Source: Eledone cirrhosa (Eukaryota). From it: DNA of 64,000 nt. This document shows, in pieces, positions 1-64,000 of this stretch. The notes below the pieces were generated by a model, which worked only from the letters and a program-made list of their open reading frames with translations, did not search any database and was not told where the DNA came from. Numbering within the stretch: position 1 is the first letter of the stretch; each line of letters opens with the position of its first letter. The translations under genes and the position numbers were made by a program. Location of the stretch: positions 369,768,001 to 369,832,000 of the forward strand of contig OZ024743.1 of NCBI GenBank assembly GCA_964016885.1. The letters run 5' to 3'.

Positions 1-1467
1 CATTTTTGTATGCAAGCAAATATAAAATATGGTGTCTCTAAGCTGCAGTCACTGTATTTGTGCTGCAAATATTGAAATGTTGCCTCGCAGTAGCTTTGGA
101 TTAAAAATATTTTGCTCTAAGCATCAAAAGTTCTATTTCAAACATTAGAGAAAATGTTTTATGCTAGCTTTTACAAAATTATTGACATTTGAATAATTTA
201 TGTATGTGTGTGTAAAATAACTTAACATTTTTATATCAAATATTGTCCTTCATAAGCCGGAAAAGAGCAATAACACATTGTGTGTGCGAATATTAATAAT
301 TTAGATGTTATAGGGTTAAAGTCAATTACTTATTGAACTTCTATATCGACTAATAAATCAAAATATTTCTGTCCTATCATTGGTTTTTAAGCTGTGAGAA
401 ATACAGCAAGTAAAATGATTTCTAATTTGTTTTTCTTTTCTTTGTGCTTTTTTTTCTTTCTTTTTTCTTTACAACTAAAGGTAGTCTTGTTCTCAAACTC
501 TTGTTTTTCCTTATCTTTTGACTTTAAAAGTTTAAGAAAACCTGTATTCAAGGAACATTAGTCACTGCCATTTTTTTTTTGTCTTTTTTATGGGAACAAG
601 TTAATTTATTTTCTATCTTCATATGAAAACTCAGGACAAATAATTTTTAGGTGGTTTTGTTTGGCCTACTTCCACTAGAATGACATAATTGCCCTCTGAG
701 CCCTTAATCTGGGTCACAGAATATGAATCCTTCTACATCAAACCATTAAAGGTTACAACTCTCACGAAATGTCTGAAATTAAAAATTAACTGTTCATGTA
801 ATGCTTCATTACGAATTATAAAAATCTCTCTCTCTCTCTCTCTTTCACATACTCACACACATAGATTTTAGCAATAATAGAACAGAAGACATATTTATTA
901 TATCATTGCTTTCCTTTTTTATCAAATATTTATTTTAATAACAACACACTCTTTACTTAGACTTTTGTTCAAATCAGTCTTTTTGTTAGTGTATGTTATC
1001 CTCCCCATCATCACATTTTTATATATCTTTAATGAAGAGGGAAGGGGTTTAATAAAGTCAGTATGGATGTTCTCTGGAATAATATTAATATTGGTAATAC
1101 CATGCAACATATTTAGCTAAAAGAAAAATCACAATTTAGTTTACAAACACATATACTACACAACACATATACCACACATGCATTTTATGCTATTAGGTTA
1201 TTGTGAATATTTTTATATTAAAAAAATATATATATTTTAGTAATTTCTAACAGTCTCCACCTTCTCCACTTCCTCCATCACAAACATCTTTGTTTCTTTA
1301 TTTACATAGATAATGTTGGTTTGTGTTGGATCTTTTTAATACTTTTGGTAAACAGAATTATGAAGAACATTTTAAAGTTTTGTCTTCTTTTATGGCACAT
1401 TGGATTATTGCAGCATAAACTTGTTGAAAAATCATCTTCATCATCATTATTGTCATCATCTTCATCT

Positions 1468-2010
1468 CAGCAGAATCAGTAGAGCAGAAGCAAAATATCA
1501 TGGGGTATTTAATGACATCAGTTTACATTCTGAATTGAAATTCTGCCTGGACTGACTTTATCTTCCATTACATCCAAATCAACAAAGTAAAGGACCAGTC
1601 AAATACTAGAGTTGATATAATTGACTATCCTTATCAACTCAGAAAATTGGTGGCCTTGTATCTAAGTTAGAAATCATAGGATGGTTGATTGACAGAATCA
1701 TTAGAACATTATCTTTTTCCAGATCTTATTGTTCTGAGTTCAAATCTAGGTGAGGTCAACTTTGACTTTCATCTTTCTGTGGCCAATAAAATAGAGTATC
1801 TAAGTTCAAATCTAGCTGAGTTTTAATTTGACTTTTGTCTTTCTGTGGCCCATAAAATATAGTATCAATTGAGTGCTGGTGTCAGATGGTGGATGGCAGA
1901 ATAATCTGAGCTTTGGACAAATGCCTTGTGGCATCTATTCTGGGTTTTTACATTCTGAAATCAAATCCTGCTGAAGTTAACTTTGCCTTTCATACTTCTG
2001 GAGTTGCTCT
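1468..2010 (+). mobile_element. Cluster of about 3 decayed tRNA-derived SINE copies
   Basis: Repeated GCAGAATC..TTAGA (A-box-like), TTCTGAGTTCAAATC (B-box-like), AACTTTG(C/A)CTTTCAT core and a TGGCCTTGTATC..AGAAATCAT 3' end, matching the cleaner copies at 13372 and 48391. Confidence 0.6.
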
Positions 2011-3162
2011 AATCAAATGTGTTAGTTCTTTAAAAAATTCTGACAAGAAAACATAGTGAAAATTTTCATAGACAGTTGAGTGTTTTGAGCTGTATCCTGA
2101 ATTTTTGCATTTCATATTATTTTTTAAATTGTTAGAGCTCTGTTACTTTCATAGTCATATGAAATGGCTGCACATTGTGATACTGATTAACTCTATGTTT
2201 CTCCTCACTTGTTCTTTCACTTAATTGTATAATATCATTTTTTTCATACAGCAGTTTGATTATAAGTTTCTGCACATGTCACTCACTCACTTCCAGAAAA
2301 TTTATTGTTTATAAATGTATGTTTATTATGTAAATTTGTCTAGTCTCACACACTTTAGTTCTACTTAAAACAATATATAAGTATTAAAAATAACACAAGA
2401 TTAAAAATAACACAAGAACAATAATGTAAAATCTTTGACAACTACACAAGAGAGTGAGCAGTGATAAATACGAGGTAAAGTTTCAGTGTGCTGAGTCCAC
2501 CAACCTGTTTTGATTCTCGGTTGAAGAATTCATAGAAAAATGCTATAATTATTCAAACTATTTGATTATCTTTCCTGATATAACTATGCAGCCTTGTTGT
2601 TCTATTAATAGTTCTAAATGATAAATGGTGCCATAGACGTAAGTTTGATTTCTAGTCGTAACCATCTTTATTTACTTACGTCATTCATGTTCTTGTTGGC
2701 AAAAAAAGAAGGGTACAAAGGGCTGCATATTTTACTTTTTCTTGTAATTTTGATCCTTTTACATTGGTAAGAAATCAACAGTAGATTTCTGATAAAAATT
2801 GTCATAGCAGACTATTTATTTGATGAATAAACTAAGATTGAAAATGTTTAATTATTTTCCAGTAATGTATACTGATTTGTAATAATAGTTTTCTTTTTAT
2901 ATCACTATTGCTCTTAAGAAACGATTTTGTGTCAATTATGCCTATTTACCTTCTAAATATTTCAAGCTCCTACATATGTAGAAATAATTGTTCCTGCTCT
3001 CTTTATCATATTATGTCATGTAGTAGTAATTTCTTGATAATGGAATTCATGATTATTTACTTCATGTAAGCTGCAAATATGTATGTGTATAACATGAACA
3101 AATATAGTTTATACCATATTCTTTTTTCCCTCTATACACTCACACACACAGATACATATATG

Positions 3163-3195
<33 letters not shown>

Positions 3196-3794
3196 CTTTG
3201 TGTATGTGTACACATACCTAATGATCATGAACTTATTTTGCCTTGAATACAAGTTGTGCACATTTTAAGCTTGCCACTACGTTTCTATCAAATTCTCAAC
3301 TCATACCTGTAAGCAGTAGAACTATTAAAATGGTGGCTCAAAATCAAACTTGTGATTCGTATCCACATATAGACACTATATATATACATATATATTGTGT
3401 ATATATATGTATGTGTGTGTGTGTGTATGGCCAAGGTTTTAGGACTGGGACCCTTATAATTAAAATACTCAAGAAATTTTTTATGAGATGTAACTTTACT
3501 TAGCTGTAAATTTCACTTCGCACTTTCCATATTCCAGTGCAAGGTAAAATATTCATGTCTTTCTAAAGGGCATTAGCAGTATTAAAATTGTCATACCACC
3601 CAGAACTGGGTATTTGGCTTAATATATCACATTCCTGATTATAACTTCAAGTTTTATCATGGATCTCATATAACTGCATATTAAGTAAATACTGAAAATG
3701 ATTTTTGGCTTGATATAATGAAGTAAGTGAAATGGTTTCAACCAGATCAGGGACTCACTTCATTGGGAACATATCTCTTCATTACTCTGGACTG

Positions 3795-3998
3795 ATGGTA
3801 ATTAGTAGAGCATCGGACAACACGCTTTGCAGCATATATTTACATCCCATTACATTCTGAGTTCAAATCTTGCTACAGTTAGCTTTTTTTTTTCATCCTT
3901 ATGGGATCAATAAAATAAAGTACCAGTAATGCACTGGTCTCAATTCAATTGATTTTCCCTTCCTCAATATTGTTGGCCTTGTATCTAAATCATTATCA
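3795..3998 (+). mobile_element. tRNA-derived SINE copy
   Basis: TTCTGAGTTCAAATC, TTTCATCCTTATGGGATCAATAAAATAAAGTACCAGTAATGCACTGG and TGGCCTTGTATC..ATCATTAT, collinear with 48391-48538. Confidence 0.7.
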
Positions 3999-6900
3999 TA
4001 AATATTTTCGGGTCTGCTTTTATGTTACAACTCCATCAACAAAGCTCCAAACCATTTATGTGTAAGATTTTTTTTTAGTTGTTGTAATTTCAAATTGATT
4101 GAGAATAATGGTTTAATACCACTTAGACATTAATCATCTGGAAATTGTTCAGCAAGATAAACGTCATCTAAATGTGATTTGTTTTTCTTACATGGAAACA
4201 TAAGAATTGTCACGTTTGACTTTCATATTAAGCTGATAAACTGAAAACCATGTTATGACTAATTTATAAATATTAAATTGAAATGTTGCCGAGTTTTTCC
4301 TGTAACTTTAAAAAAAAAAAGATTATACCTATTTTCTTTGTTAATTTTATGAGTATTTTATACATCAGCCTTTTCTTGAATGCCAGTTCGTGTTTCTCAT
4401 CTTAGCCTTTTTATTTTTGTTCTAAGTATCATGAAACTAATGCATAAAACAAGCCTCAAATGTGTGTAGTCTTTTTTGAAGTTCATTTTAAAATCGCCCA
4501 TTTTACATTTCCTACTGTCTACCTTGCCATTGAGAAGTAATTTAATCCAGCTGTGATCTGTTGCTTTCCAGTTGATGTTTCAGATTGTCTTTTATTTATT
4601 TCTATAACGACTTTATTAAAAATCGACGGCATTTTTGAAAAAAAACCTGTTCATACGAATTTGTAAATGAATTTTTTTCTGTGGTGGAATCATCTGGAAT
4701 ATTCTAACTGATACTGATCTCCATAATTTCCTTCTTTTGTAAAGAATACATAAAAAAATTAAAAACAAATATTTTATTTGTTTTCAAGCATTTTAAATCT
4801 AAAAAGCAAAAAATCTGGCTATACAATAATAATCTAGTCAATGGTTCTAAGGATAATTTTGGGCTGTGATATTTTCAAGTACTGTGTAAATGATTAATGT
4901 CTATTTTTTCTGCAATTTCCACCAGTTTCTGTCTGTGATAAGTTGTTAAGCAACATGCTATGTACAGCAGAAAATTTCTCTACAAAGGTTAACTTAGGCA
5001 AAGAACTAGTCATGTTCTGTTACTCAGGGAAAGTCCAGTTGTCAAGTTTCAGACCTTAGTGGTTTTTTACAGTTTCACACTTCAATAGCTTCTACAGTTT
5101 CTATTGATTCTTTTCTGCTATTTAGCTTCTTAGACAAAACCAGCTTATTGTGATCCTTTTCATACAGTTTATTTTCTCATATAAATGAGAACTAATTAGT
5201 TGGTAAGTCGTTTCATGTTGTTAGTTGAAAACAAAATATCAATTTAATAATTTAAGAAAAGAAAACAAAATATCAATTTATTAAATAAAAAAAAGAAACA
5301 AAGCAGAATTATAAAAATTACATGAAAATAATCTGTAGTAACTAGCATGTTTTAACTGTATGTGTGCTTCCTGTGATGACTAGTCTCCTATAATGTTTTA
5401 TAATCTAATGTATTGCTAAAGAAAACAACAAAAATATACAAGCCAGATTTCATTATGTAAAAGCAAATTGGCTATCAGAGAGTAAAGGGGATCAATCAAA
5501 ATTAATCTCACCTCTTATTTCATAATTATAATTTAATTATTGCTCTTGAATTAAAAAGAACAAGAAATGTGGGAGATCATTAGTATCTTTCGAATGGTGA
5601 ATTAAACATTTTGTAATGACTGTTGCCGAAGATATAAAATATTGATCGTATAACTAACTTCTCAGGATTTTGTGAAACATTAACGCAGTGTCTTCATTTT
5701 TTTTCCTTTTTCATTTTTACAATCGTTGATGTCTTTTAGTTTTCTGTCTGTGCCTTTGGTCAGGGGAGGTTAGCATAATTTGCTGGAAATCTTTTTTTTC
5801 TGAATGATGTTTTTTTTATGTAAATATATTTTCCATATGAAACAACAAATCATTGCAACACTATAGATGAACTTTGTTAGTATACTACTGGGTAGTTAAA
5901 TATTCGGATTATTTCTGATACTTACAATGGCTGTGTGGTGAATAAAAAAACTGGATACACTAGTTACCTTGTAAATTTGTGTCCTACCACAGGATCATTG
6001 GCTAAAATATTTAACCTGGTTTGTGTAGCTTCATATATGTCACCATATAAATTTGTGACTGCTTGTCTCAGTTAAGTCATTTTAATGCTGGCCATTTATG
6101 TCATATTGGTTAATTATATAATAAATTGGTTCGCTAAATTTCCTTTCCACGTAATAGACACTTTCATTTTCTCTCTCGACTGTCACCCATAATTCTAAAG
6201 CTTCATGTCTAATTATAAAATTACTATCATTGTCATCAGTATCAACAATATCAGCTGTGTGTATACTAATCAGTTACTAGACATAAATCTAAGGTAATGT
6301 GTTTTTAGTTTACCTATTTCTCATGCAGTATACATTTTTATTTTCTTGTTTTAGCCAGAAAACAGTGTACATAATTGTATACAACATTGGTTGTGCCTTA
6401 CTTAAATAGAAGGCTTACAATCAAGTATAGGGCAATACACTCACACTCTCACATGCACACATATTTATATCTATATAGTCTATAAAACAACATAGGGCTT
6501 CACTAAACGTTTTCTACTACATATTGGGATTTACAACAATAATTTCATTTCTGTCAAAAGTATTTGTTTTTCAAAAGAATAAATGGTATCAATAAAACAT
6601 TTTAAGAATGTCAATAAGTATTTCGAATTTGACATTATATTGGGGAAGCAAATAATACTGAAAAATGGCTCAGATAGTTTAGACATAGCAAGTTCTTGGT
6701 TAGAATTTTTCAAACTTGTTTTGCAGGCTAACTAATGGCTGCATAGTATAAAAATGGAAGCATCTTGGTCATTCATTGAATACACTTACACCAAAGAAAC
6801 CCATGATATGTTCTTGTTACTACTGTATTACTTAAAATACTACTGTATTACTTAAAATACAAGAATGAAGCTATTTGATAGTGACAGTTATAGGGGAACT

Positions 6901-7076
6901 CCAACAAGAACAATGGCTAGGTTTTTTTTAAAGAAATGAAAACCAAAAAAAAAAAAAAAAAAACATTTAAGAGTTATCCTCTCCCATATGTTTATATTTT
7001 TTCTCTCTTATTTTGAAATATTTCTAAGGATTAAAAAAATGAAGGAGGCCCATAAAATATGTACCGGCTTTGTGAT

Positions 7077-7107
<31 letters not shown>

Positions 7108-8164
7108 GAAAGGGAGAAAGTGGGTAGTATTTCGATTGATCTGCTAGCTGTGTTAGTTTAGCAGTCCATTAAATAACCACTGCCAGAACAAAGTGATAAA
7201 TATTCACTTTAACAACCAACTAAACAAGCACAGCAGCAATGTAAGAAGATGATGGAATAAGAATGCATTACAGATGGTAATGATATATGAGGGAAGGGGG
7301 TAGTATGGTGACTTCCTTATTTTTCAACTGTAATAACTTCAATATTGTGATGGTCACTCATATTTAGAGAACATCATGTGATTCAGCACGACGAGTTTCC
7401 AGCTGTACAGTCTTCTCATAATCTGTAAAGTTCATGTGAAATAAAATCTTCAAGCTGAAAGTCTTAATCCTGTACTTGTTTGTTTATTTGTTGTCTAATT
7501 GTTAATACTGTATATTTTGACATTATGTGTCAAATAACCAGCCTGATATATCTGGTTGTATGTTAGGCTTTTTACAGTGACTTAATTTCATATAATTCAA
7601 AGCAATATAAATATATCATTTTGCAAATGAAGAAACAATAACTCAAAGTATTAATTGGGATGAAAAGGGTAGTTGTAATGATTTAGCTTCCTTTCCCAAA
7701 TATATTTGCAACATATGTAAAGTAAAATGTTTCTAAAAGAAAAATATAAAGATGTTGGCAACTCAGCTCAGCTGAGAGAATAACAGAAACACTAGTTACA
7801 GTCTTTAGGATAATAATATGCTTTGGCTCCCCATTTAGCAGTTTTAGTCAACTATACAAATCCCAGTAATTACTCTGGTACTTTTTTTTTAAATCACTAA
7901 TTATCATGTGGTCAAGTTATCCTTTGGTGTGAAAATACCAACCTACCCCAAACTGCCTCTATTATAGGGTTCAAATTTAAATTTAAACCTTGGACCTGAA
8001 ATCTTATAACATACCAGATAATATTAAACTTCAGTAATTGAATACTGGTACTCACTTTCAGCTGAGTTTACTGTAGCAACGTGAAATAAAGTGTTTTACC
8101 CAAGAAAACAATGCAGCAGTCTGTCCAGGAATCAAACTGACATTATGATCATAAGTTATGTTGG

Positions 8165-8441
8165 TACCACAACACCCAGTCCGAAACAAATGAGGTCATG
8201 TAGGTGTCATGACAAAAAAACACACAGTCCACGCTGTAATGTGACCGTGTAGGTAACACGGTAAAAACCTCCCAGTCCACACTGTAAACGTGGTTGGTGT
8301 TAGGAAGGGCATCCAGCTGTAGAAAACCCGCCAGACAATCCTATACGAGCAGGACAACAAATCTTGCCTCAAGTGGGAAAACTCCTGTCCAAACCCATGC
8401 AAGCGTGGAAGATGGACGTTAAACGATGATGATGATGATGA
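8165..8441 (+). mobile_element. RTE 3'UTR-type fragment with (GAT)n tail (truncated LINE or RTE-dependent SINE tail)
   Basis: GGTTGGTGTTAGGAAGGGCATCCAGCTGTAGAAA and CCCATGC.AGCGTGGAAGA.GGACGT.AAACGATGATGATG match the 3' end of the RTE at 17795-18090. More decayed copies lie at about 9480-9662, 11400-11485 and 17330-17620. Confidence 0.7.
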
Positions 8442-8550
8442 AGTCCAATATCCTAACCATTAGGCAAACAATGAATGTTTAAAATATAAGTATGTGTGTT
8501 GTATTAATACATAGATATAAAGTAGATAAGATGCACAAGCATAAAATAAT

Positions 8551-8890
8551 TTTCTTCTTCTTCACCCACTTATTCCTGAGTGGGTCATGGGGGAAGAGTC
8601 CTCAAACACTTGTTCCAGCAGGGTCCTGTGAAAAGCAACCATCTCCAACTGATCCATCTGGATCCCCAAGCAGATGGTTTTGCCTGTAAAATCTGTCCAG
8701 TGATTCTTTCCTGAGACATTCTAACCACATGCCCCTAGTATCGGAGCTGTGATGATCTCTCAATTTGGTGTAGTAGTGGCTCTACCTGGAGTGACTCTCT
8801 GATCTCTGAGCTATGCACTCTATGGAGTAACATCACTCCAAATACCCTTGGAGGAACCCCATTTCGGCTGCTTGTATTCACATAGAAGAA
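8551..8890 (-). mobile_element. 3' fragment of a second RTE-type LINE with (GAA)n tail
   Basis: Begins at (TTC)n and aligns with 23718-24080 (CACCCACT..GGGTCATGGG..TCAAACAC..GCAACCATCTCCAACTGA). Confidence 0.65.
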
Positions 8891-9730
8891 TGATTAAGAA
8901 ATTCACTTTGCAACTATGAGGTGCTGGGTTTGAACAGCATCTTGTGTGGGTGTGTTTATTTTTATAATAGTCTTGGACTGACACAATCCTTTGGAATAAA
9001 ACTGGATGGAAACTGTGTAGAGTCCAGGCAGATGAGAGGTACATGATATCAATGATCTTTTCTGTTAAAGAGAAATCCATATATTCAAATGTCATAGACA
9101 TATGGGCATATTATCTTTTATTTGAATTATCAAAGCACTGGATGATTTGAAATTTGAAAATATGGGAATCCCAAATACAGAAAATAATTGTAACACCAAT
9201 CGATAGCAATAAATAATATCATAAAAATTTGGGTAAAATACTCTTATGGACAGAAGAAAGTGGTCTGCAGTTGCTACAGAGAATTAAACTCTATATCTCA
9301 AATACTGTTTTATTCTCTGCTTTGTTTACTTGTTTTAATTTGCTGTGGTTGAAATAAATTAATTCAATTGAAAATCAGATATTGATATCTAGGAGTTCAC
9401 CACCATCTTAAAACTACTCATTCATAGATCTAAATTCCAGCCCACTCTGTAAGGTCATAATTCAAGTGTCATGATAAAAAATCTCCCATTATGTGCTGTA
9501 AAATTGTTGGCATTAGGAAGAGCATCCAGTTTTAGAAACCAAACCAAAATTGGAGTGTATAATTTTAAGACATGGTCACCTGACCAGTCTAGCCTCAGTA
9601 CAAGATAACACATCTAACCCATGCAAATATAGAAAATAGACATTAAACTGTGATGATGATAATGTAGCCACTATTTGTGTGACAAGGATTTACACAGCTG
9701 GTAAGTTGTAGCTGTTGTGTCAAAAGGTTG

Positions 9731-10665
9731 TAATGTGTGTCAGAAAAGTAACAAGTCTTAGTGTGCTGTGTGAGCTATGAGTATGGTAGGGATTAACAGG
9801 TTGTCTCTGTGTGACAAAATATCCAGGGAGTATATAACTGCAATCTCAGCTCTCTGTAGACATTGTATGTTTTTTCATGTGCTTTTGTTAACAGCTCCTC
9901 AATTTTAGACCATTAAGAAATGGAAACAGAGCAATGAACTAGCCTGAAGTTTCTGGTCTGGCTGGATGGCTGGAGAAAACTCTGTCAGAAGCACTCAGAA
10001 TACTGCAGCAAGTGTACGGATATTAGACTATGTCATGCCCACACATTTTCAAGTGGCTCAAAAGGTTCAAAGTGGGATGCAAGAACATGGAAGACAACCC
10101 CGCAGCAGAAGTCTTTCAACAAGCAAGACTGAGGCCAACATTGAGCATGTTAGGCATGTGGTGCATAGTGTTCATCAGCTGACTGTTTGACTGATTGTAT
10201 GTGAGCTGGACATGAGTTGCGACAGCATTTAGAAGATTATCACCAAAGATGTGGGCATGCAAAAGATCTGTGAAAAGATGGTACTGAAGCTGCCAAACGA
10301 TGGGCCAAAGGAGCAGCAGATGCAGGAGTGTCAAGGCATCCTCAAATGTCTTAAAACTGAACCACACCTGCTGGGAAGAGTCTTCACCTGTGATGAGTCA
10401 TAGATATTTGAGTATGATCCATTTTTCGAATGTGGAAGCCATCAAGAGGATGGAGATGCAGAGAATCCTTCCAGGAGCTGCAGAGAATCCTTCCAGGAGC
10501 TGCAGAGAATCCTTCCAGGAGTGCATGGAGACAGCAGAAAAGGATGGGAAAGTGAGTTAGACTCGAGGGGGGTTATTTTGAAGGGCAAAACTTATAGTTT
10601 GTAGTTTAGATTTGAAATAGTATTTTTGTGACCCCAGACCTGTTTCTTTTCTGATACACCTCGTA
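9731..10665 (+). mobile_element. Internally deleted, decayed mariner-family DNA transposon
   Basis: Imperfect TIRs: GTGTGTCAGAAAAGTAACAAGTCT (9735-9758) versus the reverse complement of 10636-10665, TACGAGGTGTATCAGAAAAGAAACAGGTCT. Frameshifted transposase remnants: LQQVYG, FKWLKRFK, STSKTEANIEHV, KMVLKLP (WVPxxL-like) and C-terminal GYFEG. Confidence 0.8.
10458..10521. repeat. 22-bp tandem repeat, about 3 copies (GCAGAGAATCCTTCCAGGAGCT)
   Basis: Read directly; lies near the internal deletion of the mariner relic. Confidence 0.85.
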
Positions 10666-12160
10666 TATATAAAAAGTTAAATAACAAATGGCAAATTGTG
10701 TGTTGTTATAAACTCATTGCTATATTTTCTAGTTTGGTTTTACTGTCAGCAATGCATTTATAGTTGCTTTCTTATTTCCCTGGACAACATCCATACATCT
10801 TTGGCCCGGCTGTTCTTCTGATGGTTTCCTTTAACTGATGACAAACTCTCCATATTTTGAACACATCCATCAGGATTCTCTGCAGTTCCGTCATAGATCA
10901 GAAAAGTATTTCCTAATGTTTCCAATCACAACTTGTGGAAATAAGCAAAGAGGAGTGAGACTAACAAGGCTACAGTTGAAATAATTTGGATGATATATTT
11001 TGGTAAATATAGATAAAGTTGATTCTCTGTTCTTGACAATAATAGCAAAAGATATATGATGGGTGAAAATGAAAGTGTGGATGTCTGATGAAGATTTTTC
11101 TAAAAGAACTTGGAGGATGTTTATCAGCATAAGGGTAATGAAAATAAATGTTCTTCCATGTGTGGCCAGTTTGGCATGGTTGAGTGGGATGGAACAAAAA
11201 TGGGATTAAGAATAAGAATTGTTTTATCACATAGTTTTATTTGTTTTTCTTTATTGTGCTTGATGGATTTATTTAATTCATGTAAATGTGTCATAAGTAT
11301 AACATCCTTTATTATTTAACCATAAGAGTGCAGGAACATACACAAGTGAAATGTAGGTCCTTAGCTCATCTTAGAGGTCAGTAGCTCTGATTAAGCACAG
11401 ATTTGGTCTCAGACAACCTGTCCAACCCTTGCTAGAAAGGAAAATGGACGTTAAATGATAATGACTATGATGATTATGATGATGATATTAAATGTTATAA
11501 TCCTAATCCTCTAATTTTGTATCACAAATGCTTGATCCAACCTTCCCCCAAAATTACCGATGTTGGTATGTATTGGAGAAAAATAGCCTGCAGTATTATG
11601 CATCTCAATCTTCTAAGTTCAAATCCTGCAGAGTGTCATAGTCTCATAGTCTGAGTTAGTTCTTATTTGAAGTTTCTGTCCTCCTATTAGGACTTGCCCA
11701 TCTGTTCTATTTTTGGTATGGTTTCTACAGTTGCTCTTCTTATTGCCAATAACTTTACAAAATGTACTGAGTGCATTTTATTCTGGCACCAACATATGAG
11801 GATTGCCTTATCCCCAGCCAAATTAAAGAGTCCTCTCTACTCCCTGCTCTTGGCAATGTGATCAAGAAGATGACCAGAGGAGACAGTGTTGAAGGAGAGA
11901 ACTGGGTCAAGATGGTGACAAAGGAGGTAGTAATGGAAGAGTGGCAATGATAGTGATAGACAGCTACATGCAGTTTATTGTTGAGGAGATTGAATAGATA
12001 AACAAGATGAGTGGTGAGATAGAGGGAGAGAAAGAGATACTAGGGAGATAGGCTGATAGTAGAGGGAGTAATGGATGTAAGAGAGTGGTGGGGAAGAAAA
12101 AACAGTGATTATGTGAGGAAGAAAGTGATGGATAACAATAAAGTTGGTTGGTAGTGAGCA

Positions 12161-12222
<62 letters not shown>

Positions 12223-12382
12223 ATAATAATAAATGTGAAGATTAAAATCCAAAGAGGGTTCAATATGGATAAATATATATCAAATATATAAGAACAAATA
12301 TTTATTAAAATAACAGATTAAAGTTTAAGCAAAGAACCGCTGCTTTCATCTTTAATCTGTTATTTTAATAAATATATATATA

Positions 12383-12960
12383 TCATCATTGTTTTTACGT
12401 CTGCTTTTCTATGCTTGCATGGGTTCGATGAGTCCTTCTCAGCATGGCATCCCTCCACTTGTCATATTCCTTCGTCATCTCCTCTGCCAGTCTTAGTGAT
12501 TTGAGGTACGCTCTCACAATCTATGTCCAGGTCTTTCTTGGTTGGCTCCTTTCTTTTGGGAATCAGTGGTGCCAAGCGCACCAGCATCATTTCTAATAAA
12601 TTTTTTTCTCAACAACATCTTGATTCACACTAACACACTGCCTTGCAAAACAGAACACTTCACACCTCTGATCCTCATGTCTCAAGACATTGGCAAATTT
12701 ACTTTCTTCAGCCTCTCACCGAACTGTGTACACCTCCTGCCTAGCTTTTTTCTTAGCTACCTGGTACTGGTCTCTGTTACCCCCATTTTCCAGTCTTTTT
12801 ATGCCTGTCTCTTGCATGGCATCCCTCCATCCAATGGTTGCAGTTCCACCACCAGCTCACCCTCTGTCTGACTGGTGCTTTACTCCAACCAGAAGTCTCT
12901 CCGGTAGTTCACAAAAGGTTGCATAAGAATTTCCAGTTGTCCTCTACATTATATGTGTCT
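12383..12960 (-). mobile_element. Decayed 3' part of an RTE LINE
   Basis: (CAT)n tail plus TTTTACGTC.GC..TTC.ATGCT.GCATGGGTT, as at 17795-17850, followed by degenerate similarity to the RTE C-terminal coding region. Confidence 0.55.
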
Positions 12961-13371
12961 AGCTTGTCATCCCTCATCAAATCTTAAAGTTAAGATCGTT
13001 TTTTTTTTTTTATTCTTATCTCTCTCTCTTTCTTCACATTACTTCCACGTATCAATAACACCTCAGCCATATTTTTCACAATAGCTTTTATTACTAATCT
13101 TTCTGCTATTTACCATGATGGCTAGCTATCTACCTATATCTTTCAGACGTCTATATTATTATCGTTACAATATATATATATATATGTGTATATGGTAGGG
13201 ACCCATAACTAATGAGGGAGTCGTAGGGGAGCCATATTGACATACAGTGTTTCTAGAGCATTTCTTTTTAGCCTGGTCGAGCCCATCTCCTCTCCAGGTC
13301 TGAATACAGTAAATTTCTTCCATAGAAAGATAGAGAGTGAGAGAAAAGAAGTGAGAAAGAGTTATACATGA

Positions 13372-13522
13372 AGAATCGACCCCAGTACTTGACTGGTACT
13401 TTTTTTATCGACCATGAATGATGAAAGGGAAAGTTGACCTCAGCGGGGTTTGAACTCAGAGAACAAAGAGCTGAAAGGAATACTACAAAGCATTCTATCC
13501 GACGTTCTAACGACTCTGCCAA
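13372..13522 (-). mobile_element. tRNA-derived SINE (head and central domain)
   Basis: Sense strand reads TGGCAGAGTCGTTAGAACG (A box) ... GAGTTCAAACCCC (B box) ... GGTCAACTTTCCCTTTCATC..GGTCGATAAAA..GTACCAGTCAAGTACTGGGGTCGAT. Confidence 0.75.
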
Positions 13523-13548
13523 ATTAACGCCTGCACACGCACACACAA

Positions 13549-13583
<35 letters not shown>

Positions 13584-13739
13584 GAGAGAGAGATGTCAAT
13601 GAGTGATATTAGAAGGAATAATGAGGAGAGTTCGATGGCTAATGATAAAGAAGGATGATGATAGGAGGATTGAATACAGGCAGATCTGTATTTCATTACA
13701 CTGAGTGAGGAAGTAGTGACATTGCTAAGAAAGGACCTG

Positions 13740-14450
13740 AACAAGGTAGATGTGATAGATGACTTTACTGAATACAGGGCTGAAGGTTTTGGCAAAGGTG
13801 CTTATGATGAGGTTGGCACTTCTTATTGGGAGTACACTCAAATATGCACAGACCTGTACAAGCCCTGGTAGATCTATCCATGACAACCTGCACCTCATCA
13901 GACACAGCATAGAGTGGGTTTGAAGTGGATTTTGCTTTAGCAGGGCACTGATCAATTTATATCAGTCAAAAGCTTTCAATATAGTCAACCATCACAACTT
14001 GGAGGATATTCTAGGTGAGCAGCTGTTTTCAACCTTTTTTTTTTTCAGAAGCTGGATTGCTGCATTCTACAGTGATATCTATCCGGTGGTCAAACTAAAC
14101 AGCCCTTGTCAAATGTTCAGTCCATCAGGGATGTCCCAAAAGGAACTCCACTTGAAGCTGTTTACAGAGCCATATCTGCATATATAGATGATATCGCTGT
14201 CATGGTGTCACACACTTCAGATAAAGAGGCAGTTGGTAACCTACTGGAAGAATACCAGCAGGTTACTGGAGCTTGTATTAACTGGGACAATTCTGTTGAA
14301 GTAACCTAGTTGAATTGCTTGGAGTCTGGTTTGAACTGGACCTCCAGGTACACAAGAACTGGGAGGAATTCACAAACAGGATAGCCAATCTCTCTTAGAA
14401 GTAGACAGAGAAAACTCTCCCTCCAAGGCTGGGCTGAAGTGGCCAACATC
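13740..14450 (+). pseudogene. Old Tx1-like RT fragment
   Basis: Broken translation LAKVL..RLA, QTC..PGRSIHDNLHL, QSKAF, ISAYIDDIAVMVS, EYQQVTGACINWD, collinear with ORF2 of the elements at 52-63 kb. Confidence 0.75.
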
Positions 14451-14499
14451 TAGTGACATGTCTTTCCACAACTCATATTCTTCACTGAGCTACAGTCAA

Positions 14500-15235
14500 G
14501 TTAGATTTATAAATAGGTAGGTAGATAGACAGATAGCTTTAGATAAATAGGTAGATAGATAGATAGATAGATAGATATATTTCTATTTATTGCCATGAGG
14601 GCGCAAAAGAAGGGGACAGATACAAGGGGGGAGTTTACACAAAAAGGCGAGTAAAGAAAACAAATAAATATAAAATGAACAATAAAGTCCTCAATAGGGA
14701 GGAGGCGTTTTGGAATAAAGTGATAGATAGATAGATTTCTTTATTAGCCACAAGGGCGCAACAAGAAAGGGGACAATACAAAGACATGCCGGGGATTTTA
14801 CATACAGTCGTGTAAAAAAATATAAAAACAAACAATTTCAACAATCGAAATCCCCAATAGGGGGGAGGCGCCACAAATGGGTTGTTTAATACCCCGTCGA
14901 TAGAACAACCCTCAACTCAAGGAGCGTGTTGTGCAAGTGCTCCTTTCTTCCTTTTGCTCTCTTCCTCAACCTACAGGCTTATAAACAGAGAAGGCCCAAT
15001 CACTCGGGCCATTTTCGCTTCATTCACCCACCTTTCAGTAAATTTACTGGGGTGCAGTGCCTCTCTCTCCACCCTGATTCTCCTTCTAAAGTGATACTTA
15101 AAGAATGGAATCAAAGTGATAGATAGATAGATAGATAGATGGATAAAAAGACAGACAGATAGATAGGTAGGTAGATAAATGGATAGATAGATAGACCGAG
15201 ATCGATAGATAGATGAATCAATAGATTGAATTAGA
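14500..15235 (-). mobile_element. Two Tx1-like 3' termini (about 14580-14720 and 14735-15100) embedded in a (GATA)n microsatellite
   Basis: Minus strand shows CCCCCCTATTGGGGA, TGTATTGTCCCC and GCCCTTGTGGCTAATAAAGAAA followed by (TCTA)n, the same 3'UTR landmarks as 57570-57718. Confidence 0.7.
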
Positions 15236-15752
15236 TAGTGTTAGAAAATAATATAGGAGAGAGAGAGAGAGAGAGAGACTGCTTATCTGTATGTTTGGTG
15301 TGCAGCAGCAGGTGTAATAAGTATTTAAGCTGACAATTTGTTTGAGAGAAGCCTCATTTACTGGACTCCGAGAGTGAAAACAACAACAATCACAACAGCA
15401 ACCACAAACTGTCAGCAGCAACAGGCAACAGTGGTAATATTTAAAGCTAGTTTTTCTCTACTAACTAAATCAGTGAATAATGGCCCCCAGTGTCTATGAT
15501 AAAGTTATAGCAGTGATATCAAAACCACAGGAACAGAGAACTGACTTTGAATGTCATGATTTGGTACCCTGGATCCGCAAACAAAACAAATTATTTTCGA
15601 ACCTAAAACATGGTAAATTTTACAATCTTTCTCACATTTTTTAGCACTTTTATTCCATTCTTGCTTTCATGCTTTCTTTCATTTTTCTTTATTTCCGTCT
15701 ATATTTCTTTATTTCTTTATTTCTTTATTTCTTTCCCCCTGCCTTTTTCCTC

Positions 15753-15754
<2 letters not shown>

Positions 15755-15791
<37 letters not shown>

Positions 15792-15960
15792 TCCTTCCTT
15801 CCTTCCTTCCTTCCTTCCTTCCTTCCTTCCTTCCTTCCTTCCTTCCTTCCTTCCTTCCTTCCTTCCTTCCTTCCTTCCTTCCTTCCTTCCTTCCTTCCTC
15901 CCTCCCTTCCTTCCTTCCTTCCTTCTTTCCTCCCTCCCTTCTTTCCTTCGTTCGTTCGTT
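15755..15960. repeat. Compound (CTTT)n/(CCTT)n microsatellite
   Basis: Read directly; it explains the low-complexity ORFs at 15610-16101. Confidence 0.95.
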
Positions 15961-16559
15961 TGTTCCTTTCTTTCTTTTCCCCTGTTTTCTTTTTTCCTTT
16001 CTATCATTCCTGGTTGCAGTAATTATAAGTATTCTATAATTAACTATTGCTTTGTTATCTATTGCATACATAATCTTCCCCAACTATATGTATATACATA
16101 ATATATACATAACAATATGTATATACATAACAATATGTATATGCTTACAGCTTGGAGATGAAAAGTCAATAGTATTTTTACAAAGTTATGGTATCTATCC
16201 CAAAGTCTCACACTCAAGAACTCAAAAAAGCCATTACATCCTAGGGGAGAGGCACAGTAGGTCAAAAGTGGGATAAGGGGTGGGAGGGGCATCATTTCCC
16301 TCAGTTATAAAGCTAATCTACAACATAGCTGATAGGCTACTATTTATTATTTTTATTTTTCATCAAAATGACTATATATATGATAGTAAGTGGGATATGG
16401 GAATTAGTACAAAATGTTTCAAATTTTCTTTGATTACATTTTTACTTTTTATTGTATTTTCTGGGTAAATTGCAAAAGTATGGACGAGGCAAAGGACAAA
16501 TTACCAAGTTTTAAGAAAATATTAGTCATGGAAATTGTTCTGCTATGGACCCCCATAGG

Positions 16560-16790
16560 AATGTAATTTGTAGGGGTCACATGTTTGAAATCCCTGATTT
16601 ATTCTGTAATATGTGTGTGTAAATATAGTTTGAGGGTTACATATTTGAAACTCTTGATATGTCCTGCAATATGAGTGTGTAAATGTAGTTTGTTGGGGCT
16701 ATGTGTTTGAGACCCTTGATCTATCCTGTAACATGTGTGTGTAAATGTAGTTTGAGAATTACATGTTTGAAACTCCTGATCTATCCTGTG
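16560..16790. repeat. Degenerate ~60-bp minisatellite, about 4 units
   Basis: Recurrent ACATGTTTGAAAC.C.TGAT.TAT.CTG.AA.ATG.GTGTGTAAAT.TAGTTTG. Confidence 0.75.
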
Positions 16791-17794
16791 TTGAACCTCT
16801 GTTTGTTTTGACGATGAGTGATGAGTGTTAAAGTTATAAGAACAATGGAATAGCCTGAAATTGGCTGAGAATTCCATAGACATGTTCAACCTTCAGGTAG
16901 TTCTCAGGAGATTCAGCATGACAAAACGGGCCCTTTGAATTACAGGTACAATTCATTTTTGCTTGCTGCATGCACTGGAATAACGTGAAATAAAATGTCT
17001 TATTCAAGGATCCTAAGTTATGCATCTTCACACTTGATATAGGAAATAAATATATATTAATGTGCATTTATGTACAAAAGCATAATAATACAATTGTTTC
17101 ATATATACATGCCCCCTTCTGCATTCATTCCTTAGCTGCTGTCTCCCCACACAAGAATCTTTAGATACCCTCACTACTGCACTCTAGTAGCTACTCCCTG
17201 CACCTTACCCATTCCCACTCCACTATCACTCCTTGGTTATTCTTTCCATCACTACACCTCTCATTTCTGGCACTCACTGTTCTCATCTCTATGAGAGAGA
17301 GAAGAAAAAAACAAAAGGGGTGAGTTGAGAGGACCCTTCAGTCATGTCATTGTTTGGCAACCTCTCTAAGGTGGATGATTAATATGATAAATACACCCAA
17401 TACACTCTGTAAAGTAGTTGGTAATACGAAAGGGCATCTGACCATAGAAACCTTTCCAAACAAGGGTTGGTAGGACTCTTCAGTCATATCTAGGACATGA
17501 AGGCCTCCCCAGTGCTGGGGATCTACATGATAAACACACCCAGTACACAATTGGTTGATGATAGGAAGGGCACTCAACTGTAGAAAGCTTGCCAAACAAT
17601 GTGTTGGGATGACTCTATAGTCATTGTCAAAGGCGTAACAAGCTCCCTTGAATGTAAGCGAGATGGAGCACCCCCAGCATATCTTGGAGGTCAATAGATT
17701 CGCTTCAGTACTGATTTAGTTTATGTAGACCCTTCCAACCCTTACAATGTAAATCTCCAATACACACACACACACACATACACACACATATAAA

Positions 17795-20700
17795 TCATCA
17801 TCATCATCATCACCGTTTTACGTCCGTTCTTCCACGCTAGCATGGGTTAGACGGGTTGTCCTGTTGTGGGCAGTGTCTGGTCGGCTGACCATGCCTTGCT
17901 CATACAGGAACTGATCTGGCTTGATTTCTACAGCTGGATGCCCTTCCTAACACCAACCTCATTTACAGTGAGTGCTGGGTGCTTTTTCGTGGCGCCTACA
18001 CGTCCACTTTACAGTGTGGGCTGGGTGCTTTTTTGCCGTGGCACCTCCACGACCACCTTGCGGTGGGGGGGGCATATTGTTTATATGCTTCAGCATGTAC
18101 CCATGGGAGGTCGGGTACCCTGTATTACTGCGTGACGCCAGAAGTCACGGTCGTGTGTCATTGACTTTGAGAGGTGTAGTTGGGTAAGGTCGGCTTTTAT
18201 CACCTCATCCCAAGTCATCTTGGGTCTCCCCACTCCGCGGTTTCCATCAACTTCTAGTGCTCTGCACCTTTTTATGCAGCTGTCATCCTTCATACGCATC
18301 ACATGTCCATACCAGCGTAACCGCCTCTCCTGCACGCAGCATTTGATTCCTCTTATGCTCAGTCTCTCTCTCAATTCATTTATGCTTTGTCGTTCACGTA
18401 TATTACTGTTACACATCCATCGGAGCATGCAGGCTTCGTTTCTCTCTAATCTACGTAAGTCTTCCACCTTCAGCGCCCAGGTCTCACTACCATGCAACAT
18501 CGCTGTTCGGATACACGCATCATACAGTCTGCCTTTCATTCTGAGGGAGAAGCCTTTTGCAGCTAGCAGTGGTAGTAGTTCCCTAAACTTCTTCCATCCC
18601 GTTCTTACCCTAGTTATTGTACTTTCTGAGCACCCACCTCCGTTGCTAATTCGGTCACCTAGGTAGCAGAAGCTGTCTACTGTTTCTACAGGGCCCTCCC
18701 AGAGATTGGTGGTACTTGTTTCCTGTGGCTGTTTGCTTGCTGTTTCAGCACAGCTGCTGCATGTGAATCCTACATTCTTAATTAAGCTTCCTGAGATCCC
18801 GCTACATCTCTTGTGTACCCATTGTTTGCATTTGGGGCAAAGAATGGAGTTCCTACCTACACCTTTCCTACATACTGAGCAAGGCCATTTCCCTGAGGGG
18901 ATCTGGGTTCTGTTTTCTCGTCTACTTATAAGGACCTTAGTCTTTGTCATGTTGACTTTGAGGCCCTTTCTCTCTAGTCCCTGCTTCCAGGTTTGGAATT
19001 TATTCTCTAGTTCTACCATAGATTCAGCTATGAGTGCGAGGTCATCAGCATACAGGAGTTCCCATGGGCATCCGGTCTTAAACTCCTCCGTTATTGCCTG
19101 CAGGACTATGATGAACAGGAGAGGGCTAAGAACAGAGCCCTGGTGGACCCCAACCTGTACGCTAAATTCCTCGCTATACTCATTGCCAATCCTAACTTTG
19201 CTGACTGCTCCCCTATACATGGCTTGTACCGCTTTCACAAGCCATTCATCTACTCCTAGTTTTCTAAGAGCCCACCAGATTACTGCACGTGGAACTCTGT
19301 CAAAGGCTTTCTCAAGGTCGACAAATGCCAAGTAGAGTGGCTTACTTTTAGCTAGGTACTTTTCCTGTAATTGCCTCACAAGGAAGAGCGCATCAGTGGT
19401 GCCTTTCCCTGGAACAAACCCAAATTGCATCTCGTCTATATTCACCCGGTCCCTAATCAGCTGTGCTATAACTCTTTCTGTTACTTTCATGACCTGGTCC
19501 ATCAACTTTATACCTCTATAGTTTCCTCTATCTAGTGCATCGCCTTTACCTTTGTAGCAGTTGACAATGATGCTACTGCACCAATCTTTTGGTATGGCCC
19601 CCTCTAGTATTACCTGGTTAACGATACGTGTGGTTATAGTGTGACCTACAGACCCAGATGCCTTCAGCATCTCGGCAGCTATACCCGATGGACCGGTTGC
19701 CTTCCCTATCTTCATATCTCTAATTGCCTTACTTACTACGCTGCCGCTGACTTGTACTGCTGGTCCCTCTATAGGGTCTACGTGGGGTAGGGTCTCTTCT
19801 TCCCATGCATTCTCCTCATTTAGTAATCTATCATAATGACTCTTCCATGCATCTTTCTTCTCAGCACTTGTGAGGGCAAGCTCACCTTTATCATTCCGGA
19901 TACACTTCTCTCCAATGACATCACAACTATCTCTGACACACTGCCTCGCAATCTTGAATACCTCCTGTTTCTGGTCCTCACGTTGTAAAACATGCTTGAA
20001 TTTTCTATCCTCTGCTTCCCTCCTAGCTAAGTATACTTGTCGCCTAGCTTCCCTCTTGGTCTCTATGTAATGTACCCTGCTCCCCCCGTTCTTCCATTCT
20101 TTCCATGCCTGTCTCTTGGCCTTGACTGCTTCATCTACCTTATTGTTCCACCACCAAGTCACTCTCCTCCTGCTTGAGGTCTTACTCCAGCCACAAACCT
20201 CATCCGTCGCCTCTAGTAAGTTATTTTTTAGGAACTCCCAGTTCTCTTCTACGTTAAATGTCTCTATCTGTTCTTCTTTACTGTCGTAGGCGTTGAGTAA
20301 AATATCTTTAAATCTGTTACTGGTTGAGGGGACTTTCAGCTTCCAGATCTTTCTTCTCCAGGTTGGCCTCTGTTTCAGGGCTCGTCTAGTTCTGACCGTG
20401 AGGTCGCTGACAACTAAGCTATGTTGGGATGTACATTCCTCACTAGGGAAGGCTTTTGTGTTTACGACCGTCCATCTGTCACGTCCTCTGATGAGGATAA
20501 AATCTAACTGACTAGAGTGCTCCCCTGATCTATAGGTGATCAGGTGGTTGTCGGGTTTTTTAAAGTTTGTGTTACATATCGACATGTCATTGGCGTCGCA
20601 GAATTCTAGAAGTCTGAATCCTTCCTCATTCCTTGTGCCAACTCCATGGCCTCCATGTACTCTATTGAAGCCGTCGCAGTGTTTACCTACGTGTCCGTTA

Positions 20701-21189
20701 AAATCTCCTGCAATGATTAGGAAGTCCTTGTCGTCTGTTAGAGCAGTAGTGTGTATTAGGGACTCGTAAAACCTATCCTTAAGTTCGTCTGGCAGCCCCA
20801 ATTGGGGTGCGTAAGCTGATATTATTGTGGTAATTGTCTTATTCAGGACTAGTCTGAGTTTAATGATTCTTGCATTTACCCTGTACACTGAGATTACTTT
20901 ATCTACCCACTTGTCAGCTAATAGTATACCTACACCACCCATCCCATCGTCATTTCCCACCCAGAAAAATTTGTAGCACTGGCTTTTTCCTACAAGGACT
21001 CTAGCAGACCCTCCTCTCCATCTAGTCTCTTGCACACAGCATACATCAACTTCCTTTCGCTCTAGCATTTCTACGATTTCTCCTGCTCTTCCTTTCATTG
21101 AGCCTACATTGATGGTACCAACTCGGAGTTTTGGGCATTTGTCGACACTCGTAGGGGAGGGTCTCTGGGTTGGCGCTTCACGTGGGTGC
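17795..21189 (-). mobile_element. RTE-clade LINE, young, probably 5'-truncated, (GAT)n tail
   Basis: Single long ORF, ~280-nt 3'UTR containing two ~43-nt tandem modules, (CAT)n on the + strand at 17795-17812. The 5' end abuts a (TA)n tract. Confidence 0.92.
18090..21098 (-). CDS. RTE ORF: apurinic-type endonuclease + reverse transcriptase with internal PHD-type finger (1002 aa from first ATG; frame open to 21188)
   Basis: EN motifs VQETRW, AYAPQ, GDFNGHVG, QLDFIL, SQH. RT motifs NYRGIKL, QFGF, FVDLEKAFDRV, GVHQGSVLSPLLF, YADD, FCYLG. RTE-type C-terminus RRLRWYGHVMRM..GRPKMTW. No stops. Confidence 0.93.
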   Translation of the reverse strand: MKGRAGEIVEMLERKEVDVCCVQETRWRGGSARVLVGKSQCYKFFWVGNDDGMGGVGILLADKWVDKVISVYRVNARIIKLRLVLNKTITTIISAYAPQLGLPDELKDRFYESLIHTTALTDDKDFLIIAGDFNGHVGKHCDGFNRVHGGHGVGTRNEEGFRLLEFCDANDMSICNTNFKKPDNHLITYRSGEHSSQLDFILIRGRDRWTVVNTKAFPSEECTSQHSLVVSDLTVRTRRALKQRPTWRRKIWKLKVPSTSNRFKDILLNAYDSKEEQIETFNVEENWEFLKNNLLEATDEVCGWSKTSSRRRVTWWWNNKVDEAVKAKRQAWKEWKNGGSRVHYIETKREARRQVYLARREAEDRKFKHVLQREDQKQEVFKIARQCVRDSCDVIGEKCIRNDKGELALTSAEKKDAWKSHYDRLLNEENAWEEETLPHVDPIEGPAVQVSGSVVSKAIRDMKIGKATGPSGIAAEMLKASGSVGHTITTRIVNQVILEGAIPKDWCSSIIVNCYKGKGDALDRGNYRGIKLMDQVMKVTERVIAQLIRDRVNIDEMQFGFVPGKGTTDALFLVRQLQEKYLAKSKPLYLAFVDLEKAFDRVPRAVIWWALRKLGVDEWLVKAVQAMYRGAVSKVRIGNEYSEEFSVQVGVHQGSVLSPLLFIIVLQAITEEFKTGCPWELLYADDLALIAESMVELENKFQTWKQGLERKGLKVNMTKTKVLISRRENRTQIPSGKWPCSVCRKGVGRNSILCPKCKQWVHKRCSGISGSLIKNVGFTCSSCAETASKQPQETSTTNLWEGPVETVDSFCYLGDRISNGGGCSESTITRVRTGWKKFRELLPLLAAKGFSLRMKGRLYDACIRTAMLHGSETWALKVEDLRRLERNEACMLRWMCNSNIRERQSINELRERLSIRGIKCCVQERRLRWYGHVMRMKDDSCIKRCRALEVDGNRGVGRPKMTWDEVIKADLTQLHLSKSMTHDRDFWRHAVIQGTRPPMGTC

Positions 21190-21678
21190 TATATATATAT
21201 ATATATATATACATTGGTTTCCAGCTATTCATGGTGGAGCTGACAATATTGTTAGAACTCAGTGTATCCTTGAAGAGATGGTTTCAGCGAGATTTGGTAC
21301 ACATTGTATAAGGTTTCCTCGAAGAATCAGCTCGAGTTACAGAGTCATTTATATATGCGTGTGTGTTTTTTGTAGTTTTTTTTCACCTGGGAGTGAAAGG
21401 CCCCCAGTTGTTATCACAACACCTTCAGAAGCATCTGATGATGCTGACCAGTTCTCCTTTTTGGGTACTGTTTTCGATGCTCAGAGAGTGGGATTGGTCG
21501 AGTGCAAGGCCTTTCCTCACTTAAAAAAACCTTCAAAGCACAGGCTTTGCTTGTTCAGGATATGTTACAGGTTTGTGTGGTTGGCCGTAGCCTAAATGTG
21601 CACCAAACTCTATAACCTGACAAGCGATTGCAATACTCTTAGCAGAGTTTGGAGCCATCATGTATATATGTATGTATG

Positions 21679-21717
<39 letters not shown>

Positions 21718-21799
21718 CTATATGTTGGTTGTCTGCTCAATACAGAGCTTGACCACTTAATGCACATAAAGATCATTTCCAGCATGGTGTCTTATATGG

Positions 21800-24700
21800 C
21801 TTGTTAGACCAGGTATGGAAGCAAAAAGTCAACCACACAAATTACAGGTAAGTTTTGGCAAAGAGTATGGTATCTGCATTTGATGTACTTTAACCTGTCT
21901 CTTTGAACCTACTTGTGATTTACACATTTTGTGGTAGATGTGGCATTGATTGTGTACTGGCAAGTAGCTGCTACAGTCAATTTGAGACTGATTGTTGTAT
22001 AATCTGGTGTGGGATTTAAGACTGGCAAGAGATAGATATATTTTGCCACAGATTTCACAAGTCGAAACCTTAACACCATGCTCATGTTCAGTAATCACCT
22101 AGATTTTTCTGATTTTATGTTTTAGATTGGCCTGTTTTATTTTGTTTTCCTCAAAACTCTTCATACCATCTCATACTTTTGAGTGCCAATTATTACGATC
22201 TGCTGGCAAAACTTCAAGTTGCCTTGCATCAACTCTGGGTTTGCACTGTTTTTGTTTCCCCACAAAAAGTTCATCATAAAACAACTGTTTTGGAGTACAT
22301 TCATCATACATGTGTACATGGAGTCCCAGCCATCTGAGTTGATTTCTCCTGATTAAAGATTGAATTGAAGGGATATCAGCAGCAGCTAAAACATCAGTGT
22401 CTCCACTGAAGGAGGTCCATGGGATTTTCAGGATTCTGCACAAACCTTTTTGTTGAAATCTTTCAAGTAACTTTATATGGTGTTTATAGCATACCCCAGA
22501 TGTTAGAAGAATAAAGAAGAGAATACAACACAAAAGATTTGTATACAGAAACTTTTGTCTTGGCTTTAATATACCTTTGTGACCACACACGAGATTTTAA
22601 ATTTCTAAAGGATTTCACAGCCTTTTGAATTCTCAAGGGTATTTCTGTGTCCAGAGAGTTGTTTTTATTACAGAACTACCAAGGTATATAAACGATTTGA
22701 TAACCTCAAGAAGTTTTCCTTTGATATATATTTTTGGCTGCTGAACATTTTAATCAGGTTCACACATGACCACAGTTTTCTCCAGCTTGATTGTATGGTC
22801 AAAGACATCATATGCTGCATCAAACGAAGAGATAAGTAATTGCAAGCCATGCTTTGTATAACTAACAAGGTCACAATCATTGGCATACAGCAAATTTCTA
22901 GCCATGAAGTGAAAACTTTGGATTTGAATTTCAATATTGTTAGATTAAAAACATTTCTTGTGCAACACCTTATAGAGACACCATCCTCATTGTTCAGAAA
23001 GGCATTGGACAACATTGTGGCAGAGTAAATTGCAAATAAAGTGGTTGCATCAAGGTCTTCTTGCTTTACCCCATTTTCTACTATAAAAGGCTCTGAAAGG
23101 GTTCTCAAAAAATTAACTCTGGCTTTCATATCTTAGTGCAAGGCTTTTAGAATGTTAACGAATTTTTGAAACATCGAAATTTGAGCCAAACCAGCCACAA
23201 AGCATTTCTGTTCACAGTATTGAAAGCCTTGCTGATATCGACAAAGCAATGATAGAGGGTGAGATTCTGTTTAATACATTTTTCTTGCAATTGCCTGATT
23301 ATGAAAATCATCATGTCATTAGTGCCACTTTTTTCATGAAAACCACATTGAGACTCTGACACAGCTCTCAGAACAATAAAGTTTATGGGCCAGAACTTTG
23401 CCAACAACCAACAAGAGTAAGATGCTTCTGATATTACTACATTGGTCTTTACCATCAGACTTAAAAATAGTTACCAAAACAGCTTCTATCCACTCTTACA
23501 GCCCCTCCTTATTCTCCCATTAATGAGCTATTACTATTTGCAAAGCATCCACAATTTTCTCACCACCATACTTCAGAACTTCCACATTTATACCATCCAT
23601 TCCAGGAGTTTTATTATTGTTCAACCTTTTTACAGCTAACCCAATGTCATTTCTAGATGGTTTTAATGCCATATCATCAATCACGGAGATTTTCAAGAGA
23701 CTCAATGACAGACAAGGCTTCTTCTTCTTCTTCTTCTTCTTCTTCTTCTTCTTCTTCTTCTTCTTCTTCTTCACCCACTGAGAGGGTCATGGGAGCAGAG
23801 TTCTCAAACACTCCTTCCAGCAGGTCCTGTCAGAAGCAACCATCTCCAACTGACCTGACTGGATCCCCAAGTGAGACCATTCAAGCTCATGGATGTTATC
23901 CAACCATCTTGCTTGGGGCCTACCACTGGGTCTCCTCCCGGTTGGTTTTGCTCATAAAATCTGTCCAGCTATTCTTTCCTGAGACATTCTAACCACATGC
24001 CCATAGTATTGGACGTTAAGTAACGTTACTTCAAGGATCCTTTGGAGGAACCCCATTTCTGCCACTTGTATTCGCGACCGTATTCTTTCAGTCATTACCC
24101 AAGACTCATGACCATAGGTAAAGGTTGACACGATTACCGAATTGAAGATAACAAGTTTGGCTTTTATGCCTACCTCCCTTCTTCTGATTACTGAATGCTG
24201 AAACTGGCACATTACTGCACTAGCTTTTGCAATTCTTGCACTTAATTCAGCCTCCTACCTTCCATCACTCATGAACATGGCCCCAAGATACTTGAACTTC
24301 TCTACCTGCTTCAGTGGAACTCCATTCACATGTAGCGTGCACTGCTGCGGACATTAGAATATTGATTGAGCAATTCAAAGAAGTGTTCCACCCACCAATT
24401 GAAGATGATTTTGGACCTCAAACATCTTTTACAAATGAGAAAAATGTTTTGAAATCTCTGCGACGATCTGCTGCTTTCTGTGCCTGCTTGGCTTTTTGAT
24501 GCCACCATTGCTCCTTAGAGCTCCTCAAAACATTCTGACCTTACTCTTAAGTTTCTTATAGAGTGGATTAGAATTTGGATTGATTGATTGTGAGAGAAGC
24601 TTTTGACACAAAGCCTGCTTCTATTTGAGTTGGTGAAGAATAGCAGGATTGTTACCAGTGATTCAGTCATTAGAACTTCTTAAAACCCAGTGACTCAGAT

Positions 24701-25620
24701 GCTGCTTTATACGGGTTTGTTTTAAATATCATTCCAAGGGTCATTGAGATTCGGGGTTTTGTTTTCCAACGCACAAAAAAGTTCTGGATGACAACAGGAG
24801 ACTTGAAATTGGATGCATTAAGTTTCTTTGGCACTTTGGTTCTAGCATGTTTATCTTTTAATGTTATATGTAGAGCTTAGCCCTGACCATACGGTGATCA
24901 GTCCAGCATTCTACTCCTCTCATAGCACGCACACTACATACAGCTCTTATATCCCGTTTCTTAACTAGGGTAAAGCCAATTAAGTGTCAATCTTTAGACC
25001 GTAGGTGCATCCATGTTATTTTATACTGCTTTCTCTGCTGAAAAAGGGTGTTAGTTATCATGAGTTGATGTTCAGTACAAAAGGTGAGAAGTGAAACACC
25101 ATTTTGCAGCTTCCTAAACCATGCTTGACTAAAACAGGCCACCACGCAAAATCAGATCCCACCCTTGAATTGAAATCACCTATGATTACAAATTTGTCAA
25201 CAGGAGGAGCGCTTCTCATCACATGTCCAATTTTGTGGTAGAACTGATCAACTGATTCTTCAGTATGTGACATGATGGGGCATAAACACTTATAACTATA
25301 AGATAACGCCCATTTTTTTCAGATGAAGACAACAATTCATGATATGATCTGATAAACCACATGGGTAGTTTTCAAAAGATGAAATGAGAGAGTTCCTAAT
25401 TCACAAGTCAACCCCTGATTCCCTTTTTTGTCCCTTTGCGACTCCTTTCTGAGAGAGCCACTATATCAAGTGAATATCTTTTCAACTCATAAGCTTTTAG
25501 TGCAGTTCGTCTTTTGGATTGTTGTCTAAAGTTGCCATCTATTAGGGTTCAGATATTCTAACATGCTAATTTTATTTGATGTATTTCGTTTCTCTTTTGA
25601 TTGACCTCAGTAGTAGGAAA
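21800..25620 (-). pseudogene. Old, heavily decayed near-full-length RTE/BovB-like LINE with C-terminal C2H2 fingers
   Basis: Ordered remnants LAC.NI.TL (about 25560), IIGDFNSRVG, WVEHFFELLN, KTPGMDGI, ESQCGF, RQLQEKC..FVDISKAFNTV, GVKQ, LERFQQKGLCRILKI, RNQLRWLG, CEICGKIYLSLASLKSH. Confidence 0.8.
23718..24350 (-). mobile_element. RTE-type 3' fragment with (GAA)n tail nested inside the old RTE
   Basis: (TTC)n at 23718-23772, then QVEKFKYLG and TYGHESWVMTERIRSRIQVAEMGFLQRI. The host element resumes at about 24352. Confidence 0.8.
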
Positions 25621-26559
25621 ACGACCAGGTCCAGCCGAGCCAGACCTAGTCACATTATTGCCCTTTATTGGTTCTATTTGAGACATTTCATAAATTAATT
25701 ATGAATTTTTAGGTTTCTGCCAACCGTAATATCTGTTGATATATTATGATTTATGTGCTGTTGTACAAAACGTAACTTTACTGAGGAATATTTTTCGAGT
25801 GAGCACAGTTTGCACAGAGCTATCCTCACTTCTTGACTAAAGAAGATTGCATTGGTGGGACACATAAATTGACATGAACGATTCTGAACATCTCCACAAC
25901 GGCAACAACTACACCACTAACTCTCCTGTTGTTTCCATGTACATATACACATACATACATACACATACATACATGATGATGATGGCTGCCCCCTCGTTAT
26001 TGAGTATGGCCATTGCACAATATACCATTATTAATAATTATTAATTAATTCTATTGTGCAATGCCTGTGCGTGAAGATATTTTTTAAAGTGAGGAAAGAC
26101 TGTGCACTGAGCCAATCCCACTCTCTGAGCGACAGTAGCTATAACCCGAAAAGAAGAAAAGATCCACATCACCGGTAACTACCGAGCCGCAGGTTTTATA
26201 TCGGAGTTATCCCAGTTTCCTGAGTTGCCTTCTCCTAGAAGAATGCCCTGACAAAGGCAAGGGGTCCTTCACTCCCAGTGGTTTAACCGCGCAATCGGGT
26301 GTCCAGCCCGACTATTTCTATGTCCCCGTGCATATACATAGACATGTACACGTGTATATACATATTTACACACTTTCAGATGGCCATTGACTCTTATGAG
26401 TTCTTCCGCCCTTTGTCATGTTTCGTTTTTTGTCCTGCAGGGTGTCCAAAATCACCCTCCAAGTTTACTTGGTGGGGTTGCCGGTTTAGTCACCGACGAC
26501 CCAACCATATATATATATATATATTTAAGAGAGTTTTAAAGTTTGCTTGAAGCATTGTG

Positions 26560-26925
26560 GAATATGCAAAATAGTCGTTTTGGAAGCCTCTACAATGCAG
26601 ATGGGTTACAAAATCAGGTGGCAGTGCTATCCGCAGAGCCATACGAAGTGGGGGTTTCAACTTCCATTTGTCCCACTCAGGGCCCTCCCATGAAGATACC
26701 TCCCCAGGAAGCCTTACAACGTGGGATAACATGTGCTTTCTCAACGACTGTCCAATACGTCAGACAAACTGGTGCTTGCGCACCTACGTCGTCTATAAGA
26801 TTGAATGTGGCAAATGTAAGGAATTCTACATTGGCAGCACCATCCAACCACTGTACGTCTGGATCAAAGAACATGTCAACACTAGAGCCTCATCTTTCCA
26901 AAAACATATCATCAAATGTGGAGAC
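26560..26925 (+). pseudogene. Penelope-like element fragment, GIY-YIG endonuclease
   Basis: CFLNDCPI..CLRTYVVYKIECGKCKEFYIGSTIQPLYVWIKEH matches the VVY..C..C...YIG.T....RI.EH pattern of Penelope endonucleases. Confidence 0.75.
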
Positions 26926-26929
26926 AAAG

Positions 26930-28950
26930 ACGTGCAACAGACAAAAGAAAGGAAGAAACTGCTCCAACTGCAACAGCTACTTCCACCTCAATTGCATCAA
27001 ACTCACTCAACTAATGTCGGAATCCTGCACCAGTGGCACTGCCCACCACGCCTATCCACCTCGATACCACAGGCGGTCACGGGAAGCCGGCACAACGGGG
27101 ACCAAAACCTGCTCGACTCAGACGAGGCACTGGTGGCGATCTCTCGCCTCAAGCAGTCGCGGAGAGTCATCACCAGAATCCCCAAAGCTGCCCGCACTCC
27201 CATTGCCAAAGCGCTAGTGATGTCAATCGACTGAGCTCTTGATTGGGCGGCCTGCAAGACTGGACAAAACTGTTCAGTTTTGCGACACTCGTACTCGGCA
27301 TCCCGTTGGTAGGGAACCCGACAGTGAGAGAGATTGGTCCCTCCCTGACTTCGAGGCTCAAGAGCAATATCGCTTCTTTATGCAACCCTTCACCTGCGAG
27401 CCTCTCAGCCCTCTAGTGCTGCTCACCTGTACCAACATAGTGCCCGCAATCTACTTCTGACAACTGCACGAAACGTCTTTGGGACAGAGTCACCCTCAAA
27501 CTAACTGAGGGCGACGTTACGGTAGTGGTACATGTGCTGGCCTCGAGTATCCCTCACCAACCTAGCACTCATCCCATCCTGTTCGGGCCTCGACCAACAC
27601 CCAAAGATGCCGCATGCATTCTCGGCTCTACAATTTTCCTGAAAGGCATAAGAAGGTGCCTGGAAACCAAGCGTGCAGACTTGTCCCGATTGGTAGAGAG
27701 GCCACGTCTCACTGACGCTCATCAGCGCTCTTCCTCTTGAGGAACTGTTTCGCCCTCTCCAAATATATGTTTACGCTGCGCAGTACAACTTGTCACCCCC
27801 CCCCCCCCCCACGCAGAACTCAGTGAACTCGACGCCACCATTCACCGCTGTGCAGAACTCATCTGCAATGTCATCTTCGACAGGGCTGGCTAGCAACAGG
27901 TGAAGCTCCCAGTGAAATTTGGTGGCCTCTGCCTACGATCCGGTTCGGATCTGGCTCTACCGGCCTACCATTCCTCAATCTCCTCTAGTCGTGCTCTCGT
28001 TAGTGAAATCCTCAGCAAGACGGCCAAACCAGAGCTTGAGCAGGCTCTGGCCGACGAGACAGGTGAATGCTTCTCTGTTCCCCAGTATACAAATGTCCAA
28101 TGTAACTGGGATGACATCAAATGCAGGTCTTCCTTCAGTAGGATCGAGTCTGGCTTGAGACCAACACCGCCTCTCATTCCTCCGCTCCGCTTCATAGCCA
28201 AACAGTGGGGAATGGCTCAATTCGGTGCCCTCTTCATCAACTAGTACCCTTCTTGATAACGAGTGCATTCGCATCGGATTGGCCCAACGTCTCAGCCTCC
28301 GCGTGTGTGAGCCACACAAATGCTGCTGTGGGGCTGTCATTGACGAGTTTGACCTGCACCCACTCTCTTGCCGCCAGAACGCAGGCCGGTTCTCCCGACA
28401 TGCCGCTCTCAACAACATATTGAGATGGAGCCTGGACGCAGCTGGATTCCCATCACAACTGGAGCCAGCAGGCCTCAACTGCGGAGACTGCAAGAGTCCG
28501 TTAGAACTACCCTCTTCCCATTCCAAGTGATAGATCCCTCATCTGGGAGGCCACATGTTGTAACAAATTCCCCACCTCCAACTTAGTCGCTTCGACCACA
28601 AACCCCAGTACTTCAGCCCGCAATGCAGAGGAAAGGAAGACAGACAAATACCGGGAATTGTCCAGCTGCTTCCTGTTCGCACCGGTCGCTGTCAAGACTT
28701 CAGACGTACTTGGACCCCATACTGCCATGCTCCTCCGCAAGGTCGGAACGTCAGCAGCCCGTCTGAGGAAGGATCCCCGCGAGGTGGAGTGGCTGTTGCA
28801 GCGGGTGTCGCTGGCCATTGTCCGCGGTCTTGTCTGCGGTGTGTAGCTCCAACACCGCCGCGCCCTTCACTCTCCTCCTTCCCCCATTCTCCTGTGACCC
28901 TAGAATCTTTACCTTTATCTTCCTTTTTCGTTTTTAAATATTAATAAAGT
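26930..28950 (+). pseudogene. Deleted CRE-clade-like non-LTR retrotransposon (PHD-like N-terminus, RT C-terminal part, CCHC finger + restriction-like endonuclease)
   Basis: CSNCNSYFHLNC...WHCPP, RIPKAAR, FLLRNCFA, LPVKFGGL, HKCCCG..HPLSC..GRFSRHAALN, LEPAGL, LIWEAT, KYREL, FAPVAVKT, LLQRVSLAIVRG; AATAAA at about 28943. Confidence 0.72.
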
Positions 28951-29921
28951 TATGAATTTGCAAAGAATGTAAGAACATATAATTAAAAACGAGCAGTATA
29001 GTGAGTTTAACAAAAATATATCAAATGGAACATACCAGAATTAAATAACTATTTTACTCTCTCGTACACAATTCCTTAATGGCTACAGAGCCATGATTCA
29101 CCTTTGGAAGGGTTAAGTTCAATGGTTAATTAGGATCATCGACAAGAAGGAATTAATCATATGAACTTACACCTCTAAAACAAATCTAAGAACCGGCTGA
29201 AACGCACATGAAGTTTTGAAAATAACAACGCGCTTCAGTTTTGTCTATGTGACATTAATAGGTATGTGGATAGCTAAAAATAACTGCCAAAAAAACATTT
29301 AACAATAAAAAGCTCGGCTAAATACCACCCAGGAGCATATTTATATTACTAAAATGAATAAAGATGCCATGTCTGAGAAACAGACACTAGCAGAAAATCC
29401 ACCTTTCGAGTGGTTTTCTACTAGCATGTATAGTGTGCATATTGATATTATGAGCAAATATATATGCATGTAGATATGATACGTCAAATGAAATAGTAAT
29501 TGACAATATGCACAGAAATTGAATGAAGTCTGTGTTACACTATCTTCTGTAATCAGTAAAGTAATCCATGATACATTTTAAAAAAAAAGACGATATTATA
29601 TATAAACTGCATATATAATAAAGTAAAATGTTATGAAAACTAAAAAACCTTATATAACGATGCAAATATATGATGTTTATATAAGCGATGTAATAAGCGT
29701 TATAATATAACCGGAAGTGTTAACATTTGAAAATTTTAAAGAAGTGAATCTTAAAATGAGCAATACTTTATATATAAGAATATTTATGTTTAATCAAGAG
29801 CTACGAAATTTAGTAGATAAATTACATAATATTCATTCATTATTTATTCAAAGTAATCCAGCTTATTTTACTAACGGGATAAAAAATTATAAAACGGACC
29901 CTGTCCCACACTCCTCCCTTT

Positions 29922-30036
29922 ATTATATTATAGATGCGCCATCCTTACGGGGTCGATAAAATAAAGTACCAGTAATGCACTGGTAATTGCTGGCCTTGTG
30001 CCAAAAGTAGAAACAATTATATTAAAGATGCGCCAT
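29922..30036 (+). mobile_element. 5'-truncated SINE flanked by a 21-bp target-site duplication
   Basis: ATTATATTATAGATGCGCCAT (29922-29942) and ATTATATTAAAGATGCGCCAT (30016-30036) flank a sequence nearly identical to 48441-48520. Confidence 0.85.
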
Positions 30037-30689
30037 ATCGTCAGTAATGAAAGCTCAAGGATAAATTCAAGATCGAATGACATATAAACATATATCAAAC
30101 AATAAGATCATTTTCAAAGAATGTTAGAACATACTAATTACAAATGAGCAGTATAGTGAGTTTAACAAAAATATCAAACGGAACATACTGGACATCAAAT
30201 ACCTATTTACTCTCTCAAAGGTGAAACATAGTTTTGTAGCAATTAAGGAATTGTGCACTAAAAAAGAAATCTAGACATAAAAACCCATACGCAGGTACAG
30301 ACGCATACGCACATAAAATACAAAAAAATTCCGACACACACCTCACCCACAAAAGAAACAATACAAAAAAGTCATATACACACACACGCACACCTTCATG
30401 TAAACACACGGGCAAAAAACAAAGAAGTCACAGACATATACACACGCACACCAATAATATAGAACCAGTAATATAGTACACCAATACTATAGTACACACG
30501 TGTACACACACACACAACCAGAAGCAATAATGCAACCTACCAATTTCACTTCATCGGCACACACACAACTACACCCATGACATACCTGGACACACCAGTT
30601 CCGCCCTCACTCCCGAATGCCTGACCACCCACAAAGCTTCTCAACCTTTTCCAAGCTTTCAAGTTCTTACCTGTTCTCTTCCTATCCTA

Positions 30690-30770
30690 ACTCTCCATTT
30701 CCTGACGAAGGACTGCCACCCGAAGCGCCGATCCCCCCCCCCCTCCTAAGCTTGATCCTAATAAAACTTT
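30690..30770 (+). other. Possible decayed Penelope-type terminal repeat with degenerate minimal hammerhead
   Basis: CTGACGA-AGG..CC-CGAAGCGCCG followed by AATAAA; the core GAAA reads GAAG. Confidence 0.3.
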
Positions 30771-30808
30771 GTGTCTTTGTATCCGTGTTTGTTTTGTTTC
30801 ATTTGTTA

Positions 30809-30931
<123 letters not shown>

Positions 30932-31090
30932 AGTAGTAATCGCAAAATATTGGAAACTGAATTTTTCGATAAATCCTATCGGACTAGCATTTCTAGATTT
31001 TGTTTACCTGTAGATTGGCGAAATATGTGTCAATTATATAATAAATGTTTGTCCTTTAACTGTAAAGTTGTCATATTTATGTTACACACG

Positions 31091-31156
<66 letters not shown>

Positions 31157-31419
31157 CCATTTATGTTGGATGGCTTACCTAATGGGTAGATTTGGTCATT
31201 CTGGTTTGCAAACCAGGATGCATAAGCAAAAGCACTCATCGTTATGTATATCATCCATCGTAGATATGGTATTTGTGGTTGGAGCAGGAACGGGGTTGAA
31301 TACTTCAAAGACAACATAAGGCCGGATTCAAAATATAATTTTAGTAATGTAAAAATTACAATACGTATTTCTATGCCATACTTACATCATCAGATCATGA
31401 CGTAAGACTTCGGCGAAGT

Positions 31420-32830
31420 CATCAGGTGTAAATTGCAAAGATTAAGTAATCAATAACCAAACATCTGGAAAAACAACCTGCTCCCAGAACAGAAAAGATG
31501 CCGCAGAGGGTCATATGGTTACAAAGACCAGTTATTAATAAATAAAACCATAACTGAAAACTGCAAAAAATGTCAGCATGGCTTGGATTGACTACCAAAA
31601 AGCGTTTGACAGTGTTCCCCATACATGGATACTCAACACATTAGCCATGAATAAAATATCAGCAAAAATAACATTTATTAAACATGACATGAGTAAATGG
31701 CAAACAATTCTGCTGATACAATCAATAGAGGCATATTTCAAGGAGACTCCCTATCACCACTGCTTTTCTGCATAGCATTAACACCACTATCTGAATTAAT
31801 AAACAGAACTGTGATACGGTATAAATGCTACAATGGGGAAATGAATCATCTCCTATATATGGATGATCTAAAGCTGTATGCTACAAATGAAAAACAACTC
31901 CAAACACTGCTACAAACAATACACAGAGTCACAAAAGAAATAGGCATGACATTTGGACTAGAAAAATGTGCCAAGGCAACTCTGAAGACAGGTAAACTAG
32001 TGAAAAGCACTAATATCATGTTAGATAAAGAAACAGAAATAAGAAAACTAGATTAAACTCAGACATACAAATACTTAGGAATCAATGAACTAGATCAGAT
32101 TAAACACACACAGATAAAAGAAAAACATTAAAAATCAATACTACAGAAGAATTAGGTTAATACTCAAAACGGAACTAAATGCAAAGAATAAAGTGAGTGG
32201 CATCAACACTTTAGCAAGTCCCTTTAATGAGAAACAGCTTTAACATTCTGAATTGGACATTAAAAGAACTAGCTGGAATAGCTAGAAAAACAAAAATAAA
32301 AAATGACCGCTTTTGGAAGATACCATCCAAAATCAGGCATAGAAAGATTATACCTACCAAGAACACAAGGAGGAAGGGGACTTATGCATCTAGAAAACTC
32401 TTATAAAGTAACTACTGTAGGGCTACAAAAATACTTAATAAAAAACAAAGGAAAACTAATACAAATAGCCACGAAACATGAACAAAAAAAAAAAAATATT
32501 CTTGGTCTTCAAGGAAGCCAAAAAATTCAAATCAGAAACTGGACTAACAGATAGTTGTGTGGAAAGTGAAAACAAAGAAAAAAACAACACTTGAAATTGT
32601 GAAAGACATAATATTTAAATTGAAAACTGACATCCAGAATGCCATCTTAAAACGATGTCAAGAGAAATCCTTACATGGCCAATACTCGAAAAAGCTAAAT
32701 AGAAAGGAAGTAGACAAAGGAAACACACAAAACTGGCTCCGAAGCTGAGACGGTAGGATTTCTAATTGCAGCCCAAGACCAAAGTCAACCAACCAGAAAC
32801 TACCAGAAGTACATAATGAAACAAAGCAGA
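31420..32830 (+). pseudogene. Decayed Dong/R4-clade retrotransposon RT region
   Basis: [76 protein letters not shown]. Truncated where the minus-strand Tx1 composite ends. Confidence 0.85.
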
Positions 32831-33014
32831 ATGAGTCATCATCATCAACTGGAGAATATGTGGAGATAGGGAAGAAACAATCAATCACATAGTCTCTGTG
32901 TGTGTGGCAATTTTGGTGGTCTGTACGTATTTTGTTTCTGTGATGTTGGTGTGGTGTTGAATGTAATTTAAAAGGCTTGTGTTGTCTGTCTATGGCTGTG
33001 TATTGTGTCTGTTG

Positions 33015-35505
33015 ACAACAGATGGACCGCCTGATCATCGGAGCGCGTCCCTTCCACAAAAAGCGAAAGAGCAAACGCTCCAGCGCAGTCAGGCGAGGCT
33101 TAGGACAAGGTACGACGGTCAGGCGGTAGTAGATGACGGACGCGATGTACGCGTTAGCCACCTCCGCTTCAGGGATAGCTTCCTCTCCACCCATTTCTGG
33201 GTGAGAGAAGCCACCCTGCTCGTCACCTCGTCCCAGTTTTTGTCCGTCTGGAGGTCCGGACCGAACCAGACCCCTAGCAATTTAACCGGTCCGTCCGTCC
33301 AGCGCCCGACGACGCTGTTGGACGGCATGGACCTGCCTCTCCAGGTGCCGAGCTGCAGGCCCACCAACTTTTCCTGGTTGATCATTGCTCCTGTCACTGC
33401 TTCGTATTCACTTAGTGTAGTGCCGATCGCCTCGATGTGTTTGGCGTTCGACACCACTACGGTGACATCGTCCGCATATGCTGACACGGATCTTCCGCAT
33501 CCTAGTTCGCGCGGGACCCCCCTCAACGTCTCCAGTTTGTGCAGTAATGGCTCGAGAGTCAATACGTACAAGAGGGACGAGAGGGGACATCCTTGGCGGA
33601 CCGAGCGCATGATGTTGAACGTTTCACTCTCACCACAGAGCAGATGTCGCTGTGCATGGCAGCGATCCAGCCTCTGAAGACAAGCCCAAAGCCAGCCGCC
33701 CTTAGGACTGCCGCCAGATAACGATGGACGACTCTATCGAAAGCTTTCGACTGATCTAAATTGATCAAGGACCCACCCGTGCCATGTTCCCTAGCTACCC
33801 TCTCTACGATGTATCGCATGAGGTGGAGGTTGTCGTGGATGGATCTGTGGGGAATGGCGCATATCTGCGCCTCTCCCACCAGACCACCAACGACAAGCGC
33901 CAACCTCTTTGCTAGCACCTTGGCCAAAATCTTGAACTCTGTGTTTAGCAGAGGTGTGGGCCTAAAATTATCTATGTTATCCCCCTTGTTCGGATCCTTT
34001 CTCAGCAGCGCCACCGCTCCTCGGCTCACAGAGCTGGGAATTCTCCCGTTCTGTTGCCATTTGCAGTAGACGTCCGCCAAGAGGCCTCCGAACACGTTTG
34101 GCATCTGTACGTAAAGTTCATAGGGCAGACCATCCAAACCAGGCGATTTACCCCTTGTGCAGCCAGTCATTGCCTCCCTTACTTCAGCTGCTGTTATCGG
34201 CTTTTCGCAACACTCCGCCTTAGTGGCCGAGAGCCGCGGCTGTCCGTCGAGGTAGACACTAAAGTACATCCCTCGATCCGGCCCGCCGTTGCCCCCGAAC
34301 AGCTGAGCGAAGTGTCGCTGAAAAGCTTCACACATTTGCCCGGGATCGAGTAGCATGCGCCCGTCATGGTCCACCAAAGACCGGATCGTGGCTTTGTTGC
34401 CACGACGCGCCTCCGCCACTCGGGCCCATTGAACGGGTTTCGTCCCCTCGTGTCTGAGAGCATGCACCCTAGCTCTGACAACGCAGCCTTCGTGCTTTGC
34501 AAAGAAGAATTGGTCAAAGACCAATTTCGCCGCAAGTACGTCGGTCGCGATGACTTTTCTAAGCGCCTCGTCTAATTTTCTAACTAGTTCTCCCTCTGCT
34601 CTATTTTTCTCTATAGCTAAAGCCTTACTAAACCTAATGGACTCTATTCTAATCGCTCTTTTCAGAGCAAACCACCATTTGTTGTTGACGATGGCCCCCG
34701 TCAACGCCCGCTTAACTAGTTCGCTAATCCGGTCTCTGTAGGCCTTGCGCGCTGGTAAGGGCGCGTTTAGCTTCCAGTAGCCGGGTCCTTATCTATGAAG
34801 CCCATCTAAATCAACCACACAGATCACGAATTTGTGGTCCGTGTAGCTGACTATCTTGAATTGTGGACAGCTAGACCTATCTATTTCTCTACAAAATACT
34901 CTATCTAGATATGATCTGGATGACCCTATACGATTTGTCCAAGTCCACATTGGCACATTCGGGAAATCCAATCGGTACCTGTCAGACAGATCGAAATGCC
35001 TGAGCAGGTTGGTGAGGCTCTTGCACCTTCCACCTTTATCCGCTAATCCCACACAGTCCCAGCGTGCATCTAAGATCCCGTTCCAGTCGCTCACCAACAC
35101 TAAAGAGCGGGACGTTCCAAGAAAGGTCTCCAGACGCCGGAAGAAATCAGGCCGCCCTGCTCCTGTCGGGGCATAGACGGCCACTAGCCTGAAAGCTTGC
35201 CCGTCTCCGCTGGTCACGTCTAGCACCACCAACTTACCTTCTGGGTCCAGGAAGATGGCCCGTATGACGAGATCCAAACCTCTCCGAAAAAGCACAGCAA
35301 CTCCACCCCCGATCCAGGACGGCTGGGAGATGCGTACACATCGTAGCCGCCGAAGATCGGGGCGAAGGTCCGTGCTTCGGAGATTCTGGTCTCACTGATG
35401 GCCACTACATCTATGTTTAGTGACCTGAGGTCGTTAAGAAGGTGGCCCTGCTTCCATGACGACCCCAAGCCACGCGCATTTATGCTGCCTATTCTGAGTG
35501 AGGTC
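33015..35505 (-). pseudogene. Tx1-like ORF2 (EN-RT), frameshifted, start codon mutated, 3' truncated
   Basis: ISETR, SYLDRV, YTDH, KSPGLDGL, NFRP, DQSKAFDRV, RQGCPLS, YADD in ORFs 35220-35468, 34789-35295, 33559-34704 and 33119-33610. Confidence 0.9.
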
Positions 35506-36499
35506 CTGTTGTAAACGAGTGGAAAATATGGGAAAGACCACTTACCTTACCTCTCGTAGAGGAAGGATGGTTTCTCCATCCTTTTCACTGCTTGTGGCCT
35601 CAGGGCATCACCGAAGAGGTAAGTGCTCGTCTTTAGCCCTTTCAAACGCGTCCACCACACCATCTCTTTCGCCATGACCACCAAGCAGATAAAAACTGTC
35701 CGCCCTTCCTGGTTAAAGGAAGACGGTGGGGTAATCCTTACGATGGACTCAGCTGATAGTCGGATTTGTCCTACGCGCGACAGCAGGTGTTCGACATAAA
35801 CCCACAAGTCAGCAATTCTCGGACACTGGACGAATGCGTGCAGGTTTGTGAGGCTTTTACACCCTCCTCTCCTATCTGCTAGTCCCACACAGTCCCATCG
35901 TTCATCCAAGATCCCGTTCCAGTCACCCACTAACACTAAAGAGCGCGACATTCCAAGAAAGTTCCCCAGGAGCCGGAAGCAGTCAGGCCGCCTTGCCCTG
36001 TCGGAGCATAGATGGCCACTAGCCTGAAAGCATAGAATTCGCTGCTGGTCACGTCCAGCACCACCAACTTATCTTCTCGGTCCAAGAAGATGGCCCGTAG
36101 CTCGAGGTCTAGACTTCTCCGTAACAACACAGCCACTTCTCCCCCAAAGATTGGAGATGTGTACACTTCGTAGCTGCCGAAAATGGGTGCGAATGCTCAT
36201 GCCTCGGAGATTCTGGTCTCACTGATGGCCACCACATCTATGTTTAGCGACCTGAGATCGTTGAGCAGGTGGCTCTGCTTCCAAGACGACCCCAGGCCAC
36301 GTACATTTATACTGCCTATTCTAAGTAAGGCCATGTTGGGTGAGGAATGGAGTAAGTGAGAAAGGATCACTTACCCTGATCGTGTAGGAAAGGGACAGTC
36401 GAACCGTCCCTTTGGCTGGCCATGGGTGTCTCCAAGATAATGTCCTGAGAGTAGCCATGTTGACTAAGATAGGAGGAAAACAAATGAGAGGGGAAAAGT

Positions 36500-38340
36500 G
36501 AAAATAACTTTATCTTTGGATTTTTTTAGGAAGGGGTGATCCATCCCTCCGGTAGATTTCTCCACAAGAATATCAGAATAAATTCTTTCGGTGACGTTCT
36601 CTCGATAGTCTCCAATTGCCCCTGGAACTTTTTCTTAAATGTTGTGTAATTCTTTTGAGAGGTGTCAATTATTTTTATTTGTGTAGGAGGTTTGTATGTA
36701 ATTTGTTTCTGTGATGTTGGTGTAGCTTTGAATGAAATTTAAAAGCTTTGTGTTGTCTGTGTCTATGGCTGTGTATTGTGTCTGCTTTTGGGATGTTTGT
36801 ACTTTCTGTGTTTGCTGTGGTGTTGCTGGAGGTGACGATGGGGTAGATGATGATGGTGATGGTGGCGGTGGTGGTAATGATGGTGCAGGTGGTTCTGGGG
36901 GTGTGGCTGTTGATGGTGATGGCGGTGGGGTCGTTGACTTGTTCATTTTTTTGTTTTTTCCTCCTCCTTTTTTCGAGGGCGAAAGTAGGGAGCTCTTTCT
37001 TTTTTTCCCCTGCGATGGTTTTCCACCATTCAGCGTCATCACATTCTCTGCCCCATTTAGCGATATCGGGAAGGGGCATACTCTCCATCGTCTTGTTGGC
37101 GCTGTTGGTGATGGAGGAGATGGTGTTTTTGTCGTTGGTGTCGCTGGTGCTGGTAGCTTTTCCGCCACTGCGGCCTCGGTTGGTTTGGCCACTCTAGTCG
37201 TGAGGCACGACGTAGGGAGAAGGGGGAAGCGCGTGCCCGCCTTGGTGAGTTTGAGGCAGAAATCCTTAAGGTGTGTTTTATCTCTGCATCTGTGACACCT
37301 TGGGGGCCTACATTCGACAGTCACAGGTAGATGACTGCCGTCGTCCAGGTCGATCACATCGGGGATGGCCTCTGTGCTCTCATGGTTTGATTGGATGATT
37401 AGCTCCATCCCCGAACTTGACCAGTTTTCCTGTCTTATACGCATGACTTCTAGGATTGTTGTTGACTCGACGTCAGCGAGGACGGCCGCCATCAGCCAAG
37501 CGATCTCCACTGAGGGCGGAACCTGGATCACTCGGACCCTCGTGACTCTCTGGCCGCAGTATGTGGGCACCATCACTATTTTGTCACTGTGGAGTGGCGT
37601 AATAGAGCGTGCTCTGGCTTCTTCGGGTGTAGCGAAGAGAACATCCACTGTGCCATACTTTGATCCTCGGGCTATGTAGGTTTTCTGTGCCCAGACGGCA
37701 CCCATAGCCCTTTGGACCCGTGACTCAGTCACCCGTTCCACCCGGCGCGATTTGAGTTCAAGTGTACGGTAGGAGACCGAACACAGACGTCGGCTTTTCA
37801 TGACGTTGGGTGGGTGGGTGGGTGAGGCTGACCCTGTGTCCGCTTTTCTTGACCAACACCTTGGCCTGCCGCATCTCCGTGTCACTGACACGTACTCGGT
37901 CAACATTTTTGGCAGCCTTGCGCGAACGATGTAGCTTGGGCGGCTCCTGCCTGATGTGTGGTTTCGTCGTTTCTGCTGCTTTTGTTGTTCTTGTTCTTGT
38001 GGTTGTCACTGTTGTTGATATTGTTGTCTTTGTTGTCGTTCTTGCTGTTGTTGTTGCTGGTGCTGTTGTCGTTCTTGTTCACGACTGTGTTTTTACTGTT
38101 GTTGGTGTTGTTATTGGTAATGTTGTCGCTGTTGCTGCTGTTGTTTGTGTTGTCATTTATGTTTATATTCGTGTTTTCACTGTTGTTGGTGCTGTTATTG
38201 TTTGTGCTGCTGTTCACGATATTGCCTAGTGTGGTGTTACATTTCAAAATTGTTGTGGGAGGGGCAGCGTTATTAGCCTCAACATTTGAGTCGCTGTCGC
38301 ACAACAGCAAACTCAAAGTTGAGGGGCATGGCCCCGCCAT
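36500..38340 (-). pseudogene. Tx1-like ORF1 (N-rich N-terminus, RRM-like region, CCHC knuckle, Pro/Thr-rich linker), frameshifted
   Basis: RRLCSVSYRT, KYGTVDVLF, CHRCRDKTHLKDFC; homologous to ORF 52555-53568. Confidence 0.85.
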
Positions 38341-38546
38341 GTTTTTTTCTCGATAAACATTATTTTTTTTTAACACACAAAGGTTAAATATTTGGGCCGA
38401 AAGGCCCAAATATTATGGGGAGTCCTCTCTTGAGGGCAAAGACTAAAGTCTTATGCCCCTTTTCAAACAAAAAATCAATGACAAAAGGATTTAAACACGT
38501 AGAAATAACAAACTTACTCGAGCTCACGATAGTACGTCCATTCATT

Positions 38547-38820
38547 TCAATGACCAATAATAATTCTTTCTACTTTTGGCACAAGGCCAGTCAATGACCA
38601 ATAATAATTCTTTCTACTTTTGGCACAAGGCCAGTCAATGACCAATAATAATTCTTTCTACTTTTGGCACAAGGCCAGTCAATGACCAATAATAATTCTT
38701 TCTACTTTTGGCACAAGGCCAGTCAATGACCAATAATAATTCTTTCTACTTTTGACACAAGGCCAGTCAATGACCAATAATAATTCTTTCTACTTTTGGC
38801 ACAAGGCCAGTCAATGACCA
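38547..38820. repeat. 44-bp tandem repeat, 6 near-perfect units plus a partial unit
   Basis: TCAATGACCAATAATAATTCTTTCTACTTTTGGCACAAGGCCAG starts at 38547, 38591, 38635, 38679, 38723, 38767 and 38811; one substitution in unit 5. Confidence 0.97.
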
Positions 38821-39014
38821 ATAATAATAATAATGATTTCTAGTATAGGCATAAGGCCAGTAATTTGGGGGGAGGGGAAAGTTGATTAAATCGACCCCAG
38901 TACGTTACTGGTGCTTTATTTTATGGATCCAAAGGACGAAAGGCAAAGTTAACCTCAGCGAGATTTGAACTTAGAACGTAAAGGGATGAAAAGCATGGTG
39001 TCTGACGTTCTACC
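38821..39014 (-). mobile_element. tRNA-derived SINE with (ATT)n tail
   Basis: Sense strand TTCTAAGTTCAAATCTCGCTGAGGTTAACTTTGCCTTTCGTCC ... CTGGCCTTATGCCTATACTAGAAATCATTATTATTATT. Confidence 0.8.
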
Positions 39015-39439
39015 GGTAAAAATCTGGGCTTCCAGCCCCATTTACACCATTTTTTACGTTCTATATAGTTGACATTTTCACTCGTTTGAAACATTGTGGT
39101 TTAATGAATTTTTTTCCGGGTATTTTTATCGTGACACCATCACTAGATAGATTGTCTACCATGACTTAAAGAGCCCCTATCTAATCTCATCTAGGGAAAA
39201 CTATATCTCGCAAGAGGTCTCAAACTGGTATTTATGTTTTTTTTTGGTTTCATATCTGATTTTGCGTCTCTTTAAAGAATGCAGTAACAGCTCAGGGTTT
39301 ATCACTCTCAGTGAACTTACTGATGGGTGATTTCTGAGGTTCCGCACACAGATAGGTTGTCATAATTATCACTAAAGTATTCCATTGCTCAGCAGCGTGG
39401 GCCCGGGTCGACTTTAAAAGACTATTGAAGTGAAAAAAG

Positions 39440-39900
39440 TTAAATGGACAAAAGAATTCAACAAGATTTAAATGGAGTGCTACTTGAGAAGTAGGCCAGG
39501 AATAAGGGGATATAGAAAAAGAATTGTCACTAACAAGATAGTTGTGTTCCATACAACTGAAGCACAGTTAATCAGCCAGGTAAGATGCACACAAAAAAGA
39601 GGTTGGTTATCACATGTTGAAATAACAGAGATTGAAAGAATGTTTGAGAACGTTGAGGGCAACAGTGAAATTACAGAGAATAGGGAGGACATCATGAAAC
39701 AGAATGAAGAGCAAAACAAGTGAGATTATTTTGAAAGTGTTGTTGAAGAAAAAATAGTGAATACTGCAGTAGAAGGGTGGAAGATTGAAATTAGAAACGA
39801 AATTAGTGAAGAACACCAATCATAAACATGTTGAAGGCGAAACCTGAAAACTCAGGTGAAGTAATTAACGTGAGGGCTGCTGACAGAAAGAATATATAAA
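39440..39900 (+). pseudogene. N-terminal fragment of a Dong/R4-like ORF
   Basis: MECYLRSRPGIRGYRKR..TEAQLISQVR..KRGWLSHVEITEI resembles the N-terminal block of Dong/R4 proteins (from recall). Confidence 0.55.
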
Positions 39901-39902
39901 TC

Positions 39903-40016
39903 CCATCCAAGCACAGGTACCACCAGATCTTTAACCGACGCACGGTGAAGTTCTCTTACTCAACGACACCCAACCTGGAACAAATAATAGCCTCAATAAA
40001 CACCAGGAAGCTAAGG
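39903..40016 (+). pseudogene. Penelope-like RT/EN linker fragment
   Basis: PSKHRYHQIFNRRTVKFSYSTTPNLEQIIASINTRKL fits the IFNRxTVKxSYSxxPN motif of Penelope elements. Confidence 0.6.
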
Positions 40017-40424
40017 ACCCAACCCCTTTTCATATATCTCACTTTACCCCCAACTTACCTACATTAATTCACCCCAACTACTTTACTCACTTCATTCCAT
40101 TTCACTTTATTTCGTTTTATTCCATTTCATTTCATTTAACTCACAACAGCTCCATCCCCAAACACCACACTTTAAATACTGGTTCTTCTTCCCCTCGTTC
40201 TCCATCATCTTCATCTTCATCATCATCATCTCACTTGTTTTAACCTCCATCTCCCACTTCATCTTCTACTTCACCATCATAATCATAACCATAACCTTAG
40301 TCATCATCACCATCAACACAACCACCTCCTCCTCCCCCTCTTCCTCCTCCTCTTTATCCTTCTCCGTCAATTTCTTTTTCTCCTTCTTCGAATTATGGCC
40401 CTAGCTGTCATTGTTGTCGTTACT

Positions 40425-40760
40425 GTCTTGCCACCAGAGCGCAGGCTGGTTCTCTCAACGACATATTGAGAAGAAGCCTGGACGCAGCTGGTTTTCCATC
40501 TCAATGAAGCCAGCAGGCCTAAACGGCGGAGATGGCAAGCGATCCGATGAAATCACCCTCTTCCCATCCGAAGGAGGTAGATCCCTCATCTGGGATGCCA
40601 CCAGCTGCGACACGTTCTCCGCCTCCAGCTTGTTGCTTCGGCCACAAATCCCGGCATCGCAGCCCGCCTCGCAGAAGAACGTAAAATAAACAAATATCGA
40701 GGACTGTCCTCTTCGCACCTGTCGCCGTCGAGACCTCAGGGAATGCTATGGCCATATTAA
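40425..40760 (+). pseudogene. CRE-like REL endonuclease fragment
   Basis: PAGLNGGDGKRSDEITLFPSEGGRSLIWDATSCDTF; clearly homologous to 28365-28700. Confidence 0.75.
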
Positions 40761-43700
40761 GAGTAGGGGATTTAAATTTCTTGGCCTGGGGTCGCCCTGG
40801 AAGCAGGGTTGCCTGCTCAACGACTTCAGGTCTCTGGAAATGGATGTAATTACCGTCAGCGAGACCAGGATTTCCGACACGTGCGCACTAGCCCCATTTT
40901 CGACGGCTATCAGATCTTCGCCTCTGTTAGCCGGCCGGGAATGGGAGGTGGGTGGCAGTACTGTTTAGGAAAGGCCTGGATCTCGAGGTAAGATCGATCT
41001 TCCGGGACCCAGACGGTAAGTTGGTGGTCCTGGATGTGAACAATAGCGAAGGTGGTGCCTTTAGACTGGTGGCCGTCTACTGACTGGGGCCAGACGGTCG
41101 GTCTTCTTTAGGCACCTAGAAGCCTTTCTAGGTACACCTCGCCCTTTACTGTTAGCGGGGGGCTGGAGCGGCATCTTAGTCACTCGCTGGGAATGTGTGG
41201 GAGTAACTGATAGTAGCGGGGGTGCAAAAGCCTCATCTATCTAATCAGCCAGTTCCAACTGTCTGACAGGTACCGATTAGATTTCCCTAATGCGCCAGTG
41301 TGGACGTGGACCAACCGCACAGGGCCATCTAGACGTATACAGACAGGATTTTCATTAGGAAAATAGATAGAAATAGTGTAGGCTGTCCACTTTTTTAATC
41401 AGTCACCTATTCAGATCACAAGTTTGTGATCTGAATGATCGACCTAGATAAGGCGCGTAGGTTAGGACCTGGTTACTGGAAGCTGAACATGTCGTTTCCG
41501 ACACGTAAAGATTAGAGGGACCGAGTCAACAATTTAGTTAAGCAAAAGTTGAAGGGGAGGGGGCTCTCAAAAGAGAGATTAGAGTAACTTCGATAGGGTT
41601 TAGAAAAGAAGTAGCGTTAGAAAAAATAGAAAGGAGGGGGAGCTGGTGGCTAAGTTAGACGAGGCTATTTGTAGTGGCATTGCAACTGACGTGCTCGCGG
41701 TGAGAATGGCATTATTTCTTCAATGCAAACCACGAAGGTTGCATTGTCAGAGATAAGGTGTCTGCTCTATGAAACGAGGGAACCAAAGCTTTTCGATGGG
41801 CCCGTGTGGCAGAGGCACAGCGTGATAATAAAACCACTTTGACGAACCGAGACGGACACGAGCTGAACGATTCCAAGCGGATGTGTGAGGCCTTTCGCCA
41901 GCACTTTGTTCGGTTGTTCGGGGAGAGTGGTTTGTCAGAGAGAATAGCTGACTTCAGTCCCTACCTTGATGGCTTGCCGCGCCTCTCGATGGCCGACGCT
42001 GAGCGCTGCAAAAGGCCGATTACTTCAGCCAAAATTCAGGATGTCCTTGTCGGCTGCACGAGGCGCCAGTCACCCGGTTTGGATGGCCTGCCCTACGAGC
42101 TTTATGTAAATATGCCAGACTTGTTCTCCGATATCCTCGAAGCGCTTCACTGCAACTGGCCGCAGAATGGGAGTATTCCCAGTTCTGTGAGCCGGGGCGT
42201 AGTGATGCTGATAAGGAAAGGCGAGAACAAGAGGGATACATTAGACAACTTCAGTCCCATAACTCTGCTCAACACAGAGTTTAAGATTTTGGCCAAGGTG
42301 ATAGCTAAGAGGTTGGCGCTTGTCGTCGAGGATTTTGTTGGGGAGGGTCAAACTTGCGCAATCCCGACAAGGTACATACATGACAACCTCCACCGCATGC
42401 GATACATCATAAGAGAGGGTAGGGTGTAAACCTGGTTTCGGTGGGGCACTGATCAATTTAGATGAATGAAAGCATTCGATCGGGTCGACCAACAGTACCT
42501 GGAGGCTGTCCTGAAGGCAGTTGGCTTTCGGCCCCGTCTTCAGAAGCTGGATTGCTGTAATGCACAGCGGCATCTGTTCGGTGGTCAAAGTTAATGGCCA
42601 CCTCTAAGAACCGTTTCAAGTTTCCCAATTAGTCAGTCAGGGGTGCCCTCTCTCTTCCCTTCTGTACGTATTGACTCTCGAGCCTTTACTACGGAAGCTG
42701 GTGCTGTTGCAGGGCTTCTCGCTCGAACCAGGACGCGGAAAGGCTGTGTCAGATTAAGCGGACGACATCACCGTGATGGTGTAGGATACCTCGAAAATCG
42801 AGGTGGTCGGCACCTTATTGGAGGAATGTGAAAGGTTGACAGGCGCAAAACTTAACCCGGAAAAGTCGGTGGGCTTGCGGCTCGGCACCTGGAGGGGAAA
42901 GATCATGCCGTCAAACAGCGTCGTTGGGCGCCGGACCGACAGACCGGTAAAGTTGCTCGAGGTTTGGTTCGGACCAGCCAGTCTCACCCAGAATTGGGCT
43001 GCGAGGATGTCATCACTGTAAGGTCGCGTGGCGGTGGCGAATGCGTACATCGCGTCCTCCATCATCTACTACCGCCTGACCGTTGTGCCTTCTCCCCGTC
43101 CGCGCCTCGCCAAGCAGCAACGGCTCCTCTTCAAATTCTTGTGGAGGGGACAGGTCCCATTGGTTAGGCGGTCCATCTGCTGCCAGCACCCTCCACGTGG
43201 AGGACTGGACATGCCGTGGCTAATGATGAGCAGACATGCGCTGAGGCTACGGCATCTGCAGATATTCTGCCTAAACGGTGAACAAGTGTGGTCACCGTTT
43301 GACAGACGTGCCTTTCCGCAGCTCGTCTCTTTGTCAGAGCTGCAGTCCTGGGTCAAGAAGAAACCGAGACTAGGTGACTAGCATCTGGAATGTTGCCAGG
43401 CACTCACTACCCTCTACCAGGCGGAAAATGCGGTCAGTGGAACTTCCACTCTCGAATTCTATCGAGGATTAGTGGTGGGTAAGTGCGACGATGCAATCGG
43501 AGAGGATCTGGACGTCGACGAAGTCGAACTGGCCAGTCTCTTCCGGGGGACTTTTGAGCCGGAGACGATGGATAACTTCCAGAAATCCTTCGCTTGGCAG
43601 TGCTACTGGGGGCACTGCTGGTTCGGGATAAACTCTACAGGCACAGAAGTGCTATCAGACGGACCTGCCCGAGATGCGCACAGAGCGACGAAACAGAGTT

Positions 43701-44349
43701 CTGAACGCACTTGTCCAATGTCCGTGTGGAGTTATGTCGAACAGCTATTGTCACGTGTAGAACGGATCCGGCTATCAGCCGAGTCCATAGTGAAGATCGA
43801 CCCACCGCCTTCCTTTGGCCAGAGAGAGCAGGCAATATTCCTCTGTCTGGTGGCAGTTGTGAAAGAGGTTGTATGGTGGACCAGGTTGAAAGGACTGAAG
43901 GCAGGCACTTTTCTCTTCGACCAATCCCTTATCAACTTCTTCAAGTTTCACCTGGAAAGGAAGATGAGGGTGGAGAGAGAAGTGCTTCCCCCCAGTACAT
44001 TTGCATAAAGGTGGATGAATGTGGGGAAAATGGTACGTGTGAGTGGGCCTACTCTGACCATGCGCCTGAAGGTTGGTTAATTTGAGGAGGAGAGGGATGT
44101 CCTCCCCGGGTGCCCTCGAAGCGTCGGGTGGTTCAGGATTGGTGGGGCACCTGAGTCGCCCCTGGGTCGTGCGACACCTCTTTGGGATTTTATTTTGTTA
44201 TGTTTATACATAGTTTATTTTATATTTTCATTGTTAAATTGGTTTTACTATTGTGCACTTTTCTCGAGCTTATTGTAAATCCCCTCTGTCCGTGTCTTTG
44301 TATTGTCCCCTACATTTCGGCTCTTGTGGCCAATAAATGAAATGAAATC
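40748..44349 (+). mobile_element. Tx1-like element E: ORF2-only, divergent subfamily, many stops, short (TGAAA)n tail
   Basis: Starts MAILRVG; EN, RT and C-terminal motifs collinear with element A; distinct 3'UTR ending GGCTCTTGTGGCCAATAAATGAAATGAAAT. Confidence 0.85.
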
Positions 44350-47300
44350 ATACCACCGTAGAGGTACTGTTTGCCACCCTTCAAGAGGCGAAGTCTCACT
44401 CTTTGGTAACCCTAAAGAGTGAGGAGATAGTTTTGGTGCCCTCCTACTGCGGACAGAAGATTGTGAGGGTCAAAGTGACCCAGGTCCCACCCGACGTGTC
44501 CATAGCTTGGTTGGCCGAGTCTGTCCTTGCTGGAATCGAGGACAGGATGAGCACGCTGCAAGAACAGAGAATAGGGAGGGAGAACTGGCCAGGAATGCAA
44601 ATGCTAATCAAAACTGACCAGGAGTGTATCGAGGCTATCCCTAATATTATAGACCTCGAAGAAGGAGTCCAACTCCCTATAAGCATGGAAGGAAGGCGCC
44701 TAAAGTGCTATCTCTGTGGGTCAAAGGGTTACCTCGGCCCTTTTCCCGCAAAAGATAGCAAAGAAAAAGGCCCCCCCCTCCTTCCGAAGCCTGGTCCGCT
44801 GCTACCAAGAGCAAGGCAGTCAACATATGCGTCAGACCCTTCCACGGTGAGTAGGAGGGAAAGGTCCGTGGCACCCATACCAAGGTCACGGACAACTACA
44901 ACGGCGGCAGCAGTAGCGGCAACACCAGTAGCTACACCAGCAACAAAATACCCGGAGAAGGCTATACTACCACCACCAACGGCCGTGGAGCACATACCCC
45001 TCCCAGACGTCACGGAATCCGACATGTTGTATGAGGCGGGAGTGAAGTGGAAAAAGGTCTGCCACAAAAATAAAAGAAAGAACCCCTTAGCTTCACCCTC
45101 CAAAAGCGAGGGCAAACAAAAAGAATAAAGGCTGCAAGGCGACTGGCAGCAACACCACCACCATCACCACCACAAGCAACACCACCAACAACAACCACAC
45201 CATCACCAGCATCACCACAAACCCCAACATCACAAACACAAGGCACACATACCCAACAGCAGCAAGAAGAAAACAGCCCCCCCCCCCACATTACACAGCC
45301 ATAAACATGGCAAATAAAATACCCTTAGAACATATAAAGCAGCACACAGATATTACAGGCAAACATTACTACACCCCACCAACACCAAGAACATTCCCGA
45401 AAAATATAAACATTATTGAAATTAAAATAGAATATTATAAATATTTGAAAGAAAAATTCCCAACGCAGTTGGAGACTTCAGAGGGTCGGTTTCCATGAGG
45501 ATATACACTGACATTATCTTGGAGACACCCATGACCAGCCAAAGGGACGTTTCGACTGTCCGTTTCTCACACGATCAGGGTAAGTGATCCTTTCTAACTT
45601 ACTCCATTCCTCACCCAACATGGCCTTACTTAGAATAGGCAGTATAAATGTACGTGGCCTGGAGTCATCTTGGAAGCAAGGCCACCTGCTTAACGATATC
45701 ACGTCACTAAACATAGATGTGGTGGCTATCAGCGTGACCAGAATTTCCGAAGCCCGAGACTTCGCACCGATCTTCGGCGGCTGCGATGTATACGCTTCTC
45801 CCAGCCGTCCAGGAGCGGGGGGCGGAGTTGCTGTGCTTTTTCGGAGAGGCTTGGATCTCGCCATACGGGCCATCTTCCTGGACCCAGAAGGTAAGTTGGT
45901 GGTGCTGGATTTGACAGGCAGCGAAGGCATTGCTTTCAGGCTAGTAGCCGTCTACGCCCCCACAGGAGCAGGACGGCTAGATTTCTTCGGACGTCTAGAG
46001 ACCTTGCTGGGAATGTCCCGCTCTTTAGTGTTAGTGGGTGACTGGAATAGTATCTTAGATACATGCTGGGATTATGTGGGGATAGTAAATAAGGGAGGAG
46101 GATGTAAAAGCCTCACCAACCTGCTCAGGCATTTTCAACTGTCTGATAGGTATCGACTGGATTATCTGAATGTGCCAATATGGACATGGGTAAATCGCAT
46201 CGTGTCATCCAGATCGTATCTAGATAGGGTATTCTGTAGGGAAACTAGATGAAGCTAGCGTAGGTTGTCCACAATTTAAAGTAGTCGACTACACAGACCA
46301 CAAATTTGTGATCTGTGAAGTCGACGTAGATAGACTTCATAGGCAAGGACCCGGTTACTGGAAGCTGAACGCGTCTTTCCTGTCGCGCAAAGCTTACAGG
46401 GACCGGATAAGCGAATTAGTTAAGCGTGCGTTGACGGGTGCGATCGTCAACAACAGCTGGTGGTTTACCCTGAAAAAGGGCAATTAGAATAGAATCGATA
46501 AGGTTTAGCAAAGGAGTAGTGATAGAGGAAAATAGAGTAGGAGAGCTAGTTAGAAAGCTAGAAGAGGCGTTTAGGACAGACATCGCAACCGACGTGCTTG
46601 CGGCGAGATTGGCTCTCGACCAATTCTTCAACGCAAAGCACGAAGGCTGCGTTGTCAGAGCTAGAGCGCGCGCTCTGAAATACGAGGGGACAAAAGGTAT
46701 CCAATGGGCCCGGGTAGTGGAGGCGCGACGTGGCAACAAAGCCACAATTCAATCCTTTCCTGACCAAAACGGGCGCATGTTACCTCGAACCCGAGCAGAT
46801 GTGTGAGGCTTTTCAGCAGCACTTTGCTCTACTGTTTGGGAGCGGCGGCGGACCAGATCGGAGTATGAACTTCAGTGCATACCTCGAGGGACTGCCGCAG
46901 CTCGCAACAACTGCAGCGCAGTATTCCGAAAAGCCGATAACAGCAGGTGAAATACGAGAAGCGATGTCTGACTGCACGAGGGGTAAATCGCCTGGTTTGG
47001 ATGGTCTGCCCTACGAGCTTTATGCGTACATGCCAGACTTGTTCGGCGACCGCTTGGCTGATGTCTCCTGCAACTGGCAGCAAAACAGGAGCATTCCCAG
47101 TTTTGTGAGCCGGGGAGCGGTGGCGCTGCTGAGAAAAGACACGAACAAGGGGGACGTTATAGAGGACTTCAGGCCCATAACCCTGTTAAACGCAGATTTC
47201 TAGATTTTGGCCAAGGTGTTAGCAACGAGATTGGCGCTTGTCGTAGGTGATTTGGTGGGAGAGGCACAGACATGCGCCATTCCAGACAGATCAAGCCAGG

Positions 47301-48390
47301 ACAACCTCTACCTCATGCGATAAATCATAGAGAGGGTGGTTAAGGAACCTGGCGCGGGTGGGGCCCTGAATAACTCGGATCCATCTAAGGCATTTGATAG
47401 GGTCGACCATCGGTACCTGGCGGCAGTCCTCGAGGCGGCCGGTTTCAGGCCCATTTACAGGAGTTGGATCGCTGCGATGCACAGCGAGATCTGCTCAGTT
47501 GTGAAGGTGAAAGGTCATCTAACACAGCTGTTCAGCATCATGCGCTCGGTCCACCAGGGTTGTCCCCTCTCGTCGCTCTTGTACGTATTGGCCCTAGAGC
47601 CGTTACTGCACAAATTGGAGGCGATGAGAGGCGTCCCACGCGAACTGGGATGTGGGAGATCCGTATCGGCTTACGCCGACGACGTCACCGTGGTGGTGTC
47701 AAGAACCGGACATGTCCAGATGCTCGGCACTGCTCTCAAGGAATATGAAGTAGTGACAGGAGAAAAGCTAAACCAGGAAAAGTCGCTGGGCTTGCAGCTC
47801 AGCACCTGGAGAGGCAAGTCCATGCCGCCTGACAGCGTCGTGGGGCGCTGGACGGAAGGACCGGTTAAGGAGGAGAAAGGGCAGGCAGTTTTCATCTGCC
47901 TGGTGGCTATGGCGAAAGAGATTATATGGTGGACAAGGTTGAAAGGATTGAAGACGGATACTTTCCTCTTCGGCGAATCCCTAATTAACTTTTTCAAATT
48001 GCATTGAAGAGGAAAATCAGGGTGGAGGAGCAAGTGCTGTCTTGTTTGTTGAACGGTGGGTGAAAGTGGCGAATCTGGTCCTAGTGAACCGGCCCGTTCT
48101 GAGTATGCGCCTGTAGACTGAGGGATGGGAGAACTGAGAGAGGGTGCTTGCCTTGGTGTTCAGGGTGGCCGTGTTCTTTTGCGTGGTTTTCACCACGAGT
48201 GACCCTCGGAGGTTCCCCCCTCCCCCCACTGGGGAATTATTGTTGTTTGAATTTTTTTAATTTATTTTTATACATTTCTCTCTTCTTGTTATAACCTTTT
48301 TACACGGCCCAAACCAACTTTGTATCGTCCTGTACCGTTCCGTGCCATCTGTAATGTTTTTCTTCCTGTTAGCCAATAAAGAAACCATTA
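44350..48390 (+). mobile_element. Tx1-like element D: 5'-truncated within ORF1, ORF2 (ATG 45620) with internal deletion
   Basis: ORF1 remnant LVPSYCGQ..CYLCGSKG; EN ORF 45584-46252; RT with YADD; GPVK joined directly to GQAVF at about 47870; ends AATAAAGAAACCATTA. Confidence 0.88.
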
Positions 48391-48538
48391 CGGCCCTTGC
48401 CATTCTGAGTTCAAATCCCGCCGAGGTTAACTTTGCCTTTCATCCTTACGGGGTCGATAAAATAAAGTACCAGTAATGTACTGGGTAATTGCTGGCCTTG
48501 TGCCAAAAGTAGAAACAATTATTATTATTATTATTATT
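48391..48538 (+). mobile_element. tRNA-derived SINE (B box to tail) ending in (ATT)n
   Basis: TTCTGAGTTCAAATCCCGCCGAGGTTAACTTTGCCTTTCATCCTTACGGGGTCGATAAAATAAAGTACCAG ... TGGCCTTGTGCCAAAAGTAGAAACA(ATT)n. Confidence 0.85.
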
Positions 48539-49694
48539 GTTCTTTGAGTCTCAGTCATTGATGTTAGTTAACTGGAAAGTTTGTTGAAATGAATATTAAG
48601 CCACTACCTGCAGCCTCAGATATTCAGGACGTATCGCAGGGTTCTTGCTGTTCCCAGCAAGCATGCCTTTTGAAGCGTTCCAAAAAGCGTGAAGGGGCCA
48701 ATTTTCTTTAACCATCCCTGGAAACTTTTTGAGATAGTACCTAGTGCGCCTATGACAATCGGGATCACTTTGACTTCATGGCAGTTCCAAATCTTTTTTA
48801 CCTCCCACTTTAAGTCCTGGTATCGGTTAATTTTCTCCCTCTCCTTCTCTTGCACTCTCGTGTCGAATGGGCAGGTTACATCCACAATCAGGCACGATCT
48901 TTTTTCTTTGTCCAAAACCACCAGGTCAGGTCTATTGTGTTCCAGTTTCTTGTCCGTCTGTATCCTAAAATCCCACAGCACCTTCACCTGATCGTTTGCT
49001 ATCACCGCCTCTGGCTTATGCTCATACCACTTCTCAGAATGTGGTAAATTGTTTACTTTGCATAGGTGCCAGTGTATCACCCTGCCCATCACATCATGTC
49101 TCCAGCCCTTATAGTGAGTCTGGGCTAGGTGTTTACACTCGGATACAATGTGAGCCACAGTCTCCTCTCTCTCTCCACAGATCCTGCACAGTGGGCTAGC
49201 CTCCTCCTTGTAAATGTGGTGTTTCAACCACTTCGTTTTGAGGGCCTGCTCCTGCGCAGCCATTAACATTCCTTCTGTAGCCTTTTTAAGGTCTCCTCTT
49301 TTCAACCAGTTCCATGTCAGTGGATCTCTAAATTCAGTTTTCTCAAAGAAGGTACTATGAAGGGATTTTTCCTGAAGGCTGCTCTTTCTCCTTGATGTTA
49401 TTTCCTCCTTGGACATCCCCTGGCCTATTGTCCCCTCCTTCAGTACAGTTCTGAGCATTGGCTCCTTACTATCAGTCACGTATTTGTGTAGGTTGTTTTT
49501 CTCCATCTGAACACAGTCCTCTATGCTGATAAGACCTCTTCCACCCTCAGATCTCCTTAAGTAGAGTCTATCGACATCACTCCTCTTGTGGAAGATATTG
49601 TAGATAGTCAATAGCTTCCTAGTCTTCCTATCCATTTCTTTTTGTTCAGCAACATTCCATCTCAGAATTCCCGCACTGGACCTAATAATAGACA

Positions 49695-49695
<1 letters not shown>
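48539..49695 (-). mobile_element. Dong/R4-clade element 1, 5'-truncated, intact C-terminal frame (CCHC finger + restriction-like endonuclease)
   Basis: RLYLRRSEGGRGL, CRICGEREETVAHIVSEC, RHD, HNRPDLVV, IVDVTCP, EKINRYQDL, PIVIGALG; flanked on both sides by (TAA)n in element sense. Confidence 0.92.
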
Positions 49696-49729
<34 letters not shown>

Positions 49730-49730
<1 letters not shown>

Positions 49731-51849
49731 AGTTGCATTTATCTTGCTTTATGTTCATACGAGTTATCACCAAGTCACAACCAGTCACCTCAAGAGACAA
49801 CAAGGTCCGCCATGTTCAAGAAAGAACATACATACTCACACATGCATCTTTAGTGTTTAGACTTGTGATGTACTTATATTGACAGAATCTTCCTTAGTAT
49901 ATGGGCAGTTCCCATTAGTACTATCTTTTGTATTTCTCCTATACGCGGGTTTCCTGGGATTTGCGATAAGTAATCATTAGATCCCTTAGGTATCATTCCC
50001 AGAGCGCCTACAACCACTGGTATTGTTTTAGTTCTCAATTTCCACATTTTTCCAATTTCTATCTCCAGGTCCTTATACTTGCTCAATTTTTCAAATGTTT
50101 TTATAGATACATTCTTGTCTATTGGAACAGACATATCAATTAGCAGGCATACCCTCTTTTTAAAGTCCTTCAATATTATATCAGGTCTATTTGCATCTAT
50201 TTTTCGGTCTGTTTGGATGCTAAAGTTCCACAAGATTGAGATGTGATCTTTTTCAAGTATGGGAGGTGGTTGATGCTCCCACCAATTCTTTTGATGGGGC
50301 AGGTCAAAATGTTTACACATTATCCAATGTATGTATTGTGCAGCTCTGTCATGCCTGTTTAGGTATTCGGTTGGAGCTATAGGACTACACATTGAAATTA
50401 TATGGTCAATGGTCTCTGGTTGTTTTTTGCATACACGGCATAATGGGCTGCATCCATTTTTTATTATGTTGGCTTGGTAATTTTTTGTTGGCAGACACTG
50501 ATCTTGTGCTGATATAATCAGTCCTTCAGTCTCCGATTTCAGTCCAGAGGATGCCAACCACTGATGGGTTAAAGTTTTGTCAACATAAGGATTGTTAGCT
50601 CGCTCTGGGTATTTTCCATACAGAGGCTTTTCTTGCCATTTCTTAGCCAGTTTCTGTAGCAGTTCTTTCTTTGCAGTTACTTTTACCTGCTTTGCTTTTT
50701 CTGTGTTTTCCATTTCAGCAGTAAATGGGACTTCTGAAATTTGTAGTCCATTACTGTATCTTTGTGCATCTTTTGTAATGGAATATGATCTTTTGATGCT
50801 TTCGTGTTTCAAAACGAGTTTGATCATCCAATCATGTGATTCCCTTAGATATGTAGATAATCCAATTGTTGCAGTTTTCAACGCAATGTCTAACTGGATT
50901 AACCCACGTCCTCCTTCTTTCCTAGGGAGATATATTCTATCTATATCTGCCTTAGGGTGATGCATTCTGTGCATGGTTAAGAATTTTCGAATTTTTGTAT
51001 CGAGCCTACGGATCTCTGTGCTTGACCAGTTGATGACATTGTAACTGTAGGTTACTACTGGTATGGCAAGCGTGTTTATGGCATCGATCCTATTCCTTGC
51101 ATTCAATTCCGTTCTTAAGATTGCTCTTACTCTGCGGTAACATTCCTTCCTTATCCTTTCCCTCATTGTCGAGTGCTTGATTCCGTCTCCTTCACAAACA
51201 CCTAGATATTTGTAAGTTTTTTCTTGATCAAGTTCTCTTATCACGTTCCCCCGATCAAGATTAATGTCTGAACTCTTCAGCAGCTTTCCTCTGGTGAACG
51301 TTGCTTTGGCGCATTTTAATGTCATCACTGAACTGCTCCACAGTGGATAATAGCCCTAGCAATTGTTCATCATTTTTTGCAAATAGTTTCAGGTCATCCA
51401 TGTAGAACAACTGATTAATGGTTTTGTCATAGACTTTATATCCATGTTTTGTTTCATTGAGCATTTTACTTAATGGTATAAGTGCGATGCAGAATAAAAG
51501 CGGTGATAAAGAGTCACCCTGAAAAATTCCACAATTAATATTAACTTCTCCAGCTTCCAGTGATTTTGTTTCACTATTCAAAAGGAGTGTCGTTTTCCAT
51601 GTCTTCATACTGAATGACAAAAACCTCCTGACAACGGGGGATATTTTGAAAATCTCTAAACATTTTTCAATCCAACTGTGTGGCAAACTATCGAATGCTT
51701 TTTTATAATCTATCCAAGCAATCGATAGATTTTTGTGTCTATTATGACAATCTTCCAGTATCATTTTGTTAACCAGAAGCTGATCCTTACACCCTTTCTG
51801 CTCAATGGGAAATAGGTCATTTGTTATCAGGTGGTCATATGTGTATTCA

Positions 51850-51850
<1 letters not shown>
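49730..51850 (-). mobile_element. Dong/R4-clade element 2, 5'-truncated (RT + CCHC + REL), one frameshifting deletion
   Basis: [28 protein letters not shown] (ORF 51261-51764); CRVCKKQPETIDHIISMC, RHD, ANRPDIIL, KLSKYKDL (ORF 49874-51328); flanked by (TAA)n. Confidence 0.92.
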
Positions 51851-51885
<35 letters not shown>

Positions 51886-52094
51886 GGCGACCTACGTAGG
51901 AAATCGTATTATCGTGAGCTCCGCAAAGGTTTGTTATTTCCGTTTGTTTAAAAATTGCCATTTATGGAAAATTTTATTGTTAACTGTTTATAAGCACACA
52001 TACATTGTTTTCCGAAAAGGACACCTAAAAAGATTGGGGCCTTGTGCCCAAAATTTTAACTTTTATTATTATCCAAAAATTTCTTTGAAAAAAA

Positions 52095-54053
52095 ATGGCT
52101 ACTTCACCTCTGCACGAAGCAGCTGAAAGCCTTCCTCACAAAATAACACCTCACACCGACACCACCATTGTAAATGTTACTACGTTTGCCAACACAAAAA
52201 AAAATATAAGCAGTAACAATATTTTAAATTTGTCTCAGGCAGACATTCATTTCCCGCCATTACCAATGACTGCAGGTGTTAAAGCCTCCACCACCACCAC
52301 CACCGCGACAACAGAAACAAAAGAAGAAAAAAATAAATTAACTCGTGATGTCGAAATGAAATCAAGCAAAATGGACTCTTCCCCACCAAAGACGACTGAC
52401 GTCACCACCACCACAACTGAAAATAAAATTAATATTAACGATAGCAACAACAACAACAATGACATTATAACCCCCCCCCCCCAGTTTCGCCAGAGTAGCA
52501 AAACAATTCGAAGCATTTACCGTAACTCAAGAAGATTTAGAAAATGCCAAACAAATGGTAAAGAAAGATGGGTACAGGGTCAGCCTCACCCCCCCACCTA
52601 ATAAAATGGAGCATCGGCGCCTATGCACCGTGTCGTATAGAACAATAAATGTAAAATCGCGCCGAGTGGAACGGGCATCCGAGTCCCAAATCCAAAAAGC
52701 TTTGGGACATGTGTGGGCAAGAAAAACCCACATCAGACGTGGGCAAAAGTATGGAACCGTGGATGTGTTCTTTGAAACACCAGAGGAGGCTAGAGAACAC
52801 TCCATGGCCCCATTAAAAAGTGACGACTTTACACTCGTCCCAAGCTATTGTGGCCAGAGACTCGTAAAGATAAGGGTGACCCACGTTCCACCGGCCATCG
52901 AAATTCCCTGGCTAATAGCGGCTGTCCTCGCCGGCATCGAGGCCAACACGAAAATAATAACAATAGCAAAAGAAAAGCAGGAAAACTGGTCCGGATCTGG
53001 GATGGAGCTCCTGATCCAAGCGGACCAAAAAAGCATTGAGGAGATCCCAGAGGTAATAGACCTCACTGACGGCAGCCACCTCACGGTAATTGTCGAGGGC
53101 AGAAGACCTAGGTGTGTCGTTTGTGGTGAAGGAACCCACCTAAGGGCTTTCTGCCCTCAGGCTAAAAGGTTGAGGCCACCTCTCCTACCCACCCCAGTGA
53201 CACAACCATCAACACCACCAGTAGCAGAGATGGCAGCAACAACTGTAGCAGCAACAACAGAAGCAACTATAACAGCAACAACCCCAGCAACAGTAGCAAA
53301 ACCAACACCACTACCACCACCAGCAAAACCAACACCACCACCACCCAACGCTTCAGAACTAGCACCAGCGCCTACACCATCCACCACACCACAACCAAAA
53401 CTAACGGCTGTGGAGGATTTTCCACTCCCCGGCCTATCACAACTGGAGACAGATTGTGACGACGAGGAGTGGGAAACGATATCCGGAAAAAAAAAAGAAA
53501 CCAAAACAGAAAAAATTCTCTTCCTTCCCCCTCCAAAAACAAAATACAGAGGGAAACAAATAAACTAAGAAACAAAAAAGTTAGGACAGATATGCCACCA
53601 TCCACACCAGCATCACCAACCCCATCAACCCAAACACCAACACCATCACCATCATTAACTCCAACACCACCATCACCTACACCACAAAAGTCACCAAAAT
53701 GCGAAACAGAAACAAACCCACAACAAACGCAAACAAAGCAAAACAACCAAAACGATACACACTACACAGCATTAAATTTGAACAACAAGCAATTATTGCA
53801 CTACATCCAACACAACACCAGCATCACAGAAAAAGACTACACAACAACCCCAAAATTCAAACCACCTCCACACATACAAATCACTCGCATCACACAGAAA
53901 ACGTACATGACACTAAAATAAAAATTCCCCAAAGACATCGGAGACTTCCGACAAGCACTCTGCAGGAGGATTTATAAGGACATCCTTCCTGAGGAGGCCA
54001 CAAGCAGTGAAAAGGATGGAAAAACCGTCCTTCCCCTACGAGAAGTAAGGTAA
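52095..54053 (+). pseudogene. Element A ORF1 (gag-like; RRM-like + CCHC knuckle), broken by homopolymer frameshifts and one stop
   Basis: ORFs 52095-52601, 52555-53568 (VEGRRPRCVVCGEGTHLRAFC) and 53469-53921; the frame continues past TAA 53919 to ..LREVR-TAA at 54053. Confidence 0.85.
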
Positions 54054-54087
54054 GTGGTCTTTCCCATCTTTTCCACTCCTTTTCAAC

Positions 54088-57000
54088 ATGAACTCACTCA
54101 GAATAGGCAGCATAAATGCGCGTGGCTTGGGGTCGTCATGGAAGCAGGGCCACCTGCTCAACGACCTCAGGTCACTAAACATAGATGTAGTGGCCATCAG
54201 CGAGACCAGAATCTCCGAAGCACAGGCTTTCGCACCGATCTTCGGCGGCTACGATGTGTACGCATCTCCCAGCCGTCCGGGATCGGGGGGAGGAGTTGCT
54301 GTGCTTTTTCGGAGAGGTTTGGATCTTGCCATACGGGCCATCTTCATGGACCCAGAAGGTAAGTTGGTGGTGCTGGACGTGACCAGCGGAGACGGGCAAG
54401 CTTTCAGGTTAGTGGCCGTCTATGTCCCGACAGGAGCAGGGCGGCCTGATTTCTTCCGGCGTCTGGAGACCTTTCTTGGAACGTCCCGCTCTTTAGTGTT
54501 AGTGGGCGACTGGAACGGGATCTTAGATGCACGCTGGGATTGTGTGGGATTAGTGGATAGGGAAGGAGGGTGCAAGAGTCTCACCAACCTGCTCAGACGT
54601 TTTGAACTGTCTGACAGGTACCGAATGGATTTCCCGAGGTACCAATGTGGACTTGGACAAATCGCATAGGGTCATCCAGATCATATCTAGATAGAGTATT
54701 TTGTAGGGAAATAGATAGGTCTAGCATAGGCTGTCCACAATTCAAGATAGTCAGCTACACGGACCACAAATTCGTGATCTGTGTGCTTGACAGGCTTCAT
54801 AGACGAGGACACGGCTACTGGAAGCTAAACGCGTCCTTACCAGCGCGCAAGGCCTACAGAGACCGGATTAGCGAACTAGTTAAGCGGGCGTTGACGGGGG
54901 CCATCGTCAACAACAAGTGGTGGTTTGCTCTGAAAAGAGCAATTAGAATAGAGTCCATTAGGTTTAGTAAGACTTTAGCAATAGAGAAAAATAGAGCAGA
55001 GGGAGAATTAGTTAGAAAATTAGAGGAGGCGCTTAGCAAAGGCATCGCGACCGACGTACTTGCGGCGAAATTGGCCCTTGACCAATTCTTCAATGCAAAG
55101 CACGAAGGCTGCGTTGTCAGAGCTAGGGTGCGTGCTCTCAGACACGAGGGTACGAAAGCCGTTCAATGGGCCCGAGTGGCGGAGGCGCGTCGTGGCAACA
55201 AAGCCACGATCCGGTCTTTGGTGGACCACGACGGGCGCATGCTACTCGATCCCAGGCAAATGTGTGAAGCTTTTCAGCGACACTTCGCTCAACTGTTCGG
55301 GGGCAGTGGCGGGCCGGATCGAGGGATGGACTTTAGTGTCTACCTCGACGGACTGCCGCGGCTTTCGGCCACTGAGGCGGAGTGTTGCGAAAAGCCGATA
55401 ACAACCGCTGAAGTACGGGATGCAATGACTAGTTGCACAAGGGGTAAATCGCCTGGTTTGGATGGTCTGCCCTATGAACTTTACGTACAAATGCCAAACT
55501 TGTTCGGAGGCCTCTTGGCGGACGTCTACTGCAACTGGCAACAGAACGGGAGAATTCCCAGCTCTGTGAGCCGAGGAGCGGTGGCGCTGCTGAGAAAGGA
55601 TCCGAACAAGAGGGATAACATAGATAATTTTAGGCCCATAACTCTGCTAAACACAGAGTTCAAGATTTTGGCCAAGGTGCTAGCAAAGAGGTTGGCGCTT
55701 GTCGTTGGTGGTCTGGTGGGAGAGGCACAGACATGCGCCATTCCCGACAGATCCATCCACGACAACCTCCACCTCATGCGATACATCGTAGAGAGGGTAG
55801 CTAGGGAACCTGGCACGGGTCAATTTAGATCAGTCGAAAGCCTTCGATAGGGTCGACCATCGTTACCTAGCGGCAGTCCTGAGGGCGGCTGGCTTTGGGC
55901 CCGTCTTCAGAGGCTGGATCGCTGCCATGCACAGCGACATCTGCTCTGTAGTGAGAGTGAACGGTCACCTGTCGGAACCGTTCAACATCATGCGCTCGGT
56001 CCCCTCTCGTCCCTATTGTGCGTATTGACTCTCGAGCCATTACTGCACAAACTGGAGGCGTTGAGGGGGGTCGCGCGCGAACTAGGATGCGGAAGATCCG
56101 TGTCAGCATATGCGGACGATGTCACCGTAGTGGTGTCGAACGCCAAACACATCGAGGCGATCGGCACTACACTAAGAGAATACGAAGCGGTGACAGGAGC
56201 AATGATCAACCAGGAAAAGTCAGTGGGGCTGCAGCTCGGCACCTGGAGAGGCAGGTCCATGCCGTCCAACAGCGTCGTCGGGCGCTGGACGGACGGACCG
56301 ATTAAATTGCTAGGGGTCTGGTTCGGTCCGGACCTCCAGACGGACAAAAACTGGGACGAGGTGACGAGCAGGGTGGTTTCTCTCACCCAGAAATGGGCCG
56401 AGAGGAAGCTATCCCTGAAAGGTCGAGCGGAGGTGGCGAATGCGTACATCGCATCCGTCATCTACTACCGCCTGACCGTCGTACCTTGTCCTAAGCCCCG
56501 CCTGACTGCGCTGGAGCGTTTGCTCTTTCGCTTCTTGTGGAAGGGACGCGCTCCGATGGTCAGGCGGTCCATCTGCTGTCAACACCCGCTACGTGGAGGG
56601 CTGGGCATGCCGTGGCTGATGATGCGCAGACACGCGCTCAGGCTACGACATCTCCACCTCTTCCTCGACGGTGATCAGGTGTGGTCGCCGTTTGCAAGAC
56701 ACGTTTTTCCCCAACTCGTCTCCTTGACGGAGCTGCAGTCCTGGGTCAAGCGAAGACCGAGAGGGAGCGCTTGGAGACTGGAATGTCTTCAGGCGCTCAC
56801 AGCCCTCGACCAATCGGGCAATGTGATCGGTGGAAACTCCACCTTGGCGTTCTATAGGGGATTAGTGGAGGGGAAGAGCGACGACGTACTTGGAGAAACT
56901 CTAGGCGTCGACGAAAATCAACTAGCCAATCTCTTCGGAAGGATTTTCGGGCCGGGGCCTATGGACAACTTCCAGAAATCCCTGGCCTGGCAGTGCTACC

Positions 57001-57475
57001 GAGGAGCTTTGCCAGTTCGGGATAAACTCTACAGGCATGGAGGTGCCGTCAGCCGGGCATGTCCGAGATGCGCGCAGGGCGACGAAACCGTCCTGCACGC
57101 ACTCGTCCAGTGTCCGAGCATGCTGACTTGTGGGTTTATGTCGAACACCTGCTGTCACGTGTAGGACGGATCCAGCTATCAGCTGAGTCCATCGTGAGGA
57201 TTGCCCCGCCCCCTTCCTTTAGCCTGGAAGGGCAGGCAGTTTTTATCTGTCTGGTGGCCATGGCGAAAGAGATAGTATGGTGGACACGTTTGAAAGGGCT
57301 GAAGACGAGCACTTACCTCTTCGGTGATGCCCCGATTAACTTTTTCAAATTTCATTTGAAAAGGAAAATCAGGGTAGAGAGGGAAGTGCTCTCTTCCCAG
57401 CATTTTGTTGAAAGATGGGTGAGAGAAGCAAGTATGGCCCGAATGAATGGGCCTTCTCTGAGTATGTGTCTGTAA
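54088..57475 (+). pseudogene. Element A ORF2: APE endonuclease, RT and C-terminal CCHC (Tx1/L1 type), about 4 frameshifts
   Basis: SINARGL, ISETR, GDWN, YLDR, TDH; FRPITLLN, AFDRV, YADD; GGLGMP; CPRCAQGDETVLHALVQCP. Confidence 0.92.
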
Positions 57476-57736
57476 ATTAAAGGTGGAAAACTGGGAGAGG
57501 GCACTTGCCCTGGTGGTCAGGGCCACTGTGGTCTTTTAATGGGCTTTCTCCACAAATGTCCCTTGGAAGTCTCCCCCCTATTGGGGAATTTTTCTTTGTT
57601 ATTTTATTTCAACCTCTGTTTTTTTACACGCAGAAATGCCCATTTGTACCGTCCTGTATTGTCCTCTACTGTCCTTAATGTCTACTTTATGTGAACCCTT
57701 GTGGTTAATAAAGAAAACATTATTATTATTATTATA

Positions 57737-57769
<33 letters not shown>

Positions 57770-60700
57770 GAATGCTATGGTTGACGGAGGCTCGGCTCTG
57801 TAAGGTATTGTAAATTTTGACCGATATAACAATTGTAAATTGTTTAAAATTTTAACCAACTTGTAGACAAAAACACCCTCCTCCTCGTGAGAGGGGTGTT
57901 TCTGCCCGTTATTTGGCCCTTCGGGGTTAAATAACTGCTTATTGGGGTTTTGTGCCCAATATTTATTTTAAACAATAAAACAACATGGCTACGAAAAAGA
58001 ATTTTCATAGGTCACTCCCACTCATTCCGTCTTCTTCTTCCTCAATCGTCACTACAGCAGAGAGAAGATTGTCTCTCTCCCTCCCTTCTCTTTCGCAAGA
58101 GACGACAGAAAAGAAAAATCTCGTGCAAAGCGTGCAAGATTTCTCCACGACGACAACGACGAAACAGGTGTGCGGGAAATACGAAAACCCATTTTATTCG
58201 TCTGACGTCAGGAATAATAGCAGTAGCAGCCGTAATAACAACAGCAACAGTGACAATGAAAACAACAGTAGCAGCCGCAACAGCATTAGCAGCAGCAACA
58301 ACAACAACAACCACAGCAACAGCGGCGGCGGCAGTAGTCGTAGTACCTGCAGCAACAACAAAAGTGACAGCAGCTCTGACGACAACAACAACAACAACAG
58401 CAGCAAAGAAAAACCAATCTCGTTTGCAGGTATCGCAAAGAACCTGGAAACCATCCTCATAACAAATGAGGAATTAGAGGAAGCGAAGAAGATGGTGACA
58501 AAAACTGGACACCGAGCAATCTGCAAGGCAGCGGAATAATTTTTCGAAACCCAACAGCACTGTACGGTCACGTACCGTACAGTAAGTACAAAATCCCATA
58601 GGGTTGAAAGAGCCACAGAGGATGACCCCTTCTTGGCTGGCCGTGTCTGTCCTCGTCGGAATCGAGGACAAAACAACTGTACTGCAAGTACAGAAAAAAG
58701 TAAGAGAAGATTGGGTCGGCACCTCCATTGAGATGTTAATCCAAACCAACCAGGAGTGCATCGAAGCTATCCCGGATGTGATAGACTTCGATAACGGCAC
58801 TCAATTGCCCATAAGTGTTGAGGGCAAACGCTCGAAATGCTTTCGCTGTGGATCGAAGACTCACCTCAGGGCCTTCTGCAACGAGAAGACCCTGAGAAAG
58901 GAGAAAACCCCCCTCCTTCCGAAACCGGCTCCACGGCTACCAGCAACAGGACAAGCGGCAACCAGGAACGATAGGTCCGTGGCACCCGTACCCACGCCAC
59001 GGAAATCAAAAACAGCAGCAGCAGTGGAAGTATTAACAACAACAACAACAGCAATACCAAATACAGTTGCAACAGAGACTCCAGTGCAAACATCACCAAC
59101 AACAACAAGTGAAAGAGTGGAGTTGGTACCCCTCCCCGACCTCACAGAATCAGACATGGAGTGTGAGGTGGGAGAGGGATGGCAAAAGGTCGTAAGAAGG
59201 CACAAACGCAGAAGCAGTGCATCGTCGCCTTCGAAAAGGGAGGAAAGAAATGAAAAAAGGGTAAAGGCTACTGCAAAGAGACTCACAGCAGCAACTCCAC
59301 CAACACCATCACCACCCACACTAGCACCACCATCACCAGCGGCGACAACCCCACCGCCAACAACAACAACACCTTCAACACCACCACCACAAGCACCAAC
59401 ATCGCAAACACAACAACAAAACACACACACCCAGCAACAACGACAAGAAAATAGCAGAACCACACCCCACCCCCAGAAAAACAAATGCACGGCAATAAAT
59501 ACACACAACAAGAAACTAATGACTTACATAATTGAACACTCATACATTTCACAACACGACTACATAATACCAGCACCAATCAAAACGCCAACTAACATAA
59601 GACTGCTAAAAATAGCACAGAAACAATACACAAACATTAAAACGAAATTCCCCAACGCAGTTGATGATTTCAGAGACCTAGGGGGACACTCAACCGAAGA
59701 GTATATTCGGACATACTCATAGAAGAGCCGACGACCAGCCGAAGGGACGATTCAACGGTCCCTTCACCAGACGATCAAGTGAAAAGGGATGGAAAAACCA
59801 TCCCTCCATTACGAAAAGTACGGTAAGTGGTCTTTCCCATCTTTTCCACTCTATTTTAAACATGACCTCACTCAGAATAGGCAGCATAAATGCGCGTGGC
59901 TTGGGGTCGTCATGGAAGTAGGGTCACCTGCTCAACGACCTCAGGTCACTAAACATAGATGTAGTGGCCATCAGCGAGACCAGAATCTCCGAAGCACGGG
60001 CCTTCGCACCGATCTTCGGCGGCTACGATGTGTACGCATCTCCCAGCCGTCCGGCATCGGGGGGTGTAGTTGCTGTGCTTTTTCGGAGAGGTTTGGATCT
60101 CGCCATACGGGCCATCTTCCTGGACCCAGAGGGTAAGTTGGTGGTGCTGGACGTGACCAGCGGAGACGGGCAAGCTTTCAGGTTAGTGGCCGTCTATGCC
60201 CCGACAGGAGCAGGGCGGCCTGATTTCTTCCGGTGTCTGGAGACCTTTCTTGGAACGTCCCGCTCTTTAGTGTTAGTGGGCGACTGGAACGGGATCTTAG
60301 ATGCACGCTGGGACTCTGTGGGATTAGCGGATAGGGCTGGGGGGTGCAAGAGCCTCACCAACCTGCTCAGGCGTTTTGAACTGTCTGACAGGTACCGATT
60401 GGATTTCCCGAATGTACCAATGTGGACTTGAATAAATCGCATAGGGTCATCCAGATCATATCTAGATAGAGTATTTTGTAGGGAAATAGATAGGTCTAGC
60501 ATAGGCTGTCCACAATTCAAGATAGTCAGCTACACGGACCACAAATGCATGATCTGTGTGCTTGACTTAGAAAGGCTTCATAGACGAGGACTCGGCTACT
60601 GGAAGCTAAACAGCCGCTGAAGTACAGGAGGCAATGACTGGCTGCACAAGGGGTAAATCGCCTGGTTTGGATGGTCTACCCTATGAACTTTACGTACAGA

Positions 60701-62955
60701 TGCCAGACTTGTTCGGAGGCCTCTTGGCGGACGTCTACTGCAACTGGCAACAGAACGGAAGAATTCCCAGTTCTGTGAGCCGAGGAGCGGTGGCACTGCT
60801 GAGAAAGGATCCGAACAAGGAGGATAACAGATAATTTCAGGCCCATAACTCTGCTAAACACAGAGTTCAAGATTTTGGCCAAGGTGCTAGCAAAGAGGTT
60901 GGCGCTTGTCGTTGATGGTCTGGTGGGAGAGGCGCAGATATGCGCCATTCCCCACAGATCCATCCACGACAACCTCCACCTCATGCGATACATCGTAGAG
61001 AGGGTAGCTAGGGAACCTGGCACGGATGGGTCCTTGATCAATTTAGATCAGTCGAAAGCTTTCGATAGGGTCGACCATCGTTACCTAGCGGCAGTCCTGA
61101 GGGCGGCTGGCTTTGGGCCCGTCTTCAGAGGCTGGATCGCTGACATGCACAGCGACATCTGCTTTGTGGTGAGAGTGAACGGTCACCTTTCGGAACCGTT
61201 CAACATAATGCGCTCGGTCCGCCAAGGATGTCCCCTCTCGTCCCTCTTGTACGTATTGACTCTCGAGCCATTACTGCACAAACTGGAGACGTTGAGGGGC
61301 GTCCCGCGCGAACAAGGATGCGGAAGATCCGTGTCAGCATATGCGGACGATGTCACCGTAGTGGTGTCGAACGCCAAACACATCGAGGCGATCGGCACTA
61401 CACTAAGTGAATACGAAGCGGTGACAGGAGCAATGATCAACCAGGAAAAGTCAGTGGGCCTGCAGCTCGGCACCTGGAGAGGCAAGTCCATGCCGTCCAA
61501 CAGCGTCGTCGGACGCTGGACGGACGGACCGGTTAAATTGCTAGGTGTCTGGTTCGGTCCGGACCTCCAGACGGACAAAAACTGGGACGAGGTGACGAGC
61601 AGGGTGGCTTCTCTGACCCAGAAATGGGCGGAGAGGAAGCTATCCCTGAAAGGTCGAGCAGAGGTGGCTAACGCGTACATCGCGTCTGTCATCTGCTACC
61701 GCCTGACCGTCGTACCTTGTCCTAAGCCTCGCCTGACTGGGCTGGAGCGTTTACTCTTTCGCTTTTTGTGGAAGGGACGTGCTCCGATGGTCAGGCGGTC
61801 CATCTGTTGTCAACACCCGCTACGTGGAGGGCTGGGCATGCCGTGGCTGATGATGCACAGGCACGCGCTCAGGCTACGACATCTCCACCTCTTCCTCGAC
61901 GGTGATCAGGTGTGGTCGCCGTTTTCTAAACACGTATTTCCCCAGCTCGTTTCCTTGACGGAGCTGCAGTCCTGGGTCAAGCGAAGACCGAGAAGGAGCG
62001 CCTGGAGACTGGAATGTCTTCAGGCGCTCACAGCCCTCGACCAATCGGGCAATGTGATCGGTGGAAACTCCACCTTGGCGTTCTATAGAGGATTAGTGGA
62101 GGGGAAGAGCGACGACGTACTTGGGGAAACTCTAGGCGTCGACGAAAATCAACTAGCCAATCTCTTCAGAAGAACTTTCGGGCCAGGGCCTATGGACAAC
62201 TTCCAGAAATCTCTGACCTGGCAGTGCTACCGAGGAGCCTTGCCAGTTCGGGATAAACTCTACAGGCATGGAGGTGCCGTCAGCCGGGCATGTCCGAGAT
62301 GCGCGCAGGGCGACGAAACCGTCCTGCACGCACTCGTCCAGTGTCCGAAAATTGCTGACTTGTGGGTTTATGTCGAACACCTGCTGTCACGTGTAGGAGG
62401 ATCCAGCTATGAGCTGAGTCCATCGTGAGGATTGCCCCGCCCTCTTCCTTTAGCCGGGAAGGGCAGGCAGTTTTTATCTGTCTGGTGGCCATGGCGAAAG
62501 AGATAGTATGGTGGACACGTTTGAAAGGGCTGAAGACGAGCACTTACCTCTTCGGTGATGCCCTGATTAACTTTTTCAAATTTCATTTGAAAAGGAAAAT
62601 CAGAGTAGAGAGGGAAGTGCTCTCTTCCCAGAATTTTGTTGAAAGATGGGTGAGAGAAGCAAGAATGGCCCGAGTGAATGGGCCTACTCTGAGTATATAT
62701 CTGTAAATTAAAGGTGGAAAACTGGGAGAGGGCACTTGCCTTGGTGGTCAGGGTCACTGTGGCCTTTTACTGGGCTTTCTCCACAAATGTCCCTCCGAAG
62801 TCTCCCCCCTATTGGGGAATTTTTCATTGTTATTTTTTTGTTACATCCTCTGTTTTTGTATTTGACACGCAGAAATGCCCATTTGTATCGTACTGTATTG
62901 TCCTGCACTGTCCTTAATGTCTACTTTATGTAAACCCTTGTGGTTAATAAAGAAA

Positions 62956-63008
<53 letters not shown>
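57770..63008 (+). mobile_element. Tx1-like element B: different 5'UTR/ORF1, ORF2 nearly the same as A, internal deletions, (ATT)n tail
   Basis: ORF1 ATG 57985 with CFRCGSKTHLRAFC; ORF2 ATG 59862; ~570-nt deletion at about 60611; 517-aa RT/CCHC frame 60875-62428; tail 62958-63008. Confidence 0.92.
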
Positions 63009-64000
63009 GGCGACCTACGTAGTAAAACGTATCATCGTGAGCTCCGCAAAGGTTTGTTATTTCCGTTTGTTAAAAATTGCCATTTATGGAAAATTTTTAT
63101 TGTTAACTATATATAAGCGCACATACATTGTTTTCCGAAAAGGACACCCAAAAAGATTGGGGCCTTGTGCCCAAAATTTAAACTTTTATGATTATCAAAA
63201 AATTTCTTTGAAAAAAAAATGGCTAATTCACCACTGCACCAAGCAGCTGAAAGCCTTTCTCACAAATTAATACCTCACACCGACACCACCATTGTAAATG
63301 ATACTACGTCTGCCAACACACATAATTTAAGCACTAGCAATATTTTAAATTTGTCTCAGGCAGACATTCATTTCCCGCTATTACCAATGACTGCAGGTGT
63401 TAAAGCCCCCCCCCCCCACCACCACCACCACCACCACCGCGACAACAGAAACAAAAGGAAAAAATAAATCAACTCGTGATGTCGAAATATTTTCAACCAA
63501 AATGGACTCTCTCAACACGAACTTCACTGACGTCACCACCACCACAACTGAAACTAAAATTAATAATAACAAAAATAACGATAGCAACAACAACAACAAT
63601 GACATTAAAAAAACCACCCTGAGTTTTGCCAGAGTAGCAAAACAGTGCGAAGCATATACGGTAACTCAGGAGGAATTAGAAAATGCCAAACAAATGGTAA
63701 AGAAAGATGGGTACAGGGTCAGCCCCCCCACCACACACCTAATAAAATGGAGCATCGTCGCCTATGCACCGTGTCGTATCGAACAATAAATGTAGAATCG
63801 CGCCGAGTGGAACGGGCATCCGAGTCCCAAATCCAAAAAGCTTTGGGACATGTGTGGGCAAGAAAAACCCACATCAGTCGTAGGCAGAAGTATGGAACCG
63901 TGGACGTGTTCTTTGAAACACCAGAGGAGGCTAGAGAACACTCCATGGCCCCATTAAGAAGTGACGACTTTACACTCGTCCCAAGCTATTGTGGCCAGAG
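63009..64000 (+). mobile_element. Tx1-like element C: 5' part, same subfamily as A, runs off the window
   Basis: Collinear with 51886-52860 (5'UTR, MANSPLH.., KKDGYRVS, KYGTVDVFF). Confidence 0.92.

Follow-up and report, generated by a model that had tools for sequence, protein, structure and literature searches.

How one (ATT)n tract came to hold retrotransposons of two kinds in opposite orientations is the question raised by a stretch of Eledone cirrhosa DNA (GCA_964016885.1, OZ024743.1:369,768,001-369,832,000, forward strand, 64,000 nt), which we refer to in full as the window. From a SINE onward, the order is (ATT)n, Dong1 (minus), (ATT)n, Dong2 (minus), (ATT)n, and Tx1 copies A, B, and C (plus), again separated by tracts. 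A reading made from the sequence only had reported this array, and it is real, with its five tracts placed at 48518, 49696, 51851, 57719, and 62958. The extent it gave holds from the SINE onward but fails at the left limit, where two older Tx1-lineage copies (ends 44349 and 48386) precede. The window array is one case of a genome-wide pattern, and we consider it probable that the whole is explained by a young APE-type Tx1 inserting at ATT sites throughout the genome, with Dong using these sites from the other strand and Tx1 likely mobilizing a SINE. The features of the window are as follows.

33010..38834, minus: separate Tx1 copy whose 5' module is of a third kind and whose head lies on an ATT tract that follows a SINE 3' end
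40760..44349 (start approximate), plus: older, decayed Tx1-lineage copy, ~71% identical to copy A
44352..48386, plus: 5'-truncated Tx1-lineage copy with an internal deletion, ~81% identical to copy A over ORF2
48390..48517, plus: 5'-truncated SINE
48518..48538, plus: (ATT)7 tract
48539..49695, minus: Dong/R4-like element of family 1 (Dong1), 5'-truncated, with CCHC and restriction-like nuclease end
49696..49729, plus: (ATT)11 tract
49730..51850, minus: Dong/R4-like element of family 2 (Dong2), 5'-truncated, one frameshift, with RT, CCHC, and restriction-like nuclease
51851..51885, plus: (ATT)11 tract
51886..57718, plus: Tx1 copy A, complete in length but broken by frameshifts, carrying 5' module A
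from 52095, plus: ORF1 of copy A, with CCHC knuckle
54088-57475, plus: ORF2 of copy A, with APE, RT, and zf-RVT
57719..57769, plus: (ATT)17 tract, one unit interrupted
57770..62957, plus: Tx1 copy B, 5' UTR and ORF1 unlike A, internal deletion near 60610
62958..63008, plus: (ATT)17 tract
63009..64000, plus: Tx1 copy C, full length, A-type head, running 4,872 bases beyond the window

At the left edge, the older copy ends at 44349 and is followed by AT and then by the 5'-truncated copy; a single ATT separates the end of the latter, at 48386, from the SINE. Outside the window, the 3' end of copy C leads into (ATT)15, a truncated SINE, and another Tx1 head. The head junction of the separate minus-strand copy recurs 6.4 times, as a 44-bp unit (38547-38828).

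By domain content the plus-strand elements are LINEs of the Tx1 group, equipped with an APE endonuclease, and in protein searches they score nearer to Tx1 than to mammalian L1. Their ORF2 matches the Pfam domains Exo_endo_phos (APE), RVT_1, and zf-RVT, and a phmmer search gave 309-322 bits to three proteins named TX1/YTX2 (the names being automatic annotations), compared with 178 bits for human L1 ORF2p. The ORF1 of copies A and B encodes a CCHC zinc knuckle (Cx2Cx4Hx4C, read from translations), and no Pfam family was matched by ORF1. Copies A and B are 35% identical in ORF1 protein and 94% identical over ORF2 and the 3' UTR. At least nine 5' modules occur. The Eledone genome contains thousands of young copies; one natural copy (P0001) has an intact ORF2 of 1,139 aa with the APE and RT catalytic motifs kept. 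A search of a protein-cluster atlas returned generic EN/RT clusters only, no curated Tx1, Kibi, Koshi, or Keno reference came up in the searches, and the metagenome matches listed (80 distant and fragmentary loci, best-segment identity 24-45%) contained no run of at least four ATT units. Pieces of the Tx1 5' and 3' ends were matched in four sequencing runs (organisms A-D), in a comparison that skipped the ATT tract; no RNA run was among the matching runs listed.

The minus-strand elements we take to be members of the Dong/R4 clade, going by motifs and target; no named Dong reference was among the Dong protein matches, and a PDB search with the Dong protein gave no match. Dong1 and Dong2 represent two families (35% identical in protein), both ending in a CCHC and a PD..D restriction-like nuclease motif read from translations. 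Dong elements have a single ORF with RT, CCHC, and a PD-(D/E)xK-type nuclease and no APE by motif reading, and the 105 longer relatives among the matches listed carry RVT_1, with an APE family in none of them. On these assignments, two unrelated nuclease types, APE and restriction-like, meet on one dispersed repeat.

Tx1 is found with the same repeat at both ends and on a fixed strand, the truncated copies being less strict. In exact whole-genome counts, 2,104 of 2,315 intact A-type 5' ends come after four or more perfect ATT units, always in the same phase, and 5,003 of 6,468 Tx1 3' ends continue into (ATT)4 or more, with fewer than four perfect units after the other 1,465. Because in 400 kb of control background just 1.5e-4 of positions follow at least four ATT units and 6.5e-5 at least six, a chance origin of this pattern is excluded. 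These counts bear out the (ATT)n-specific APE-type Tx1 family proposed earlier, the 5' flanks of most intact A-type copies being ATT. (ATT)6 precedes 2,094 A-type heads when the head motif used for counting is shortened by 4 bases; the base before the head is not T in 10 of 2,315 cases, and all ten still lie on an ATT tract.

A sample of 40 Tx1 copies, taken in chromosomal order, was read for neighbours and junctions. Every intact head, 25 in total with 13 of A type and 12 of B type, lies on a tract, and full-length, phase-exact insertions make up 25/40 of the sample; elsewhere, two of 30 B heads (L071 and L075) were first unparsed, and L071 lies on a tract. Truncated copies, with their independent breakpoints, sit directly on a tract in 6 of 15 cases, with further cases in another sample, and 8 of the 15 non-intact copies are without a clean upstream ATT tract (five with none, two on (TTC)n, one imperfect). 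Downstream, the neighbour is a Dong 3' end for 16 of the 40 copies and a Tx1 head for 8. All 28 sampled intact Dong 3' ends adjoin ATT on the strand opposite to Tx1, with the Dong sense strand reading (TAA)n, as it also does at the 5' truncation junctions. The earlier suggestion of a niche common to Tx1 and Dong in opposite orientations is thus upheld by both sets of junctions.

Tx1 3' ends join at ATTAT, on a single strand and in a single phase, with a preference for long pure tracts; judging from the sequence, the Tx1 endonuclease would likely nick the AAT strand and prime reverse transcription there. In truncated copies at imperfect sites, the 3' ends of both Tx1 and SINE abut a 7-19 bp target duplication beginning with ATTAT, and no tail is added (seen also at L126). 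Such a duplication starts from the 3' junction in 7 of 19 interrupted copies in one sample and in 7 clear plus 2 weak cases of 19 in a second; in each sample, roughly half of these copies, if not more, show none. Paralogous empty sites were sought among the sampled loci, and none was usable.

On the 5' side, intact ends adjoin (ATT)n, always in one phase and nearly always with at least six upstream units, so that the RNA may carry part of the tract. We suggest that the RNA would have its start within the tract upstream and that its cDNA would pair with the target, by analogy with what has been proposed for R2 elements with uniform junctions. This step alone could instead be replaced by a phase-fixed second cut, in which sequence-specific cleavage of the ATT strand about six units away gives an all-ATT duplication and the RNA starts from the first G, with no upstream repeat in it. 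In its favour, tracts have a floor near six units on both sides (fewer than five units in 3 of 139 5' ends and 8 of 96 3' ends; Fisher p 0.054), which also fits a fixed duplication; the intact copy L301 has a 9-bp duplication including a variant unit; and 7 of the 9 head types start with G. However, four intact copies (L236, L270, L271, and L277) combine a long 5' tract with a 3' side of one or two ATT units and then unrelated, unduplicated sequence, and the duplications at truncated copies are not multiples of three in length. We regard the second cut as a serious contender, somewhat short of an even chance, and retain pairing of the cDNA as the preferred account.

The SINE (185 nt in a full natural copy, with tRNA-type A and B boxes recognized by eye) resembles Tx1 in site, strand, phase, junction motif, and duplication size. 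ATTAT follows its 3' end in 13 of 17 control copies and 53 of 66 others, over a background of 0.2%, and a script called a duplication starting at the junction in 6 of 25 control SINEs; one SINE (L243) lies in Dong orientation. The last 35 nt of the SINE, a short stretch, are similar to three older Tx1 ends (shuffle p ~0.003, among nine comparisons) and to one further Tx1 end (p 0.028), the similarity to the young A and B families not being significant (p 0.10); the same test gave no similarity to Dong (p 0.28 and 0.98) or to a CR1-like element (p 0.6). A resemblance between the Tx1 5' UTR hairpin and the SINE 3' end was set aside, as the heads share the hairpin stem and not its sequence. From these sequence comparisons, the SINE is probably a co-colonist mobilized by Tx1, and it would be this ATT-site Tx1 lineage that acts in trans. 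Another LINE could drive it instead, the site being common by convergence, which would alter this last step and no other. Beside several Tx1 heads lies a CR1-like LINE that likewise terminates in (ATT)n, making it a possible further source of tracts, and the SINE is less strict than Tx1 on tract length; against this stand the dissimilarity of the SINE 3' end to the CR1-like element and to Dong, its similarity to older Tx1 ends, and the junction motif and duplication size that it has in common with Tx1. We therefore lean away from a CR1-like driver and toward Tx1.

It had further been proposed that Tx1 regenerates its target with each tail and that SINE tails seed the arrays. This would require Tx1 and SINE RNAs to encode (ATT)n tails, which we think unlikely. 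Perfect runs beside young copies have medians of 10 and 16.5 units (26 parsed of 39), 3' tracts being longer than 5' tracts. Control tracts are mostly shorter, at 4-8 units, and the excess may include some added repeat or later expansion; SINE 3' ends host 8 of the 28 sampled Dong 3' junctions, and about half of 20 control tracts, read by eye, touch a Tx1, SINE, or Dong end. Nevertheless, the tail-free joins at imperfect sites, L126 included, and the one or two downstream ATT units of most control SINEs argue against an encoded tail. The ATT "tails" of Tx1 and SINE need not be encoded; the joins point to renewal of the target by duplication or splitting of the tract, and make the SINE look like a co-colonist and not the seed that had been supposed.

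The likely route of array growth is that target remains to either side of every insertion, so that later Tx1, Dong, and SINE copies would land next to earlier ones. The head-to-tail, same-strand Tx1 arrays described before are supported: 31 of 99 neighbours lie within 15 kb where 2.7 are expected, and 30 of the 31 are on the same strand. At another locus, an adjacent Tx1 pair is identical at 350/350 positions, indicating that tandem duplication makes some arrays, and L274 was dropped as proof of RNA-borne 5' repeats, the locus being a tandem duplicate. In spite of this precedent, segmental duplication or misassembly of the window array, an origin that the sequence-only reading had asked to be checked, can be dismissed as highly improbable, since copies A, B, and C are mutually just 94.2, 96.0, and 95.7% identical with private indels, A and B carry different 5' modules, and many other loci hold similar arrays that differ in composition.

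A more far-reaching and doubtful proposal is that Tx1 uses the ATT tract as one of its functional parts, transcription starting about six units upstream in the host microsatellite and the RNA carrying those units as a homology arm, that Tx1 drives the abundant octopus SINE, and that Tx1 and Dong renew each other's target. If true, the homology arm would explain why insertions are mostly full-length and phase-exact, whichever of the nine or more exchangeable 5' modules they carry. The high share of such insertions makes the 5'-joining step testable and may interest builders of site-directed insertion tools. AAT/ATT microsatellite markers in these animals would often be transposon junctions. (ATT)n would be an addition to the targets of Tx1 endonucleases, and thousands of young copies and intact ORF2s offer a system in which to study how a 3-base repeat is recognized by an APE nuclease, such recognition being "not well understood" (PMC3812793).

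Each component of this system has been published before: Tx1 specific for microsatellites, Dong on TAA, and SINEs driven by Tx1. A literature search, with Repbase and Dfam outside it, found no ATT-specific Tx1, and we did not find (ATT)n reported as a target for the Tx1 group. Kibi in (TC)n, Koshi in (TTC)n, and crocodilian families in (TTCC)n/(TTTC)n (PMC4494074, PMC3812793) are likewise Tx1-group APE LINEs in microsatellites, and Fig. 3 of PMC4494074 lists further targets. The present family differs in its (ATT)n target, in having young copies by the thousand and nine or more 5' modules, and in sharing tracts with Dong. Dong elements on (TAA)n include the snail DongBg (PMC3812793), and Dong-R4 and L1-Tx1 are among the recently active elements of Octopus vulgaris (PMC13282606). 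With its RT, C-terminal restriction-like nuclease, and sense-strand (TAA)n at both ends, Dong itself offers nothing new; here, two families occupy tracts in common with Tx1. Crocodilian Tx1-Mar and SINEU have a common target and tandem insertions, from which trans-mobilization was inferred (PMC4494074). Our SINE, too, occupies a site targeted by Tx1 and is found in tandem insertions, but its head is tRNA-type, it lacks poly(A), the site is a microsatellite, and its 3' end bears a short resemblance to that of Tx1. R2 RNA keeps upstream target sequence, and uniform full-length 5' junctions, as found here, have been explained by cDNA pairing (PMC3774820, PMC6895275). R2 uses an HDV-like ribozyme, whereas an Rfam scan of 38000-64000, which covers Tx1 heads and no Dong head, detected none, and neither did our own descriptor, run without a positive control, in two full-length Dong heads. 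TRAS and SART, both APE-type and of the R1 clade, insert in opposite orientations into the (TTAGG)n telomeric repeats. Here too one repeat is common to two families in opposite orientations, but APE elements are paired with restriction-like nuclease elements, and on dispersed microsatellites instead of telomeres.

Re-inspection of the window (G000:C4:369768001-369832000, within a 3.0-Gb assembly) confirmed the array described in the sequence-only reading as a whole, with the five (ATT)n tracts and the elements between them at the positions first reported.

Elements of the window array
48390-48517, SINE (short tRNA-type element)
48539-49695, minus strand, Dong1
49730-51850, minus strand, Dong2
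51886-57718, plus strand, Tx1 copy A
57770-62957, plus strand, Tx1 copy B
from 63009, plus strand, Tx1 copy C
48518, 49696, 51851, 57719 and 62958, (ATT)n tracts

Dong1 and Dong2 are 35% identical, and both are 5'-truncated and retain a C terminus with CCHC and a PD..D nuclease motif; their putative assignment to Dong is based on motifs, single-ORF relatives, and the (TAA)n rule. The plus-strand elements encode a CCHC knuckle in ORF1 and APE, RT, and zf-RVT domains in ORF2. Among named relatives, the Tx1 protein is closest to one from Argonauta hians (73% identity), which makes an octopod host probable. An intact natural ORF2 of 1,139 aa matches proteins with TX1/YTX2 annotations at 309-322 bits, versus 178 for human L1 ORF2p. 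Open ORF2 frames of at least 1,150 codons number at least 20 in the sampled stretches, with some loci represented twice. Copy C is complete past the window end, where (ATT)15 leads on to a truncated SINE and a further Tx1 head (element 5' end); two older Tx1-lineage copies lie upstream of the window SINE. Because the shared part of ORF2 is 94.2% (A-B), 96.0% (A-C), and 95.7% (B-C) identical, and copies A and B differ in 5' UTR and ORF1 (35% protein identity), the array was not copied from one unit, which argues against the segmental duplication considered in the earlier reading.

Of 40 A-head matches, the best 30 are all preceded by 6-25 perfect ATT units in one phase, and 28 of 30 B-head loci could be parsed, all 28 on tracts. 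Exact whole-genome motif counts were used to remove the sampling bias of such best-match lists: four perfect ATT units precede 2,104 of the 2,315 A-heads and follow 5,003 of the 6,468 Tx1 3' motifs, against a background of 1.5e-4 of positions preceded by four units across 40 control stretches, 10 kb each. With the head motif shortened by four bases, 2,094 are preceded by six units; a non-T base stands directly before 10 of the 2,315 A-heads, all of which still end a tract. Non-ATT 5' flanks are not the rule for full-length copies: in a 40-copy sample taken among the first 50 places listed on another contig, C1, all 25 intact heads lie on tracts. The other 15 comprise six with a tract directly upstream, one intact head with an internal deletion, one imperfect tract, two preceded by (TTC)n, and five without ATT. 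In older Tx1 families, too, the target rule holds at the 3' end (8/8 and 8/9). This Tx1 family is thus almost certainly specific for ATT, with support about as strong as sequence alone allows. Junctions of Tx1 as well as of Dong repeatedly show compound (TTC)n(ATT)n tracts (loci L251, L253, L270, L110, L086, L200, and L032), and an element associated with (TTC)n may be active too.

Tx1 was originally proposed to regenerate its own target with each tail. Copies for the tail test were chosen by a Tx1 3' end followed by ATTAT and a non-T base, a combination found at 147 of the 6,468 motifs. The first set of 30 loci held 19 copies with an interruption inside 1.5 kb, seven of which showed a duplication of 9-16 bp starting exactly at the 3' junction. 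The second set (40 longer stretches, 8 overlapping the first and 1 left out for its orientation) held 19 truncated copies with seven clear and two weak target duplications of 7-19 bp, and 20 of 20 intact heads on tracts, one of just three units. Target duplication was not found in the remaining interrupted or truncated copies of either set. As the duplication begins exactly at the 3' junction, an added tail is not required, and target duplication rather than a self-made tail probably accounts for ATT at Tx1 3' ends. Tracts adjoining young Tx1 copies are longer than control tracts; possibly part of the repeat was added, or expanded later, at young copies. Some Tx1 insertions comprise just 14-44 bases of the 3' end, some with target duplications (L145, L192, L279, L284, L305, and L309).

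Intact heads join their tracts in a single phase, and truncated copies show duplications of any length. Fewer than six upstream units, allowing single-base changes, were found in 5 of 139 intact heads, and four intact copies have a long tract on the 5' side and only one or two units on the 3' side. For R2, PMC3774820 and PMC6895275 associate uniform 5' junctions with RNA that retains upstream target and pairs with the target. The single-phase Tx1 heads fit such a model, and we give about an even chance to a Tx1 RNA that would carry upstream ATT and pair in this way. Alternatively, the fixed 5' phase could come from a phase-fixed second cut, a tentative explanation that fits nearly as well as RNA pairing because 3' tracts have a similar floor in unit number (fewer than five units in 8/96, vs. 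3/139 at 5' tracts; p 0.054). The L1 endonuclease cuts at T-A steps, and cuts at such steps are compatible with both junction phases.

At least nine Tx1 head types are preceded by ATT tracts; seven start with G, and a hairpin ahead of ORF1 is common to all eight types checked.

Differing Tx1 5' modules
51886, plus strand, window copy A
57770, plus strand, window copy B
38546, minus strand, window copy at 33010-38546
L106, L180, L244, L298, L037, L036, L130, sampled loci

ORF2 is 92-96% identical among the three window head types; that A, B, and the minus-strand copy carry different 5' modules on nearly the same ORF2 suggests repeated 5' UTR/ORF1 exchange among Tx1 copies. At 33010-36375 (minus), rearranged ORF2 pieces from more than one Tx1 copy are interleaved downstream of the third-module head, and directly at the 5' junction of this minus-strand copy (38547-38828) stands a 44-bp unit repeated 6.4 times in tandem, composed of a SINE 3' end, (ATT)3, and the first nine bases of a Tx1 head. 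Comparison of the first 50 bases revealed a GCTCC..GTAAG-like motif, similar to a splice donor, about 40 bases into both Tx1 and full-length Dong heads, and a second donor-like site lies just 5' of ORF2 at window position 54049. Three heads have what we take to be a DPE-like motif at +10, with the predicted start 18 bases upstream, within the tract.

The head-to-tail Tx1 arrays and the tracts common to Dong and Tx1, both anticipated from the window, recur across the genome. Among the first 100 listed C1 places, 31 of 99 neighbours lie less than 15 kb apart, against 2.7 expected; 30 of these 31 are on the same strand, compared with 32 of 64 more than 25 kb apart. In the 40-copy C1 sample, the next element downstream is a Dong 3' end for 16 copies, a Tx1 head for 8, and a SINE for 2. 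Of 30 Dong loci taken from 34 matches, 28 have an intact 3' end, and all 28 adjoin ATT on the opposite strand; their neighbours include eight SINE ends and three Tx1 ends plus one 14-base end, counts that are rough since no more than 31 candidates were scored. ATT tracts also adjoin Dong copies with widely varying truncation points. An array longer than that of the window, with five Tx1 3' ends on one strand 6-7 kb apart, occupies G000:C1:55423678-55449631. At L274, two adjacent B copies are identical over 350/350 bases with a duplicated flank, reflecting either tandem duplication or an assembly artefact. A CR1-like LINE with (ATT)n after its 3' end lies upstream of several Tx1 heads (L262, L009, L087, L097, and L124) and is a possible further source of tracts; L097 and L262 may be duplicates of each other, having both flanks in common.

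The suggestion that SINE tails seeded the arrays gives way to a SINE that is probably a Tx1 client. ATTAT directly follows 13 of 17 control SINE 3' ends (0.2% by chance), 16 of 17 with up to one mismatch (2.9% by chance), and 53 of 66 SINE ends at other loci. Most control SINEs have just one or two ATT units behind the 3' end, and a script called duplications of 8-18 bp from the junction in 6 of 25; the SINE within a Tx1 5' UTR at L126 has a 15-bp duplication and no tail. The last 35 nt of the SINE align with older Tx1 family ends at p about 0.003 (three comparisons) and 0.028 (one), and not significantly with Tx1 A or B (0.10), Dong (0.28, 0.98), or the CR1-like element (0.6). A common target is the main argument for the mobilisation of SINEU by Tx1-Mar in PMC4494074.

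An ATT-specific Tx1 or Tx1-Dong sharing was not found in the literature searched, including passages of PMC4494074, PMC4640811, PMC3812793, PMC3747384, PMC4758252, and PMC10294476; the likeliest prior records (Repbase, Dfam, and Kojima and Fujiwara 2004) were outside its scope. For O. vulgaris, Table 1 of PMC13282606 counts 1,129 insertions of Dong-R4 and 421 of L1-Tx1 as recent; the passages covered do not contain the word "target". The ATT target and its three-way sharing by Tx1, Dong, and SINE thus appear unreported in the literature searched. Every ingredient of the system has precedent, and TRAS and SART offer the comparison for two families on one repeat in opposite orientations.
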